Shown: in pieces, positions 1 through 50,271 of the stretch
Layout: each line of letters opens with the position of its first letter
Numbering within the stretch: the first letter of the stretch is position 1
Source: an uncultured Candidatus Saccharibacteria bacterium
Lineage (GTDB): Bacteria > Patescibacteriota > Minisyncoccia > Phycocordibacterales > UBA918
Direction of reading: 5' to 3'
Assembly: GCA_964350985.1 (NCBI GenBank)
Contig: CAYGLK010000001.1
Coordinates: 1 to 50,271, forward strand
DNA: 50,271 bases
Notes under the pieces: model-generated
What the model was told of the DNA's origin: nothing
The model's database searches: none
What the model saw: only the letters and a program-made list of their open reading frames with translations
Position numbers and translations under genes: made by a program

Positions 1-52
1 AAGTCGTAACAAGGCACGGCTAGCGGAAGCTGGTCGTGGATTAATTCCAATT
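1..52 (+). rRNA. rrs: 16S rRNA, 3'-terminal ~50 nt (gene body lies upstream of the window)
   Basis: AAGTCGTAACAAGG at 1-14 (universal 1492 region). Helix-45 hairpin 15-38 (CACGGCUAG / C-GGAA-G loop / CUGGUCGUG). Tail reads GAUUAAUUCCAA where GAUCACCUCCUUA is expected. Exact mature 3' end cannot be fixed from sequence. Confidence 0.85.
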
Positions 53-255
53 GGATACGTCGGATTATAGGGGTGACCCTATAACTTCACGGCTAATTGG
101 TCGATGTTATGTGCCTCAATTGAGCACATAACGAGGAATGACACTAATCCTCTAAAATGGTGTCAGACTCCAGGGAAAGACCGGACTTTAGAATAAGACA
201 AAAGAGCGTATTCCATCATTGATGGAACCTCCTTTTGCAAATTTTTGCATACGTC
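53..255 (+). other. Hairpin-rich 16S 3' trailer (or intervening sequence) containing ACCUCCUUUU at 227-236
   Basis: Consecutive stems: 65-84 (GUGA loop), 106-114/124-132, 139-165, 211-227, 236-249. No ORF. Ends at a terminator. Confidence 0.5.
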
Positions 256-281
256 AAAAAACCGCCAATTGGCGGTTTTTT
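256..281 (+). terminator. Intrinsic terminator closing the 16S transcription unit
   Basis: AAAAAACCGCC-AATT-GGCGGTTTTTT; no 23S/5S follows. Confidence 0.7.
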
Positions 282-315
282 GCGTGGTTGAAATTTAAAC
301 TAAAGAAAAAGTATA

Positions 316-356
316 GAAAAAGCACAGCAAGTCTGAAAGACTTGCTGTGCTTTTTT
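316..356. terminator. Bidirectional hairpin terminator
   Basis: AGCACAGCAAGTC-TGAAA-GACTTGCTGTGCT (321-351) flanked by an A-run and a T-run. Lies just downstream of the minus-strand gene 383..640. Confidence 0.7.
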
Positions 357-382
357 GGTAGTCACACTACCCACTATTTAAT

Positions 383-640
383 TTAGTGTAAAGTTGGTTT
401 TTCTTCACTGTCATCTAAAATAAGTTCAATTCCATGTTTTTCTTGAGCCATCTTTACAGCCTGTAGTCTCAGTACTTTTGGCAATGATCTGTGTGCTGCC
501 ATTAATTTAAGGGCAGCAAGCTCTTCTTGCTTGTCTATAACTTCTTGATTGAGATCAAAGCCGTCACCATCTGGATTTGGCGTTAAAGCGTGTTCGTAAT
601 CCTGCTTAGCTGGTGGTGTATTAAAACTTTCTGCTCCCAT
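383..640 (-). CDS. Hypothetical acidic protein (85 aa)
   Basis: Complete ORF with a terminator immediately downstream; no motif recognised. Confidence 0.5.
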   Translation of the reverse strand: MGAESFNTPPAKQDYEHALTPNPDGDGFDLNQEVIDKQEELAALKLMAAHRSLPKVLRLQAVKMAQEKHGIELILDDSEEKPTLH

Positions 641-700
641 AAAATAAATTGAATTATGACTGATTAATTATCTCTATTATACAGCAGATTTGGTTTGAGT

Positions 701-731
701 GAAAAGGGTGACGGCTACGCCGTTACCCTTT
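701..731 (-). terminator. Intrinsic terminator of the pilin-like gene
   Basis: GGGTGACGGC-TAC-GCCGTTACCC with an A/T flank. On the minus strand the stem is followed by UUUU. Confidence 0.65.
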
Positions 732-761
732 AATATAAGCCATTTAGTTTACTGACACTTG

Positions 762-1310
762 TTAAGATCCACAGATTCTCTGAACGTCTGCTGTTGGTGG
801 TCCAGATGAATACTGTCTCTCACACCACTTTTCAATATAGTCTGGTCTTGAGGGAGCCTCTCCTCCTAGACCTGTACTATCAACTAAAAGATTAACAATC
901 CCGTAAAAGGCGATCAAAAAGACAAAAGCGGCAACTCCGTAGATAGCGAGAGCTTTGGCTTTTTTCTGACCTTCTTCATTTGAGCCGCCAAGAATAAAGT
1001 AACGAAAAACATTGATAACAAAAAACAGAAAAGCTAAACCAAAAAGGAAGGGAACTAGTGTTCCTAATACAAACTGGGTAGTGTTGACGATTAGTAGTTG
1101 AACACCTTGTTGTGAGGAGGTGTTTGAGTTTTGTCCAACTGATGGTGAGCCTTCTTCATACCCACCACGCGACTGGCAATCACCGCGGGAAATTATTATT
1201 TCAGATCCGTCAGGGAGTACGCAATTTACATTTTGAATTAGAGTTGATTGCGCAAAAGTGACAGACGGAAACAAGAAAGCAAAGACAAAGAGGGCAGTAA
1301 TATATTTCAT
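762..1310 (-). CDS. TrbC/VirB2-like type IV secretion pilin family protein (CPR-type)
   Basis: Signal peptide MKYITALFVFAFLFPSVTFAQ. Two hydrophobic helices are joined by the loop GGSNEEGQKKAKALAIYG, typical of conjugative-pilin-like proteins common in CPR. Start moved from the track's 1631 to ATG 1310 because of TATACT-N7-ATG and because the extension overlaps the + gene 1422..1694. Confidence 0.6.
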   Translation of the reverse strand: MKYITALFVFAFLFPSVTFAQSTLIQNVNCVLPDGSEIIISRGDCQSRGGYEEGSPSVGQNSNTSSQQGVQLLIVNTTQFVLGTLVPFLFGLAFLFFVINVFRYFILGGSNEEGQKKAKALAIYGVAAFVFLIAFYGIVNLLVDSTGLGGEAPSRPDYIEKWCERQYSSGPPTADVQRICGS

Positions 1311-1421
1311 ATTAGTTAGTATAGCGCACAAATAAAGACCGAAAAGAGGAAATAGACAGTTGACTTTTACCTTAATATGTGATATTATTAGGTTTGGATC
1401 AACGACCCCAAGGGAGGGGTT

Positions 1422-1694
1422 ATGAACAAGGTAATAGTATTTTTGTACGCGTTGGGAGTTGTTGGGTTGCTGGGGATTGGAATCTATCTTTCCCTGGACA
1501 CCCCGGTTGGCTATGCTGACCGCCAGACAGGCGTCTGTATTGCAGTCTGGGACAACAACAACGTCTTGGTACCGTGCGCAGGTGTCTACGACCTCCGCTA
1601 CGCGCCAAAGGGAGTCAAGACTCCAGAGCAATTGTCACTGCTCCTGGATGTGCCTGTTTCGAAAGAATTCAGACAGGCTCTCGCGCAGAAATGA
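1422..1694 (+). CDS. Small membrane/secreted protein (90 aa), GC-rich, SD-led
   Basis: GGGAGG at 1412-1417 upstream of the ATG, N-terminal hydrophobic helix, terminator at 1711-1746. G+C is 35/60 in line 1501-1560. Confidence 0.55.
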   Translation: MNKVIVFLYALGVVGLLGIGIYLSLDTPVGYADRQTGVCIAVWDNNNVLVPCAGVYDLRYAPKGVKTPEQLSLLLDVPVSKEFRQALAQK

Positions 1695-1710
1695 AGCACG
1701 CAAAACGTAC

Positions 1711-1746
1711 AAGCCGGTCGGTCTCATTCGAGACCGCCGGCTTTTC
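1711..1746 (+). terminator. Intrinsic terminator
   Basis: AAGCCGG(T)CGGTCTC-ATTC-GAGACCGCCGGCTT followed by a T-rich tract. Confidence 0.65.
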
Positions 1747-1822
1747 ACATTTCATTTTTTAAAATATCTTACCTAGGGTGACCCATTGTTTATAATTTAC
1801 TTTTTTGAATTTTAAATAAAAC

Positions 1823-1962
1823 AAAAACCCTCGAAATTTGTCGCTTGCGTAATTTGTGCGCGCTCTAGGGGTCGAACCTAGGACCTTTCGAGTATCAGTC
1901 GAATGCTCTAGCCAACTGAGCTAAGCGCGCACAAATTAAACAAACAAATTTCGAGGGTTTTT
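1823..1962 (-). repeat. Nested inverted repeats enclosing the tRNA (19-bp outer stem, 7-bp extension of the acceptor stem)
   Basis: 1823-1841 aaaaaccctcgaaatttgt is the exact reverse complement of 1944-1962. 1851-1863 aatttgtgcgcgc is the exact reverse complement of 1925-1937. Confidence 0.9.
1857..1930 (-). tRNA. tRNA-Ile (anticodon GAU), 74 nt, CCA not encoded
   Basis: Hand-folded cloverleaf: acceptor GCGCGCU/AGCGCGC, D-stem GCUC/GAGC, anticodon stem UUCGA/UCGAA with loop CUGAUAC, variable loop AGGUC, T-arm CUAGG-UUCGACC-CCUAG, discriminator A. Confidence 0.95.
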
Positions 1963-2214
1963 ACTTACTGGTTACTAAGGTTAAGATTTGCCAACTCCCT
2001 ATCGCCTCGTAAACATCGGCGATTCGCTATGCGATCGGGAAAATTACTAAACGTAATTTTCAGCTCGCGCGCACACGGGCTTCTATTCCTCACTTCCGCA
2101 AGTGCTCGCTACTATAGCAAATATATGTAAAAAATGTAAGGGTATTCAGGACAATAGACAAAACCACATTTTTGCATATACTGAGGTTTGTCTAGTCAGA
2201 GCGGAGGATGGGCC

Positions 2215-2442
2215 ATGTTTACATGGTTGCGAAACTTGTTTGCTCCAAAACGCCACAAGAAGGGAGACTTGTGGTTCTGCAAAACGACCGGTGATTTTCT
2301 GCCGCTCGAAAGGATGACAAAGTCGGGACGGCCTTACCTGCAAGGGATTGAGGGATCTCAAGATCCGAGATTCTTTCGGCCTGCCACGCCTGAAGAAATC
2401 AGTTCGCAAGAGGAAGGAAAGAACGCAAAGGCAGGCTGGTAA
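2215..2442 (+). CDS. Hypothetical protein (75 aa), GC-rich, SD-led
   Basis: GGAGGA at 2203-2208, 6 nt before ATG 2215 (in frame with the track ORF 2188..2442). Hairpin at 2469-2493 downstream. G+C is 32/60 in line 2281-2340. Confidence 0.45.
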   Translation: MFTWLRNLFAPKRHKKGDLWFCKTTGDFLPLERMTKSGRPYLQGIEGSQDPRFFRPATPEEISSQEEGKNAKAGW

Positions 2443-2468
2443 GCTCTGTCCGATCGGTCAAAACGGAA

Positions 2469-2493
2469 GAACCCCCGACTGTGTCGGGGGTTC
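2469..2493. terminator. Hairpin between convergent genes
   Basis: GAACCCCCGAC-TGT-GTCGGGGGTTC; T-tails are weak on both strands. Confidence 0.5.
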
Positions 2494-2509
2494 GTTAGTT
2501 CTATATAAT

Positions 2510-2704
2510 TTATGAAGGATCTATTCCGACAGCAGCTTCAACATTTTCTAAACGCTCTTCAAAACTTAGGTCGCTCGATTCTAGTCTTTCGATAGCATCA
2601 CTTGCTTCTACTGCTATCAGTCCAACAAAACCAGCAAAGCCAATACATAAGGTCCAAGCGATTGGGGTGAAATATTTATAGTGCTCTAATTTTTTTGGTT
2701 GCAT
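2510..2704 (-). CDS. Small membrane protein (64 aa)
   Basis: One hydrophobic helix (IAWTLCIGFAGFVGLIAV); TATACT-N10-ATG upstream. Confidence 0.55.
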   Translation of the reverse strand: MQPKKLEHYKYFTPIAWTLCIGFAGFVGLIAVEASDAIERLESSDLSFEERLENVEAAVGIDPS

Positions 2705-2802
2705 AAGTAGCTTAAGTATAGCAACAGTTTTAATCTTCTTTCTGTTTTTCCCCGCAGAAGGGACTTTTTGTTTTTGTAGGCCCTATAAGGTATGATTCTT
2801 TT

Positions 2803-5325
2803 ATGGATATTCAGGCTACTTCTCCAAAAAAAGCCACTATTTTTGAGTTTGTCTCGAGGCAATTTTTGCCTGAAACGAGCGAACTCGTTTTTACCTATAA
2901 GACTCATTTTAGTGATTCTGAATCGCTAGATTTTACCGAGAAAATAACTGCGCCTAGCTTAGGTTCTTTGTCTGCTTTACCAAACGATTTTGTTACGGCT
3001 ATCTTGGAAGACCTCCACCTTATTTTAGGAATTAGTTACTATAAGTTATTTTGCCCGGCACAATTTAAAACAGATATTAAACTTTCTCCAGAACAGACAA
3101 CTTTTTGGAACATCATCTACACTGAAGGCCTGAGTGAATTTTTGTATAAAAATAACTTAGCTAAAAAAGACATGGCGAAGTTTAGTCCTGAGTCAGACTA
3201 TCAGCGAACAGTTAGTTCAATTAAAACTGACTTAAAAAAGGTGTTGGTGGGGATCGGTGGCGGTAAAGACTCAATCGTCTCTCTAGAGTTACTGAAAGAT
3301 TACGATCGAACTGGATTTATTTTGGAGACTGGTAAGGAGTATAAGGTGGCTAGAGAAGTAGGAGAGATGGCTGGGGTAGAGCTTAGTCTCATGGAGCGTA
3401 CTTTAGACCCTAAGCTATACCAAGGGATAAAAGGTAGTTACGCTGGTCATTTACCAATCTCGATCGTCTATGCCTTCCTGGGTGTGCTTGAAGCTGCTAT
3501 AAAGCAACAAGCTTATGTAGTTGTCTCCAATGAATTTAGTAGTAGCTTTGGCACTATTGTAGAAAATGGAGAAGAGGTTAACCATCAGTGGAGTAAGTCG
3601 GAAGTCTTTGAGAAGCTTTTTCAAAATTATGTTAGTCAATCACTAACCACTGATATCAAATATTTCTCCCTTTTGCGTCCATTTTATGAACTGAGAATTG
3701 TTGAGCAATTTACTAAGTTGGGATCAAAATACTTTGAGACCTTCTCAAGTTGTAATCGCAACTTCGCTCATAGTCATGGTGGAGAGCGTTGGTGTTGTGA
3801 GTGTCCAAAGTGCGCCTTTGCTTTTTTACTCCTCTCAGCTTTTTTAAAGCCTGAAGAACTATTAAAAATATTCCCCAAGAATTTATTTACCGAAGAATCT
3901 CTAGTGCTGCTCTTTAAAGACTTACTTGGTTTTGGCACTATGAAGCCATTCGATTGTGTTGGAACCTTCGAAGAATCACAATTAGCTCTGTCGATGGCAA
4001 AAGCTAATTGGGGAGATACTCTGGTAGTTAAAGAGCTGACTCCGCTCTTAGACGCAGTCACTTTGTCTGACGAAGTCTTCAAGGTACAGCAAGCGAAGAC
4101 AGTACCTACAAAGTTTCGTTTTCTGGGAATGAACTCAGTTTTGATTTTGGGGTATGCTCGTGAAGGAAAGACAACCGAAGCATGGCTCAAGGCAAATATG
4201 CCTGAACTCAGGATCGGTATTGCTGATCAGGAGACTGATCAGGATTACTTAGAGAAACAACATGACTACGACCTGGTTATCAAGACTGCAGGTCTACCTG
4301 GAAGACTGATTACACGTCAGTATACAACTGCGACTAATATCTTCTTTAGCTTGGTCCCTACTAAAAATATTATTGGTATTACTGGTAGTAAAGGGAAGAG
4401 TACTACCGCTACTTTAGTTCATGAGATGCTGACTGCTGCCGGACATAAAGCGCGACTCCTAGGTAATATCGGAAAACCAATGCTAGAAAGTCTCTTGGGC
4501 GCACCAGTAGACTATGAAGAGCTTTGTGTGATTGAACTTTCAAGTTACCAGCTAGAAGACCTCGATGTCTCGCCACATATCGCTGTAGCTACTTCACTTT
4601 TTCCAGAACACTTGGACTACCATGGATCTCTCGCTCTTTATTATGACGCAAAGAAAAATATTTCTCGTTTCCAGAAAGCAGAAGATGTCTTTATCTACTC
4701 GCCAGAATTTCCTGAGCTAGTAGGATGGGCGGCAGAAAATCGGGGCACTAAAATAATTCCTGAAGATTTATCATTCAAGATAGAAAATAAGTCATTGCGT
4801 GGAGAGCATATGAAAGCAAATGTTGAATTGGCTTACAGTGTAGCGGAACATTTTGGAGTAACTTCTGCTCAAGCTGAAGCGGTGGTGAAAAGCTTTATCG
4901 GCCTACCACACCGCTTGATGCATGTAGGTACTTTCAGTGAGATTGAGTTTTACGACGACTCTATCTCGACAACACCTGAGTCAGCTATAGCGGCTATTAA
5001 AGCTCTTCAAAATGTTGATACTATTATTTTAGGTGGTGTCGACCGAGGGTATGATTTTTCAAGACTTGAAAAAATCTTGCGTGAGAAAAACGTTAGAAAT
5101 ATTGTCTTATTTCCTGAGAGCGGAGAACATATGTTGTCTTCAGAAGACGGCTTCAATGTCTTACATACAAGTTCACTAGATGAGGCAGTGGCTTTTGCTT
5201 ACGCTCACACTGAAAAAGGTAAGTCTTGCGTGCTGTCACCAGCCGCACCAAGCTACAACCTTTTTAAAAACTTTGAAGAAAGAGGAGAAACTTTTATTCA
5301 AGCGCTCAATAAATATGGAAAATAG
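2803..5325 (+). CDS. murD: Fusion protein: N-terminal PP-loop ATPase-like module (possible MurL-type epimerase) plus C-terminal UDP-MurNAc-L-Ala:Glu ligase (MurD)
   Basis: N-terminal ~435 aa contains GIGGGKDS (PP-loop SGGxDS-like) and CNRN..WCCECPKC. C-terminal ~400 aa has Mur ligase motifs IGITGSKGKSTT, ELSSYQLE, LPHR. TATGAT-N6-ATG start. Confidence 0.8.
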   Translation: MDIQATSPKKATIFEFVSRQFLPETSELVFTYKTHFSDSESLDFTEKITAPSLGSLSALPNDFVTAILEDLHLILGISYYKLFCPAQFKTDIKLSPEQTTFWNIIYTEGLSEFLYKNNLAKKDMAKFSPESDYQRTVSSIKTDLKKVLVGIGGGKDSIVSLELLKDYDRTGFILETGKEYKVAREVGEMAGVELSLMERTLDPKLYQGIKGSYAGHLPISIVYAFLGVLEAAIKQQAYVVVSNEFSSSFGTIVENGEEVNHQWSKSEVFEKLFQNYVSQSLTTDIKYFSLLRPFYELRIVEQFTKLGSKYFETFSSCNRNFAHSHGGERWCCECPKCAFAFLLLSAFLKPEELLKIFPKNLFTEESLVLLFKDLLGFGTMKPFDCVGTFEESQLALSMAKANWGDTLVVKELTPLLDAVTLSDEVFKVQQAKTVPTKFRFLGMNSVLILGYAREGKTTEAWLKANMPELRIGIADQETDQDYLEKQHDYDLVIKTAGLPGRLITRQYTTATNIFFSLVPTKNIIGITGSKGKSTTATLVHEMLTAAGHKARLLGNIGKPMLESLLGAPVDYEELCVIELSSYQLEDLDVSPHIAVATSLFPEHLDYHGSLALYYDAKKNISRFQKAEDVFIYSPEFPELVGWAAENRGTKIIPEDLSFKIENKSLRGEHMKANVELAYSVAEHFGVTSAQAEAVVKSFIGLPHRLMHVGTFSEIEFYDDSISTTPESAIAAIKALQNVDTIILGGVDRGYDFSRLEKILREKNVRNIVLFPESGEHMLSSEDGFNVLHTSSLDEAVAFAYAHTEKGKSCVLSPAAPSYNLFKNFEERGETFIQALNKYGK

Positions 5326-5893
5326 CAGATTGCAGAAAATGGAAGTAAGTTTCTTTGTCTCGGAGGAGCGAATGCATGATGGATTAATTATGCCCAGACT
5401 CGTTCATGAAAATTCGCTATTTTTTGTTAAGACAGGAAACGAAGATCTGACAGGTTACGATGGTGTATTAACGGAAAACACTAATCTAAAGCTTGGAATT
5501 ACCACAGCTGATTGCGCACCAGTGTGTTTTGCCGATAGTACTAAAATTGGTATTGTACATGCTGGGTGGAGAGGGCTTTGTCTCGGCATCCTTGAGAAGA
5601 TGTTGGCAAAATTTAATAGTGACGAAGTGGAGGTTTTTGTTGGACCCCTATTATTTTCTTTTGAGATTCAAAAAGACGCGTGTTTCAACGCTATTACAGC
5701 AAAATTTGGAGAAAAGTTCTTTACGTACGAGAAAGGGAAAATCATTTTTCATTTTAGAGAGGCAGTAGCGTCATGTCTCCCAGAGGGGGCAATCTTTGAT
5801 GAGCGTAATACCGGCACAGTCATCACACTTCCTAGCTACAGACGAGACAAAACCAACACCAGAATCGTTACTGTAGTACAATGTAAAAAATAG
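5315..5893 (+). CDS. pgeF: Peptidoglycan editing factor PgeF/YfiH (DUF152 laccase-domain) family
   Basis: Motifs GITTADCAPV and VHAGWRG. ATG 5315 overlaps the murD stop by 11 nt; alternative start at 5339. Confidence 0.75.
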   Translation: MENSRLQKMEVSFFVSEERMHDGLIMPRLVHENSLFFVKTGNEDLTGYDGVLTENTNLKLGITTADCAPVCFADSTKIGIVHAGWRGLCLGILEKMLAKFNSDEVEVFVGPLLFSFEIQKDACFNAITAKFGEKFFTYEKGKIIFHFREAVASCLPEGAIFDERNTGTVITLPSYRRDKTNTRIVTVVQCKK

Positions 5894-5894
5894 C

Positions 5895-7193
5895 ATGAAA
5901 CTCGCAAACGCTAAAAAAATTCATTTTATTGGTATTGGAGGCATTGGTATGTCTGCTCTGGCGCGGTTTTTTGTTCATGAAGGAAAAGAAGTCTCTGGTA
6001 GTGACCGGGAAAGTTCAATTATTACCGATAAGCTAGCCAACTTAGGGGTTGAGTTATTTTTTGAACAAGTAGCTGAGAATATAAAAGAAGATATTGATTT
6101 GATCGTCTACACCGAAGCAATGCCTGCAGATCATGAAGAAATGTTGGCAGCCAGAGCGCTTGGGGTGCCGATGATGAATTATTTTGCTGCTCTTGGAGTA
6201 GTTGCCAATCCTTACTACCTTATTGCTGTAGCTGGAACTCACGGCAAGACCACTACAACCGCTATGTTGGCTGATGTTTTTGAAGAAGCTGGTTTAGACC
6301 CAACAGTGATTGTGGGTTCACTGAGGAGTAAGACTGGCAGTAACTTTAGGTCTGGTAAAAGTAAGTACGCTATTGTTGAAGCTTGTGAATACAAGCGGGA
6401 CTTCTTATTTTTAGAACCGGATATTTTAGTGATTACTAACCTTGAATTAGACCACGTTGATTTTTATAAAGACTTGCGCGAAGTTCAAAAAGCTTTTCAT
6501 GAACTAGCTCTTAAGGTTCCAGAGTCTGGCTATATTGTGACTGACATCAGTGATCCAAATATCATAACGGTCTTGGAAGGAGTTAAAGCCACTGTCGTTG
6601 ATTCACGAAGTCAGATTGACTTAAAGCTCGCACTCAAACAACCAGGGATGCATAACCTGCTTAATGCAGCTAAAGCTAAAGCGGTAGCTGTAACTCTTGA
6701 GGTAGAAGAAAAAGTAGTAGTGGAAGCACTTGAGAATTTTGCTGGCACTTGGCGCCGATTTGAATATAAAGGAGACTTTGTAAATGAGTTTGGAAAAGTA
6801 CCAGTTTACGATGACTACGGACATCACCCAACCGAAATTGTAGCTACGATATCTGGAATGCGAGAGAAGTATCCAGACCGACACCTTACAGTTGTATTTC
6901 AGTCGCACTTATATACACGTACTCGAGAATTTTTTGATGGATTTGTTGAAGCGCTAACCAAAGCTGACCGAGTTATTATGTTGCCAATTTATCGAGCACG
7001 AAAAGAAGATACTAGTGGAGTAAGTGGGGAACAGTTGGTAGAAGCTATAAATAAATCTGGGACAGAAGCTTTTTATTTTGAGACTAATAGCGCTGCGGCA
7101 TTAAGCGTTAAAGATACTACTCCTAAAGATGGTGTTGTTTTGGTCATGGGGGCAGGAGATGTAACCGAAGTAGCCACCTTACTGACTTCTTAG
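5895..7193 (+). CDS. murC: UDP-N-acetylmuramate--L-alanine ligase
   Basis: IHFIGIGGIGMSALA N-terminus, GTHGKTTTT P-loop, DDYGHHPTE. Confidence 0.9.
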   Translation: MKLANAKKIHFIGIGGIGMSALARFFVHEGKEVSGSDRESSIITDKLANLGVELFFEQVAENIKEDIDLIVYTEAMPADHEEMLAARALGVPMMNYFAALGVVANPYYLIAVAGTHGKTTTTAMLADVFEEAGLDPTVIVGSLRSKTGSNFRSGKSKYAIVEACEYKRDFLFLEPDILVITNLELDHVDFYKDLREVQKAFHELALKVPESGYIVTDISDPNIITVLEGVKATVVDSRSQIDLKLALKQPGMHNLLNAAKAKAVAVTLEVEEKVVVEALENFAGTWRRFEYKGDFVNEFGKVPVYDDYGHHPTEIVATISGMREKYPDRHLTVVFQSHLYTRTREFFDGFVEALTKADRVIMLPIYRARKEDTSGVSGEQLVEAINKSGTEAFYFETNSAAALSVKDTTPKDGVVLVMGAGDVTEVATLLTS

Positions 7194-7211
7194 TATTCTC
7201 GAATTTTACTT

Positions 7212-7244
7212 GAAAAGCCGCCAGCCTTTTGCTAGCGGCTTTTC
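7212..7244 (+). terminator. Hairpin after murC (possible terminator)
   Basis: GAAAAGCCGC..GCGGCTTTTC, a 10-bp stem plus 3 inner pairs; weak T-tail. Confidence 0.45.
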
Positions 7245-7276
7245 AAATTATGGCGGCGTGCTAGGCTGTTTAGATT

Positions 7277-7966
7277 ATGACTCAAAAAGAAGGCCTGCTT
7301 TCGATCGTAGCCACCCCAATCGGTAACTTGGAGGATATTACCTTGCGCGCTCTGCGGGTTCTTGGTGAAGCAGACTACGTTCTCTGTGAAGACACTAGGG
7401 TGACAGGGAAACTATTGCACCACCACGGTATCAAGGTAAAAATGAAGCGTTATGACGCTCATGCGTCAGTTAAAACACATGAGGAGGTACTAGCTGATCT
7501 AGAAGCGGGGCAAAAGGTTGCTCTGGTCTCTGACGCTGGTACGCCAGGCATCAGTGACCCTGGTGTACTTTTGGTACAACAAGCACGCGCGGCCGGTATC
7601 AAAATAGAAGCTATTCCCGGAGCGTCAGCAGTTGCTACTGCTTTTTCGATTGCTGGTATCATCGGCAACGAGTTTTCATTCTTAGGCTTTGTCCCACAAA
7701 AGAAGGGTCGGGAAACCTTCTTTAAAGCTCTGGCAGAAAGGGAGGAAACAGCTATCTTCTTTGAGTCAGTGCACCGGATTCAAAAAACCCTAGACTCATT
7801 AATAAAGTTTTTACCTGAAAGTGTTCAAGTAACTGTAGCTCGTGAATTAACCAAAATGCATGAGGAAATTGTCCAAGGTGATCCCGCTTTAGTCGCTCAG
7901 TATTTTATTGACCACCCTGACCATATCAAAGGCGAATTTGTCGTTATTGTCGATTTCTTGTCCTAA
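7277..7966 (+). CDS. rsmI: 16S rRNA (cytidine1402-2'-O)-methyltransferase
   Basis: LSIVATPIGNLEDITLRALRVL..ADYVLCEDTR, the tetrapyrrole-methylase-fold RsmI signature. Confidence 0.85.
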   Translation: MTQKEGLLSIVATPIGNLEDITLRALRVLGEADYVLCEDTRVTGKLLHHHGIKVKMKRYDAHASVKTHEEVLADLEAGQKVALVSDAGTPGISDPGVLLVQQARAAGIKIEAIPGASAVATAFSIAGIIGNEFSFLGFVPQKKGRETFFKALAEREETAIFFESVHRIQKTLDSLIKFLPESVQVTVARELTKMHEEIVQGDPALVAQYFIDHPDHIKGEFVVIVDFLS

Positions 7967-8013
7967 AAAGGTTTAAATTTTTTATTTTCTAACAGTTACG
8001 GTATACTGTGCTT

Positions 8014-8256
8014 ATGTCTAAAGAAACATTAGTCTTTTTGGTTGGAATTGTTTTGACCCTAGTCCCATTTTTGGGAGTTCCAGAAGACTGGAAGAAATAT
8101 ACTATTGTTTCTACCGGAGTACTTTTGATTCTGGTTGGTTATCTACTTCGTCGTTCACTCTATTACTCGAGGATTGACTATGGTAACGGTGAAAGAGGGG
8201 ATGATTCTTTTGTGGAGACAACTAAGCAGCTTTTTGAAGAACGTGAGTTAAAATAA
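8014..8256 (+). CDS. Small two-helix membrane protein
   Basis: TATACT (8002-8007)-N6-ATG 8014; the track start at 8008 is a GTG inside the promoter spacer. Confidence 0.55.
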   Translation: MSKETLVFLVGIVLTLVPFLGVPEDWKKYTIVSTGVLLILVGYLLRRSLYYSRIDYGNGERGDDSFVETTKQLFEERELK

Positions 8257-8262
8257 GAGTAT

Positions 8263-9579
8263 ATGATTAAGTACCTAGGCATTGGTCTCACGGTATTTGT
8301 AGTTTTAATTGCTTTAGTAAGCAATGTTTCTTGGTCGCGTGCAGACCTTGCTTATGAAAAAAACGATGCAGTCGGTGCACAAGTTTTAGCGCAAGTAGAT
8401 GAAAAAACCGAGGAACCGGTGATCGACAACCGTCCGGTGGTAAAACATGTCCCATTACCCAAGCAACAAAAGTTCATTTACATGACTTCTTGTGTGGCCG
8501 GTACTCCAAGTTTTCGGGATAAACTGATAGCTTTGATTTCTGAGACAGAAATCAACAGTGTCATTATTGATATCAAGGACTACTCCGGGACTATTTCGTT
8601 TGCTCCTGAAAACCAAGCTTGGTTACCAGCTTGGCAAGACGCTCGTTGTGGTGCTAGAGATATGCGCGAACTGATAGCAACACTGCATGAACAAGACGTT
8701 TTTGTAGCGGGTCGGATCACTGTCTTTCAAGATCCATTTAAAGCAGCTCAGTCTCCGCACTTAGCAGTTAAGAAACTTGATGGCGTGACCAACTGGAAAG
8801 ATGGAAAGGGTCTATCCTTTATTGATGTAGCTGCCAGAGAATACTGGGATCATATTATCGATTTATCAATCGATTCTTATAATCTTGGCTTTGATGAGCT
8901 AAACTTTGATTACGTTCGTTATCCAAGTGATGGCGATATGCAAAACATTTCTTTCCCACATACAGCTGGTTCAGATTGGCCGGGAGATAAACAAGCAAAT
9001 CTAGAAGCTTTCTTTAAATATCTAAATGAACAATTGGATGACGAGAGTAAGTTTACTGCTTACAAACACGAGAACACTGGAAGAGCTTCTTCTACTCCAT
9101 GGACGTCAGCAGATCTCTTTGGGATGACTACCACTAACTTCGATGACTTATCTATTGGCCAGGTTCAAGAGCGAGCTGCTCCTTACTTTGATTTTATTGC
9201 ACCAATGGTTTATCCGTCTCACTATCCAAATGATTATCTTGGTTTAGGTAATCCAAATCTAGTTCCATACCAGATAGTGCATCACGCTATGAAAAGTGGC
9301 GTAGAGCGTATGCAAGCTTCTACTACGAGAATGCAAGGTTTCTTACATGAACGAGTTGGTACTTCTACTCCAGCAATTTACACAAAGCCAGTTTTTGGCG
9401 CTGACAGACTAAGAACTTGGATTCAAGACTTTGATTATGGAGGTGAGTATGATGCAGTAGCAGTACGAACACAAATCCAAGCTAGTTATGATGCAGGAGT
9501 GATGAGCTTTATGATTTGGGCACCTTCAAATATTTACACTAAAGCGGCTCTGAAAGCACCAGGAACGTTGGAGATATAG
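8263..9579 (+). CDS. Membrane-anchored putative glycoside hydrolase (TIM-barrel, DUF4015-like)
   Basis: N-terminal TM helix, then SVIIDIKDYSGTISF ... FDELNFDYVRYPSDG, as recalled for DUF4015-type proteins. Confidence 0.6.
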   Translation: MIKYLGIGLTVFVVLIALVSNVSWSRADLAYEKNDAVGAQVLAQVDEKTEEPVIDNRPVVKHVPLPKQQKFIYMTSCVAGTPSFRDKLIALISETEINSVIIDIKDYSGTISFAPENQAWLPAWQDARCGARDMRELIATLHEQDVFVAGRITVFQDPFKAAQSPHLAVKKLDGVTNWKDGKGLSFIDVAAREYWDHIIDLSIDSYNLGFDELNFDYVRYPSDGDMQNISFPHTAGSDWPGDKQANLEAFFKYLNEQLDDESKFTAYKHENTGRASSTPWTSADLFGMTTTNFDDLSIGQVQERAAPYFDFIAPMVYPSHYPNDYLGLGNPNLVPYQIVHHAMKSGVERMQASTTRMQGFLHERVGTSTPAIYTKPVFGADRLRTWIQDFDYGGEYDAVAVRTQIQASYDAGVMSFMIWAPSNIYTKAALKAPGTLEI

Positions 9580-9625
9580 TTTTCAAATTTATTCTTGTAG
9601 AGTAAAGGTTTTTACATTTTAGTTT

Positions 9626-9633
9626 GCTATAAT
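9626..9633 (+). promoter_or_regulatory. Extended -10 box (TGcTATAAT) placed 6 nt before the ATG
   Basis: tgctataat-ttgagt-ATG(9640). Confidence 0.6.
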
Positions 9634-9639
9634 TTGAGT

Positions 9640-11673
9640 ATGAATTTTGATCCGGAAAAAATAACTTTTTTCGCTAAAACTGATGCTCGTGGTCAACAAA
9701 CGGCTTTTGGTATTAAGGCTAAAGATCGACAACGACATATGTATGTGGTTGGGAAGACAGGTATGGGTAAGTCTACCTTGCTTGAAAACATGGCTGCTCA
9801 AGATATCCAAAACGGTGAAGGAATGGCTTTTATTGATCCTCACGGTTCAGCGGCGGAAACCTTGTTGGATTATATTCCTGAACATCGTCTTAATGATGTC
9901 GTCTATTTCGCGCCGTTTGATATGGCCAACCCTATTTCATTTAACGTCATGGAGGATGTTGGTGAAGACAAGCGTCACTTAGTGGTATCGGGTTTGATGT
10001 CTACCTTTAAGAAGATTTGGGTTGATGCTTGGAGTGCCCGAATGGAGTACATTCTTACCAACGCACTTTTGGTTTTGATTGAGTATCCAGATACTACTTT
10101 GCTTTCGGTTAACCGAATATTTTCTGATAAAGAATACCGCAAGAAAGTAGTGGAGTATTGTAAGGATCCGGCTGTAAAAGCTTTCTGGGTAGATGAGTTT
10201 GCTAATTATACTGAGAGATTTGCTGCTGAAGCTTTGCCAGCTATTCAAAACAAAATCGGACAGTTTACCGGTAATCCTTTGATCAGAAACATCATTGGTC
10301 AACCACACTCCAGTTTTGATATTCGAAAGATTATGGATGAGAAAAAAATTCTCATCATGAACCTATCTAAAGGACTGGTAGGAGAGACAAACGCTAACTT
10401 ACTTGGTTCGATGTTGACGACTCGTATCTACTTGGCTGCTATGAGTCGGGCAGACCTGCCAGTGGCGCAAATGAAACAGATGCCGAACTTCTACTTTTAT
10501 GTAGATGAGTTTCAGTCATTTGCTAACGCGACTTTTGCCAACATTCTTTCTGAAGCGCGTAAGTATCACTTGAACTTAATCATCGCGCACCAGTACATTG
10601 CTCAGATGGAGGAGGAGGTGAGAGATGCTGTTTTTGGTAACGTTGGGACAACTGTCTCTTTCAGAGTCGGTCCATTTGACGCTGAAGTACTTGAAACAGT
10701 ATTTACCCCAAGGTTCTTAGCAGCTGATATGGTCAACTTGGGCTTCGCTCAAGTTTACCTGACGCTGATGATAGATGGCGTTGGTTCGCAACCTTTTTCA
10801 GCTGTTACGCTGCCACCAATAGCTGCACCACATATCTCATACAAAGATGTAGCGATTGCTGCTAGTAGGAAAAACTACACCAAGCCTAGAGCGGAAGTTG
10901 AGCAGCTAGTAGCTGACATCCATACTCCAGTAAAGAAGGAGAGTGTCCAAAAACACAACAGTCAAAATGCTGAAAAGCGCCAGAAAGAGAATTCAACTAG
11001 TGGAACTAAATCCGTAGCTTCAAACACAACTACTACTAAGTCAGAGCCAGAAAACCCTTCGCAAAATAATACTCAGCCGCAAAATACTAGTGCAGCCAAT
11101 GACAGTTTAAAGACAGATAATGATAAAAAATCTTTTACTAAACCTGATCAGAGATCATCAGTAGATAGTAAATCAAAATCTTCTAATCAGACGGTATCGG
11201 ACAAAAAACATCAGCCAGCAAACTTTAACCGTTCTGCAGAAGATCTTCGTTCGGTGCTAGCAAAAATTAGCGGGGAAGATAAGAGTAAGCCGACAAATAA
11301 AATACCACCACCAACAGATAGTAAAAAAGAAACACAAAAAAACTCCAGCAAAAATCAATCAACTCACTCCTCTGACTTGCGCAGTGCCTTAGCAGATGTC
11401 CTAAAAAAAGCAGAAGATCAGCAAAAGGCTAAGGTAGAAGAAAATAAGACTAATGACACTCCAGCAAAACAAATAGTCTCAAGTCAGCCGCAAGTAGATA
11501 ATAAAAAAGAGACAGAAAAAAAAGAATTAGAACGTTTGATGGCCGAGACTGAGGCCGCTTTTGCTAGCTTGGAAAATGAGAAGAGGAATGACGGAGCTGA
11601 TCCTTTGTCACCAAAAAAAATAGAGAAATTATTCAAGGACGCCAATAATCATCGTTCACCTTTTGCCTCATAG
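9640..11673 (+). CDS. Soluble VirD4/TraD/TrwB-like P-loop ATPase (T4SS coupling-protein family) with ~230-aa low-complexity K/S/T/N/Q tail
   Basis: Walker A VVGKTGMGKST, Walker B FYFYVDEFQSF, NLIIAHQYIAQ; no N-terminal TM helices. The track start 9634 is a TTG abutting the -10 box, so ATG 9640 is preferred. Confidence 0.7.
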   Translation: MNFDPEKITFFAKTDARGQQTAFGIKAKDRQRHMYVVGKTGMGKSTLLENMAAQDIQNGEGMAFIDPHGSAAETLLDYIPEHRLNDVVYFAPFDMANPISFNVMEDVGEDKRHLVVSGLMSTFKKIWVDAWSARMEYILTNALLVLIEYPDTTLLSVNRIFSDKEYRKKVVEYCKDPAVKAFWVDEFANYTERFAAEALPAIQNKIGQFTGNPLIRNIIGQPHSSFDIRKIMDEKKILIMNLSKGLVGETNANLLGSMLTTRIYLAAMSRADLPVAQMKQMPNFYFYVDEFQSFANATFANILSEARKYHLNLIIAHQYIAQMEEEVRDAVFGNVGTTVSFRVGPFDAEVLETVFTPRFLAADMVNLGFAQVYLTLMIDGVGSQPFSAVTLPPIAAPHISYKDVAIAASRKNYTKPRAEVEQLVADIHTPVKKESVQKHNSQNAEKRQKENSTSGTKSVASNTTTTKSEPENPSQNNTQPQNTSAANDSLKTDNDKKSFTKPDQRSSVDSKSKSSNQTVSDKKHQPANFNRSAEDLRSVLAKISGEDKSKPTNKIPPPTDSKKETQKNSSKNQSTHSSDLRSALADVLKKAEDQQKAKVEENKTNDTPAKQIVSSQPQVDNKKETEKKELERLMAETEAAFASLENEKRNDGADPLSPKKIEKLFKDANNHRSPFAS

Positions 11674-11675
11674 TT

Positions 11676-13079
11676 ATGCGTCTACTTACACTAGTTCTAG
11701 CGATGTTTACTTTAAGTACACAAGCAGCACTAGCTTCAGTGACTATCAACGAAGTCGCCTGGATGGGAGATTCAAGTTCTGCTAATAATGAATGGATTGA
11801 ACTTTATAATTCAGGAGCAACAGTCAGTGTAGACGGCTGGACTCTAAGTGACGGAATGAATTTGAATATTTCACTCACAGGTAGTATTGCTGCCAGTGCC
11901 TACGCTGTCTTAGAGAGAACCAGTGATGAGTCGGCTTCAGGGACGGCTTTTTTGATTTATACCGGAGCCTTAGTAAATACTGGCGCTACTTTAGTCTTAA
12001 AAAATCAAAGTGGAAGTATCGTCGACCAAGCCTCAGGAGGAGAGAATTGGCAGAATATTGGGGGAGACAATACCACTAAAGAAACAGCACAATATAGTTC
12101 CGCCGGCTGGGTTACTGATGAAGCTACTCCAGGACAAGTAAACCGAAGCGGTAGAGAAGACGATACTGTAACTGAAGAACAGACAACAACCAAAAGTAGT
12201 GGCGGAGGCGGTTCTGGTAGTAGCAAGAAAACTTCCGATTCAGTGAGTTTAAAAAACACTGAGACAAAAATGGTTGTCACTCCTGAAGTTCAGTCAGTCG
12301 CTTACGTCAATCAACACGTTCCGTTTAAGGTGAAGATGACTGGAGTTGATGACGAGAGAGACAAATTGGTCCGCTATGATTGGAACTTCGGTGATACAAA
12401 CGCTACTAGTGGTAAGGTCGTCTCTCACACTTATGCTTATCCTGGAAAATACTTGGTGACAGTACGGGCAGTCTATAAGAAGGTTGAGCAAGTTTCTGAA
12501 AAAGAAATCACTGTTTTACCGGTAACTTTTTCCCTAACTAAAAATGAAGCCGGAGATATACAAATACATAACAATGCCGCGTATGCGGTAGATGTATCAG
12601 GGTACACACTCCGTGGAGGCAAAACTTTAGTTTTGCCTCCACGGAGTGTGATTTTAAGTAAAGCGACTATCACAGTTCCCAAGGAAAAAGTTGGGAAGAG
12701 TAATATAAGTTTAGTTGCCTTGTATGACACTAAGAAAAATATGGTCGCTTCGACCAACCTGCCCAATTTTACTACTAGCTACAGCGAGCCAGATCCAGTA
12801 GTAGTATCGAGTCAGACTATCTCCAGTCCAGTAGTTACAAAAACCGTTGCAGATAATAATTTCTTTTTTGCTACCAAAGAAGCTGAGGCTAGTACTGATC
12901 TGCCAATAGAAGAAGAGGTGACAGTTGGGGCGGATTTTTCTGAGACAGAAAAATCCGCCACAACCCCATACAATTCCCGCTGGCCTTACCTAGCCTTAGT
13001 AGTACTGCTTCTGTTGTCGCTAGCCTTTATTGTTTTCAATACTAAAAAACACTCAGAAGATAATTTAGAAAATTTGTAA
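11676..13079 (+). CDS. Secreted lamin-tail-domain (LTD) / PKD-domain protein with C-terminal membrane anchor
   Basis: VTINEVAWMGDSSSANNEWIELYNSG..VDGWTLSD (LTD), YDWNFGD..HTYAYPGKYLVTVRA (PKD), a second LTD-like segment, C-terminal helix YLALVVLLLLSLAFIVF. Stop-TT-ATG junction with the upstream gene. Confidence 0.75.
   Translation: MRLLTLVLAMFTLSTQAALASVTINEVAWMGDSSSANNEWIELYNSGATVSVDGWTLSDGMNLNISLTGSIAASAYAVLERTSDESASGTAFLIYTGALVNTGATLVLKNQSGSIVDQASGGENWQNIGGDNTTKETAQYSSAGWVTDEATPGQVNRSGREDDTVTEEQTTTKSSGGGGSGSSKKTSDSVSLKNTETKMVVTPEVQSVAYVNQHVPFKVKMTGVDDERDKLVRYDWNFGDTNATSGKVVSHTYAYPGKYLVTVRAVYKKVEQVSEKEITVLPVTFSLTKNEAGDIQIHNNAAYAVDVSGYTLRGGKTLVLPPRSVILSKATITVPKEKVGKSNISLVALYDTKKNMVASTNLPNFTTSYSEPDPVVVSSQTISSPVVTKTVADNNFFFATKEAEASTDLPIEEEVTVGADFSETEKSATTPYNSRWPYLALVVLLLLSLAFIVFNTKKHSEDNLENL
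12605..12650. repeat. 46-bp perfect palindrome (21-bp arms, 4-nt centre) inside the LTD gene
   Basis: cacactccgtggaggcaaaac-ttta-gttttgcctccacggagtgtg; encodes YTLRGGKTLVLPPRSVI in frame. Confidence 0.95.
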
Positions 13080-13115
13080 AGTGACTATTTTGTAGTTACT
13101 TAGTTATACATAAGT

Positions 13116-14120
13116 ATGGATAAGAAAAAGATAGTCGTGATCGGTGGTGGAACTGGTACACATACAGTCCTTAGGGGGTTACGTAAATACGCTAAAGATA
13201 TTGATATAGCAGCGGTAGTTAGTATGGCTGATTCTGGTGGTTCAACCGGAAGATTGCGCGATGAGTTCGGACAGTTACCGATTGGTGACGTACGTAACGC
13301 TATGACAGCCTTAGCCTCTGAAGGGGATCAGTATGACTCATTGATGCGACAACTTTTCCTCTATCGCTTTGATCGCGGACAGGGTCTAGAAGGGCACAAC
13401 TTCGGCAATTTATTTTTAACAGCCCTGACTGATATTTTAGGAAGTGAAGTAGCTGCCATTGACGCTGCTGCTCATATTTTAAAAGTGTCAGGTAGAGTTA
13501 TTCCTGTCACTACCGACAATACTCAATTGGTGGCCACTTACGATGATGGTCTGGTTGTAGTAGGTGAGAATGAAATCGAAGAATCTCTTGAGATAAGAGC
13601 TGACTCTCGCATTGTTGGACTTAGTCTTAGTCCTGAGTCTTTTATTACTAGCGCTGCAGCAGAAGCTATAAGGGAAGCGGATTTGTTAGTCTTTGGTCCT
13701 GGTGATCTCTACACCAGTATCTTAGCCAACTGTGTCGTCTCAGGTTTCAGGGAGGCAGTGAATGAGAGTCAGGCAATGATTGTCTATGTCTGCAACCTAA
13801 TGTCCAAGCGCGGACAAACTATTGGCATGCACGCCGCTGAGCATGTTGACGAAATCATCAAACATATTGGGCGAATACCTGACGCAGTATTGATAAACAA
13901 CTCTACCTTTAACGAAGAACTTTTAGAAAAATATCGGACTGAAGGAGATCATCCGATTTTAAATAACTGCGTTGATGGAGTCTGTACTATAAAAGCTCTG
14001 CCGTTAGTGTCAGAAGAAGAAATTACTCTGGCTAGCGGAGATATGGTTAAACGCAGTCTGATCAGACATGATTCTGATATTTTAGCTCGAGAGCTAACAG
14101 ACTTGCTCTTACTTCAATAA
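13116..14120 (+). CDS. yvcK: YvcK/CofD-family (UPF0052) protein
   Basis: VVIGGGTGTHTVLRGLR N-terminus, SGGSTGRLRDE, GPGDLYTSI. Confidence 0.8.
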   Translation: MDKKKIVVIGGGTGTHTVLRGLRKYAKDIDIAAVVSMADSGGSTGRLRDEFGQLPIGDVRNAMTALASEGDQYDSLMRQLFLYRFDRGQGLEGHNFGNLFLTALTDILGSEVAAIDAAAHILKVSGRVIPVTTDNTQLVATYDDGLVVVGENEIEESLEIRADSRIVGLSLSPESFITSAAAEAIREADLLVFGPGDLYTSILANCVVSGFREAVNESQAMIVYVCNLMSKRGQTIGMHAAEHVDEIIKHIGRIPDAVLINNSTFNEELLEKYRTEGDHPILNNCVDGVCTIKALPLVSEEEITLASGDMVKRSLIRHDSDILARELTDLLLLQ

Positions 14121-14188
14121 ACTAATTATCCCAAGACGAAAAAACACTGGACTAATTTTTTCTTCGCGCGCGGTATACTAATATTGTT

Positions 14189-15535
14189 ATGGCGCGTAAA
14201 GATCTTTCACATATTAATGCTTCAGAGTATGAGCAAGCTACTTTGGACTATATCCTGGAAAAAGAACGTCAGGAAAAAGATCCAACGAAGTATGTCTCAG
14301 TCGATGAAGCTATCAATGAAAAACCGCTCTTTGAGGCTACCTCAACTCGTGACGAGACTAGGGTTTTGTTTATTTCTCAGGATGAGACGCTACTAAATCC
14401 AACCCAGCAGTCTCTGGATGGATACATCAACCTATCTGATCTTTTTGATGAGGTTCATATTCTAATCCTGCGCCAAGGAATCCCGCCTCGTAATCCAGTA
14501 TTACGCCTTTCAAAAAATATGTGGCTTTATATTGCCAGTGACTATACTTGGTGGAAGACGCCTTTTAAGGGAAAACAGTTAGTGAAAGATCAGTTAGTAT
14601 TCGCAGACGGTTTTCGTCCAGATATCATCGTTGCTCGTGATCCTTATGAAAGTGCTTACCTCGCCAATTCACTGGGTAAAAAATATGGTCGGCCAGTACA
14701 GGTTCACGTGCTAGAAGATTTTAATACCAAAGAATTTATTGAGGCTAGCAAGCCCAACTATTGGCGACGGCATTTAGCTCTTTTTAATTTAGCTAGAACC
14801 AGTAGTATCCGTACAGCCACCAGAGCTCTTTATAATTATTTAAGTAATAAATTTTCAGATAAAAATCTAGAAGTCCTACCAAAATTTAATAATTACAAAT
14901 CTCTTTTGGAACGACCTAGGTCAGAAGACCTAAAAGAAAGATATCCCGACTTAGTCTTTAGTATTTTATATATCGGAAAGTTAGACCAAGCCAGTCTGGC
15001 TTATCAGGTGATTGATGCTGCCCGTTTTGGTCTTAGAAACCCACACATTGGCTTGTTCGTGAAGGGGGAAGGCAAGAATCGGTCAGAGTTTATGGAGCGA
15101 GCCAAGATACTAGGAGTAGATAAGCAAGTGATCTTCGATAATAAAACCAAAGACGACACTACCTACTTAAAATCAGCTCATGTACTTATTGTTCCGGAAA
15201 CAACGCCAGAAAGCGAAGAATTAGTCTTGCGCGCAGCAGCGGCCGGAATCCCAATGATTTTAGCCCAGACAGATTTTAGAAAGGATGTTTTTGTTGACGG
15301 GGAATCAGCGCTTATTTGTGAACAGGGAGATATCGATGATTTTAGCTTACGACTCAACCTTCTGATGAATGACTTTATGCTGAGAAAAAATTTAGCCGCT
15401 GCAGCCCAAAATATTATCAATACTAGATTCCATGAAAATCTGTTCAAGTATCAAACAGCTTATCGAAAAAGTATTGAGGACGTTTTGTTTTTAACTGGTG
15501 AAACTACTGAAGACATAAGTAGTAAAGCAAGTTAG
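14189..15535 (+). CDS. Glycosyltransferase, GT4/GT1-type (GT-B fold)
   Basis: C-terminal PESEELVLRAAAAGIPMI (E-x7-E region); TATACT-N9-ATG. Confidence 0.7.
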   Translation: MARKDLSHINASEYEQATLDYILEKERQEKDPTKYVSVDEAINEKPLFEATSTRDETRVLFISQDETLLNPTQQSLDGYINLSDLFDEVHILILRQGIPPRNPVLRLSKNMWLYIASDYTWWKTPFKGKQLVKDQLVFADGFRPDIIVARDPYESAYLANSLGKKYGRPVQVHVLEDFNTKEFIEASKPNYWRRHLALFNLARTSSIRTATRALYNYLSNKFSDKNLEVLPKFNNYKSLLERPRSEDLKERYPDLVFSILYIGKLDQASLAYQVIDAARFGLRNPHIGLFVKGEGKNRSEFMERAKILGVDKQVIFDNKTKDDTTYLKSAHVLIVPETTPESEELVLRAAAAGIPMILAQTDFRKDVFVDGESALICEQGDIDDFSLRLNLLMNDFMLRKNLAAAAQNIINTRFHENLFKYQTAYRKSIEDVLFLTGETTEDISSKAS

Positions 15536-15552
15536 AATTAGTGAACTAAATT

Positions 15553-16434
15553 ATGCACGCTCAAAGAGATTCAATTTCATTTATCGGCCTAGGCTCTAAG
15601 AGTGCTGCTCCGCTTTTTTATTCTTATCTAAAACTACATCCTCAGATTGTTACTCCTAGTAAAGCAGTAAATTTCTTTAGTGATATCAAAAAATTCACTG
15701 AAGGGATAGATTGGTATGAAGGACATTTTCCTAGGCCTGAGCTTGGACAAATAAAAGGCGAGTTAGCTGGTAGTTATCTTAAAAGCACCCAAGCCGCTTC
15801 TCTGATTGCTCGAACATACTCAACTGCTAAGCTGATGGCAATAATTGAAAATCCCTTGGTCAGTGTGAGGGTGGCGTACGTTGAAGCTTTACGAAGTAGA
15901 GCTATCTCACCAAAAATATCACTCACTTTATTTTTAAAACAAAACCCTGAGGTTTTGCGGGAAGCTTGTTATGGCAAACAATTGGTCCATTACTTTAGTT
16001 ATTATTCCACCAACGACCTTTTGGTAATCTTAGCGTCAGATGTACGTGATGAGCCGCTGAAGGTGATGAAAAATGCTTTTACTTACTTAGGTGTTGATCC
16101 TGTATTTGTACCTTTGCCCATAGTCCATTTAGTGCCTATAGAAGTAGAGGATCCTTTAAAACGACCGGGTATCATCAAGCGAACAATCATTGGCATTAAA
16201 AACATTTTCAAAAACGCCTACGTCTCGTTTATGCGTCGTTTCAGGACACCAGTGATTGCTACCGAAACAGCTTCTGTAACTGCTAGAAACATGCCGCTTT
16301 CTCCGGAGTTAGAAAAATACCTTAAGGATTACTATCGCCAAGACGTAAAGGTCTTATCACGTATTTTAAGTCGAAATCTAAGCGTAGAATGGGAAATGGA
16401 CCCAGAAGTACCAGAGGCACCAAAAAACGCTTAA
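15553..16434 (+). CDS. Sulfotransferase-fold protein (PAPS-binding motifs look degenerate)
   Basis: IGLGSKSAAPLFYSYLKLHPQI resembles the 5'-PSB region and IIENPLVSVRVAYV resembles the 3'-PB region, but key K/T and R/S positions are substituted. Confidence 0.4.
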   Translation: MHAQRDSISFIGLGSKSAAPLFYSYLKLHPQIVTPSKAVNFFSDIKKFTEGIDWYEGHFPRPELGQIKGELAGSYLKSTQAASLIARTYSTAKLMAIIENPLVSVRVAYVEALRSRAISPKISLTLFLKQNPEVLREACYGKQLVHYFSYYSTNDLLVILASDVRDEPLKVMKNAFTYLGVDPVFVPLPIVHLVPIEVEDPLKRPGIIKRTIIGIKNIFKNAYVSFMRRFRTPVIATETASVTARNMPLSPELEKYLKDYYRQDVKVLSRILSRNLSVEWEMDPEVPEAPKNA

Positions 16435-16544
16435 ATCAGCCAAATTTAGCCCTAAAAGAGTCTAATTATCTTAATATTTAGTCTACTTACTGGATAATTC
16501 TTTCTCAAATAACTTTTCCAGGTTTGGAATGGTAATATAAGTGT

Positions 16545-17210
16545 ATGAATACTGTCCCAGTAATTCCGAAAACAATCCATTATGTTTGGGTGGGGAACTC
16601 ACCCCTAACACCATTGGCTAAAAAGTGCATTGCTTCTTGGAGAAAATATTTACCTGATTATGAGATAAAGCTTTGGAACGAAGTGAACAGCCCAATGCAA
16701 CACCACTATGTTAGAGAAATGTACAAAAAAAAGAAGTGGGCGTTTGCTGCAGACTATATCCGTTTCTGGGCTCTAGAAAAAGAAGGAGGTATTTATTTAG
16801 ATACAGATACGGAAGTATTAAAATCATTTGATCCACTCCTTACTCACTCTGCATTTTTTGGTAAGACAAAAGATGGAGTTGTGGCTGCGGGTGTGATCGG
16901 GGCTGTGCCCGGACACCAGGTGATCAAAGATATTTTGGCAGTATATGATGCAGATGTTATTTATAGTACAGAAAGAACTTCACCAAGAACCGTAACTGAT
17001 ATTTTAGCGAAGAACACCTACGACGATGTCGAAGTTTATAATTATCAATACTTTAATCCGTGTGATGATGGGGAGAAGAGAACAGCAGAAAAATTATTAC
17101 TGGCTTACACTGACAATAAGTGGGCTGAATCTTGGGTGTCGTTTGCCAAAGTTAGAAAAGTACTCAGGCGTATGGGTATAATGAAGATTATTAAATCACT
17201 AACTAGCTGA
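16545..17210 (+). CDS. Glycosyltransferase with DXD sugar-binding motif (GT32 / Gly_transf_sug-like)
   Basis: IPKTIHYVWVG ... GGIYLDTDTE; TGgTAATAT-N6-ATG. Confidence 0.7.
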   Translation: MNTVPVIPKTIHYVWVGNSPLTPLAKKCIASWRKYLPDYEIKLWNEVNSPMQHHYVREMYKKKKWAFAADYIRFWALEKEGGIYLDTDTEVLKSFDPLLTHSAFFGKTKDGVVAAGVIGAVPGHQVIKDILAVYDADVIYSTERTSPRTVTDILAKNTYDDVEVYNYQYFNPCDDGEKRTAEKLLLAYTDNKWAESWVSFAKVRKVLRRMGIMKIIKSLTS

Positions 17211-17321
17211 TAATGATGGATTTTACCTGGTTTATATGCTGGAAATACACCGTGCAGCACTTAAGTGTTTCATGTTATTATTCTGTTGCTGATACGATTG
17301 TTACCAATAAGTTTTAATAAA

Positions 17322-17984
17322 ATGAAAAATCTCCTGCGAAAAGTTCATGATAATATTTTCGGTTCATATGTTGAAGAACTAAAAAGAGAAACAAAGGGCT
17401 GTAAGAGCATTCTTGATGTCGGCTGTGGAGTAGATTCTCCTGTCCAGTACTTGCCACGTGATATTTATCATGTAGGAGTAGATATTTACGCTCCAGCAAT
17501 CGAGGCTTCAAAGCAACGCGGTATCCATAACGAGTATCATGAGATATCTGTAGATAAGATAGAAGAACAGTTTGGTGAAAATTCATTTGATTGCGCACTC
17601 GCATCTGACGTTATTGAACATGTTACGAAAGAACAGGGTTTGGTGATGATGGAGAAAATGGAACGGGTGGCAAAGCATAAAATTATAATTTTTACCCCTC
17701 GTGGCTTTATTCCTCAAGATGAACACGATGGCAATCCATGGCAAGTACATAGATCTGGTTGGGAAGTAGCAGAGATGCAAAAATACGGCTATCAAGTTAT
17801 TGGTGTGAGTGGCATGAAGTGGGTCTGGAATATAAAGTTCTTGTGGAGAAAACGAGACGACGCAAACATCTTTGTGCGAATAATACGCAAGATACTTGTT
17901 GACTTTACACAACTATACGCCAGGAATCATCCTGAGTACGCGTACCAGATTATGTGTGTGAAAACAAAAAACAATGCTAAATAG
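17322..17984 (+). CDS. Class I SAM-dependent methyltransferase
   Basis: ILDVGCGVDSP motif I. Start uncertain: the track uses GTG 17265, the first in-frame ATG is 17322. Confidence 0.65.
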   Translation: MKNLLRKVHDNIFGSYVEELKRETKGCKSILDVGCGVDSPVQYLPRDIYHVGVDIYAPAIEASKQRGIHNEYHEISVDKIEEQFGENSFDCALASDVIEHVTKEQGLVMMEKMERVAKHKIIIFTPRGFIPQDEHDGNPWQVHRSGWEVAEMQKYGYQVIGVSGMKWVWNIKFLWRKRDDANIFVRIIRKILVDFTQLYARNHPEYAYQIMCVKTKNNAK

Positions 17985-18102
17985 TGTGTGATCTCTGTTC
18001 TTATCGTACACTAAACATTTATCTTTTTGGTAATTCCGACAAATTTTTACGAATAAAAAATTAATAACGACTAAGCTTAAAAGCACCTATTCAGCTAAAG
18101 AT

Positions 18103-18888
18103 ATGTTTACAACGTTCGTTATTAATCTTAATAAAGACACAGAACGTATGTCTTTCATGGCTCAACAGCTAGACCAGATCGGTATAAAGTATCGACGCCA
18201 TGCAGCTGTTTTGGGAAAAGAGTATAAATATACGAAAGAAGAATATGACGAGGTGCTTTCGATAAAAACCAACGGTTACACCATGCTTCCAGGAGAAATT
18301 GGATGTGCTCTTTCTCATGCTCAAGTGTTACAAAAGATTATTGAAGAAAGCATTCCATATACTTTAGTTTTAGAAGATGATGTACTGCTGCCAGAAAATT
18401 TTAAAGCAATTATAGAAAAAGAAATCATTAGTAATAAAGAGTGGGAGTATCTTTTATTCGATTACGTTATTGTTGGGTTGGCATTTATCAAGCAGTGGTT
18501 CTCCGGCGTTATATATATTACGGCAGAAAAAAATAAGTTGAGTATCGTACATGCTTTTACTTATGTTCTTTATAGTTTAGTTAAAGGTCTATATATAATC
18601 CCCTTGTCTTTTTGGGAAGGGTTTCGAAACTGGTATAAACAATGGAACCCTGGTCCAGTCCGTTTTTACCGCCCAGTATATTTTGCCGGGGCGTATTTAC
18701 TGAGTTTAGAAGGGGCAAAAAAACTACACTCACTAACAAAACCAATACTTTATACGGCAGATCATTTGCCTAATCGAGCACGAAGATTGCGAGGTTTGAA
18801 GTTTCGTTGTTTTGCACCACAGTCTGTTCATCAACAAAAGAAGCTTTTCGGCTCAAGTATTTTAGATTTATCTGGTGATAAAATGTGA
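18103..18888 (+). CDS. Glycosyltransferase family 25-like
   Basis: FVINLNKDTERMSFMAQQL..GIKYRRHAAV, LPGEIGCALSH, LVLEDDV. Confidence 0.7.
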   Translation: MFTTFVINLNKDTERMSFMAQQLDQIGIKYRRHAAVLGKEYKYTKEEYDEVLSIKTNGYTMLPGEIGCALSHAQVLQKIIEESIPYTLVLEDDVLLPENFKAIIEKEIISNKEWEYLLFDYVIVGLAFIKQWFSGVIYITAEKNKLSIVHAFTYVLYSLVKGLYIIPLSFWEGFRNWYKQWNPGPVRFYRPVYFAGAYLLSLEGAKKLHSLTKPILYTADHLPNRARRLRGLKFRCFAPQSVHQQKKLFGSSILDLSGDKM

Positions 18889-18889
18889 T

Positions 18890-19033
18890 ATGAAAAATTT
18901 ATATGAATATAATCTCTTTGTCTCAATTGCCTTAGATGTATATAACGGCGAAAAATATTTATGCCAACAATTAGACTTGCTTCTATCTCAAACTTATCAA
19001 GATCTTGAGGTTATCATTTTAAAATATTTATAG
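18890..19033 (+). pseudogene. 47-codon remnant of a GT2 glycosyltransferase N-terminus
   Basis: MKNLYEYNLFVSIALDVYNGEKYLCQQLDLLLSQTYQDLEVIILKYL*. The GT2 opening motif (V-S-I-x-x-x-x-Y-N-G-E-K-Y-L ... SQTYxDxEVII) stops before the DD/DXD region. Confidence 0.6.
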
Positions 19034-19035
19034 TT

Positions 19036-19905
19036 ATGACAAAACAAGACATTAAAAGATTAGTACCAAAAATTGCCTTAGAATATTATCGTAAATTTCG
19101 GCGGTGGGAGCGGTTTAACTATCGTTATAAATATAATAAAGGAAAGAGTTTTATAAAAAACATATCAATTTTTGAAACAAAATTTAAAATAGTAATTAAT
19201 CCTTATCGAAATTGTTGTGTAGATGATTTTATTGCTCAAGATGGATGTTGGGAGCCAAAGGTTAGTGAGAAAATCATGAAGTTTTTACCGCCAGACGGTG
19301 TGTTTATAGATGTAGGAGCAAATATAGGTTACCACTCATTATTTGCCGCAACACTTTACAACCGTACTACTAGTGTCTTTGCTTTTGAACCCCAAAAAGA
19401 AATTTATGATATGGTCCTTGAAAGCATTAGAGAAAATTTATTAACAAATATAAAAGTATTTAACATTGGACTTTCTAATACTCAATGTTCAGCTGAACTT
19501 AATATTTTTGAGGAAAATAAGGGAGCTGCTAGCTTAGTTAAGGGCTTGAACCACCATGTTGGTACCACGAGTAAACAAACTATTGAGTTAAAAACACTAG
19601 ACTCATTTGAGAGTCAAATCTCAGGTATTGATGTCATTAAAATTGATGTTGAGGGATTTGAATTTGAGACTATATTAGGAGCAGAGAAATTGATACGAAA
19701 ATTTAAACCCGTCTTGTTGGTTGAGTTTAGTCCTGGACTTTATCTTGTCCGCGATCAAAAAATTGTTGAACGACTTATCTCAAAATTAGAAGATCTAGAC
19801 TACAGAATTCTTACGCTAGAAGAAGAAGAAATTGATTTACGCAAGTGGACTAACTCTAACCATACAGATACGTCACAGATTGATATTATTTGTTTACCAA
19901 AATAG
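19036..19905 (+). CDS. FkbM-family methyltransferase
   Basis: FIDVGANIGYHS, VIKIDVEGFEFE. Confidence 0.75.
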   Translation: MTKQDIKRLVPKIALEYYRKFRRWERFNYRYKYNKGKSFIKNISIFETKFKIVINPYRNCCVDDFIAQDGCWEPKVSEKIMKFLPPDGVFIDVGANIGYHSLFAATLYNRTTSVFAFEPQKEIYDMVLESIRENLLTNIKVFNIGLSNTQCSAELNIFEENKGAASLVKGLNHHVGTTSKQTIELKTLDSFESQISGIDVIKIDVEGFEFETILGAEKLIRKFKPVLLVEFSPGLYLVRDQKIVERLISKLEDLDYRILTLEEEEIDLRKWTNSNHTDTSQIDIICLPK

Positions 19906-19910
19906 TTAAA

Positions 19911-20702
19911 CTAGCTTCTTTGGAACCAGGAAATTCCTAGAGACTGATTTGCTGGTTCGTGTAAGGTTCTTACAAAGCCTTTTGCTAGCAAAAATTCACT
20001 TAATCTTTCTATGTTGTTATGTGAATCACCCTCCTCATTATGGTATTCCATTTTTAAGGTACTAATTTTTGACAGTGTTTCATCACTGCTTTGATATATT
20101 GTTTCAAATTCAGCACCTTCGCAGTCTAGTTTCAAGAGGTCAATTTTTGAAATTTGATTATCAGAAAAGATTTTTTCCAAAGTAGTGCAGGTAACAATGA
20201 TGGAATTTTCTCCAATAGCAAATACCATGGATGACAAAATACTTTTATCTTCTGAAAAGGAGAACTTTCTATCTTCGGCCACACCAGCAACTCCAGCATT
20301 AAAAAGGGTGACGTTTGTCAAATTATTGTCAGTGATGTTTTTCTTTAGCTTGTTAAATGTCTCTGGAATCGGCTCATAGGCGAAGACTTTATGGAGATTG
20401 TTTTTTGCGGCTAAAGCCGTGAAATAACCCTTATTGGCTCCAATATCGACAATCACTCGCTCTTTGTTGTCCTCAACTGAGTTGAGGTCGTATTCATCTT
20501 TTATGAGAATAGTGCTAATTGAACTTATGTCGTCAGGATTATCAGTATAGAGAAATAACCCATTGCGTAAAAAAATGGTACGTCCTTGTTTTTCAAAATA
20601 TCCCTTGAAGTAGGTAAAAGGGTTCTTGATACGGGTAATGACCCTTGGTATGTAGGGTAGGTATTGGAAGGCTTTTTTAGTTAAAACAGACAGTCTACTC
20701 AT
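19911..20702 (-). CDS. FkbM-family methyltransferase
   Basis: VVDIGANKGYFT, LLKLDCEGAEFE; TGcTATACT-N10-ATG. Confidence 0.75.
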   Translation of the reverse strand: MSRLSVLTKKAFQYLPYIPRVITRIKNPFTYFKGYFEKQGRTIFLRNGLFLYTDNPDDISSISTILIKDEYDLNSVEDNKERVIVDIGANKGYFTALAAKNNLHKVFAYEPIPETFNKLKKNITDNNLTNVTLFNAGVAGVAEDRKFSFSEDKSILSSMVFAIGENSIIVTCTTLEKIFSDNQISKIDLLKLDCEGAEFETIYQSSDETLSKISTLKMEYHNEEGDSHNNIERLSEFLLAKGFVRTLHEPANQSLGISWFQRS

Positions 20703-20805
20703 ATTATCGAAGAGTATAGCATATCTTATTTTAGTCTTTCTGATACGAGAAAGGGATTAAGATAAGTAGCAATTCCAGCCCCGAGACTGAAAAAAAACGT
20801 CTCCT

Positions 20806-21618
20806 ATGATAATCTGTTCATATATGGAACTTGTCTATAGAGGGGCTCGCTTCTTAAGGAACTATGTTTTTAGGAGTCCGAAATACACCTGGGCTTTCTT
20901 GTTAATTTTTTGGCAGAAGGGCTTTGCCTTCCGAACCCCGCTCTTGACTGAAGGAGAGTTTATAAAAGAAATCAAAAACGGAAAATCTTTAATTCGTTTG
21001 GGTGACGGTGAAATAAATTTGATGCGAGGACAAAGAAATCATTATCAAACCTTTTCTCCAGTCTTGAAAAAAGTCATGTTCGATATTGTCGAGAGTTATA
21101 GTGAAAAATCACCTTATCTTTTATCAGTTCCCAGATTTATTAATTGCACGAATAGCGAACTGAAGAGTATGGGTAAGCTTTATGTTTGGCTTCCACTAAA
21201 AGCGATGTTTTGGATTTATTTTAAAAAGAACATTCCGTACTTAGATGCGCATGCTTTTTATTACGATGGTTATTTTGAAAGGACAGTCGGTGCAGCCATT
21301 GTTAACAAGCAAGTTATCTTGGTTACAAAAAGGGAGACCATTGATAAACAAAAGAATAATAAAAACATTCCTTGGAAGAGGTTAGATTATGTGGTTGTGC
21401 CTGAAACTGAGGCGCTATCGTCTTACGAGAGTATTAAAAATAAAATTGAACAGGTAATTAATCCAGATGAAGTAAAAGAGACAGTGCTCTTGTTTGCTTT
21501 GGGGCCAGTCGGAAAAAAGATAGCGTTTGAGTTTGCAAAAAATAATATTCAATCCATTGATATCGGAAAAGTGGCCGAAGTTATGTATACTGGCGAATCA
21601 ATCGAGTATATTGTTTAG
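20806..21618 (+). CDS. GT-D fold glycosyltransferase (DUF1792 family)
   Basis: SLIRLGDGEINLMRGQ signature near the N-terminus. Alternative leaderless start at 20824 (GATAAT-N10-ATG). Confidence 0.65.
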   Translation: MIICSYMELVYRGARFLRNYVFRSPKYTWAFLLIFWQKGFAFRTPLLTEGEFIKEIKNGKSLIRLGDGEINLMRGQRNHYQTFSPVLKKVMFDIVESYSEKSPYLLSVPRFINCTNSELKSMGKLYVWLPLKAMFWIYFKKNIPYLDAHAFYYDGYFERTVGAAIVNKQVILVTKRETIDKQKNNKNIPWKRLDYVVVPETEALSSYESIKNKIEQVINPDEVKETVLLFALGPVGKKIAFEFAKNNIQSIDIGKVAEVMYTGESIEYIV

Positions 21619-21665
21619 TCACTGGGGTAGGAAATTACTAAGCTTAGGGTATAATATTTGCTAAT

Positions 21666-22487
21666 ATGACAGAATACGTTCCAGTGCGGGTAAAAATTAA
21701 GCATACTTTGCGTAATTTGCTACCCAAATCTCTCTTTACTCTGATTAACAAAGTGTGGATCAATACCTTTGCTAGATTTTTTAAGGTGCAGGATGTGTTG
21801 GATAAATATACGGCTCTATTTTTGCAAAATAACCCCAAGGTTGTACAAGGAGGACCATTCACTGGTTTGCAGTACGTAGATAAGGCAGTCGGTAGTAATT
21901 ATCTACACAAACTAGTTGGTTCTTATGAAGCCGTCTTACATCCAGTTTGGAGTAAAATTTTTCAAAAACACTTTGATACCGTAATTGATATCGGTGCTGC
22001 GGAGGGTTACTACTTAGTTGGATTAGGACAGAAGTTTCCCCAGACAAAGCTAGTGGGCTTTGAAACGGAGTCTAGGGGTAGGGATTTGATTGCTGAAATG
22101 TACCAAAAGAATAATTTACAAAACGAACTAATCTTGGAGGGAACTGCAACGGTCAATAATGTTCCATCATACATCACTGAAAACACATTACTCATTTGTG
22201 ATTGTGAGGGAGGGGAGTTAGATATCTTAAATCCCGATCTGGAATCAGCTTTTAAAAAAATTGATACAGCGATTGTGGAGCTCCATGATTTAATGCGACC
22301 AGGTATTAAAGAGACTCTGACAAAAAGGTTTTCACCTACACATACCATAAACTTTGTTCAATTTAAGACTGCTGACCCAAGACAATTCCCATTTCTAGCT
22401 TCAATTCAAAATCAGTCTGAGCAGTATGAAATATTGCGTGAGCGCGGCTGGCAAGAACAAGACTGGATGATTTTAAATCGAAAATAA
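21666..22487 (+). CDS. SAM-dependent methyltransferase (FkbM-like motif I)
   Basis: VIDIGAAEGYYLVGL; TATAAT-N10-ATG. Confidence 0.6.
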   Translation: MTEYVPVRVKIKHTLRNLLPKSLFTLINKVWINTFARFFKVQDVLDKYTALFLQNNPKVVQGGPFTGLQYVDKAVGSNYLHKLVGSYEAVLHPVWSKIFQKHFDTVIDIGAAEGYYLVGLGQKFPQTKLVGFETESRGRDLIAEMYQKNNLQNELILEGTATVNNVPSYITENTLLICDCEGGELDILNPDLESAFKKIDTAIVELHDLMRPGIKETLTKRFSPTHTINFVQFKTADPRQFPFLASIQNQSEQYEILRERGWQEQDWMILNRK

Positions 22488-22518
22488 ATAAAACACCTCA
22501 AGGAGAGGTGTTTTATTT
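22488..22518. terminator. Bidirectional terminator between convergent genes
   Basis: ATAAAACACCTC-AAGGA-GAGGTGTTTTAT with flanking A/T runs. Confidence 0.6.
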
Positions 22519-23298
22519 TTGGAAAAACTTTTTTAGCTCGTCTAGCTGAACGGCTAATTCAGGTAAGGTTTTGTCTGACCGCAGACATTTATTTACAGTA
22601 AGTTCAGTTTCAAAAGGAATGATCTCAATGCTTTTTTTGTAGACTTCCTTGGCAATGTTAAGAATCTCAAATTTTGTATAATGAGTGGAAGTCCCTAGTT
22701 GGTTTAGGGTAGGATATTTTTTCCAATTTTCGATTAGGTTTTGGCATTGTTTAGCCCATTCTAAGGTGGTAATGCCATTCCAGTAGTGATTAGTGTAACC
22801 ACGAGTACTGCCGTCTTGTGCTAGAAACCAATCAAGTAAAGATAGGGAAGTAGACTCCTCGTGACCAATTATTGAGGTGCGAATTATTTTGGTGTTTTTG
22901 AAACTGTCTTCAATTTCTTTGGAGATGTCAGCCTTACTTTTGCCGTATACGTCATCAGCATCCCGAAGTGATGCCTTCGTATAAGTTTGTCCAGGTGGAA
23001 TATCGCCCTTAAATTCGCAATCAGTAGAAGGATGAATTATTGGTATATTTAAACTTTCAAGAAAGCGGGGTAGCTCTATATTCAAAAAATTATACTCAGT
23101 TTCTAACGGCTGTTTTTGAGGAATTTTGCCAATGCAATTTATGATAAATTCTGGTTTTAAATTTAGTATCTCTGTCTCAAAGTCTTTGTCTCCCCAGCGA
23201 CTAGAAAGACCAACAACCTCATACTCAGGCAGCGTCAAAAAAAACTTTTCTACTGTACGTCCAAGCATTCCCCTGTGTCCTAAGATCAGTATCTTCAT
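22513..23298 (-). CDS. RmlD-like NAD(P)-dependent sugar-nucleotide reductase
   Basis: MKILILGHRGMLG Rossmann N-terminus; VYGKSK (YxxxK) catalytic region. Confidence 0.65.
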   Translation of the reverse strand: MKILILGHRGMLGRTVEKFFLTLPEYEVVGLSSRWGDKDFETEILNLKPEFIINCIGKIPQKQPLETEYNFLNIELPRFLESLNIPIIHPSTDCEFKGDIPPGQTYTKASLRDADDVYGKSKADISKEIEDSFKNTKIIRTSIIGHEESTSLSLLDWFLAQDGSTRGYTNHYWNGITTLEWAKQCQNLIENWKKYPTLNQLGTSTHYTKFEILNIAKEVYKKSIEIIPFETELTVNKCLRSDKTLPELAVQLDELKKFFQK

Positions 23299-23303
23299 AG
23301 TTA

Positions 23304-24242
23304 TTATTTAGCGAAGTAGTTGTGCTTTTTAAGAAGTGTATGTAATTCTTCTTTGCTCACCAAGACCTCTTCAGAGCTAAGACCGTTTACTGAAAGAATG
23401 TTTTCATGATAGACATGTTTGTTATGAAGTAAGTACATATCATTTTCCTTATCATAAGTAACTCTTTCTTTTTCGTAAGGAGAAATCATTTGTTCATGAT
23501 ATTTCTCAGATAATCTCGGACTACCGACTTTCCACTTCAATCTAAACTCCTCAGTATATATTTCAAACAGATCCTTTACCTTAAATGATTTTAGATTTGG
23601 AATAATATTAAAGCCGTCTTTAAGTAGAGCATATTCAATAGTATCAATTGCTGTTTCAATATCAATCATGAAGCGGGTCATTTCTTCGCCGTATAAGGTC
23701 AGTTCGTAGTTGTTTTTTATTGAGTCCCAGATCAAAGGGATGATTGAACCGGTTGAATTGAGTACGTTTCCGTAGATCACTGAAGTTAGACGAGTATCAA
23801 CCTCTTCAGCGTTTACTACAAAAGCTTCTCCTGCAACATATTTTAAGGCGCCATAAATAGTGGTGGCACCGCGACTCTTATCACTAGAAATAAAAGTAGC
23901 TGATTTGAAATTATTTTCAATGGAAGCTCTTCTAGAATTTATGGCGCCATTAACAATAATTTGGATTGATTCTTCGACATTTTGATCTACGGCTTCAATT
24001 TGTTTAAGTGAGGCAGTAAAAATACCTAGGGTGTGTCCGGCGGCAGCTTCTTTTAGAAGTTGATAATTTCTAACATCGCCAATCACGCACTTTATTTTAG
24101 GGAAGTGTTTTTTGAGGTAATAGTGTTTAGCTTCATCACGACTGAAGACGGTGATTTCATTTTTATCGTAATATCTTTTTACAAGATTACTGCCCAAGTA
24201 ACCCGCTCCTCCAGTGATGAATATTTTTTCGTCTTGTATCAT
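23304..24242 (-). CDS. CapD/Polysacc_synt_2-type sugar-nucleotide 4,6-dehydratase/epimerase
   Basis: IFITGGAGYLGSNL; FISSDKSRGATTIYGALKYVAGE matches the STDKAV..YGxxK pattern; TAATAC-N7-ATG. Confidence 0.65.
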   Translation of the reverse strand: MIQDEKIFITGGAGYLGSNLVKRYYDKNEITVFSRDEAKHYYLKKHFPKIKCVIGDVRNYQLLKEAAAGHTLGIFTASLKQIEAVDQNVEESIQIIVNGAINSRRASIENNFKSATFISSDKSRGATTIYGALKYVAGEAFVVNAEEVDTRLTSVIYGNVLNSTGSIIPLIWDSIKNNYELTLYGEEMTRFMIDIETAIDTIEYALLKDGFNIIPNLKSFKVKDLFEIYTEEFRLKWKVGSPRLSEKYHEQMISPYEKERVTYDKENDMYLLHNKHVYHENILSVNGLSSEEVLVSKEELHTLLKKHNYFAK

Positions 24243-24291
24243 AATAATCGTATTAAACGGCTTAAACTATAGCTCTGGTTAAATCTAATGT

Positions 24292-25338
24292 ATGTTATTA
24301 TGTATGCAAATGCAAGTGCCAGTAAATAAAGTGAAAGTTACGGTTGTTACTGTTGTTTACGGTTCTAGGTGGTCTTTTTTAAGGCAAGTGGCAGATTCTT
24401 GCCTTCAAGATAACCAAGTGAAGACTTTTGTTATTGTTGATAACGGTTGTCACGACCAAGAAGCAATGGATCTGTATGCTAAGGACTATCCTGATAGGAT
24501 CATAATACTGCGTCAAGAAAAGAATATAGGTTATTCTGGCGCTATAAATAAAGGTCTCACATTTGCTAGAGAGACGGAGGCAGATTTTGTTTTTGTGCTT
24601 GATGACGACTCGGTGCCTGAAGAGGGAGCCATAGATCATTTTTTGGCTAATTTGCGCTTACTGGGTGATCAAAAGGTGATCTTAGTAGGAAATAGAGTAG
24701 ATGTTCCTGGCAACAAAGATATTTTTACCACCAGACCGCTACTTGAAGCCTTTCCTCGGGGAACTTTGTTTGAGGTCTTTAGCCTAAAGAAATTTATTAA
24801 TGCGTGTAAATTAGTTTTGGGAATTAAACCACGTACAGACAATCCTTTTATTCCAATTGTCCCAACAGAGGCCTTTGTGACAGGAGGAACATTTTTGCCA
24901 ATGGAGGTGGTACGAACAGTTGAGCCACCAGACTCCAGTATGTTTATTTATGGTGAAGACTTAGACTATGCTTGGCGTATCAGAAAACTTGGTTACCAGT
25001 CCTATGCTTGTGCTCGACCAGTAATTAGAGATATCGACATGACGTTTCCTAATTACGGAGATCATATTTTTGCTTTATTTAAACCAGATACCCCAACCTA
25101 TAAAGTTTATTACCGTATGCGTAATGCAGTTAAAATTTCGAAAAGACACACAGATCAATCAACTATAGTGTTAGTGATCAATGTCGTGTTTTGGTATATA
25201 GGATTGTGTATTATCGGTTTGATTAAATGGGGTCCAAGTCGTTCCTATTTAAGTCGGGCTTGGCTAGTGGCTGTTGCTCTTTATACCGGATTTGTACCTA
25301 GTACCTCGGTACCTAAGTCAGTTGTCACACCACAGTAA
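24292..25338 (+). CDS. GT2 glycosyltransferase with C-terminal membrane helices
   Basis: VTVVTVVYGS...VIVDNG...VLDDDS (DXD). Several in-frame ATGs at 24292-24313 make the start uncertain. Confidence 0.7.
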   Translation: MLLCMQMQVPVNKVKVTVVTVVYGSRWSFLRQVADSCLQDNQVKTFVIVDNGCHDQEAMDLYAKDYPDRIIILRQEKNIGYSGAINKGLTFARETEADFVFVLDDDSVPEEGAIDHFLANLRLLGDQKVILVGNRVDVPGNKDIFTTRPLLEAFPRGTLFEVFSLKKFINACKLVLGIKPRTDNPFIPIVPTEAFVTGGTFLPMEVVRTVEPPDSSMFIYGEDLDYAWRIRKLGYQSYACARPVIRDIDMTFPNYGDHIFALFKPDTPTYKVYYRMRNAVKISKRHTDQSTIVLVINVVFWYIGLCIIGLIKWGPSRSYLSRAWLVAVALYTGFVPSTSVPKSVVTPQ

Positions 25339-25342
25339 GTAA

Positions 25343-26119
25343 TCATCTAAGTGATTTGATTAGTCGCCCACAAATGTAGATAAAAACAGGTAGTGAAAAG
25401 ATGCGTCTTTGCCAAACTTCTCTTAAAACAGCATAATTATTTTTCCAACGTTCCTGATACTTGTGATAGTTAGTGGTAAGACCTTCGGTAGCGTAGCCCT
25501 CAGAAAATGTGCCAGTACTATCAATGAATTTAAATTTATTTTGCCTAAAGGATAATTGACTAAAATATAACCATTCTTCAGCATTCTTAATTAAGGTGGG
25601 GAAGTTTATACCATCAGTGACTTTAAAGTTGATGCAATGAGTTGCATCACCATAGAATCGGCGCTTTAGTAACACATCATATTGATAATTAATTAAATCT
25701 CTACCGGTCTTGTTTACTGTAAATGCTTCCTGGGTTTGTGATTGTGTTCGCTTTGACACAAGCCAATTGAGACCACCGTTTGTGCTAATTGATTTTGAAA
25801 AATCTTCAAGACAAGTGGAGCTAAGCCAATCATCATCGTCTAAAAAAACTAAAAAACCAGCAAAACCATCTTGCCTTAAAAAATCAAAAGCTTTATTAAC
25901 TGAGGCATTCTTACCTAGGTTAAGGTTGTTTTTTATTACTATAATTCTTTGATCACTTTGACTCAGTAACTCAAGTTCTGAGTAATTTGACTCGGTGTCG
26001 TCAATAACAATGACCATCTTCCAACTGGAATAGTTTTGTTTTTGGACACTACTAAGAGAGCGTAATATTTGTTTAGGTCGTTTATATGTTGAAGTTACTA
26101 CGCAAAAGTTTGGTTTCAT
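25343..26119 (-). CDS. GT2 glycosyltransferase
   Basis: FCVVTSTYKRPKQILRSLSSVQKQNYSSWKMVIVIDD, FLDDDD. Confidence 0.7.
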   Translation of the reverse strand: MKPNFCVVTSTYKRPKQILRSLSSVQKQNYSSWKMVIVIDDTESNYSELELLSQSDQRIIVIKNNLNLGKNASVNKAFDFLRQDGFAGFLVFLDDDDWLSSTCLEDFSKSISTNGGLNWLVSKRTQSQTQEAFTVNKTGRDLINYQYDVLLKRRFYGDATHCINFKVTDGINFPTLIKNAEEWLYFSQLSFRQNKFKFIDSTGTFSEGYATEGLTTNYHKYQERWKNNYAVLREVWQRRIFSLPVFIYICGRLIKSLR

Positions 26120-26131
26120 CTTAAGCTTAAT

Positions 26132-26139
26132 AGTATACT
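26132..26139. promoter_or_regulatory. Palindromic AGTATACT giving overlapping TATACT -10 boxes for both divergent genes
   Basis: Sits in a 23-nt intergenic gap (26120-26142). Minus box 26132-26137 is 12 nt from ATG 26119. Plus box 26134-26139 is 3 nt from ATG 26143 and 9 nt from ATG 26149. Confidence 0.5.
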
Positions 26140-26142
26140 AAA

Positions 26143-26970
26143 ATGAATATGCGACAACTGATAATCTGGCAGAATAGATTAAAGAAATTTTGGGATAACC
26201 CAAGCGCTATTTGGCCGTTTTTAAAAAAACATTTTTATTATAATTGGATTGCCGATTCTTACATACCTTATTACGAAAATTTAGTCTTCTTGAATTATCA
26301 GGAAACGATAAACTCACTCATCAGAGACAATAGATCTTTTGTTCGATTTGGAGACGAGGCTTTTGACATGGTGCAAGGTATTGGTTTGTACTTTAATAAC
26401 TGGCGTCAAAAATATAATCCGGAATTAGGTAAGCGATATAAAGAGGTCTTAGGTTCCAATCATCCAAAATTGTTAGTTGGATTTAATCCAGAATTAATCC
26501 TTATGAGCAAGGTTGATTTCAAGGAGAAAGGAATTAGTGAACAACATCAATACTGGACAAATACAAAAGTTTTTTTAAAGGATTATATTAATTCCGGACA
26601 AGTTTATGGCAGCGCCCTTTGTTTTCATGAGAGATACAACGATAAAATAAATTATAAACAAATTTTTGATTACTTCAGAGTTAAAAATCTAGTTGTAGTT
26701 GCTTCAAATACTGCGCGGTTTAAAGATGCCCAATTGGGTCAGACTACGGATTATATCGACGGTCCAAGTAGTGATGCTTGGGATTCATACCAAGAACTAA
26801 TTGCGGAAGTTAGAAGAGTATTAGGTAAGTATAGTAAAGAAGGTGCTTTGGTGTTGATTGCTCTTGGTCCTACATCTAAAGTCATGGCTTATGATTTAAC
26901 CTTAGAAGGGTATACGGTTTGGGATACGGGTCAGTTGTTCGACTTAGCTTTATCTAAACTAGTTAAATAA
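26143..26970 (+). CDS. GT-D fold glycosyltransferase (DUF1792 family), second paralogue
   Basis: SFVRFGDEAFDMVQG aligns with the RLGDGEINLMRG motif of 20806..21618. ATG 26149 is the more likely leaderless start. Confidence 0.6.
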   Translation: MNMRQLIIWQNRLKKFWDNPSAIWPFLKKHFYYNWIADSYIPYYENLVFLNYQETINSLIRDNRSFVRFGDEAFDMVQGIGLYFNNWRQKYNPELGKRYKEVLGSNHPKLLVGFNPELILMSKVDFKEKGISEQHQYWTNTKVFLKDYINSGQVYGSALCFHERYNDKINYKQIFDYFRVKNLVVVASNTARFKDAQLGQTTDYIDGPSSDAWDSYQELIAEVRRVLGKYSKEGALVLIALGPTSKVMAYDLTLEGYTVWDTGQLFDLALSKLVK

Positions 26971-27074
26971 GTAAATGCGTGGCTCAGCCTAACCTTGCTT
27001 TTTCAATATTTTGTTGTATCGTGGTGATGTAATTGGTCTTTCGTCTTGATCTTTAACTCTAATTGGAGCATTGC

Positions 27075-27923
27075 ATGAACCCAGTCCTTGGACTTTTAGG
27101 TATTGCCGGCATCTGGCTCACTATGGCTATGATGCCACTGAGTCAACTGTTAGCTCTTTCGACCGCGCAAGCGACATTTTTCCGGGGCGTCTCGGGGCTT
27201 GTCCTGGTCGGATTTTTTTCATTGTTCATTAGCGGTTTGATCACCAAGCCTGATAAGCAGACGGTGACCATCAGTCTATTGTTCACCTTCACCACTCTCT
27301 GTCTATTCCAAGCCTTCCAAGCCTGGGGAACAAACTTTAGTGCTTTGTTCCTTGACTTGGCAGTACTTGTACCACTTGCATTCGTTTGGCGTCGAGGACA
27401 AAACCTTGGTCGAATGACAGGCGGCGCTATCGTGGTGGCTATTGTTGGCACTATGCTGACATTGCGGGTCTTTCAGGGCAATCAGGTTTCGCTGGAGGGT
27501 TTGTTCTGGAGCGTCTGTGCTCTAGTTTCTAATGGCCTCTTCATTGAGAAGGCGGGTGCGGCTAAGCAAGGTAACTGGAACAAGGCTTTCTGGATAAGTT
27601 TCGGTTTAGTGATGGCTGGTCTACCGGGGTTGTTCGATGAATTCGGCAGTGGCAGCAATCTCAGTTCTGGTCAATGGGTGATGCTCTGCGTCATCTTCGC
27701 GGTCAGTACTGGGGTGCTCAACTTTTACTCAGCCTTCATCGCTTTTGCGAATTTGAGTTCGGTACAGGTCGGGGTATTGGTCCTAGGAGTTACTCCCTCG
27801 ATCATCATTGCCACCTACTTCATCCTGGGCAAGGCCATGGGGACGGATCAGCTCTTTGGAGTAGCTCTAACCCTAGCTGCTGTCTTGGTTTTCGGTAACG
27901 CTCTTCGACCTAAGAAGGAGTAA
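27075..27923 (+). CDS. EamA/DMT-superfamily transporter (GC-rich, SD-led)
   Basis: About ten hydrophobic segments. GGAG at 27065-27068, 6 nt before ATG 27075; the track start 27063 is a TTG. Confidence 0.6.
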   Translation: MNPVLGLLGIAGIWLTMAMMPLSQLLALSTAQATFFRGVSGLVLVGFFSLFISGLITKPDKQTVTISLLFTFTTLCLFQAFQAWGTNFSALFLDLAVLVPLAFVWRRGQNLGRMTGGAIVVAIVGTMLTLRVFQGNQVSLEGLFWSVCALVSNGLFIEKAGAAKQGNWNKAFWISFGLVMAGLPGLFDEFGSGSNLSSGQWVMLCVIFAVSTGVLNFYSAFIAFANLSSVQVGVLVLGVTPSIIIATYFILGKAMGTDQLFGVALTLAAVLVFGNALRPKKE

Positions 27924-27946
27924 GTGACAAAGAAGGAAGTAGCCTA

Positions 27947-27977
27947 GGCGTCGCGATAATTGTCGCGGCGCCTTTCC
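27947..27977 (+). terminator. GC-rich hairpin after the transporter gene
   Basis: GGCGTCGCGA-TAATTG-TCGCGGCGCC followed by TTTCC. Confidence 0.5.
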
Positions 27978-28066
27978 ATATGATTTTATTGAAGTATTGC
28001 TTTTTTCATATTTTATTGTACTCTTCAATTGGACCTGAATTCCTCTAGTCCTTTGTTTTAAACAAC

Positions 28067-28073
28067 AAGGAGG
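28067..28073 (+). promoter_or_regulatory. Canonical Shine-Dalgarno AAGGAGG, 5 nt before ATG 28079
   Basis: aacaAAGGAGGcagtcATG. Confidence 0.7.
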
Positions 28074-28078
28074 CAGTC

Positions 28079-28828
28079 ATGCCAGACGTTAAGTACAATA
28101 CGGGACCTTTCGCCACTCGTGCGATCGATTCCGAGCAGCAAGCAGGGATTGACGATGTGATGACCTCGATGCTGGTCGTCGCCACATTGGCTGGTTTTAC
28201 CAACCGAGTCAGGCTCACTGTTCCGGTGACGCCACTCATCTTTCCCGGTGTCTTCGACACCGATATTACAACGCTGATGCAGTGCAGTGTTGTGGATTGG
28301 TACGACAACTGTCCCGACGAGTTTGAACCGGCTTCGAAACACCTGCTTGTTGCAGGTCATCACGAGTCGGCTGGAAAACGAGAAGGTCTCAGTGTTTCGC
28401 GACTGCAAGACATCTTTGATGGTGGTCCTGTGATTCACTCACAGGTTGAAGCAGAGAACACACCAGACCAAGTACGCTGGGTTGCAGATCAAGTTGAAGA
28501 GTTGGACTTGGTAGCGGTGGCCTTGAGGGCACATCCTTTTCACGTCATGCGCGCTTTCTTGACGCAGTTGGCGGAGTTTCGCCGGCGCCGGCTGAAGGTA
28601 ATTCTTCTGCCGTGGTTGTCTCTGAGGGATCCTTTTGGCCAGTTTCCATTGACCAACCCCTGGTCTGAGACCAAGTCAGACGCTGAGTTGTGGCCAGGAG
28701 AAGCCAAACGTATCTTGGACTACAGCCAGAAGGGAGACGTGTCCACGTTGGCTGACTTGAAGGACTATTCCGACTGGCTCTTCAACGAGTCGGCTGCAGC
28801 TAGCGGACTAAGGCCTTTTGGCGCCTGA
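28079..28828 (+). CDS. Hypothetical protein, possibly DUF218/YdcF-ElyC-like (GC-rich)
   Basis: EAENTPDQVRWV..LDLVAVALRAHPFHVMRAF resembles the DUF218 pattern (E..S.NT.EN...lVTs..HM.RA). G+C is 33/60 in line 28081-28140 against 22/60 in line 26161-26220. Confidence 0.45.
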   Translation: MPDVKYNTGPFATRAIDSEQQAGIDDVMTSMLVVATLAGFTNRVRLTVPVTPLIFPGVFDTDITTLMQCSVVDWYDNCPDEFEPASKHLLVAGHHESAGKREGLSVSRLQDIFDGGPVIHSQVEAENTPDQVRWVADQVEELDLVAVALRAHPFHVMRAFLTQLAEFRRRRLKVILLPWLSLRDPFGQFPLTNPWSETKSDAELWPGEAKRILDYSQKGDVSTLADLKDYSDWLFNESAAASGLRPFGA

Positions 28829-30118
28829 GTTGACAACACTTTGCACATCGCCTCCGGGCGGTGTGCTTTTTTCTTTACGGAAGAAAAAGTATAGTCCACT
28901 TAGTAGGTCAACGATTGCTCGTATGTATGTAGCCATCACTGCTCCTAGTAAGCCAAATTTAGGTACAAAGACTAAGATACCTAAAATTAAGATGCCTGGA
29001 CCGGCAAAAGTTCCATACCAAAGTGCTTTCTGATTCTTGGTGGCGTAAAAATAGTGCCATAGTAGACCTACAGGTATAAATAACACTGTACCGATGTATA
29101 GTTGAGAAATAAAAACAGCATCAATATACACAGGAAAAAGCCATTTAAATAAGTATGGAGCTGCAAATATGTAGAGAATAGCAGGGATTACCATTATTGA
29201 AGTAAAAGTAAAGATTTTCTTTATTAAAGCAAATTTAAATTCTCGAGAAGTTTTGTCGACTAGTTTTGGAAAGGCGACAGAATTTATGTTGCCGAGCACT
29301 CCCTGGATCTCATTTGGTATTGCCATAGCAAAAAAGTAAATGGCCAACTGACTTGGTCCAAGAAATTTAAACATCAAGATTTTATCGAGTTGTCCAGCGC
29401 CAATAAAGAAAATGTTTTGTAAGGAGACTTGTTTACCGTATCGGTCAATATTTTCGTATGGTGTATTAGCGTCATCCGTGACAGGGTATTTTTTTATTGT
29501 GAATATATAAATTAAGTAGTTAGAGATATTGAGAAGAGCAAAATAAGAAAAGGTAATAACTACGATGTTTTTACTAAGGAGAATAACAGAGACTAATAAG
29601 ATGGATAAAAAGAGTCTTTGGAATATCTTCAAATAAGTTTGTGTCTTAAAGTCCTTTTTTCCCTGAAGAAGAAACTGATAATCTGTGAGTGAATCTAAAA
29701 ACGGAATCCAAATAGCTGTTAAGGCAAATAAAGAAGCAAGTAACGTATTGTCACGATATAAATAATATCCAGCAAAAGAAAAGAGCGCTACGGCACCCAA
29801 GGTTCCGTATTTGATTCTAGTTTTTAAAATTTTATTTAATGCAACATCATGTCCTTGGACTGTGGCACGAGATATGGAGATTCCAAAGCCGGTTAATGAA
29901 GTAAGGGTGGCTAGTGTAGCTATAGATAAAACGTACTTATATAAGCCGTAGTCAGAAGGGAGGACGTAATTTGCAAAAACCCAAGCCAGTAATAGTGAAC
30001 TAATAAAAATCGCTGCTTGTCCCAAGATAAGCCAGCCACTTTGACCAACGAGATAGACCATGTCTGTTTTTGTTACGGCCTCCGCGCGACGTAGCCATTT
30101 GATTGTAAAATCTTTCAT
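28808..30118 (-). CDS. Wzx-type oligosaccharide flippase (MOP superfamily)
   Basis: Twelve or more hydrophobic segments in the usual polysaccharide-biosynthesis-protein layout. TATACT-N10-ATG. The last ~21 codons run into GC-rich sequence and overlap the + gene 28079..28828. Confidence 0.7.
   Translation of the reverse strand: MKDFTIKWLRRAEAVTKTDMVYLVGQSGWLILGQAAIFISSLLLAWVFANYVLPSDYGLYKYVLSIATLATLTSLTGFGISISRATVQGHDVALNKILKTRIKYGTLGAVALFSFAGYYLYRDNTLLASLFALTAIWIPFLDSLTDYQFLLQGKKDFKTQTYLKIFQRLFLSILLVSVILLSKNIVVITFSYFALLNISNYLIYIFTIKKYPVTDDANTPYENIDRYGKQVSLQNIFFIGAGQLDKILMFKFLGPSQLAIYFFAMAIPNEIQGVLGNINSVAFPKLVDKTSREFKFALIKKIFTFTSIMVIPAILYIFAAPYLFKWLFPVYIDAVFISQLYIGTVLFIPVGLLWHYFYATKNQKALWYGTFAGPGILILGILVFVPKFGLLGAVMATYIRAIVDLLSGLYFFFRKEKSTPPGGDVQSVVNSGAKRP
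28843..28872 (+). terminator. Intrinsic terminator of the GC-rich insert, embedded in the 3' end of the minus-strand flippase ORF
   Basis: GCACATCGCC-TCCG-GGCGGTGTGC followed by TTTTTT. Confidence 0.7.
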
Positions 30119-30247
30119 GAAGTTATTTAGTATAACAATACAAACAGTAAAAAGGTGGCAGTCGATATAAGTCTTTAAATATCTAAATGCTTTTGTAGCC
30201 TCGTCTAGGGGTTAATCTGGGTCTATATATGGTATATTTGCACTCAT

Positions 30248-32440
30248 ATGAAAGATTTTTTAAAAGTTGTGGTTTATGGAGGTTTGTTCGTCGTCCCATT
30301 TTTAACACTTTATGTAGCTAATGATTATTTCTTTCCTTTTATTACAGGAAAGAACTTTGCTTTCAGAATAATTATTGAAATTGTTGTGGCTGCCTGGGCT
30401 ATTCTGTGTCTGTATGACGTAAAGTATCGGCCGAAGTTTTCTTGGATCTTGTCGTCATTCAGTGTGCTTCTGATCGTGATGTTTTTTGCCAACCTTTTGG
30501 GGCAACACCCTCAGTCAAGCTTCTGGAGTAACTTTGAACGAATGGATGGTTACGTCACCTTGGTCCACATCTTCTTATACTCTCTAGTATTGGGAAGTGT
30601 CCTGACTACCAAAAAAGCTTGGAATTGGTACCTAAATGCTACTTTGCTAGCTGCTTTTATCGCTGCTATATATGGTGTCGCGCAATACTCAGGAATGTCA
30701 GGCGATGTGGCTGGAAGAAGAATCGAGAGTTTCTTAGGTAATGCTGCCTATCTTTCGATCTACATGCTCTTCCATATCTTTATTGCTTTTTGGATGTTTG
30801 TGGAGAGTAAGGTGACATTACATCGAGTCGTCTACGGTCTTTGTTCTATACTCTTTATCTTTGCGTTGATGAACTCTGGAACTCGCGGTACTGTGCTTGG
30901 TTTTGGAGTTGGTCTTGGAGTGATGGTTACTTACGTAATGCTTTTTGGAGCTAAGTACCAAGAGTTTAGAAAGTACGCTATCGGCGTCTTTATCTTGCTG
31001 GTGCTTGGGGCCGGGACTTTGATCTTGGGGAAAGATACTGACTTCGTGCAAAATAATCCAAACATCGCTCGAGTTGCTAACATTAATCTTTCTGAAGACT
31101 TGAAGGTGCGAGGCACTATCTGGGGTATGGCTTGGGAGGGTGTGAAAGAAAGGCCAATTCTTGGATGGGGACAAGGGAACTTTAACTATGTCTTCAATGA
31201 GCAATACGATCCTTTCTTGTTTAATCAAGAACAGTGGTTTGACCGAGCGCACAGTATTATCTTTGATTGGTTGATTGCTGGAGGTTTCCTTGGTCTGCTG
31301 GCTTATGGCGGTATCTTCGCAGCTTGTTTGTATTACTTGCTGATCCAGCCTTTTATTAGAAAAGATGACGCTACTTTCACGGTGTTGGAGCGAGGGGTAC
31401 TGATCGGTATTTTAGCAGGGTACTTCACGCACAACTTAGTAGTGTTCGATAATATCGTTAGTTATATCTTCTTCGGATTGATTTTGGCCTTGATCCATAG
31501 CCGTGTAGCTTCAACGATGCCAAGTGTGACTCAGTTCAAACTTGATGAAAAATTAACTACTCAGTTTGTAGCGCCCGTGACGGCAGTCGTACTTGTCTTG
31601 GTTGTTTATTTTGTGAACATACCAAACATGAACGCTGCTAAAGATATTATCAATGGTTACCGCTCTACAAATCCAACTGAACGACTTGAGGAATTTAGAT
31701 CTGCTGTTAATCGTGATTCTTTTGCTCAGCAAGAAGTGACTGAACAAATCGCTCAACAAGCAATGGCAATGGCAGGAGACACAAATGTAGATGCTGAAAT
31801 AAGACAGCAGTATGTTGCTCTTGCAGAGACAGAGCTAAAGCGTTTGGTAGAAGATAAGCCAGGCGATGCTCGTATCCATGTCTTTATGGGGACTTTCTAC
31901 CGAGCGGTAAGGGAGTTGGATCAGGCAGCAGCTCAGATGGCTATTGCTAGAAGTCTGTCTCCAAACAAGCCAACTATTATTGCACAGCAAGCTATTGTTG
32001 CTTATTCTCAGGGTAACTTAGAAGCATCTAGAGATTTCTTTGCTGAAGCTCTGAGTCTAGATGAGAGAAATAACGAAGCCCGAGAATATTATGCTGCGTT
32101 ACTTTTCCTAACCGGTGAAGCAGAAAAAGCGATTGCGTTAGCTGACACAGAAGAAAGGCTACAGTCTTTTGCAAAGAATGAATTTCTCTTGAGTACCATA
32201 AATCAAGTCCAAGAGTTTGATTTCTTGATTACGCTTTACGAAGAGAAAATTAAACTACAACCGGTCAAAGAGCAGGACTGGACTTCACTAGCTTTCTTGT
32301 ACAATCAGTCTGGCCAGCCAGAAAAAGCAGTGGCTACACTAAGAGAGATCGCAGAACTTAAACCAACTTTCTCTAAAACTGCCAATTGTCTGGCAAATAA
32401 TATCGAGGCAGGAGATGCTCCTGAAGTAGGTTGTCAATAA
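30248..32440 (+). CDS. O-antigen-ligase-like (Wzy_C) polytopic membrane protein with C-terminal TPR domain
   Basis: NSGTRGTVLGFG, WGQGNF, FDRAHS in the membrane part; ~250-aa helical-repeat C-terminus; TGgTATATT-N9-ATG. Confidence 0.7.
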   Translation: MKDFLKVVVYGGLFVVPFLTLYVANDYFFPFITGKNFAFRIIIEIVVAAWAILCLYDVKYRPKFSWILSSFSVLLIVMFFANLLGQHPQSSFWSNFERMDGYVTLVHIFLYSLVLGSVLTTKKAWNWYLNATLLAAFIAAIYGVAQYSGMSGDVAGRRIESFLGNAAYLSIYMLFHIFIAFWMFVESKVTLHRVVYGLCSILFIFALMNSGTRGTVLGFGVGLGVMVTYVMLFGAKYQEFRKYAIGVFILLVLGAGTLILGKDTDFVQNNPNIARVANINLSEDLKVRGTIWGMAWEGVKERPILGWGQGNFNYVFNEQYDPFLFNQEQWFDRAHSIIFDWLIAGGFLGLLAYGGIFAACLYYLLIQPFIRKDDATFTVLERGVLIGILAGYFTHNLVVFDNIVSYIFFGLILALIHSRVASTMPSVTQFKLDEKLTTQFVAPVTAVVLVLVVYFVNIPNMNAAKDIINGYRSTNPTERLEEFRSAVNRDSFAQQEVTEQIAQQAMAMAGDTNVDAEIRQQYVALAETELKRLVEDKPGDARIHVFMGTFYRAVRELDQAAAQMAIARSLSPNKPTIIAQQAIVAYSQGNLEASRDFFAEALSLDERNNEAREYYAALLFLTGEAEKAIALADTEERLQSFAKNEFLLSTINQVQEFDFLITLYEEKIKLQPVKEQDWTSLAFLYNQSGQPEKAVATLREIAELKPTFSKTANCLANNIEAGDAPEVGCQ

Positions 32441-32447
32441 AATAACT

Positions 32448-33461
32448 ATGATGATTCAAGAAAAAATAAACTTGTCAGCTCACACCACCTTACAAACAGG
32501 TGGTGTCGCTGAATATTTTGGAACGGTAAATACCGTGGGTGACTTGGGCGAACTAAAAGACTTTGCTGACACTAAAAATCTACCAATGCTCTTTTTAGGT
32601 AGTGGTTCCAACGTCTTGATCGCTGACAATGGTTTTGCTGGGTTAGTGGTCAACAATCAACTTAAAGGAATAGAGTTTAAAGAAAATGAGACTAGTGGAG
32701 TGTCTGTTGTTTGTGGGTCAGGTGAGTTGCTGGACGATGTCATAGCAGAGACAGTACGACTAGGTTACTTTGGACTAGAAAATCTGTCTGCCATACCTGG
32801 AACTATTGGAGCGGCTCCGGTACAAAATGTCGGTGCTTATGGAGTGGAGATGTCTGAGTTAATTTCGAGTGTTGAAGCTTATGATTTTAACTCCGGAGAG
32901 ACAAAAAAGTTTACAGCCAGTGAATGTGTTTTTGGTTACCGAGATTCATTTTTTAAGACACCTTTAGGAAAAAAATATTTTATTACTTCTGTTACTTTAA
33001 ATTTAAAAAAAGATTTTACTTTAAATTTATCTTATCCAGATCTAAAAAATAGATTTGAAGGGGAGACACCGTCACTTGAAGATGTTCGAAAAGCAGTGAT
33101 GGAGATCCGGTCAAAGAAGTTTCCTGACTGGAGACAGGTGGGAACAGCTGGGTCATTTTTTAAGAATCCGATTATTGGAATTGAACAAGCAAAGGAACTA
33201 AAAGAAAAATTTCCAGAGATGCCACAGTATCAAGTAAGTGATGAGTTGGTCAAAATACCCTTAGGATACGTGCTAGATAAGCTATGTGGACTTAAAGGCT
33301 TTAGAGAAGGTAACGTTGGACTATATCAAGAGCAGGCGTTGGTCTTGGTAAATTATGGTGGAGCAAATAGCCGTGAAATAAAAAATTTCGCTGCTACGAT
33401 TGCAGAAAAAGTTTTTCAAAAAACTAATATCGCAATTGAACCAGAAGTGAGATTTTTCTAA
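32448..33461 (+). CDS. murB: UDP-N-acetylenolpyruvoylglucosamine reductase
   Basis: HTTLQTGGVAEYF, LGSGSNVL, AGSFFKNP. Confidence 0.85.
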   Translation: MMIQEKINLSAHTTLQTGGVAEYFGTVNTVGDLGELKDFADTKNLPMLFLGSGSNVLIADNGFAGLVVNNQLKGIEFKENETSGVSVVCGSGELLDDVIAETVRLGYFGLENLSAIPGTIGAAPVQNVGAYGVEMSELISSVEAYDFNSGETKKFTASECVFGYRDSFFKTPLGKKYFITSVTLNLKKDFTLNLSYPDLKNRFEGETPSLEDVRKAVMEIRSKKFPDWRQVGTAGSFFKNPIIGIEQAKELKEKFPEMPQYQVSDELVKIPLGYVLDKLCGLKGFREGNVGLYQEQALVLVNYGGANSREIKNFAATIAEKVFQKTNIAIEPEVRFF

Positions 33462-33668
33462 AAAGAAAATATTTTCTCCAAAAAACAAAAATAAAAAATA
33501 TTTACGTCATTTTTTATCCACACACTTTTTTTGTAAAAGTGATTGTATAAATTTTTTTTCCGCGCGATAATATAAGTAAGCAAATATCTTCTCTCACGAT
33601 TTGTTCTTTTACATCGAGAAGGTCTTGCGGTCGAATTTTATTCACAAAACTCTCATCACAAAATTTCT

Positions 33669-33860
33669 ATGGCAACAAAGAAAAAAGCTGTAAAGAAAGT
33701 AGCGAAGAAGACCGCAAAAAAAGTTGTGAAGAAGACAGCTCCAAAGAAGAAGGCTGTTAAGAAGACAACAAAGAAAGCGGCTCCAAAGAAAAAAGCAGCA
33801 AAGAAGACAGCAAAGAAAGCAGCTCCAAAGAAGAAGGCAGCAAAGAAGCGAAAAAAGTAA
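33669..33860 (+). CDS. Lys/Ala-rich histone-H1-like basic protein (63 aa)
   Basis: MATKKKAVKKVAKKTAKK...KKAAPKKKAAKK repeats, with a terminator downstream. The antisense ORF (F/A-rich) is its shadow. Confidence 0.65.
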   Translation: MATKKKAVKKVAKKTAKKVVKKTAPKKKAVKKTTKKAAPKKKAAKKTAKKAAPKKKAAKKRKK

Positions 33861-33905
33861 TAACCACCAATGGAGTGCTCCATTTGTCGGTAAGACTTAT
33901 AGCAT

Positions 33906-33932
33906 AATCGCCCGCAAGGGCGATTTTGCTTT
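33906..33932 (+). terminator. Intrinsic terminator
   Basis: AATCGCCC-GCAA-GGGCGATT followed by TTGCTTTTT. Confidence 0.75.
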
Positions 33933-33967
33933 TTATTTAGTTAAAAAACGTATATACTAGGCCCACT

Positions 33968-36487
33968 ATGTCATTTTTAGATAGATTTTTTGGTCCTAAT
34001 TACGAGAAGGAAATAAAGACGGTTTCACCTCTGGTGGAAGCTATTAATAGTAAAGAGGAGGTTTTTTCTGTTTTAACCGATGACGGGCTTAAAACTGAAA
34101 TGCAGAAACTTAAGTCTAGGTTAGCTGCTGGCGAAACTTTAGACGATATTTTAGTAGAAGCTTTTGCGCTAACTCGTGAATCAGCTAAAAGAAACCTAGG
34201 ACTTCGTCACTACGATGTTCAGTTGATTGGTGGAATCATGCTTCATCGAGGCAAGATAACTGAGATGCGAACTGGAGAAGGAAAGACATTGGTGGGAACA
34301 CTACCAGCCAGCTTAAATGCCTTAACCGGTAAAGGAGTTCATGTGGTGACGGTAAATGATTATCTGTCTCGGCGTGACGCAGTTTGGATGGGTCAGGTTT
34401 ATGCTGGCTTAGGTTTAACTGTTGGTGTAATCAATCACGACGCTTCTTTTCTTTATGATGTTGGGCACCAGGAAGTTGATGCACTACGTGACGAGGTGGG
34501 TTCATACAAAGTTGTCTATGACTTCCTGCGGCCGTGTACTAGAAAAGAAGCCTACGCAGCTGACATTACTTACGGAACCAACAGTGAGTTCGGTTTTGAC
34601 TTCTTGCGTGACAATATTGAATACGAACCAAGTCACTTAAGACAGCGAGGTCACTCATACGCTATTATCGATGAGATCGACTCTATCTTGATTGATGAAG
34701 CTAGAACCCCTTTGATTATTTCTGCACCAGCTAATGACTCAGAAAACTTATACGGTACTTTTTCTAGTATTGCTCAGAACTTAAAGATTGAAGAACACTT
34801 TACGATTGATGAAAAAATGAAGAGCGCAACTCTAAATGACGCCGGGATCGAGGTGGCAGAAAGAATGTTGGGAGTAGATAATATTTACACTGAAAAGGGT
34901 ATTAAGTATGTTCACCACCTGGAGACAGCTGTTCGTGCTAAGGCTCTCTACACTAAAGATAAAGAGTATGTAGTTCGTGACGGCGAGGTGATTATTGTTG
35001 ATGAGTTTACTGGACGACTTCAACCAGGTAGAAGGTGGTCAGAAGGACTTCATCAGGCTATTGAATCTAAAGAAGGGGTAGCGATTCAGAAAGAATCAAA
35101 AACCTTTGCTTCTATTACTTACCAGAATTATTTTAGAATGTACCAGAAACTTTCTGGTATGACCGGTACGGCCCTGACTTCACAGGAAGAATTTTTCACA
35201 GTGTATAACTTGGAAGTAATTCCTATTCCAACCAATAGGGCAATAGCTCGTCATGATCATACAGATCAAATTTATCAAAATGAGCAAGGTAAATTTAAAG
35301 CAATCATTAAGCGCGTTAAGGAGATAAGTGAAAAAGGGCAACCGATACTCATCGGTACTGCCTCAATTGAAAGTAACGAAAGACTAGCGACTGCACTGAC
35401 TCAAGCTGGTGTTAAGCACGAAATGCTTAATGCAAAAAACCACGAGCGAGAAGGAGAGATTATTGCAGCTGCAGGAAGGATAAAGTCAGTAACTCTAGCA
35501 ACTAACATGGCTGGACGAGGGGTTGATATTAAGTTAGGCGGCCCTGAAGCTACTAAAGAAGAAGCAGAGGCCGTAAAAGCTCTAGGAGGGCTGTTTGTAC
35601 TCGGAACTGAAAGACATGAAGCAAGACGTATAGATAACCAGCTACGAGGGCGTGCAGGGCGTCAGGGAGACGCTGGAGAGACTCAATTCTTCGTTTCTAT
35701 GGAAGATAGTCTTATGCGAGTATTCGGGGGAGACAGGGTAAAGAATTTGATGGGTACTTTTGGTATTCCAGAAGACCAGCCAATAGAGATGAAAATGCTT
35801 TCTAAGACTTTAGAAAATGCGCAAACTCGGATTGAAGGTTTCCACTTTGATTCACGAAAGCAGATCTTGGCTTACGATGATATTTTAAACCAACAAAGAA
35901 TGTCGGTTTATAAACGACGTCACGCTCTACTAGAAGGAGATGAAAAAGAAATCAATGAGTTACTTGAAGAAGTAAAAGAGGTGAGTGGAGACCAAGGTGC
36001 TGCTATAGAGGCAAAGAAGGCAGAGCTGGGTGAAGAGATGTTTAGAAATTTGTTTAGAAGACTGTCACTACAGATGATCGATACTCTATGGGTAGAGCAT
36101 CTTGAGGTGATGTCATACACTAGGTCTAGTGTTAACCTGCGTGCCTATGGTCAACGAGATCCTTTGGTTGAATATCGAAAAGAAGGAACAAGACTCTTTA
36201 AAGAAATGGAGGGGGTTATCCTATCTAGAATCTCTGAGATCTTACCGAAGATACAGCCAGTAATGGTAGAGAGAGATGAAGCTGCTATGAAGAAGAGAGC
36301 AGAAGCGGCTCAAGCTGCCGCTGGTAATACTGGAAAGCCAAACGTTAAAGAGCCAGTTAGAGTAGAAAATGGTCCAGGGAGAAATGACCTAGTAAAGATT
36401 ACTAACGGAGAAGAGGAGCAGGAAATGAAATATAAAAAAGCTGAACCATTAATCGAATCAGGAGCTTGGAAGATAGTCAGTAAATAA
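33968..36487 (+). CDS. secA: Preprotein translocase ATPase SecA
   Basis: MRTGEGKTLV, DEIDSILIDEARTPLIIS, TNMAGRGVDIKLGG, RIDNQLRGRAGRQGD; TATACT-N9-ATG. Confidence 0.95.
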   Translation: MSFLDRFFGPNYEKEIKTVSPLVEAINSKEEVFSVLTDDGLKTEMQKLKSRLAAGETLDDILVEAFALTRESAKRNLGLRHYDVQLIGGIMLHRGKITEMRTGEGKTLVGTLPASLNALTGKGVHVVTVNDYLSRRDAVWMGQVYAGLGLTVGVINHDASFLYDVGHQEVDALRDEVGSYKVVYDFLRPCTRKEAYAADITYGTNSEFGFDFLRDNIEYEPSHLRQRGHSYAIIDEIDSILIDEARTPLIISAPANDSENLYGTFSSIAQNLKIEEHFTIDEKMKSATLNDAGIEVAERMLGVDNIYTEKGIKYVHHLETAVRAKALYTKDKEYVVRDGEVIIVDEFTGRLQPGRRWSEGLHQAIESKEGVAIQKESKTFASITYQNYFRMYQKLSGMTGTALTSQEEFFTVYNLEVIPIPTNRAIARHDHTDQIYQNEQGKFKAIIKRVKEISEKGQPILIGTASIESNERLATALTQAGVKHEMLNAKNHEREGEIIAAAGRIKSVTLATNMAGRGVDIKLGGPEATKEEAEAVKALGGLFVLGTERHEARRIDNQLRGRAGRQGDAGETQFFVSMEDSLMRVFGGDRVKNLMGTFGIPEDQPIEMKMLSKTLENAQTRIEGFHFDSRKQILAYDDILNQQRMSVYKRRHALLEGDEKEINELLEEVKEVSGDQGAAIEAKKAELGEEMFRNLFRRLSLQMIDTLWVEHLEVMSYTRSSVNLRAYGQRDPLVEYRKEGTRLFKEMEGVILSRISEILPKIQPVMVERDEAAMKKRAEAAQAAAGNTGKPNVKEPVRVENGPGRNDLVKITNGEEEQEMKYKKAEPLIESGAWKIVSK

Positions 36488-36489
36488 TT

Positions 36490-36822
36490 ATGAAAATAAT
36501 CACAAAGATTCTAGCTACGGCTCTCGTCTTGTTGTTGGTAGCCGAGTACATACCAGGAATTATGGTTGACGGCCTATACCCGGCTATTATTGCTGCTATC
36601 GTCTTGGGTGTTCTAAACATCTTCGTTAAGCCGATTTTGTTCATCCTAACTTTGCCGATAAACATCCTTACTCTCGGTTTGTTTATGTTTTTTATCAACG
36701 CTAGTTTGTTCTGGTTTGCCGCTACTTTTGTTCAAGGATTTAACGTTGCCAGTTTTTGGTACGCTTTCCTCGGGTCACTCATAGTGACAGCAGCAAGCTC
36801 ACTTCTAAATCGATATCTCTAA
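36490..36822 (+). CDS. Small 4-TM membrane protein, phage-holin-4 (YvlD-like) family
   Basis: LLLVAEYIPGI.V.G...AIIAAIVLGVLNIFVKPILFILTLPINILTLGLFMFFINA; stop-TT-ATG junction with secA. Confidence 0.6.
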   Translation: MKIITKILATALVLLLVAEYIPGIMVDGLYPAIIAAIVLGVLNIFVKPILFILTLPINILTLGLFMFFINASLFWFAATFVQGFNVASFWYAFLGSLIVTAASSLLNRYL

Positions 36823-36844
36823 AGACTGGATTCAAGTAAAAACA

Positions 36845-37028
36845 TCCGCCTAGCTATCCCCGGGCTGACGCCACGGGGCATTACGCTGGCGGAACCTGGG
36901 TGTTTTTTCTAGCAGAGGTTTCGGCTCCGCCGAGCTAAGATATTTGTCCATTCAACCCCGCCATAACGGGACGGGGCATTCTGGACGGACTAGTAAATAA
37001 AAAAAGCACCCACCCGGGTGCTTTTTTT
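36845..37028 (+). ncRNA. Candidate structured RNA (or structured 3' UTR): two homologous hairpins, a short hairpin and a terminator
   Basis: Hairpin 1 at 36845-36893 and hairpin 2 at 36946-36986 both contain CCCCG-N11-ACGGGGCATT. Small GCTC-CGCC-GAGC stem between them. Terminator GCACCC-ACCC-GGGTGC-T7 at 37006-37028. G+C is 40/60 in line 36841-36900 against 22/60 in line 36661-36720. No ORF. Confidence 0.4.
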
Positions 37029-37188
37029 ACGCCTATAAACATAGCCAGTCTTGTAGTGAGAGTAGAAAATAAAATTTAAAGTAAGAGTAGTCGATTGGCT
37101 GTAGTGACAGTACCGTCGTAAATCTTTTACTCATAAATTAAACCTGTCTGTGTACAGATGGCTTTAATTATGGTATCACTATGGCCAC

Positions 37189-38157
37189 ATGTTTGTAGAT
37201 CACCTAACTATATATGCAAAAGCTGGTGACGGCGGAGATGGGGTAGTTCGCTGGCGACACGATAAGTTTCGACCAATGGCTGGACCTTCTGGCGGAAACG
37301 GCGGAAACGGCGGAAACGTAATCTTACGGGCTGTTCGTGACGTTAACCTGCTAGCTAAATATACTGGAGCAAAGAGCTTTGAAGCTATGAGTGGTGTTCC
37401 AGGGCAGAACGATAGCTGTCACGGTCGCAACGGAGAAGATCTCTACATAGATATCCCAGTAGGCTCTGTTGTTGTCGATAAGGCTCGCTCTCGAACGTAT
37501 GAATTTCTGGAAGAAGGTCACACTGAAAAAGTATTCAAGGGAGGCGGCGGCGGTCTAGGAAATGAGCACTTTAAGTCTGCAACAAATCGCTCACCAGAAG
37601 ATGTCACCTTAGGTCGTCCAGGAGAAGAAGGGGAGTTGGAAATCAACTTGTCACTAGTAGTGGACGTAGGACTTATAGGAATGCCAAACGCAGGTAAGTC
37701 GACTTTAATAAATTCTTTTACTAACTCTCGATCAAAGATTGGTGCTTTTCCATTTACAACAACTGAACCACACCTAGGAGATTTTTATGGCTATGTCTTA
37801 GCTGACATCCCGGGACTTATTGAAGGTGCTGCCGGAGGAAAAGGTCTTGGACATAAGTTTTTGCGACACGTTACTCGCACTAAAATGCTACTTCACTTGG
37901 TCTCTTTGGAGACAGAGGACGCTTTAGAGCGATATAAAGTTGTTCGTGACGAACTATCTGCTTTTAATATTGAGTTAGAGACTAAGGAAGAGTGGATTAT
38001 TTTTACTAAAAAGGACCTTGTAAATCAAGACTATTTAGATAGCATACAAAACTTCATTGACAAAAATGAGAATCGTGTGTTTGTAATCTCTATAGAAACA
38101 GGGGATGGAGTAAAAGAGTTGAGGGATGAGCTTGCTCGACGCCTAAGACAATCGTAA
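37189..38157 (+). CDS. obg: GTPase Obg/CgtA
   Basis: MFVDHLTIYAKAGDGGDGVV.WRHDKF, GGNGGNGGN glycine-rich Obg fold, GMPNAGKST, DIPGLIEGA. Confidence 0.9.
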   Translation: MFVDHLTIYAKAGDGGDGVVRWRHDKFRPMAGPSGGNGGNGGNVILRAVRDVNLLAKYTGAKSFEAMSGVPGQNDSCHGRNGEDLYIDIPVGSVVVDKARSRTYEFLEEGHTEKVFKGGGGGLGNEHFKSATNRSPEDVTLGRPGEEGELEINLSLVVDVGLIGMPNAGKSTLINSFTNSRSKIGAFPFTTTEPHLGDFYGYVLADIPGLIEGAAGGKGLGHKFLRHVTRTKMLLHLVSLETEDALERYKVVRDELSAFNIELETKEEWIIFTKKDLVNQDYLDSIQNFIDKNENRVFVISIETGDGVKELRDELARRLRQS

Positions 38158-38166
38158 AATATCTAA

Positions 38167-39588
38167 ATGAATAACGATTATAAATTGACAGTGGGCCTTG
38201 AGGTCCATGCTGAACTGAACACCAAGAGTAAAATGTTCTGTGGTTGTAAAAATGAACCACATAGAAGTTTAGAAAATACACACATTTGTCCGGTTTGCTT
38301 AGCTCACCCAGGAAGTTTGCCGGTACCAAACGAAGAGGCGATAGCGATGGTCCTACTTTTTGGTAAAGCAGTTGGAGCCAAGAAAGCTACTTACTCAGAG
38401 TTTGACCGGAAGAATTATTTCTACCCAGATATACCAAAAGCCTACCAAATAAGTCAGTCCGCTTTTCCATTTTTGACGGAGGGTTCACTTCTCGGAGTTG
38501 ACCTTACTCGGGTGCACTTAGAGGAAGATACAGCAAGAAGTCAGCATGACCATGATGGAAAAAGTTTGGTTGATTTTAACCGAGCCGGAGTTCCTCTAAT
38601 GGAGCTCGTTACTGAACCTGTCATACATGATGTTGAAACGGCAGTAAACTTTGCCAAAGAATTGCAGCTACTTTTGAAGACTTTGAAGATTTCAAATGCA
38701 CAAATGGAAAGAGGGGAGATGCGGGTTGAAGCTAACATTTCAATCAGTAAAACAGACGAACTAGGAACAAAGGTTGAGGTCAAAAACCTCAACTCATTCA
38801 AGTCTGTAGAATCAGCTATTCTATATGAGGTAGAAAGGCATAAAGCGATGTTGGAAAAAGGGGAAGAAATTATTCAGGAGACCAGAGGCTGGGATGAGGT
38901 AAATCTCCGAACCTACTCACAAAGAGTGAAGGAGACTGCAAAAGACTATCGATATTTCCCTGATCCAGACATTCCGAAGATAAATATCCCTGAATCTGAG
39001 TACTTTAGTAGTACTCGTCTAAACGAGATAATGCCTAAATTACCTAGTAATAAAAGGACAGAATACGAAAATCTCGGACTGCCGAGTAAACAGATTGAGG
39101 TACTAATTAGTCTGAGAGTTGTAGATGAATACTTCTCAAAGTTAGTAGAAATACTCTCTTCAAGTAACCCGAAAGCTGTATTACTAGCAGCTAACTACCT
39201 AACCTCGGACGTTATCTCAATCGTTGGTACTGACGGCGAAATTAGTATTGGTCTTAAGCCAGAGAAGTTTGCTGAATTAATGGTAATGCTTGAAGATTCT
39301 TCAGTTAATTCAAGAATCGCTAAGGACTTAATAGCTGAATTTATCTTAGATACCGAAGCTGACTTAAAAAAGATAGCTACAGAGAGAAATCTTCTTCAAT
39401 CTTCTGATACAGAAACTCTAAATAAAGTGGTTGAAGAGGTAATAGCTGAGAACCCACAAGTAGTTGCTGATTTCAAAGAAGGAAAAATTAACTTACTACA
39501 GTTTTTGATCGGACAAGCAATGAAAAAGACAAAAGGTTCAGCTAACCCAGCAGTACTATCAGAGTTGTTCAATAAAGCTCTAAAATAA
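38167..39588 (+). CDS. gatB: Asp/Glu-tRNA(Asn/Gln) amidotransferase subunit B
   Basis: VGLEVHAELNTKSKMFCGC, DRKNYFYPD, VHLEEDTA, RVEANIS. Confidence 0.9.
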   Translation: MNNDYKLTVGLEVHAELNTKSKMFCGCKNEPHRSLENTHICPVCLAHPGSLPVPNEEAIAMVLLFGKAVGAKKATYSEFDRKNYFYPDIPKAYQISQSAFPFLTEGSLLGVDLTRVHLEEDTARSQHDHDGKSLVDFNRAGVPLMELVTEPVIHDVETAVNFAKELQLLLKTLKISNAQMERGEMRVEANISISKTDELGTKVEVKNLNSFKSVESAILYEVERHKAMLEKGEEIIQETRGWDEVNLRTYSQRVKETAKDYRYFPDPDIPKINIPESEYFSSTRLNEIMPKLPSNKRTEYENLGLPSKQIEVLISLRVVDEYFSKLVEILSSSNPKAVLLAANYLTSDVISIVGTDGEISIGLKPEKFAELMVMLEDSSVNSRIAKDLIAEFILDTEADLKKIATERNLLQSSDTETLNKVVEEVIAENPQVVADFKEGKINLLQFLIGQAMKKTKGSANPAVLSELFNKALK

Positions 39589-39642
39589 AAGGATCCTCTA
39601 TACACAGCTTTAACGTCTAGCCGAGATAAGGTTTGTTTTTGG

Positions 39643-39651
39643 TGCTATAAT
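39643..39651 (+). promoter_or_regulatory. Extended -10 box TGcTATAAT, 10 nt before ATG 39662
   Basis: ggTGcTATAATtttggtagtcATG. Confidence 0.55.
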
Positions 39652-39661
39652 TTTGGTAGTC

Positions 39662-40621
39662 ATGAAAGAGATAACTATCGAAGGAGTATTATATTTACCA
39701 GCTACAGCCCTAGCTAAGGAATTCCGCTACACCACTGACTACATAGGGCAGCTTTGCCGTTCAAAGAAGGTAGACGCTCAACTGGTAGGTAGAAGTTGGT
39801 ATGTAAATCCAATCTCACTTAAAGCCCATAAAAAGAATAAGATCAAAAAGGTGTCAAAGACTAAAGAGGTAGATGACTCAGAATTGGAGCATAAAATAAA
39901 GATATCTCGGCTAGACGTTGTTAGACCAAAGCTTGCTGAGGATGTAGATAGGGAGATTCCCCTGAAAATTAGGGCAAATGAAACAGTCGGTAGAAGTTCA
40001 AACTATATAAAGAGATTAAATTGGGAGCCAGCTAAGTATGAAGATGATGATGAAGAGCTGTTACCGACTGTCAGAAAGCAAAAAATTACCCCGCAAAAAA
40101 TAGAGATTGATCTGGCTGAATCTACCGATCTAGCTATAGAATCAACGACAAAATCAACCTATATGGTAGCTGAAACGCTACCCGAAGTTTCTCTAAAGGG
40201 GAAATTGAAGATATCCAACCTAGAGGATTATTTTGATGAAGAGGAGAGTTCGGTTACTGATACAGGACCTGAATTTAGTGTTGATGCCATTTCTGAGCTA
40301 GAGGCTACTAGAAATAGACTTCAGGCTGTTAAAAATAGACGTTCTGTAGCAAAAACACAAAGAATATCCTTAATACCTACACAAGAGTCTCGAAAAATGG
40401 ATTCAGAGAGAATGGCGTCTGAAGAAGTTGTTATTGAAGTTCATTCTCCGAGTCGTTTTATATTTTTCTCTTCCACCAGTATTTTAGTTGCGCTCGTTCT
40501 GGGGCTACTTTTTAGCGAATCGATCCTTAAAGCAGACTCAGTTTCTTACCAAAATGAAATTCAGTTTTCTAAGCCTTCCGCAGCAGCTCTAGTTTCACTT
40601 TTTTCTGAAGAAAGTTATTAA
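39662..40621 (+). CDS. Membrane-tethered protein with N-terminal excisionase/MerR-type HTH domain (paralogue 1)
   Basis: N-terminus LPATALAKEFRYTTDYIGQLCRSKKVDAQLVGRSWYVNPISL (HTH_17-like). Charged linker. Single TM helix near the C-terminus (FIFFSSTSILVALVLGLLF). Confidence 0.6.
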   Translation: MKEITIEGVLYLPATALAKEFRYTTDYIGQLCRSKKVDAQLVGRSWYVNPISLKAHKKNKIKKVSKTKEVDDSELEHKIKISRLDVVRPKLAEDVDREIPLKIRANETVGRSSNYIKRLNWEPAKYEDDDEELLPTVRKQKITPQKIEIDLAESTDLAIESTTKSTYMVAETLPEVSLKGKLKISNLEDYFDEEESSVTDTGPEFSVDAISELEATRNRLQAVKNRRSVAKTQRISLIPTQESRKMDSERMASEEVVIEVHSPSRFIFFSSTSILVALVLGLLFSESILKADSVSYQNEIQFSKPSAAALVSLFSEESY

Positions 40622-40641
40622 CATAAAAAGTTAACTTTATT

Positions 40642-40675
40642 GCTGTTATAGCTTTATAATTAAAGCTATAACAGC
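40642..40675. promoter_or_regulatory. Perfect 15-bp inverted repeat (4-nt spacer) embedding a TATAAT box and abutting ATG 40676; candidate operator
   Basis: gctgttatagcttta-taat-taaagctataacagc-ATG. Confidence 0.5.
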
Positions 40676-41479
40676 ATGTCTGAGCATATCGAAATTAATG
40701 GAATAAAGTTACTGCCCATCAAGGATACAGCAGAGGCAGTTTCGTATTCTAGAGACTATGTTGCCAGGCTAGCAAGAGAGCAAAAAATAGTTGCCTCACA
40801 AGTTGGACGTCAGTGGTATGTCGACTTACTCTCATTGAAAAGTTTTTCGGAAATCGCCGAGATGGAATCATCAGTTCGTAAACAGCAACTGAGTCAAGAG
40901 AGAAAAAGAGAAAAAGATCTAAAGGATCAACTCGCTGAAATAAAAAGCCACCTGAAAGTAAAATCAAAAGCAGTGCGCCCTAGAGCAAGAGTGATGGCTG
41001 TATCTGTCTTGGCTTTTGGTTTGTTGGCTGGAACTGGTCTTTATTCTGCTTTGAGTTTTTTCCCGCAGCACGCAAATGACATCTCATTGGCGCGAGTTAT
41101 CACTGATAAAAAAGTACCAGAAATAAAGCCTGTAGTAGAAAATGAATTGAAAGTAATTGATCCTGAACTTGATTTGCATCAAGTTGCGGTGGTAACTCAA
41201 ATATCTGAAATACCTGTTTTTACGGAGGAAGTAGATATTAGATTCTTGTCTGCCGACACTAATAACGGAATTTTACTACTACCAAAAAAAGCTGACTCGG
41301 AGACAAAAACTGAAATTCCAGAATTATTTTCTGATTATGTAATCGTGAATTTTGTCGATGAAGATAGGGGGGTTGTTGTTTATGACAAGGATGGAAAAGT
41401 AACGGAACTGCCTTTTGTGGCAGTTCCGGTTGATGCTGGCGAAGGAAGTTTGTCAGAAGATAAGGCCTTAAACCAATAA
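40676..41479 (+). CDS. Membrane-tethered protein with N-terminal excisionase/MerR-type HTH domain (paralogue 2)
   Basis: LPIKDTAEAVSYSRDYVARLAREQKIVASQVGRQWYVDLLSL aligns with paralogue 1. TM helix VMAVSVLAFGLLAGTGLYSALSFF, then a ~140-aa C-terminal domain. Confidence 0.6.
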   Translation: MSEHIEINGIKLLPIKDTAEAVSYSRDYVARLAREQKIVASQVGRQWYVDLLSLKSFSEIAEMESSVRKQQLSQERKREKDLKDQLAEIKSHLKVKSKAVRPRARVMAVSVLAFGLLAGTGLYSALSFFPQHANDISLARVITDKKVPEIKPVVENELKVIDPELDLHQVAVVTQISEIPVFTEEVDIRFLSADTNNGILLLPKKADSETKTEIPELFSDYVIVNFVDEDRGVVVYDKDGKVTELPFVAVPVDAGEGSLSEDKALNQ

Positions 41480-41482
41480 TTT

Positions 41483-44400
41483 ATGGCTACTTCTCTTCAG
41501 ACAAAAGCCTTGAATTCAATCGCTAAAATAGCAATTTTACTTTTGGTGTTGTTGCCGGTAATCACTCAAGCGCAGATAAATCCTCAAATTAACTACCAAG
41601 GAAAGCTAACTGATGCTAGTGGTGTGGCTGTGCCTGACGGCTTGTACAACATGAACTTCTGGTTAATCGCCTCAGACGTAGCGGCTACCAGTTCTGCTGT
41701 CTGGTCTGAAACTCTAGTGAGTGGTAACCGGGTTCAAATTACTAATGGATTGTTCTCAGTGATGCTCGGTGAGCAATCTTCGCTAGCGGCTGTGGATTTT
41801 GATCAGACACTTTATCTTGGAGTTGAGATCGGTGGTATCAGTACAACTACTCCAGCTTGGGATGGTGAAATGAGTCCACGAAAAATTCTTGGTGCAGTGC
41901 CAGCAGCTTTTCAAGCAAATAATGCCAACAATGCTGAAGCTCTAAGCGGCATCGCAAGTAGTTCTTTCTTGCGCAGTGATGAGGTAGATACTATGGAGGC
42001 AACCTCTAGTTCGCCAGTACTTTCAATTATCCAAAGAGGTGTTGGTAAAGTCCTTAGTCTTTTCAGTGGAGTCACTGAAGTGTTTACAGTTTTAAATAAT
42101 GGAAATGTAGGAATCGGAGACACAAGCCCTAGTCACTCTTTGGTTGTAGCAACTTCATCTGAAAGTGGAGATCTGATTGCAGTCAATTCAAACAATGGAA
42201 CTTCAGTGATTCTGGGAATTGATTCTTCAGGAATTAATCATTACTTGGGGAAAATAAATTTATCAGGCTCGACAAACACGAGTGGAGATCGAGGTATTGG
42301 AGGAAGAATTACAGCTAATGCAGCAAATGATATCTATCAAGCAAACGACGCTGTTTTTCAATTTGACGCCACTTCTGCAGGGGGAGATATTTCAAATGCA
42401 AATGCTTATACTTTCAATGAAAATAATGTTGCTCGGATGGTTATTGATGCAAATGGAAACGTTGGTATTGGTACTACTACTCCAAACTATCGCCTTACTG
42501 TCTCTGGTGACTTTAATTCTACGGGAGCACTTCGCTTTAATGGAGACGCAGGCACAACAGGCCAAGTACTTTTATCAAACGGAAGTTCTGCTCCGTCGTG
42601 GACCTCAACTTCAACGCTTGGTTTCCAAGCCTATGACGCAGAACTAAATGCACTAGCCGGACTCGCTTCAGGAGCAGACCTACTACCATACTTCACCGGA
42701 TCAGGTACAGCTGGACAAACAACCTTCACTGCTTTTGCTAGAACTCTACTGGATGACACTAATGCTTCAGTAGCTAGAACAACACTAGGAGCAACCACGG
42801 TTGGAGCAAACATCTTTACTCTAGCTAACCCAAGTGCAGTTAGACTAATCCAAATCAATGCAGATAACACTGTGACTGCGATTGCGACTTCGTCGTTGGG
42901 AGTTGGCTCAGTCACTTCAGTAGCTGCCACCGTTCCAACTGGATTCACAATTGGAGGTTCACCAATAACTACTTCAGGCACGCTGGCATTTGATTTTGCT
43001 GCCGGTTACGAAGGACTACGAAGCGCTTCTTCAACAAACTGGAACAACTTCTATAACACTCCAAGTACAAGAATTACTGCAGCTAATAATTTAGCTTGGA
43101 CAGGGAATACGCTAGGTGTGGCAGCGGGATACAACATCCCACTAACTGCTTCTTCAACCGAATGGTCACAAGCTTACGCCTCAACCACTGCCCTTACTCC
43201 AACATACTTACGAGGACTATTTTCAAACACAGCTACTGGACTGACATATACCTCAGGTACTGGCGTCACTTCACTAACTGGTGGGTACAACATCCCACTA
43301 ACAGCTTCAACTACTGAGTGGAGCAATGCTCTAGCTTCAACTCATCCTCCAGTTACTATCACTGGCGAAAACTATCTTTCACTTAACGGCAGTCAACAAA
43401 TCACCGCTAATCAAATCAACCTAGCAGGCACAAATGTTACTGGCACACTACCAGTGACTCAGGGAGGAACAGGTATTACTGCTTTTGGCGCAGGCGTTGC
43501 TGCTTTCCTTGGCACACCATCAAGCGCTAACTTAGCTGCTGCTGTCACTAATGAAGTAGGGACTGGTCCATTGGTATTTGCATCAAGTACTGTTTTAACT
43601 TCTCCAACATTAACAGGCACACCAATCTTGCCGGGAACATTTACTATCGGTGCTAATAACTTCATCCGTTCAGGGGCACATAGCTTAACTTTAACCACTA
43701 CTGGTACAACAGTGGCTACTATCCCTTCTGGAACAAATACTCTTTATGGTACAGGGTCGGGATCAATTACTTCAGCTCAACTAGCAACTTCACTTTCAAA
43801 TGAAGTAGGGACTGGTCCGGCGGTGTTTGCGTCTAGTACTATGTTGACAGCTCCAACCTTAACAGGGACAACTACAGCTACCAATTTGGCTGTCAGCGGA
43901 AACAGTGTCTTTGCCACAACGACTATTAATAATTTAACTCTGACTCAAGCCTTAGGCTTAGCCAACGGAGGAACAGGAGCAACTACTCAAGCTGGAGCTC
44001 GAACTAACTTAGGGGCAACCACAGTCGGATCAAACATCTTTACTCTAGCTAACCCAAGTGCAGTAAGTTTGTTGCGAATCAATGCTGATAACACTGTAAC
44101 TGCAGTGGCGACTTCGTCTCTTGGATTTAACGATCACGCTTCAGTAACAGTGACAGGTGAAAACTACCTGTCACTTTCAGGACAACAAATCACTGCTAAT
44201 CAAATTAACCTAGCTGGCACAAATGTTACTGGAACCCTACCAGTGGCTCAAGGAGGAACAGGCATCACATCATTCGGTTCAGGCGTCGCAACCGCCCTTG
44301 GCATCAACGTCGGTACAGCTGGATCTTTTGTCACCAACGGCGGCGCTCTTGGTACACCATCATCAGGAACACTAACTAATGCTACTGGATTACCAATCAC

Positions 44401-47400
44401 TACAGGAGTCTCCGGTCTAGCGGCTAACATAGCAACTTTCTTAGGTACGCCATCGAGCGCCAACTTAGCTGCTGCTGTCACTGATGAAACCGGAACAGGG
44501 AGCGTGGTCTTCTCTGATTCACCAACACTAACTGGCAACGCAACTCTAGTAAACGCTTCAACAACTGCACTTACTGCAAATACTCTTTATTTTAATAACG
44601 CTTCTTCAACTGGAGGTCTTACTCTTGCAACCCTCTACGGTGCAAATTTGACTTCATGTAATTCTGCTACAGAAAAACTCTTATGGACTAATGGAACGTT
44701 TACTTGTGGAGTAGATGCAGGTGGAGCTGGAGGTACAATAGAAAGTTTAAATGGTAGTACTGTTGCTTCACAAAGTTTTGCTACTTCAAGTTCAGGAGGA
44801 CTTAACCTCACAGTTAGCAGTGATATTGGTTCAGGAGTCCATACTTTCACAATCGGTACTCTTGCTGGATATTCGCTACCTCTAACCGCATCATCAACCA
44901 ACTGGAATACTTTCTACAACACTCCAAGTACAAGAATTTCTACCACTGACAATCTTGCTTGGACAGGAAACACACTAGGAGTTGCTGCCGGATACAACAT
45001 CCCACTAACAGCTTCTACTACAAACTGGAACAACACATACAACACAGTGACCGCTAACAGTGCGAGTTGGAATGCAGCCGCAGCTTCAACTACTGCTCTA
45101 ACTCCAGCATACTTACGCGGACTATTTTCAAACACTGCAACTGGACTAACATACACTTCAGGAACTGGAGTCACTTCATTAACAGCTGGATACACTATTC
45201 CACTGACAGCTTCAACTACTGAGTGGAGCAATAAAGTTTCATCACAGTGGACAACTAGTGGTACTGATATTTATTACAATACTGGGAATGTGGGGATTGG
45301 AACTACGGCCCCAAATGCTAAATTGTCTCTAGGTGCAACTACAGCTGCACAAAAGGTTCTACTGTACGAAAGTGGTAATACTCGATTTGGTTTTGGTACA
45401 CCTGGTGCTGGTGAACTTAGAATGTTTACCGCAGGTGGAGCAGGAAGTTTTATCGGTTTTGGTCAGGTTTCAAGTTCAGATGGTAGTACATATTCTGAAT
45501 TTATGAGAATTAATGGAAGTGGAGACGTCGGTATTGGTACAACAACACCACAGGAGAAACTTCATGTAAGTGGTGGAGATATTAGTATCGAACGCGGCAC
45601 CACCTATAATTCTTATCGTCCAGACGTAAACATTATGTATCAGCTTCTTGGTCATGATACTTCAAACAACGTAAACCTTTACGGAATAGGAACAAATGAT
45701 TATCTCAGAATAACACCTGGAGGAGAATTTCGTTTTATCGAAAATAATATTCAGTTACTAACTTTGACCAATACTACAGGTTACCTTGGTATTGGTACCA
45801 CCACTCCTTCAGCCAAACTCTCAGTTACTGGCTCTGGTACTGGTACTGGCCTCCTTGCTCAATTCACTGACAGTGCTAACACACCACGAATGACAATTTT
45901 GGATAATGGGAATATTGGTATCGGCACAACCACACCAGGAAGCCAATTGACTATACAAAGGTTTGAAAGTGCGAGCGGTGGAGCTGGAGACAGTCAAATT
46001 TCTCTAATTTCTTCAATCGGAGGAAATGTCCTTGAAGGATACTCCATTGGTGGAATCGATTTTGTTTCAAATGATTTAAATACGCTATATACAGTGGCTA
46101 GTATTAAGGCAATTGCTTCTGGCTCTCATACCGGTTCTAGTTATGATACTGACTTGGTCTTTAGTGCAACGACTGACAATTCTCCAGTGGAATATATGCG
46201 AATCGATAAAGATGGAAATATCGGTATCGGTACCAGTACTCCAGGATACCGACTCACCGTAGCTGGAGACACTAACTTCACTGGAGTACTCCGTTTAAAC
46301 GGTAACTCAGGTACCTCAGGACAAGTACTACAATCCACTGGTTCAAGTGCACCAGCTTGGGTAGCAACTTCATCTCTAGGTTTCGGTACTGGCTCAGTCA
46401 CCAGCGTTGATGGTTCAGGTGGTACTACCGGACTAACTCTAACTGGCGGACCAATCACAACTTCAGGAACCTTAACTCTTGGTGGTACTTTAGCAGTGGC
46501 TAATGGAGGTACAGGCATCACATCATTCGGAACTGGAGTGGCTACTGCACTTGGTATCAACGTTGGTACCGCTGGATCTTTTGTCACCAACGGCGGAGCA
46601 CTAGGTACACCTGCTTCAGGAACACTAACTAATGCTACTGGACTACCGATCATCGCTGGAACAACTGGTACCCTTACAGTTGCCAGGGGTGGTACCGGAG
46701 CAACTGATGCCTCAGGCGCTCGAACAAACCTCGGCCTCGCTATCGGATCAGACGTCCAAGCATACGACGCAGAACTAAACGCACTTGCTGGACTATCTTC
46801 AGACACTGACCTACTACCATACTTCACTGGCATTGGTACCGCAGGACAAACTACACTAACTTCTTTTGCTAGAACTCTACTTAATGATACAGACGCTTCA
46901 GTTGCTAGAGCTACTCTTGGTCTAAACAATGTGGAGAACACAGCACTTTCAACTTGGGCTGGTTCTTCAAATATCAATACTGTTGGCGTCCTAAACTCTG
47001 GATCAATCAATACTGGCTTTGGCAACATCAACATCGGTGCTAGTACTTTCACTACAACTGGAGCTGCTTCAATTGGAAACGCTTCAACTACTAACCTCAC
47101 AGTTACTGGCAACAGTTACTTAGGTACAGTACAAAGTGGAGTATGGAATGGTTCAGTTATTGGAGACGCATATCTTGATAAGACAGGAAACTGGACTGGA
47201 ACTTTTGATGGACAAGAGGGAACTTTCTACCTAAACCGAGCTAACCACACAGGTACACAAACTGCTTCAACTATCTCAGACTTTAGTACTACTGCTCGAG
47301 GATTATTCTCAAACACAGCTACCGGCTTAACATACACTTCAGGTACTGGTGTTACTTCACTAACAGCCGGATACACAATTCCACTTACAGCTTCAACAAC

Positions 47401-50271
47401 TGAGTGGGCTAACAACAACCACGCTCCAGTTACTATTGCTGGTCAAAACTACCTCTCACTATCTGGACAAGTGTTAACCGCAAACGCAGTTAACCTAGCA
47501 AGCTCTAATGTCACTGGCACACTACCAGTGGCTAATGGCGGTACTGGAGCTATCACTCTTGGAGCTGGTCAGATTCTAGTTGGCAATGGTACTGGAGCTG
47601 TCACTAGTACTAGTACAGCTAACTTGAAGACTACTCTTGGTCTAAACAATGTGGAGAACACAGCACTTTCAACTTGGGCTGGTTCTTCAAATATCAATAC
47701 TGTTGGCGTCCTAAACTCTGGATCAATCAATACTGGCTTTGGCAACATCAACATCGGAGCTAGTACTTTCACTACAACTGGAGCAGCTTCAATCGGAAAC
47801 GCTTCAACTACTAACCTCACAGTTACTGGCAACAGTTACCTAGGTACACCAATTAGTCTGACTCTAACAAATGCTACTGGACTACCAATCGTTGGTGGAA
47901 CAACTGGTACATTAAGTGTGGCCAGAGGTGGTACTGGAGCTACTACTTTAACTGGTATCCCAGTTGGCAATGGTACAAGTGCTATGACCGCAGTTGCGGG
48001 TACAGGAAGTCAAATCCTCCGTCGTAACGCAGGAAACAGCGCCTATGAGTTCGCGACCCTCTCACCAACTATTACTCTCGGTACTGACTTAACTGGCTCA
48101 GCCTCTCTCACCAACCTTGGTTCTGCTACCCTCAACGCCACCATCGCTGCCAACGCTGTCACCCTCGCTAAGTTCCAAACAATCGGTACTGGCAGTATCC
48201 TTGGTCGCTCTACTGCTGGCACTGGCAACGTTGAAGTTCTTAGTACTTTGCCGACTGCAGTGCAAGACAACATCACTAGAACTGGAGTATTAAATAGTGG
48301 ATCAATCAATACTGGCTTTGGCAACATCAACATCGGAGCAAGTACCTTTACTACTACTGGGGCAGCTTCAATCGGAAACGCCTCAACCACAAACTTAACT
48401 GTCGCTACTAATAGTTACCTTGGTACTGTTCAAAGTGGACTATGGCAGGGAACAGCGATCGGAGCTATCTACGGAGGAACAGGTCAAACTACCTACGCTA
48501 CAGGAGATCTTTTATATGCTTCAAACTCAACTACTCTAGCGCGTAGAGCTATTGGAACAGCGGGTCAAATCCTCCTAGTTACCGGAGGATTACCAACTTG
48601 GACTTCTACTTCAACTCTGGGACTTTCATCAAGTTTCTCTAACTCAGCTCAACTTGCAGCGTTACTTTCTGACGAAGTAGGAACTGGTCCAGCAGTGTTT
48701 GCTTCTTCAACTGTTCTAACAGCTCCAACTGTGTTTGGCACAACTACACTTTGGAATAATGTTGGGATTGGGACTACTAACCCTGGAGCAAAACTAGAAG
48801 TAGTTGGAGATATTATTTCTAAAGGAACAGAGTGGACTAGTAGAACTACGCCAGTTGATAACCAATGGACTTCTGTCACTTACGGCAACGGCCTGTTTGT
48901 GGCTGTTGCTCAGTCAGGGACAGATAATCGTGTCATGACCTCACCGGATGGAGTTAACTGGGCTACCACCACGAGTTATGCAGATTATAATTGGTCAGAT
49001 ATAACCTACGGCAACGGTCTGTTTGTCGCCGTGTCATCAGATGGTTATGGCGACCGCGTCATGACTTCACCTGATGGAATTAATTGGACGGGTCGAAATA
49101 GCGCTGCTGATAATCCATGGTCAGATATCACCTACGGCAAAGGCACGTTTGTAGCGGTGGCATCTTTTGGGTCTGGTGACGATGTTATGACTTCGCCGGA
49201 CGGAATAAATTGGACCTCTCACAGCAGTGCTGCTGCTAATGAATGGACTGCTATCACCTACGGCAATGGACTTTTTGTTGCTGTCTCTGGAGACGGAACT
49301 GATCGCGTCATGACTTCTCCAGACGGTATTACTTGGACGTCACGCACTAGTATTTCTAAGTATTGGAATGACATAACCTATGGTAATGGTCTCTTCGTTG
49401 CTGTTGCATATGATGACGGTGTTATGACTTCTCCAGACGGTATTACTTGGACATCACGCTCCAGCGCTGCTTCAAATGCTTGGCAATCTGTCACCTACGG
49501 AAATGGACTTTTTGTCGCTGTGTCAGAAGACGGTTCTGGCAACCGCGTCATGACCTCACCTGACGGTATTACTTGGACATCTAGAGCTAGTGCGGCTGAT
49601 AATAATTGGTTCTCTGTAACTTACGGCAATGGCATCTTTGTGGCTGTGTCATTCGACGGTTCAAGTAACCGCGTCATGACCTCGGGCAAAACTGAACTCA
49701 ACGCTCTAGCAAACAACAACATCTACCAAGGAGGTATGAGTGTTTTTGGGAACGTAAATATTGGGACCACAACTGATACTGGATTGCCGTTTTATGTAGA
49801 AGGAGATATTGGTATAGGTTCTTCGGGTCAATATGGTAGCTTGTATTTCAATCGTGATTACAATAATCCAGGTGGGATCACCTATGATTTTACCAACAAC
49901 AAACTCAGTTTGGGGACAAATTATGATTTTTCTAGATTAGTGATTGGAGACAATGGTAATGTGGGTATAGGTACAACAAACCCAGGAGCGAAGCTTGAAG
50001 TGGTTGGTGATATTGTTTCCAAGGGAACCTCTTGGACCAGTAGGACGACCCCAACTTCTAACCTTTGGTCTTCAATTACTTACGGCAATGGACTCTTTGT
50101 GGCAGTTGCGTTTACAGGTACCGGCGACCGCGTCGTAACATCACCAGATGGAGTTAACTGGGCTACTTCTACCACTCCTGCTGATAATAGTTGGCAATCC
50201 GTCACCTACGGTAACGGTCTTTTTGTGGCAGTGGCAAACTCAGGTTCTGGCAACCGCGTCATGACCTCACC
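41483..50271 (+). CDS. Giant secreted/surface protein (>2,929 codons, 3' end outside the window) built from tail-fibre-like repeat modules and Asp-box beta-propellers
   Basis: ATG 41483 lies 3 nt after the upstream stop. N-terminus [31 protein letters not shown] looks like a signal or anchor. The frame was hand-checked as open at 41483-42660, 45242, 46742 and 50222, and no in-frame stop produces a track entry. Recurrent motifs: GNVGIGTT(T)P..KL.V.G, GGTG...[24 protein letters not shown]. All minus-strand ORFs here are P/V/A-rich shadows. Confidence 0.9.
46911..47128 (+). repeat. Intragenic 218-bp direct repeat, copy 1
   Basis: Differs from 47631-47848 at 4 positions (47038, 47065, 47074, 47120). 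The offset is exactly 720 bp, so the copies are in frame. Confidence 0.95.
47631..47848 (+). repeat. Intragenic 218-bp direct repeat, copy 2
   Basis: See copy 1. A third, diverged copy at ~48285-48425 shares a 42-nt identical core (48298-48339). Confidence 0.95.
48833..49690 (+). other. Seven tandem ~40-aa blades with Asp-box (S-P-D-G-x-x-W): predicted 7-bladed beta-propeller domain of the giant protein
   Basis: Seven copies of W..(I/V)TYGNG(L/I)FVAV....G..RVMTSPDG(I/V)(N/T)W. A second array starts at 50033 and runs off the window. Confidence 0.7.

Follow-up and report, generated by a model that had tools for sequence, protein, structure and literature searches.

A 16S rRNA gene ends at the start of the DNA analysed here (the window, 50,271 nucleotides long), and its 3′ tail does not carry the CCUCC core of the anti-Shine–Dalgarno (anti-SD) sequence. 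A string that resembles this core, ACCUCCUUUU, is found downstream at positions 227–236, shortly before a terminator. The locus raises the question of whether the ribosome has lost its anti-SD or whether the anti-SD has been displaced. The original prediction offered two readings: (a) that the mature 16S rRNA ends near position 50 and has no canonical anti-SD, in keeping with SD-free gene starts across the window, and (b) that positions 41–226 are an intervening sequence separating helix 45 from the real anti-SD. Here, we favour an explanation that combines an anti-SD-less 16S rRNA, a conserved processing trailer and leaderless gene starts, and give it as a whole a probability of about 0.8. 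On this view, a stand-alone 16S rRNA gene of Paceibacteria (Parcubacteria, CPR/Patescibacteria) origin reaches into the window with its last 51 nt, positions 41–207 would be a conserved and covarying 3′ trailer of the 16S precursor (pre-16S) rather than an insertion, and ACCUCCUUUU would be the pyrimidine strand of a local hairpin and not a hidden docking site; the estimate applies to these parts jointly.

The 16S 3′ end and the missing anti-SD

The covariance search that had been proposed as a check places the 3′ end of the 16S rRNA at window positions 1–51, where the Rfam model of the bacterial small subunit (SSU) rRNA (RF00177) matches with its positions 1483–1533 (E 2.6e-9). This match contains the hallmarks of the bacterial 16S 3′ minor domain, namely the AAGUCGUAACAAGG linker followed by helix 45 with its GGAA loop, while the 5′ part of the gene is located upstream of the window. 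The sequence itself, the Rfam alignment and the folds all agree with the helix 45 that had been predicted (table 1). From position 39, the tail reads GAUUAAUUCCAAU. In the alignment, GGAUUAAUUCCAAU is found opposite the consensus GGAUcACCUCCUUu and stands where GGAUCACCUCCUUA is expected; the tail has no CCUCC core in the first ~10 nt after helix 45.

Table 1. Coordinates of the features at the start of the window.
Positions	Strand	Feature	Basis
1–14	+	16S linker AAGUCGUAACAAGG, from helix 44 to helix 45	RF00177 alignment, model positions 1483–1496
15–38	+	16S helix 45, 10-bp stem with GGAA loop	Rfam alignment and folds
39–57	+	16S 3′ tail without anti-SD: GAUUAAU, then possible mini-hairpin UCC-AAUU-GGA (46–55)	SSU alignment, relatives
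58–91	+	Trailer hairpin with GNRA loop GUGA (73–76)	Minimum free energy (MFE) folds; basal helix with two-sided compensatory changes
93–105	+	Conserved box CUAAUUGGUCGAUG	Nearly invariant in 18 relatives; predicted precursor pairing with tail 47–54 or 39–45
106–132	+	Conserved hairpin with CUCAAUUGAG apex	8 of 11 pairs changed on both sides with pairing kept; seen in several tail families
133–170	+	Trailer hairpin, stem 139–146/158–165	Folds of window and relatives
170–185	+	GGGAAAGACC hairpin CCAGG-GAAAGA-CCGG with conserved GGAAAGAC motif	RNAalifold helix, 4 of 5 pairs with two-sided changes
186–207	+	CUUUAGAAUAAGACAAAAGAG, presumed 3′ strand of the leader–trailer helix closing pre-16S (RNase III stem)	Homology to the block of relatives
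208–249	+	Distal trailer, non-conserved: hairpin 211–227, ACCUCCUUUU (227–236), small hairpin 237–248	No alignment between genera
256–281	+	Intrinsic terminator CCGCC-AAUU-GGCGG-U6, bidirectional, with an A run before and a U run after the hairpin	Sequence and fold
317–355		Second terminator hairpin, shared with the convergent minus-strand gene 383–640	Terminator scan, 18-pair stem on minus strand

To place this tail among its relatives, genomes (one per species) were scanned with a 26-nt helix 45 string that left the tail unspecified. The string is present in at least 119 contigs, all of which carry Patescibacteria labels (Paceibacterota, Nomura-, Kaiser-, Zambryski-, Yonath-, Giovannoni-, Staskawicz- and Niyogibacteria, and generic 'Saccharibacteria'). 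CCUCC directly follows helix 45 in none of the 119 Patescibacteria loci listed with the same helix 45, and the loss of the anti-SD therefore appears to be clade-wide; it is thus, judging from these tails, a trait of the clade and not particular to the window's genome. The tails among these at least 119 loci belong to several families, including GAUUAAUUCCAAUUGGA (the family of the window), GAAUAAUUCAAUUUGAA, GAUUAACUCAAAUUGAG, GAACAUAUCCAAUCGGA, GAAUAUUUCAAGGUGAA and others. Reading (a) is upheld in its main point, the absence of a canonical anti-SD, by the SSU alignment, by all 119 relatives listed and by genes that do without SD sequences (see below), but the mature end 'near 50' is not established, and the conserved mini-hairpin described below extends to position 55.

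An anti-SD-less 16S rRNA is already published biology for this lineage (PMC9297842; PMC10783764). According to Tsurumaki et al. (2022, RNA 28:1041, PMC9297842), the CCTCCT motif is found in only 48% of Parcubacteria, and its loss is limited to a subgroup of Parcubacteria that overlaps the group without uL1. A PLoS One survey from 2024 (PMC10783764) counts Campbellbacteria and Wolfebacteria among SD-scarce organisms, in which both CCUCC and SD pairing are absent. The window resembles these Parcubacteria, as the consulted parts of both reports present them, in having no CCUCC(U) 3′ of helix 45 and scant or absent use of SD sequences; those parts score the presence or absence of the motif, whereas a replacement mini-hairpin, a trailer and promoter-proximal starts are not described there. 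Most CPR are reported to have lost Era (PMC10582724, PMC12641178), a protein that binds GAUCACCUCC. The clade is a natural system for the study of 30S maturation and initiation without the GAUCACCUCC element, and a ribosome without an anti-SD is biologically important, yet already reported for the lineage. The ribosomes of Bacteroidetes are said to possess an anti-SD that is sequestered by bS21, bS18 and bS6. They share with the window's lineage an SD-independent initiation in which the 16S 3′ tail is out of reach of the mRNA, but in Bacteroidetes CCUCC is kept and masked by protein, whereas here CCUCC is gone and the tail is able to form an RNA hairpin.

The tails without an anti-SD have a common layout. 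In nearly every tail of the loci listed, GGA is followed by an A/U linker of 4–5 nt and then by a possible hairpin of 3–5 bp, the stem of which varies on both sides between families (UCC/GGA, UUCA/UGAA, CUCA/UGAG, UUUCA/UGAAA, GUC/GAC, UUCC/GGAA and, at locus L055, CUCCU/AGGAG). The longest Watson–Crick stem has a mean of 3.60 over 92 unique 20-nt tails, versus 2.95 ± 0.09 after shuffling. In 18 close relatives, the alignment columns are invariant up to window position 55, and variation begins after this point. The tail of locus L055 (CAYZNS010000010.1) reads GGAAUUUCUCCUUUUAAGGAGUAU, in which CUCCU and AAGGAG of the same tail form a stem, as if an anti-SD had been shut by an SD beside it. In the explanation that we favour, the CCUCC core would have been replaced in this lineage by the short A/U-rich linker and the small covarying hairpin, and the ribosome would therefore be unable to form an SD helix. 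A covarying mini-hairpin of 3–5 bp at the former site of the anti-SD seems to be undescribed, as we found no account of it.

The trailer and a presumed leader–trailer helix

The chain of stems that had been predicted to follow the tail is found where it was placed: positions 1–295 fold with −111.5 kcal/mol (z −8.1 versus shuffles), forming stems at about 62–88, 106–132, 139–165 and 211–227. The window was aligned with 17 relatives that share its tail and with the nearest relative found (L120, a Paceibacterota metagenome-assembled genome). These 18 relatives represent several named candidate groups, and their trailers are conserved starting at helix 45 and up to window position 207, where conservation ends. 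Two-sided compensatory changes are seen in 17 of 43 pairs predicted by RNAalifold, and the same architecture is adopted by 18 of 18 trailers folded (z between −2 and −4.5). The hairpin at 58–91 keeps a GGUAAC or GGUGAC apex in relatives above differing stem sequences, and other tail families likewise contain the GUCGAU core of the conserved box and the hairpins with CUCAAUUGAG and GGAAAGAC.

The conserved box may pair with the tail in the precursor. MFE folds pair positions 47–54, which include bases of the mini-hairpin, with 93–100 in 16 of 18 trailers, while RNAalifold favours 39–45 with 96–102. Neither pairing is accompanied by covariation; the columns are invariant, and other families show no consistent compensation by eye. 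At locus L072, the pairing between tail and box is broken and the mini-hairpin is kept. We take the pairing of tail and box as a prediction only.

The conserved part of the trailer ends in a block, AAGGAUAAGACAAAAGAG in relatives and AGAAUAAG in the window (186–207), whose homologue AAAGGAUAAGACAAAAGAG in relatives matches UUCUUUUGUCUUAUCCUUU of their 16S leader as an exact complement. At position 192, the window has an A in place of a G that is paired with C in relatives. The two strands covary: matched blocks differ by family (for example UCUUUUGUCUUAUCC, UCUUGUGUUCCGCCUAUUC and UUUGUUUUGUUUCGUUC), and loci L070 and L072 have matched variants in leader and trailer. Relatives contain exact leader/trailer complements of 16–21 nt, and in 28 loci for which leader and trailer are both present, the mean length of the longest exact reverse complement is 16.1 nt, versus 8.6 nt in a downstream control. 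The leader belonging to the window was sought in three ways. A 1.9-kb Logan contig found via the first gene ends inside helix 45; a scan of genome contigs with the predicted leader strand TCTTTTGTCTTATTCTAAAG gave a match solely in an unrelated coding region of Saprospiraceae; and a comparison of three DNA runs (X1–X3) with the leader of a relative gave a contig that has the stem block and lacks a link to the window's organism. Positions 186–207 are presumed to be a strand of the processing stem by homology, the leader partner being seen in relatives. They would pair with the leader upstream of the 16S rRNA, and the rRNA would be enclosed by a long helix comparable to a classical RNase III stem.

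The leader–trailer helix of E. coli-type pre-16S is a classical substrate of RNase III, which reportedly cleaves it in E. coli. In the relatives of the window, as in E. coli, complementary blocks on either side of the 16S rRNA would close it in a long-range helix, and in this clade the complementarity covaries between families. The two systems differ in that the 3′ strand is located about 150 nt after helix 45 in the window, versus 33 nt in E. coli, with four conserved hairpins between them, that the transcript contains the 16S rRNA alone, and that for this clade we infer cleavage, with its enzyme and its sites, from the helix. The trailer is an ordinary, though long and well-conserved, processing spacer. 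No description was found of a trailer of ~150 nt with four hairpins that is closed by a leader–trailer helix in a 16S-only unit, and this feature, like the mini-hairpin and the promoter boxes described below, may merit a short follow-up.

The trailer is transcribed. Contigs nearly identical to it are present in seven RNA-labelled runs from five studies, and six of the seven start at position 1 or 35–44 and stop at about 187–199, within the stem block; the seventh (X25, labelled 'RNA?') extends from the trailer into the terminator hairpin at 256–281. These are assembled contigs with depths of 2–7 rather than reads, and their ends, which may be assembly-graph branches or lost coverage, fit an RNA end in the stem as supporting evidence and not as proof. 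Words of helix 45 are common to many taxa, such that depths are not comparable for a ratio of mature to precursor RNA, and the contigs gave no position for the mature 3′ end. No contig from the seven RNA runs joins a position of about 40 to one of about 227. In the source DNA run, a contig with a depth of 200 runs from position 26 past 420.

The displaced motif and alternative readings

The elements on which reading (b) was built, ACCUCCUUUU at 227–236, TGGA at both 37–40 and 223–226, and the hairpin at 211–227, are all present in the sequence. ACCUCCUUUU is located outside the presumed processing helix, past the last conserved block. None of the 18 aligned relatives has CCUCC at the homologous place; L120 can be aligned through the terminator and has AUCUCCUUUU there (UCUCC). 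Within 600 nt after helix 45, CCTCC occurs 25 times over the 119 loci listed, at or below the background rate of the window and at positions from 21 to 569. At the k-mer rates of the window, the chance of at least one match in 240 nt is 0.15 for CCTCC and about 0.01–0.04 for ACCTCC, and the downstream CCUCC is only mildly unexpected. In the full fold, 227–237 form the descending strand of a hairpin, with CAAAAGAG(CG)U at 199–209 as the ascending partner, and a second fold agrees in part; the resemblance of ACCUCCUUUU to an anti-SD would arise because it is the complement of this purine-rich block. The changed U of L120 could pair with an A in its AGAGAG version of the block (by eye), while the MFE fold of L120 pairs the motif with AAAGGA instead. 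ACCUCCUUUU is probably the pyrimidine strand of this hairpin, and transcription would proceed through the short variable stretch that holds it to the terminator at 256–281.

The excision of 41–226 as an intervening sequence or intron, joining ACCUCCUUUU to helix 45 as a functional anti-SD, would account for TGGA at both junctions, for the match of 8–10 nt between ACCUCCUUUU and the canonical tail, and for an ACCTCC so close to helix 45, which is improbable by chance at the rate given above. This reading is contradicted by the conservation of the supposed insertion: a check had been proposed of whether 41–226 are variably present in relatives, and a homologue of 41–207 is kept in all 18 aligned and is recognizable in other tail families, and it contains the strand that pairs with the 16S leader in relatives. 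Removal would restore no conserved rRNA, given that the downstream CCUCC is unconserved (UCUCC in L120) and CCTCC is scattered at or below background in the loci listed. ACCUCCUUUU is itself base-paired in the predicted hairpin, and the genes have no SD sequences for it to pair with. No group I or group II intron family matches positions 1–400 (Rfam, E up to 10), and six of the seven RNA contigs end before ACCUCCUUUU, with a spliced joint in none. To our knowledge, moreover, bacterial rRNA intervening sequences are excised without religation, so that excision would leave a downstream anti-SD separate from helix 45. We regard reading (b) as highly improbable, and a conserved trailer leaves no need for a new class of 16S intervening sequence, since it accounts for the supposed 'insertion' and leaves the 'displaced anti-SD' outside the conserved part. 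Equally improbable is a 16S pseudogene in decay, or an artefact of assembly, with a true 16S gene of normal tail elsewhere, which would draw on the mere 51 nt of the 16S gene that the window holds. This reading was dropped, since the identical tail recurs in many independent assemblies (one of them a complete genome), complete 16S genes with the same tail score about 1380–1390 bits, the junction is borne out by the DNA contig with a depth of 200 and the region is transcribed.

Two further alternatives accept the trailer and differ from the preferred explanation in its fate or in that of the tail. The trailer (about 44–199) might be released as a stable small RNA and act in its own right rather than as a spacer, and the recurrence of contigs of 151–162 nt, from about 35/44 to 187/199, in the RNA runs of several studies would fit this, as would its strong structure and sequence conservation. 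We consider it unlikely given the very low depths, the lack of a matching Rfam family, and contig bounds that are equally explained by graph branches on the 16S side and an RNA or coverage end on the stem side; the position of the trailer and its pairing with the leader suit an ordinary processing spacer. More plausible, but still tentative, is a mature 16S rRNA that is extended at its 3′ end and keeps at least the mini-hairpin (to about 55–57), with a closed stem-loop at the usual site of the SD helix. Retention is favoured by the covariation of the stem, of which at least six types occur among 92 unique tails, by the invariant columns that reach window position 55 and then break, and by the CUCCU-UUUA-AGGAG of L055, where an anti-SD-like strand is closed by an SD-like strand in cis. 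Against this, the stem is just 3–5 bp long and the mini-hairpin alone is weak (−1.9 kcal/mol, z −0.4), precursor MFE folds pair the same bases with the box at 93–100, and other blocks of the spacer are equally conserved, which makes conservation no marker of maturity. A bolder form of the idea, that the anti-SD was replaced by a selected 3′-terminal stem-loop that is kept on the mature 16S rRNA, fills the SD-helix site on the platform and mimics the SD duplex for leaderless initiation, with tails of the L055 type as intermediates, is doubtful; if true, the precursor pairing of the same bases with the trailer box (93–100) would give an assembly-dependent switch.

CPR 16S genes are well known to contain insertions, namely group I introns that carry homing endonucleases (Brown et al. 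2015, cited by 10.1101/705046), and the window resembles these in having extra sequence in or beside a CPR 16S rRNA. It differs in that 41–226 are not variably present, have neither an intron fold nor an open reading frame (ORF), and are located 3′ of the rRNA rather than inside it. Among the relatives, L120 (DAOLBU010000033.1, 165–1000) has an insertion of ~830 nt in its 16S gene near E. coli position 1395 (CUUGUACUCAC before it and AUUCGCCCGUCA after it) that encodes a LAGLIDADG homing endonuclease (Pfam PF00961, E 7.5e-18); as a result, the SSU model match stops at L120 position 221, while the true helix 45 is at 1097. A group I intron is present in the 16S gene of L006, and a group II intron domain is located just after the 16S gene of L064.

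Gene starts and the surroundings of the 16S gene

Gene starts were surveyed in 37 ORFs at 383–41479, with starts assigned by a simple longest-ORF rule, and 184 internal in-frame ATGs served as the control. The expectation that genes across the window begin without SD sequences holds: no SD enrichment is seen before gene starts relative to the internal ATGs, and only 2 of 37 genes reach −6 kcal/mol or below. Hybridization of the 20 nt before the start (−20 to −1) with a canonical anti-SD has a mean energy of −1.65 kcal/mol for genes versus −2.58 kcal/mol for controls. An alternative SD that matches the new tail was also considered and rejected, since complements of this tail are not enriched upstream of the 37 starts. 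The sole textbook SD in the window belongs to the gene at 28079–28828 (AAGGAGG, 5 nt before ATG, −11.4 kcal/mol; window 28060–28081); the 16S rRNA of this genome is unable to pair with it, and it may have arisen by chance or by recent acquisition. In the whole window, GGAGG occurs 54 times on the plus strand and 13 times on the minus strand, a fourfold difference, and most genes are on the plus strand. The lack of an anti-SD could mean that there is no selection against internal SD-like motifs, and this is proposed for the skew of GGAGG, with codon usage as another possible cause.

What precedes the starts instead is a promoter-like box. TANNNT ends 5–10 nt upstream of the start in 49% of the 37 genes, versus 12% of the 184 internal ATGs, and many of the start-adjacent boxes are good extended −10 elements (TGCTATAAT, GGTATACT and GGTATAAT). 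The spacing of the −10 element puts the predicted transcription start at the start codon or a few nucleotides from it. The simplest reading of these boxes is that promoter-proximal genes would have leaderless or near-leaderless mRNAs, on which translation starts, and that the other starts, within operons, would presumably be SD-independent. Leaderless mRNAs are reportedly translated in Actinobacteria, Deinococcus and archaea. The window resembles those systems in having a −10 box a few nucleotides before the start codon and no SD; the difference is that leaderless starts are suggested here by spacing statistics of promoter boxes on 37 genes. Promoter-abutted starts suggest that leaderless initiation lets these cells do without SD pairing, and promoter boxes that abut start codons appear not to have been described in this clade, in that no description was found.

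The 16S gene forms a transcription unit of its own, as the original prediction held. No 23S or 5S gene is found in the 50 kb of the window, where the only other Rfam match at gathering score is a tRNA-Ile(GAU) (1856–1930, minus strand), and no 23S gene is located within several kilobases downstream of the 16S gene in 18 relatives. The predicted terminator at 256–281 is present (A6-CCGCC-AAUU-GGCGG-U6); it was missed by a terminator scan because its U run pairs with the upstream A run. Several weak Rfam matches in 227–357 (csRNA, rli40, SNORA81 and others) were set aside, all of them being below the gathering score and on terminator hairpins. Unlinked rRNA genes are a clade-specific trait of the CPR (Lui et al. 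2021, PMC8172020; Brewer et al. 2020, bioRxiv 10.1101/705046). The window, with a 16S gene apart from 23S–5S and with its own terminator, shows no material difference from these and is one more example.

The tRNA-Ile(GAU) is located 1.8 kb downstream of the 16S gene on the opposite strand, and tRNA-Ile(GAU) is the usual tRNA of the 16S–23S spacer. A tRNA is found about 0.6–4 kb downstream of the 16S gene, in either orientation, in 18 of 18 relatives scanned; the tRNA-Ile(GAU) of the window may be left over from the spacer of a former operon. Beside the 16S gene, the ORF at 762–1631 (minus strand, 289 aa) has a sub-threshold match to a family of type IV secretion pilins (PF18895, E 1.3e-4, 22.5 bits versus a cut-off of 26.6). 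At the other end of the window, a stop-free frame of at least 2930 codons (41480–50271, plus strand) runs off the end, and the minus-strand ORFs listed in 41480–50271 are shadows of it. This frame has a signal-like segment at its N-terminus and repeats of 126 nt (42 aa), and likely encodes a giant surface protein.

What the first reader, a model, noticed from the sequence alone, without database searches (positions are those of the whole stretch)
41483..50271. Giant (>2,929 aa, still open) surface protein assembled from shuffled phage-tail-fibre-like modules; invisible in the ORF track
Seen: one uninterrupted + frame runs from ATG 41483 to the window end. It has a hydrophobic N-terminal signal or anchor and is dominated by T, G, S, A and N. 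It is built from recurring modules that reappear in different orders. GN(V/I)GIGTT(T)P..(K/Q/R)L.V.G occurs at least 10 times, for example near 42460, 45290, 45530, 45785, 45910, 46210, 48765 and 49960. [12 protein letters not shown]..(A/T)[31 protein letters not shown] occurs near 42640 and 46760. [32 protein letters not shown] occurs near 42790 and 44010. FYNTPSTRI...[22 protein letters not shown]..(E/N)W occurs near 43050 and 44905. [33 protein letters not shown] occurs three times. LP(V/I)..GGTG...G.. and GGTGA....GARTNLG recur. LS(N/D)EVGTGP.VFASST.LT.PT occurs three times. Most copies differ at synonymous sites, so they are maintained at the protein level. From memory, the ALAGL..LPYFTG...LT.F.R.LL and GGTG..AR.NLG motifs are the signatures of tail-fibre repeats of tailed phages. 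There are no capsid, terminase or integrase genes nearby. Inference: this is a domesticated tail-fibre-like, probably trimeric, fibrous adhesin many hundreds of nm long if extended. In an episymbiotic CPR cell it is an obvious candidate for host-cell recognition.
Basis: partly seen in the sequence, partly recalled or inferred. Interest (0 to 1): 0.8.

Follow-up and report, generated by a model that had tools for sequence, protein, structure and literature searches.

The report
Giant phage-fibre-like surface fibre, CPR bacterium
A real, secreted protein of at least 2,929 amino acids in a Patescibacteria (CPR) chromosome is built like the phage-tail-fibre-like "MAT" fibres that predatory Bdellovibrio uses to grab prey, with a conserved base and a cassette-shuffled shaft, so it is a concrete candidate for how these tiny bacteria bind other cells.

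Summary
One + frame is open from ATG 41483 to the window end (2,929 codons). It starts with a Sec-type signal peptide. About 87% of the protein lies in recurring cassettes whose DNA copies are 60-86% identical.

The tail-fibre resemblance survives testing:
- Several cassettes match tail-fibre PHROGs and annotated or inferred phage tail fibres.
- The VGIGTxxPxxxL regions match the crystallised trimeric beta-helix of Bdellovibrio MAT fibres (8OND, 8OJN).
- The N-terminal domain of about 150 aa is homologous to the one that follows the signal peptide in Bdellovibrio-type fibres.
- A confidently modelled 7-bladed propeller cassette has 52-53% identical counterparts in viral fibre proteins.

The gene is chromosomal, next to SecA-Obg-GatB, in a Paceibacteria/Kaiserbacteria-like genome. 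Two related genomes carry positional orthologues (3,101 and 3,236 aa). These keep only the N-domain (70-77% identical, like GatB) and replace the shaft.

Best reading: a giant MAT-type, probably trimeric, surface fibre adhesin with a constant base and a hypervariable shaft.

Not shown: trimer state, ligand, and the C-terminus, which is cut by the window.

It belongs to a very large bacterial family rather than being a one-off domestication.

Verdict: a new variant of a known kind, of moderately high interest.

The parts
39653..40621 (+). Upstream partner gene 1: 322-aa protein with an N-terminal HTH (excisionase/HTH_17-like), a charged linker and one TM segment near the C-terminus
   Evidence: Translation. 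Its HTH is paralogous to the next gene (41% over 51 aa). Syntenic orthologues in L082 and L083 are 38-40% identical. No Pfam hit.
40676..41479 (+). Upstream partner gene 2: 267-aa HTH + linker + one TM + ectodomain of about 135 aa. Its stop codon lies 3 nt before the giant gene's ATG, so co-transcription is likely.
   Evidence: Translation. Syntenic orthologues are 39-45% identical, and the L082 orthologue has a weak PF12728 HTH_17 hit. No terminator or promoter lies in the 3-nt gap; a promoter-like site sits at 40631-40660. Homologous HTH-TM segments are fused to the N-terminus of giant homologues P0019, P0059, P0100 and P0040.
41483..41572 (+). Sec-type signal peptide (aa 1-30: n-region with K8/K15, h-region [12 protein letters not shown], c-region TQA|Q)
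   Evidence: In 95 of 120 homologues the N-domain starts around residue 30.
41573..42022 (+). Conserved beta-rich N-terminal domain (aa 31-180), the proposed cell-proximal base of the fibre
   Evidence: Present once, right after the signal peptide, in 97 of 120 homologues at 45-77% identity. AF2 pLDDT is about 90 for the core of about 110 aa, all beta. No PDB fold match. Homologous to the N-termini of Bdellovibrio fibres (hhalign E 1.4e-4 and 2.9e-5; iterated HMM E 1e-8 to 6e-6). The family has 46,902 representative clusters.
42023..42607 (+). First beta-helix block with two capping-loop motifs (aa 209 and 327)
   Evidence: PDB sequence hits to 8OND and 8OJN. PHROG tail-fibre families 9942 and 18345. 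Motif positions.
42608..45244 (+). Cassette block A (aa 376-1254): [50 protein letters not shown]/GITxFG and EVGTGP cassettes, mostly in 2-3 copies
   Evidence: Self-comparison. PHROG tail-fibre hits at 2e-8 to 1e-6. aa 652-1016 align at 39-65% identity (E 1e-27 to 2e-29) with an unannotated 718-aa ORF among the virion genes of podovirus MW202701.1, which I read as its tail fibre.
45245..46402 (+). Main beta-helix block (aa 1255-1640) with five capping-loop motifs
   Evidence: 8OND Bd2133 E 1e-7 and 8OJN Bd3182 E 2.4e-4. phrog_9942 at 5e-22 and phrog_18345 at 3e-17, both tail fibre. Tail-fibre proteins of cyanophages, pelagiphages and roseophages.
46403..48757 (+). Cassette block B (aa 1641-2425): second ALAGL/LPYFTG copy, three [16 protein letters not shown] cassettes, third LFSNTATGL copy, third LS(D)EVGTGP copy
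   Evidence: aa 1750-1945 match 123 phage records; the best is the Rhizobium phage RHph_N3_13 tail fibre at 46% identity, E 2e-19. PHROG tail-fibre hits at 2e-10 to 5e-8. Contains the only near-identical DNA repeat (46911-47128 and 47631-47848, 98%).
48758..49726 (+). Capping loop followed by a complete 7-bladed beta-propeller cassette (aa 2426-2748; blades of about 42 aa with YGNGLFVAV...VMTSPDG)
   Evidence: Pfam EPTP 39.4 bits. Blade register. AF2 pLDDT 90.2, pTM 0.89, 7 x 4 strands. Best PDB match is Ycf48, TM about 0.70. BFVD matches at 52-53% identity, TM 0.90-0.94, including a Caudovirales protein with an intramolecular chaperone auto-processing domain.
49727..50023 (+). Inter-propeller beta-helix linker with a degenerate and a strict capping loop (aa 2749-2847)
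   Evidence: aa 2826-2875 are 86% identical to aa 2426-2475.
50024..50271 (+). Start of a second propeller cassette (two blades visible). The ORF is still open at the window end.
   Evidence: The positional orthologues are 3,101 and 3,236 aa.

Best explanation
The gene encodes a Sec-exported, cell-surface fibre of the MAT (mosaic adhesive trimer) type, in a Paceibacteria/Kaiserbacteria-like CPR bacterium.

Proposed mechanism:
1. The signal peptide is removed.
2. The conserved beta-rich N-domain holds the base at the cell surface. It may dock on the ectodomains of the two co-encoded HTH-TM membrane proteins.
3. Three chains intertwine into beta-helix/beta-prism segments punctuated by VGIGTxxPxxxL capping loops.
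4. Phage-type fibre cassettes extend the shaft, and each chain contributes 7-bladed propellers as lateral or distal knobs.
5. The missing C-terminus probably carries an autoproteolytic intramolecular chaperone (Peptidase_G2-like or S74) that nucleates trimer folding from the C-terminal end, as in phage fibres.
6. The fibre, roughly 100-170 nm long, binds surface structures (most likely glycans) of another cell. Cassette turnover at a fixed locus diversifies its specificity.

Shown: the ORF, the cassette architecture, homology to phage fibre modules and to Bdellovibrio fibre domains, the chromosomal syntenic location, the conserved-base and variable-shaft pattern, and the propeller fold.

Inferred: trimer state, surface anchoring mode, the nature of the C-terminus, the ligand, and the role in host recognition.
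For: - The ORF is open and starts with a signal peptide.
- Beta-helix blocks match the crystallised trimeric Bdellovibrio MAT fibres 8OND (E 1e-7) and 8OJN (2.4e-4), with the capping-loop residues aligned. The MAT definition is taken from PMC10769870.
- The N-domain sits immediately after the signal peptide and is homologous to that of Bdellovibrio fibre ORFs. Its predicted beta-rich fold has no PDB match, as reported for the MAT N-domain.
- Tail-fibre PHROGs and annotated or inferred phage fibres match at least four cassette types.
- The propeller cassette is 52% identical to a Caudovirales protein that has an intramolecular-chaperone domain.
- Close relatives carry Peptidase_S74 with the SDxxxK motif near the C-terminus. 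34 of the 120 best homologues carry PF13884.
- The C-terminus of positional orthologue P0001 passes the Pfam threshold for Peptidase_G2 IMC (28.5 bits against a cut-off of 25).
- The synteny SecA-holin-like-Obg-GatB-HTH/TM x2-giant is conserved in two genomes.
- The N-domain is 70-77% identical among these orthologues and GatB 66-70%, but the shaft cassettes are not shared.
- Cassette copies are under purifying selection.
Against: - No multimer prediction or experiment shows a trimer.
- The C-terminal tip lies outside the window, and no SDxxxK motif is in the visible part.
- Pfam and NCBIfam give no fibre-family hit on the protein itself. The fibre evidence comes from PHROGs, PDB sequences and tblastn.
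- The Bdellovibrio N-domain link is statistically moderate. The hhalign probabilities are 53-74%, and the stronger E-values come from an iterated profile on a small database.
- The Bdellovibrio ORFs used are from Bdellovibrio sp. HCB-162 and MAGs, not the characterised HD100 proteins.
- CPR cells lack an outer membrane, so the anchoring may differ from Bdellovibrio.
- The lifestyle of this lineage is unknown. Some Parcubacteria are argued to be free-living (title of PMC12625730).
Confidence: 0.65

Rival explanations
1. It is a surface fibre of the same build, but its job is not host-cell recognition. It could bind particles, biofilm matrix or polysaccharide nutrients, or form a protective fibrous coat or spacer around the cell.
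For: - Nothing in the sequence identifies a ligand.
- The N-domain family also occurs in many non-predatory, non-symbiotic phyla such as Flavobacteriales, Chlorobiaceae, Fibrobacteres and Nitrospirota.
- The propeller fold is generic.
- A large glycosylation cluster in the window suggests an elaborate cell envelope.
Against: - Hypervariable shaft and tips at a conserved locus with a conserved base are the signature of recognition proteins facing a diversifying target. A structural coat would not be expected to vary like this.
- The nearest characterised relatives bind prey surfaces.
Confidence: 0.17
2. It is a phage or prophage tail-fibre gene, that is, a virion component sitting in a contig of viral origin.
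For: Multiple cassettes match phage tail fibres, and a 'Phage_holin_4_2' Pfam hit lies 5 kb upstream.
Against: - No capsid, terminase, portal, integrase or tail gene occurs in the 50 kb.
- The neighbours are SecA, MurB, Obg and GatB, and this order is conserved in two other genomes, including the holin-like gene.
- The protein has a Sec signal peptide and a cellular N-domain in place of a virion-attachment domain.
- It is 3-10 times longer than the matching phage fibres.
Confidence: 0.03
3. It is an assembly artefact or a decaying pseudogene: repeats collapsed or mis-joined to give a false long open frame.
For: - Contigs often break inside these genes. Many homologues are 'partial', and the only other contig with this locus ends at window position 42836.
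- One 218-nt repeat pair is 98% identical.
Against: - All other repeat copies are only 60-86% identical at the DNA level, too divergent to mis-assemble.
- 8.8 kb stays free of stops, with synonymous-biased divergence between copies.
- Full-length orthologues of 3,101 and 3,236 aa exist at the same locus, as do hundreds of homologues of 1.6-4.8 kaa.
Confidence: 0.03
4. It is an interbacterial weapon or toxin-delivery fibre, comparable to polymorphic toxin or CDI-like filaments, with a C-terminal toxin beyond the window.
For: The C-terminus is unseen. Giant repetitive secreted proteins with variable ends include toxin-delivery systems. Some CPR are predatory.
Against: - Both positional orthologues end in a conserved Peptidase_G2-like region plus an acidic P/E-rich tail, not a toxin domain.
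- Relatives end in S74 chaperones.
- No immunity-like small ORF pattern or TPS/CdiB partner is present.
Confidence: 0.05

Closest known systems
Bdellovibrio bacteriovorus MAT (mosaic adhesive trimer) fibres, e.g. Bd2133 (PDB 8OND) and Bd3182 (PDB 8OJN); Caulton et al. 2024, PMC10769870
   Same: - A signal peptide is followed at once by a conserved beta-rich N-domain.
- The beta-helix shaft has VGxGxxxPxxxL-type capping loops, with direct sequence matches.
- The downstream modules are mosaic and swappable.
- Relatives split into S74-ending and non-S74 forms.
- The producer is a bacterium likely to depend on contact with other cells.
   Different: - It is at least three times longer (>=2,929 aa against about 1,000).
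- It contains several beta-helix blocks interleaved with repeated phage-type cassettes and internal 7-bladed propellers, rather than one shaft and one tip.
- The producer is a CPR bacterium without an outer membrane.
- It is encoded with two HTH-TM partner genes.
- No Patescibacteria member appears in the text of that paper's supplementary files held here; its Table S3 lists proteins of 481-1,001 aa.
- Trimerisation and the tip are untested here.
Tail fibres of tailed phages that carry the ALAGL...LPYFTG...LT.F.R.LL and GGTG...AR.NLG repeats, e.g. Rhizobium phage RHph_N3_13 tail fibre, and the unannotated 718-aa ORF of podovirus MW202701.1 (inferred tail fibre)
   Same: Cassette-level homology: 46-60% identity (E 2e-19) for the ALAGL module, and 39-65% identity (E 1e-27 to 2e-29) over aa 652-1016 for the GGTG/EVGTGP module. 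Tail-fibre PHROGs also match.
   Different: - It is not in a viral genome.
- It has no virion-adaptor N-terminus; it has a Sec signal peptide plus a cellular N-domain.
- It is many times longer, with cassettes duplicated and reordered.
Intramolecular-chaperone fibre and spike proteins: K1F endosialidase and T5 L-shaped tail fibre (Peptidase_S74), and phi29 gp12 (Peptidase_G2)
   Same: Relatives carry S74 with SDxxxK near the C-terminus. Positional orthologues carry a Peptidase_G2-like region. The capping-loop beta-helix is the element that precedes S74 domains.
   Different: No such domain lies in the visible 2,929 aa. Its presence in this protein is inferred only from synteny.
Giant surface proteins of other CPR bacteria (Vampirococcus lugosii, Absconditicoccaceae; PMC8080830, PMC13059738)
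   Same: Very large, secreted or membrane-bound proteins proposed to mediate recognition of and attachment to hosts.
   Different: Those are described with WD40, PKD, integrin, FN3 and similar domains. No tail-fibre or MAT architecture is reported for them in the passages I read.
Trimeric autotransporter adhesins (YadA, AtaA)
   Same: They are functional analogues: long, repetitive, trimeric surface fibres with modular stalks.
   Different: There is no YadA-type head, stalk or anchor signature. The organism has no outer membrane for a beta-barrel anchor. The polarity is opposite, because a TAA is anchored at its C-terminus.

Membership tests
MAT (mosaic adhesive trimer) fibre superfamily (Caulton et al. 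2024) | [quoted passage not shown] | tested here: met
   - Signal peptide at aa 1-30, N-domain at aa 31-180.
- hhalign against Bdellovibrio fibre N-termini gives E 1.4e-4 and 2.9e-5 over about 124 columns.
- An iterated HMM reaches four Bdellovibrio ORFs at E 1e-8 to 6e-6, in the same position.
- The AF2 model is beta-rich.
- Caveat: the comparison used Bdellovibrio sp. HCB-162 and MAG proteins, not the HD100 proteins.
MAT (mosaic adhesive trimer) fibre superfamily (Caulton et al. 2024) | Beta-helix shaft with recurring capping-loop motif (V-G-x-G/N-x-x-x-P-x-x-x-L) | tested here: met
   Nine strict motif copies. phmmer hits to 8OND (1e-7) and 8OJN (2.4e-4) align motif to motif.
MAT (mosaic adhesive trimer) fibre superfamily (Caulton et al. 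2024) | Homotrimer with intertwined chains along the fibre | not testable with these tools
   Only monomer prediction is available. The trimer state is inferred from homology to trimeric crystal structures.
MAT (mosaic adhesive trimer) fibre superfamily (Caulton et al. 2024) | C-terminal tip that is either an S74 chaperone/protease (SDxxxK) or an alternative adhesive domain | tested here: inconclusive
   - The ORF is cut by the window end, and no SDxxxK lies in the visible part.
- Relatives P0049, P0016 and P0023 have Peptidase_S74 with SDxxxK near the C-terminus.
- Positional orthologues have a Peptidase_G2-like region.
MAT (mosaic adhesive trimer) fibre superfamily (Caulton et al. 2024) | Located on the producer's surface and binds target-cell envelope components | not testable with these tools
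   Sequence shows only the export signal.
Phage tail fibre (virion component) | Encoded among virion structural genes of a phage or prophage | tested here: not met
   The neighbours are housekeeping genes and the synteny is conserved.
Phage tail fibre (virion component) | N-terminal domain that attaches the fibre to the tail or baseplate | tested here: not met
   The N-terminus is a Sec signal peptide plus the cellular N-domain. No PHROG hit covers aa 1-200.
Phage tail fibre (virion component) | Fibre shaft repeats shared with tail-fibre families | tested here: met
   Tail-fibre PHROG hits down to 5e-22. tblastn hits to annotated tail fibres and to an unannotated podovirus ORF that I infer to be its tail fibre.
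Peptidase_S74 'tail fiber domain-containing protein' (PF13884) | PF13884 domain with a catalytic Ser-Lys dyad | tested here: inconclusive
   It is absent from the 2,929 aa in the window. It is present in 34 of the 120 best homologues. The C-terminus is missing.
Trimeric autotransporter adhesin | YadA-like head and stalk repeats and a C-terminal beta-barrel anchor | tested here: not met
   No such Pfam hit appears in whole-protein or segment scans. The C-terminus is unseen, but the orthologue C-termini show no YadA anchor.
EPTP / 7-bladed beta-propeller repeat | About seven tandem blades of about 42 aa that fold into a closed propeller | tested here: met
   PF03736 at 39.4 bits against a cut-off of 21. 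Seven blades. AF2 pLDDT 90, pTM 0.89. Foldseek finds 7-bladed propellers. The Pfam name refers to an animal domain, so only the fold is shared.

The most novel reading that the evidence does not exclude
The fibre and the two co-encoded HTH-TM proteins form one contact-sensing device.

- The fibre's conserved N-domain docks on the ectodomain of a membrane-spanning protein whose cytoplasmic end is a DNA-binding HTH.
- Binding or tension on a fibre of 100 nm or more, for example on touching a host cell, would then be relayed directly to transcription.
- In some lineages the two parts are fused into one polypeptide: a giant fibre with an N-terminal cytoplasmic HTH and a signal-anchor.

This would be a new kind of one-component mechanosensor or attachment sensor. 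It could explain how ultra-small symbionts with few classical regulators switch programmes on host contact.
Probability: 0.12. Interest if true: 0.85.

Novelty: new variant of a known kind. Interest (0 to 1): 0.6.

Why it matters
How CPR/Patescibacteria find and hold on to other cells is a central open question. So far mainly type IV pili and loosely described 'large surface proteins' have been implicated.

This locus ties a very large, mostly unannotated CPR protein family to a structurally characterised recognition system, the Bdellovibrio MAT fibres, and to the phage tail-fibre cassette pool. The N-domain is found in 46,902 representative clusters, and the named hits listed are almost all Patescibacteria.

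That gives concrete, expressible parts to test:
- the N-domain for anchoring;
- the propeller and tip cassettes for ligand binding;
- the S74 or G2 domains for autoprocessing.

It also gives a genomic marker: a syntenic locus with a constant base and a variable shaft. This could be used to predict host range or strain-level specificity in metagenomes. It further suggests that bacteria which live on other bacteria, and the phages around them, draw on one shared toolbox of fibre modules.

Tried and rejected
- Whole-protein scans against Pfam, PHROGs and NCBIfam gave almost nothing: only EPTP, with no fibre family. Segment-wise Pfam also gave nothing. Only segment-wise PHROGs, PDB sequence searches and tblastn revealed the relationships.
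- A BLAST self-comparison of the whole protein returned only the identity hit. I replaced it with a 50-aa chunk scan.
- I could not recover the rest of the ORF. The only other contig with the locus ends inside the gene. An exact 47-nt tag from the window end is absent from genome contigs and metagenome contigs.
- The search for the bd2133 locus itself in the GTDB representatives failed. Other Bdellovibrio and Bacteriovorax fibre loci were returned and used instead.
- PDB sequence searches for the ALAGL/NVENT block, the propeller and the orthologue C-terminus found nothing useful.
- The N-domain fold search found no significant match.
- The listing of cluster members gave no organism names. Taxonomy came from GatB relatives instead.
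- I considered the prophage reading and rejected it on context and synteny.
- I considered assembly collapse and rejected it on repeat divergence.
- I considered the TAA and toxin-delivery readings and rejected them on domain content.
- The second giant gene downstream in the orthologous loci is not a paralogue with the N-domain.

Full report
**1. The observation**

The + frame that starts at ATG 41483 stays open to the last base of the window, 2,929 codons in all. The ORF lister omits it only because it runs off the end. The protein is rich in T, G, S, A, L and N. Its only strongly hydrophobic stretch is aa 9-30, which ends in TQA|Q, so it looks like a Sec signal peptide.

A scan of 50-aa chunks shows that 87% of the protein has at least one other copy elsewhere in the protein.

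At the DNA level the copies are 60-86% identical, and 32-56% of conserved residues use different codons. The copies are therefore old and kept at the protein level, and mis-assembly by repeat collapse is unlikely. The single exception is a 218-nt pair at 46911-47128 and 47631-47848, which is 98% identical.

- a conserved N-terminal domain (aa 31-180);
- a complete seven-blade repeat unit (aa 2440-2748) and the start of a second one;
- a cassette present three times ([10 protein letters not shown] / [18 protein letters not shown]).

**2. Context and organism**

The window is ordinary chromosome. It carries Mur ligases, a TrwB-like ATPase, CofD, a long glycosyltransferase/methyltransferase/polysaccharide cluster, a Wzy-like TPR protein, MurB, SecA, a 4-TM 'holin_4_2' family protein, Obg and GatB. 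Two small unannotated genes follow, and then the giant gene. No phage structural or integration gene is present.

The nearest named relatives of GatB are Ca. Kaiserbacteria (70% identity), Paceibacterota (66-68%) and Nomurabacteria (65%). Among the listed relatives of the giant protein and of its N-domain that carry an organism name, nearly all are Patescibacteria. The CPR assignment therefore holds. The lifestyle of this lineage is not known.

**3. What the modules are**

Whole-protein profile searches are nearly blind here, but searches on segments are not.

- *Beta-helix blocks.* The VGIGTxxPxxxL-rich blocks (aa 181-375 and 1255-1640) hit tail-fibre PHROGs at 5e-22 and 3e-17. By sequence they also hit the solved structures 8OND (Bd2133, E 1e-7) and 8OJN (Bd3182, 2.4e-4), with the motif aligned on the 'capping loops' of those structures. 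These are the Bdellovibrio 'mosaic adhesive trimer' (MAT) fibres. They are intertwined trimeric beta-helices related to S74-type phage spikes, are displayed on the predator, and bind prey envelope components.
- *ALAGL...LPYFTG cassette.* It matches 123 phage records. The best are annotated tail fibres at 46-60% identity, E 2e-19.
- *GGTG / EVGTGP / LTNATGLP cassettes.* aa 652-1016 align at 39-65% identity (E 1e-27 to 2e-29) with a 718-aa ORF in a complete podovirus genome from a freshwater spring. The ORF is unannotated and lies among the virion genes, between a 'phage stabilization protein' and a WD40-repeat protein and upstream of the tail assembly chaperone. I read it as that phage's tail fibre.
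- *Seven-blade unit.* It is predicted with high confidence (pLDDT 90, pTM 0.89) as a closed propeller. Its best PDB match is the generic propeller Ycf48. Among viral models it has near-identical folds at 52-53% sequence identity, including a Caudovirales protein that carries an intramolecular chaperone auto-processing domain.

**4. The constant base**

The segment aa 28-180 occurs once, directly after the signal peptide, in 97 of the 120 best homologues, at 45-77% identity. All other cassettes are patchy.

- A profile of this domain finds 46,902 representative clusters (21,650 at E<=1e-10). The domain almost always starts near residue 30, in proteins of up to about 5,000 aa.
- It folds as a compact beta-rich domain with no significant PDB fold match. 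The MAT paper says the same of its N-domain.
- I fetched fibre loci from Bdellovibrio and other phyla. Their ORFs carry a similar domain in the same position.
- hhalign gives E 1.4e-4 and 2.9e-5 over the whole domain.
- One profile iteration through Nitrospirota, Cloacimonadota, Chlorobiaceae, Fibrobacteres, Flavobacteriales and Phycisphaerae fibres reaches four Bdellovibrio ORFs at E 1e-8 to 6e-6.

Two of the MAT family's sequence-defined features are therefore met. The trimer state cannot be tested here, and the tip lies beyond the window.

**5. Orthologues and the missing end**

Two related genomes have the same gene order: SecA, holin-like, Obg, GatB, a gene of about 320 aa, a gene of about 262 aa, then a giant gene of 3,101 or 3,236 aa, followed by a second, unrelated giant gene. 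The window's gene is therefore probably only a few hundred codons short.

Among the three genomes GatB is 66-70% identical and the fibre N-domain 70-77% identical, yet the shafts are not colinear:
- one orthologue has only generic beta-helix blocks and no propeller;
- the other has four propellers;
- neither has the window's ALAGL, NIFTL, FYNT, LFSNT, ENYLSL or EVGTGP cassettes.

This is a constant base with a replaced shaft at a fixed locus, the pattern expected of a recognition protein under diversifying pressure.

The two orthologues share a conserved C-terminal region. In one of them it passes the Pfam threshold for Peptidase_G2, the autocleaving intramolecular chaperone of phi29-type appendages. 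An acidic P/E-rich tail follows. Other close relatives carry Peptidase_S74 with the SDxxxK motif 150-300 residues from the end, and 34 of the 120 best homologues have PF13884. This mirrors the S74 versus non-S74 split among MAT fibres.

**6. Mechanism**

I propose a Sec-exported, probably homotrimeric surface fibre.
- The N-domain forms the cell-proximal base.
- Beta-helix blocks and phage-type cassettes form the shaft.
- Propellers form knobs that are candidate ligand-binding sites.
- A C-terminal chaperone domain is likely to nucleate trimer folding.

Scaling from the published fibres (922 aa for about 55 nm; 370 aa for about 14-15 nm) gives roughly 100-170 nm. This is about the width of an ultra-small cell, not 'many hundreds of nm'.

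The ORF, the architecture, the homologies, the synteny and the variability pattern are shown. The trimer, the anchoring, the ligand and the biological role are inferred.

**7. Rivals**

- A phage or prophage origin is contradicted by context, synteny and the N-terminus.
- An assembly artefact is contradicted by repeat divergence and by full-length orthologues.
- A toxin-delivery filament is not supported by the orthologue C-termini.
- The serious rival is the same fibre with a different job, such as attachment to particles or matrix, or a protective coat. Sequence cannot exclude this.

**8. Comparison with what is known, and novelty**

Giant surface proteins proposed to mediate host attachment are already described for CPR, with other domain types. 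MAT fibres are described for Bdellovibrio and for a few other predators or symbionts, at 481-1,001 aa. No Patescibacteria name occurs in the text of that paper's supplementary files held here. No paper in the library links the MAT term with CPR. NCBI names at least one relative 'tail fiber domain-containing protein'.

I therefore rate this a new variant of a known kind. It is a giant MAT-type fibre with several beta-helix blocks and internal propellers, in a CPR lineage without an outer membrane, and it belongs to a very large, essentially unannotated family.

**9. A lead worth following**

The two genes just upstream are paralogous proteins with an HTH, a charged linker and one TM segment. 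The second ends 3 nt before the giant gene's ATG, with no intervening signals. They are conserved in synteny. Homologous HTH-TM segments form the N-terminus of four giant homologues that lack the N-domain. This fusion pattern suggests a physical or functional coupling between the fibre and a membrane-spanning DNA-binding protein.

Noticed in passing
window 39653-40621 and 40676-41479 (+): Two paralogous genes with no significant Pfam match encode an HTH (excisionase/HTH_17-like), a charged linker and a single TM segment. They are syntenic with the giant gene in two other genomes. Homologous HTH-TM segments are fused to the N-terminus of giant homologues P0019, P0059, P0100 and P0040, which lack the usual N-domain. 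This may be a membrane anchor or a contact-signalling partner of the fibre.
   Followed up: partly
window 14189-32440, especially 18000-26000: A long cluster of glycosyltransferases (GT1, GT2, GT25, GT-D, DXD-type), FkbM and other methyltransferases, sugar epimerase/dehydratase genes, a Wzx-like flippase and a Wzy_C+TPR protein. The 18-26 kb part has clearly lower GC (33-37% against about 41%). It may be a horizontally acquired surface-glycan or protein-glycosylation island. It could decorate the T/S-rich fibre, but that was not tested.
   Followed up: no
window 36490-36822 (+): A 110-aa protein with 4 TM segments matches Pfam 'Phage_holin_4_2' (1e-30). It sits directly after SecA in this window and in both syntenic genomes, so it is a conserved cellular membrane protein and not evidence of a prophage.
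   Followed up: yes
window 762-1631 (-), 9634-11673 (+), 11676-13079 (+): A weak T4SS-pilin-like hit, a TrwB-like coupling-protein ATPase, and an adjacent Lamin-tail-domain + PKD surface protein. These may be parts of the monoderm-type type IV secretion or conjugation apparatus reported for Patescibacteria.
   Followed up: no
L084 8173-10326 (+) = MW202701.1, complete podovirus genome from Manatee Spring: The record annotates an antisense 'ribonuclease E' CDS where the + strand holds a 718-aa ORF, apparently the phage's tail fibre. It shares [17 protein letters not shown] cassettes with the window protein. The next gene, called 'WD40 repeat protein', is a long repeat protein. The record appears to be mis-annotated. 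The phage comes from a spring, and its host is unknown.
   Followed up: partly
L082 15328-21306 and L083 16094-21711: In both syntenic genomes a second giant gene (at least 2,040 aa and 3,830 aa) follows the fibre gene directly. It has a signal peptide or anchor but lacks the N-domain, so it is a different kind of giant surface protein. The window ends before the equivalent position.
   Followed up: partly
window 46911-47128 and 47631-47848: This is the only near-identical (98%) internal DNA repeat. It encodes two 100% identical 72-aa cassettes, which points to a recent duplication or gene conversion. It is the one place where short-read assembly could be wrong.
   Followed up: partly
window 42000-50271, both strands: GC skew flips from positive to negative inside the giant gene, and long antisense ORFs appear there (for example 46141-47112 on the - strand, 323 aa). 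Both are most likely by-products of the gene's extreme codon composition and not real genes.
   Followed up: no
window 2803-5325 (+): An 840-aa protein whose only Pfam match is a Mur-ligase middle domain at aa 526-647. The first 500 residues or so are unexplained.
   Followed up: no
one search hit list; L001: Very many N-domain proteins in public data are 'partial' and sit at contig ends. The only other assembly of this locus breaks at window position 42836. These fibre genes appear to fragment short-read assemblies systematically, so their abundance and length are probably under-reported.
   Followed up: partly
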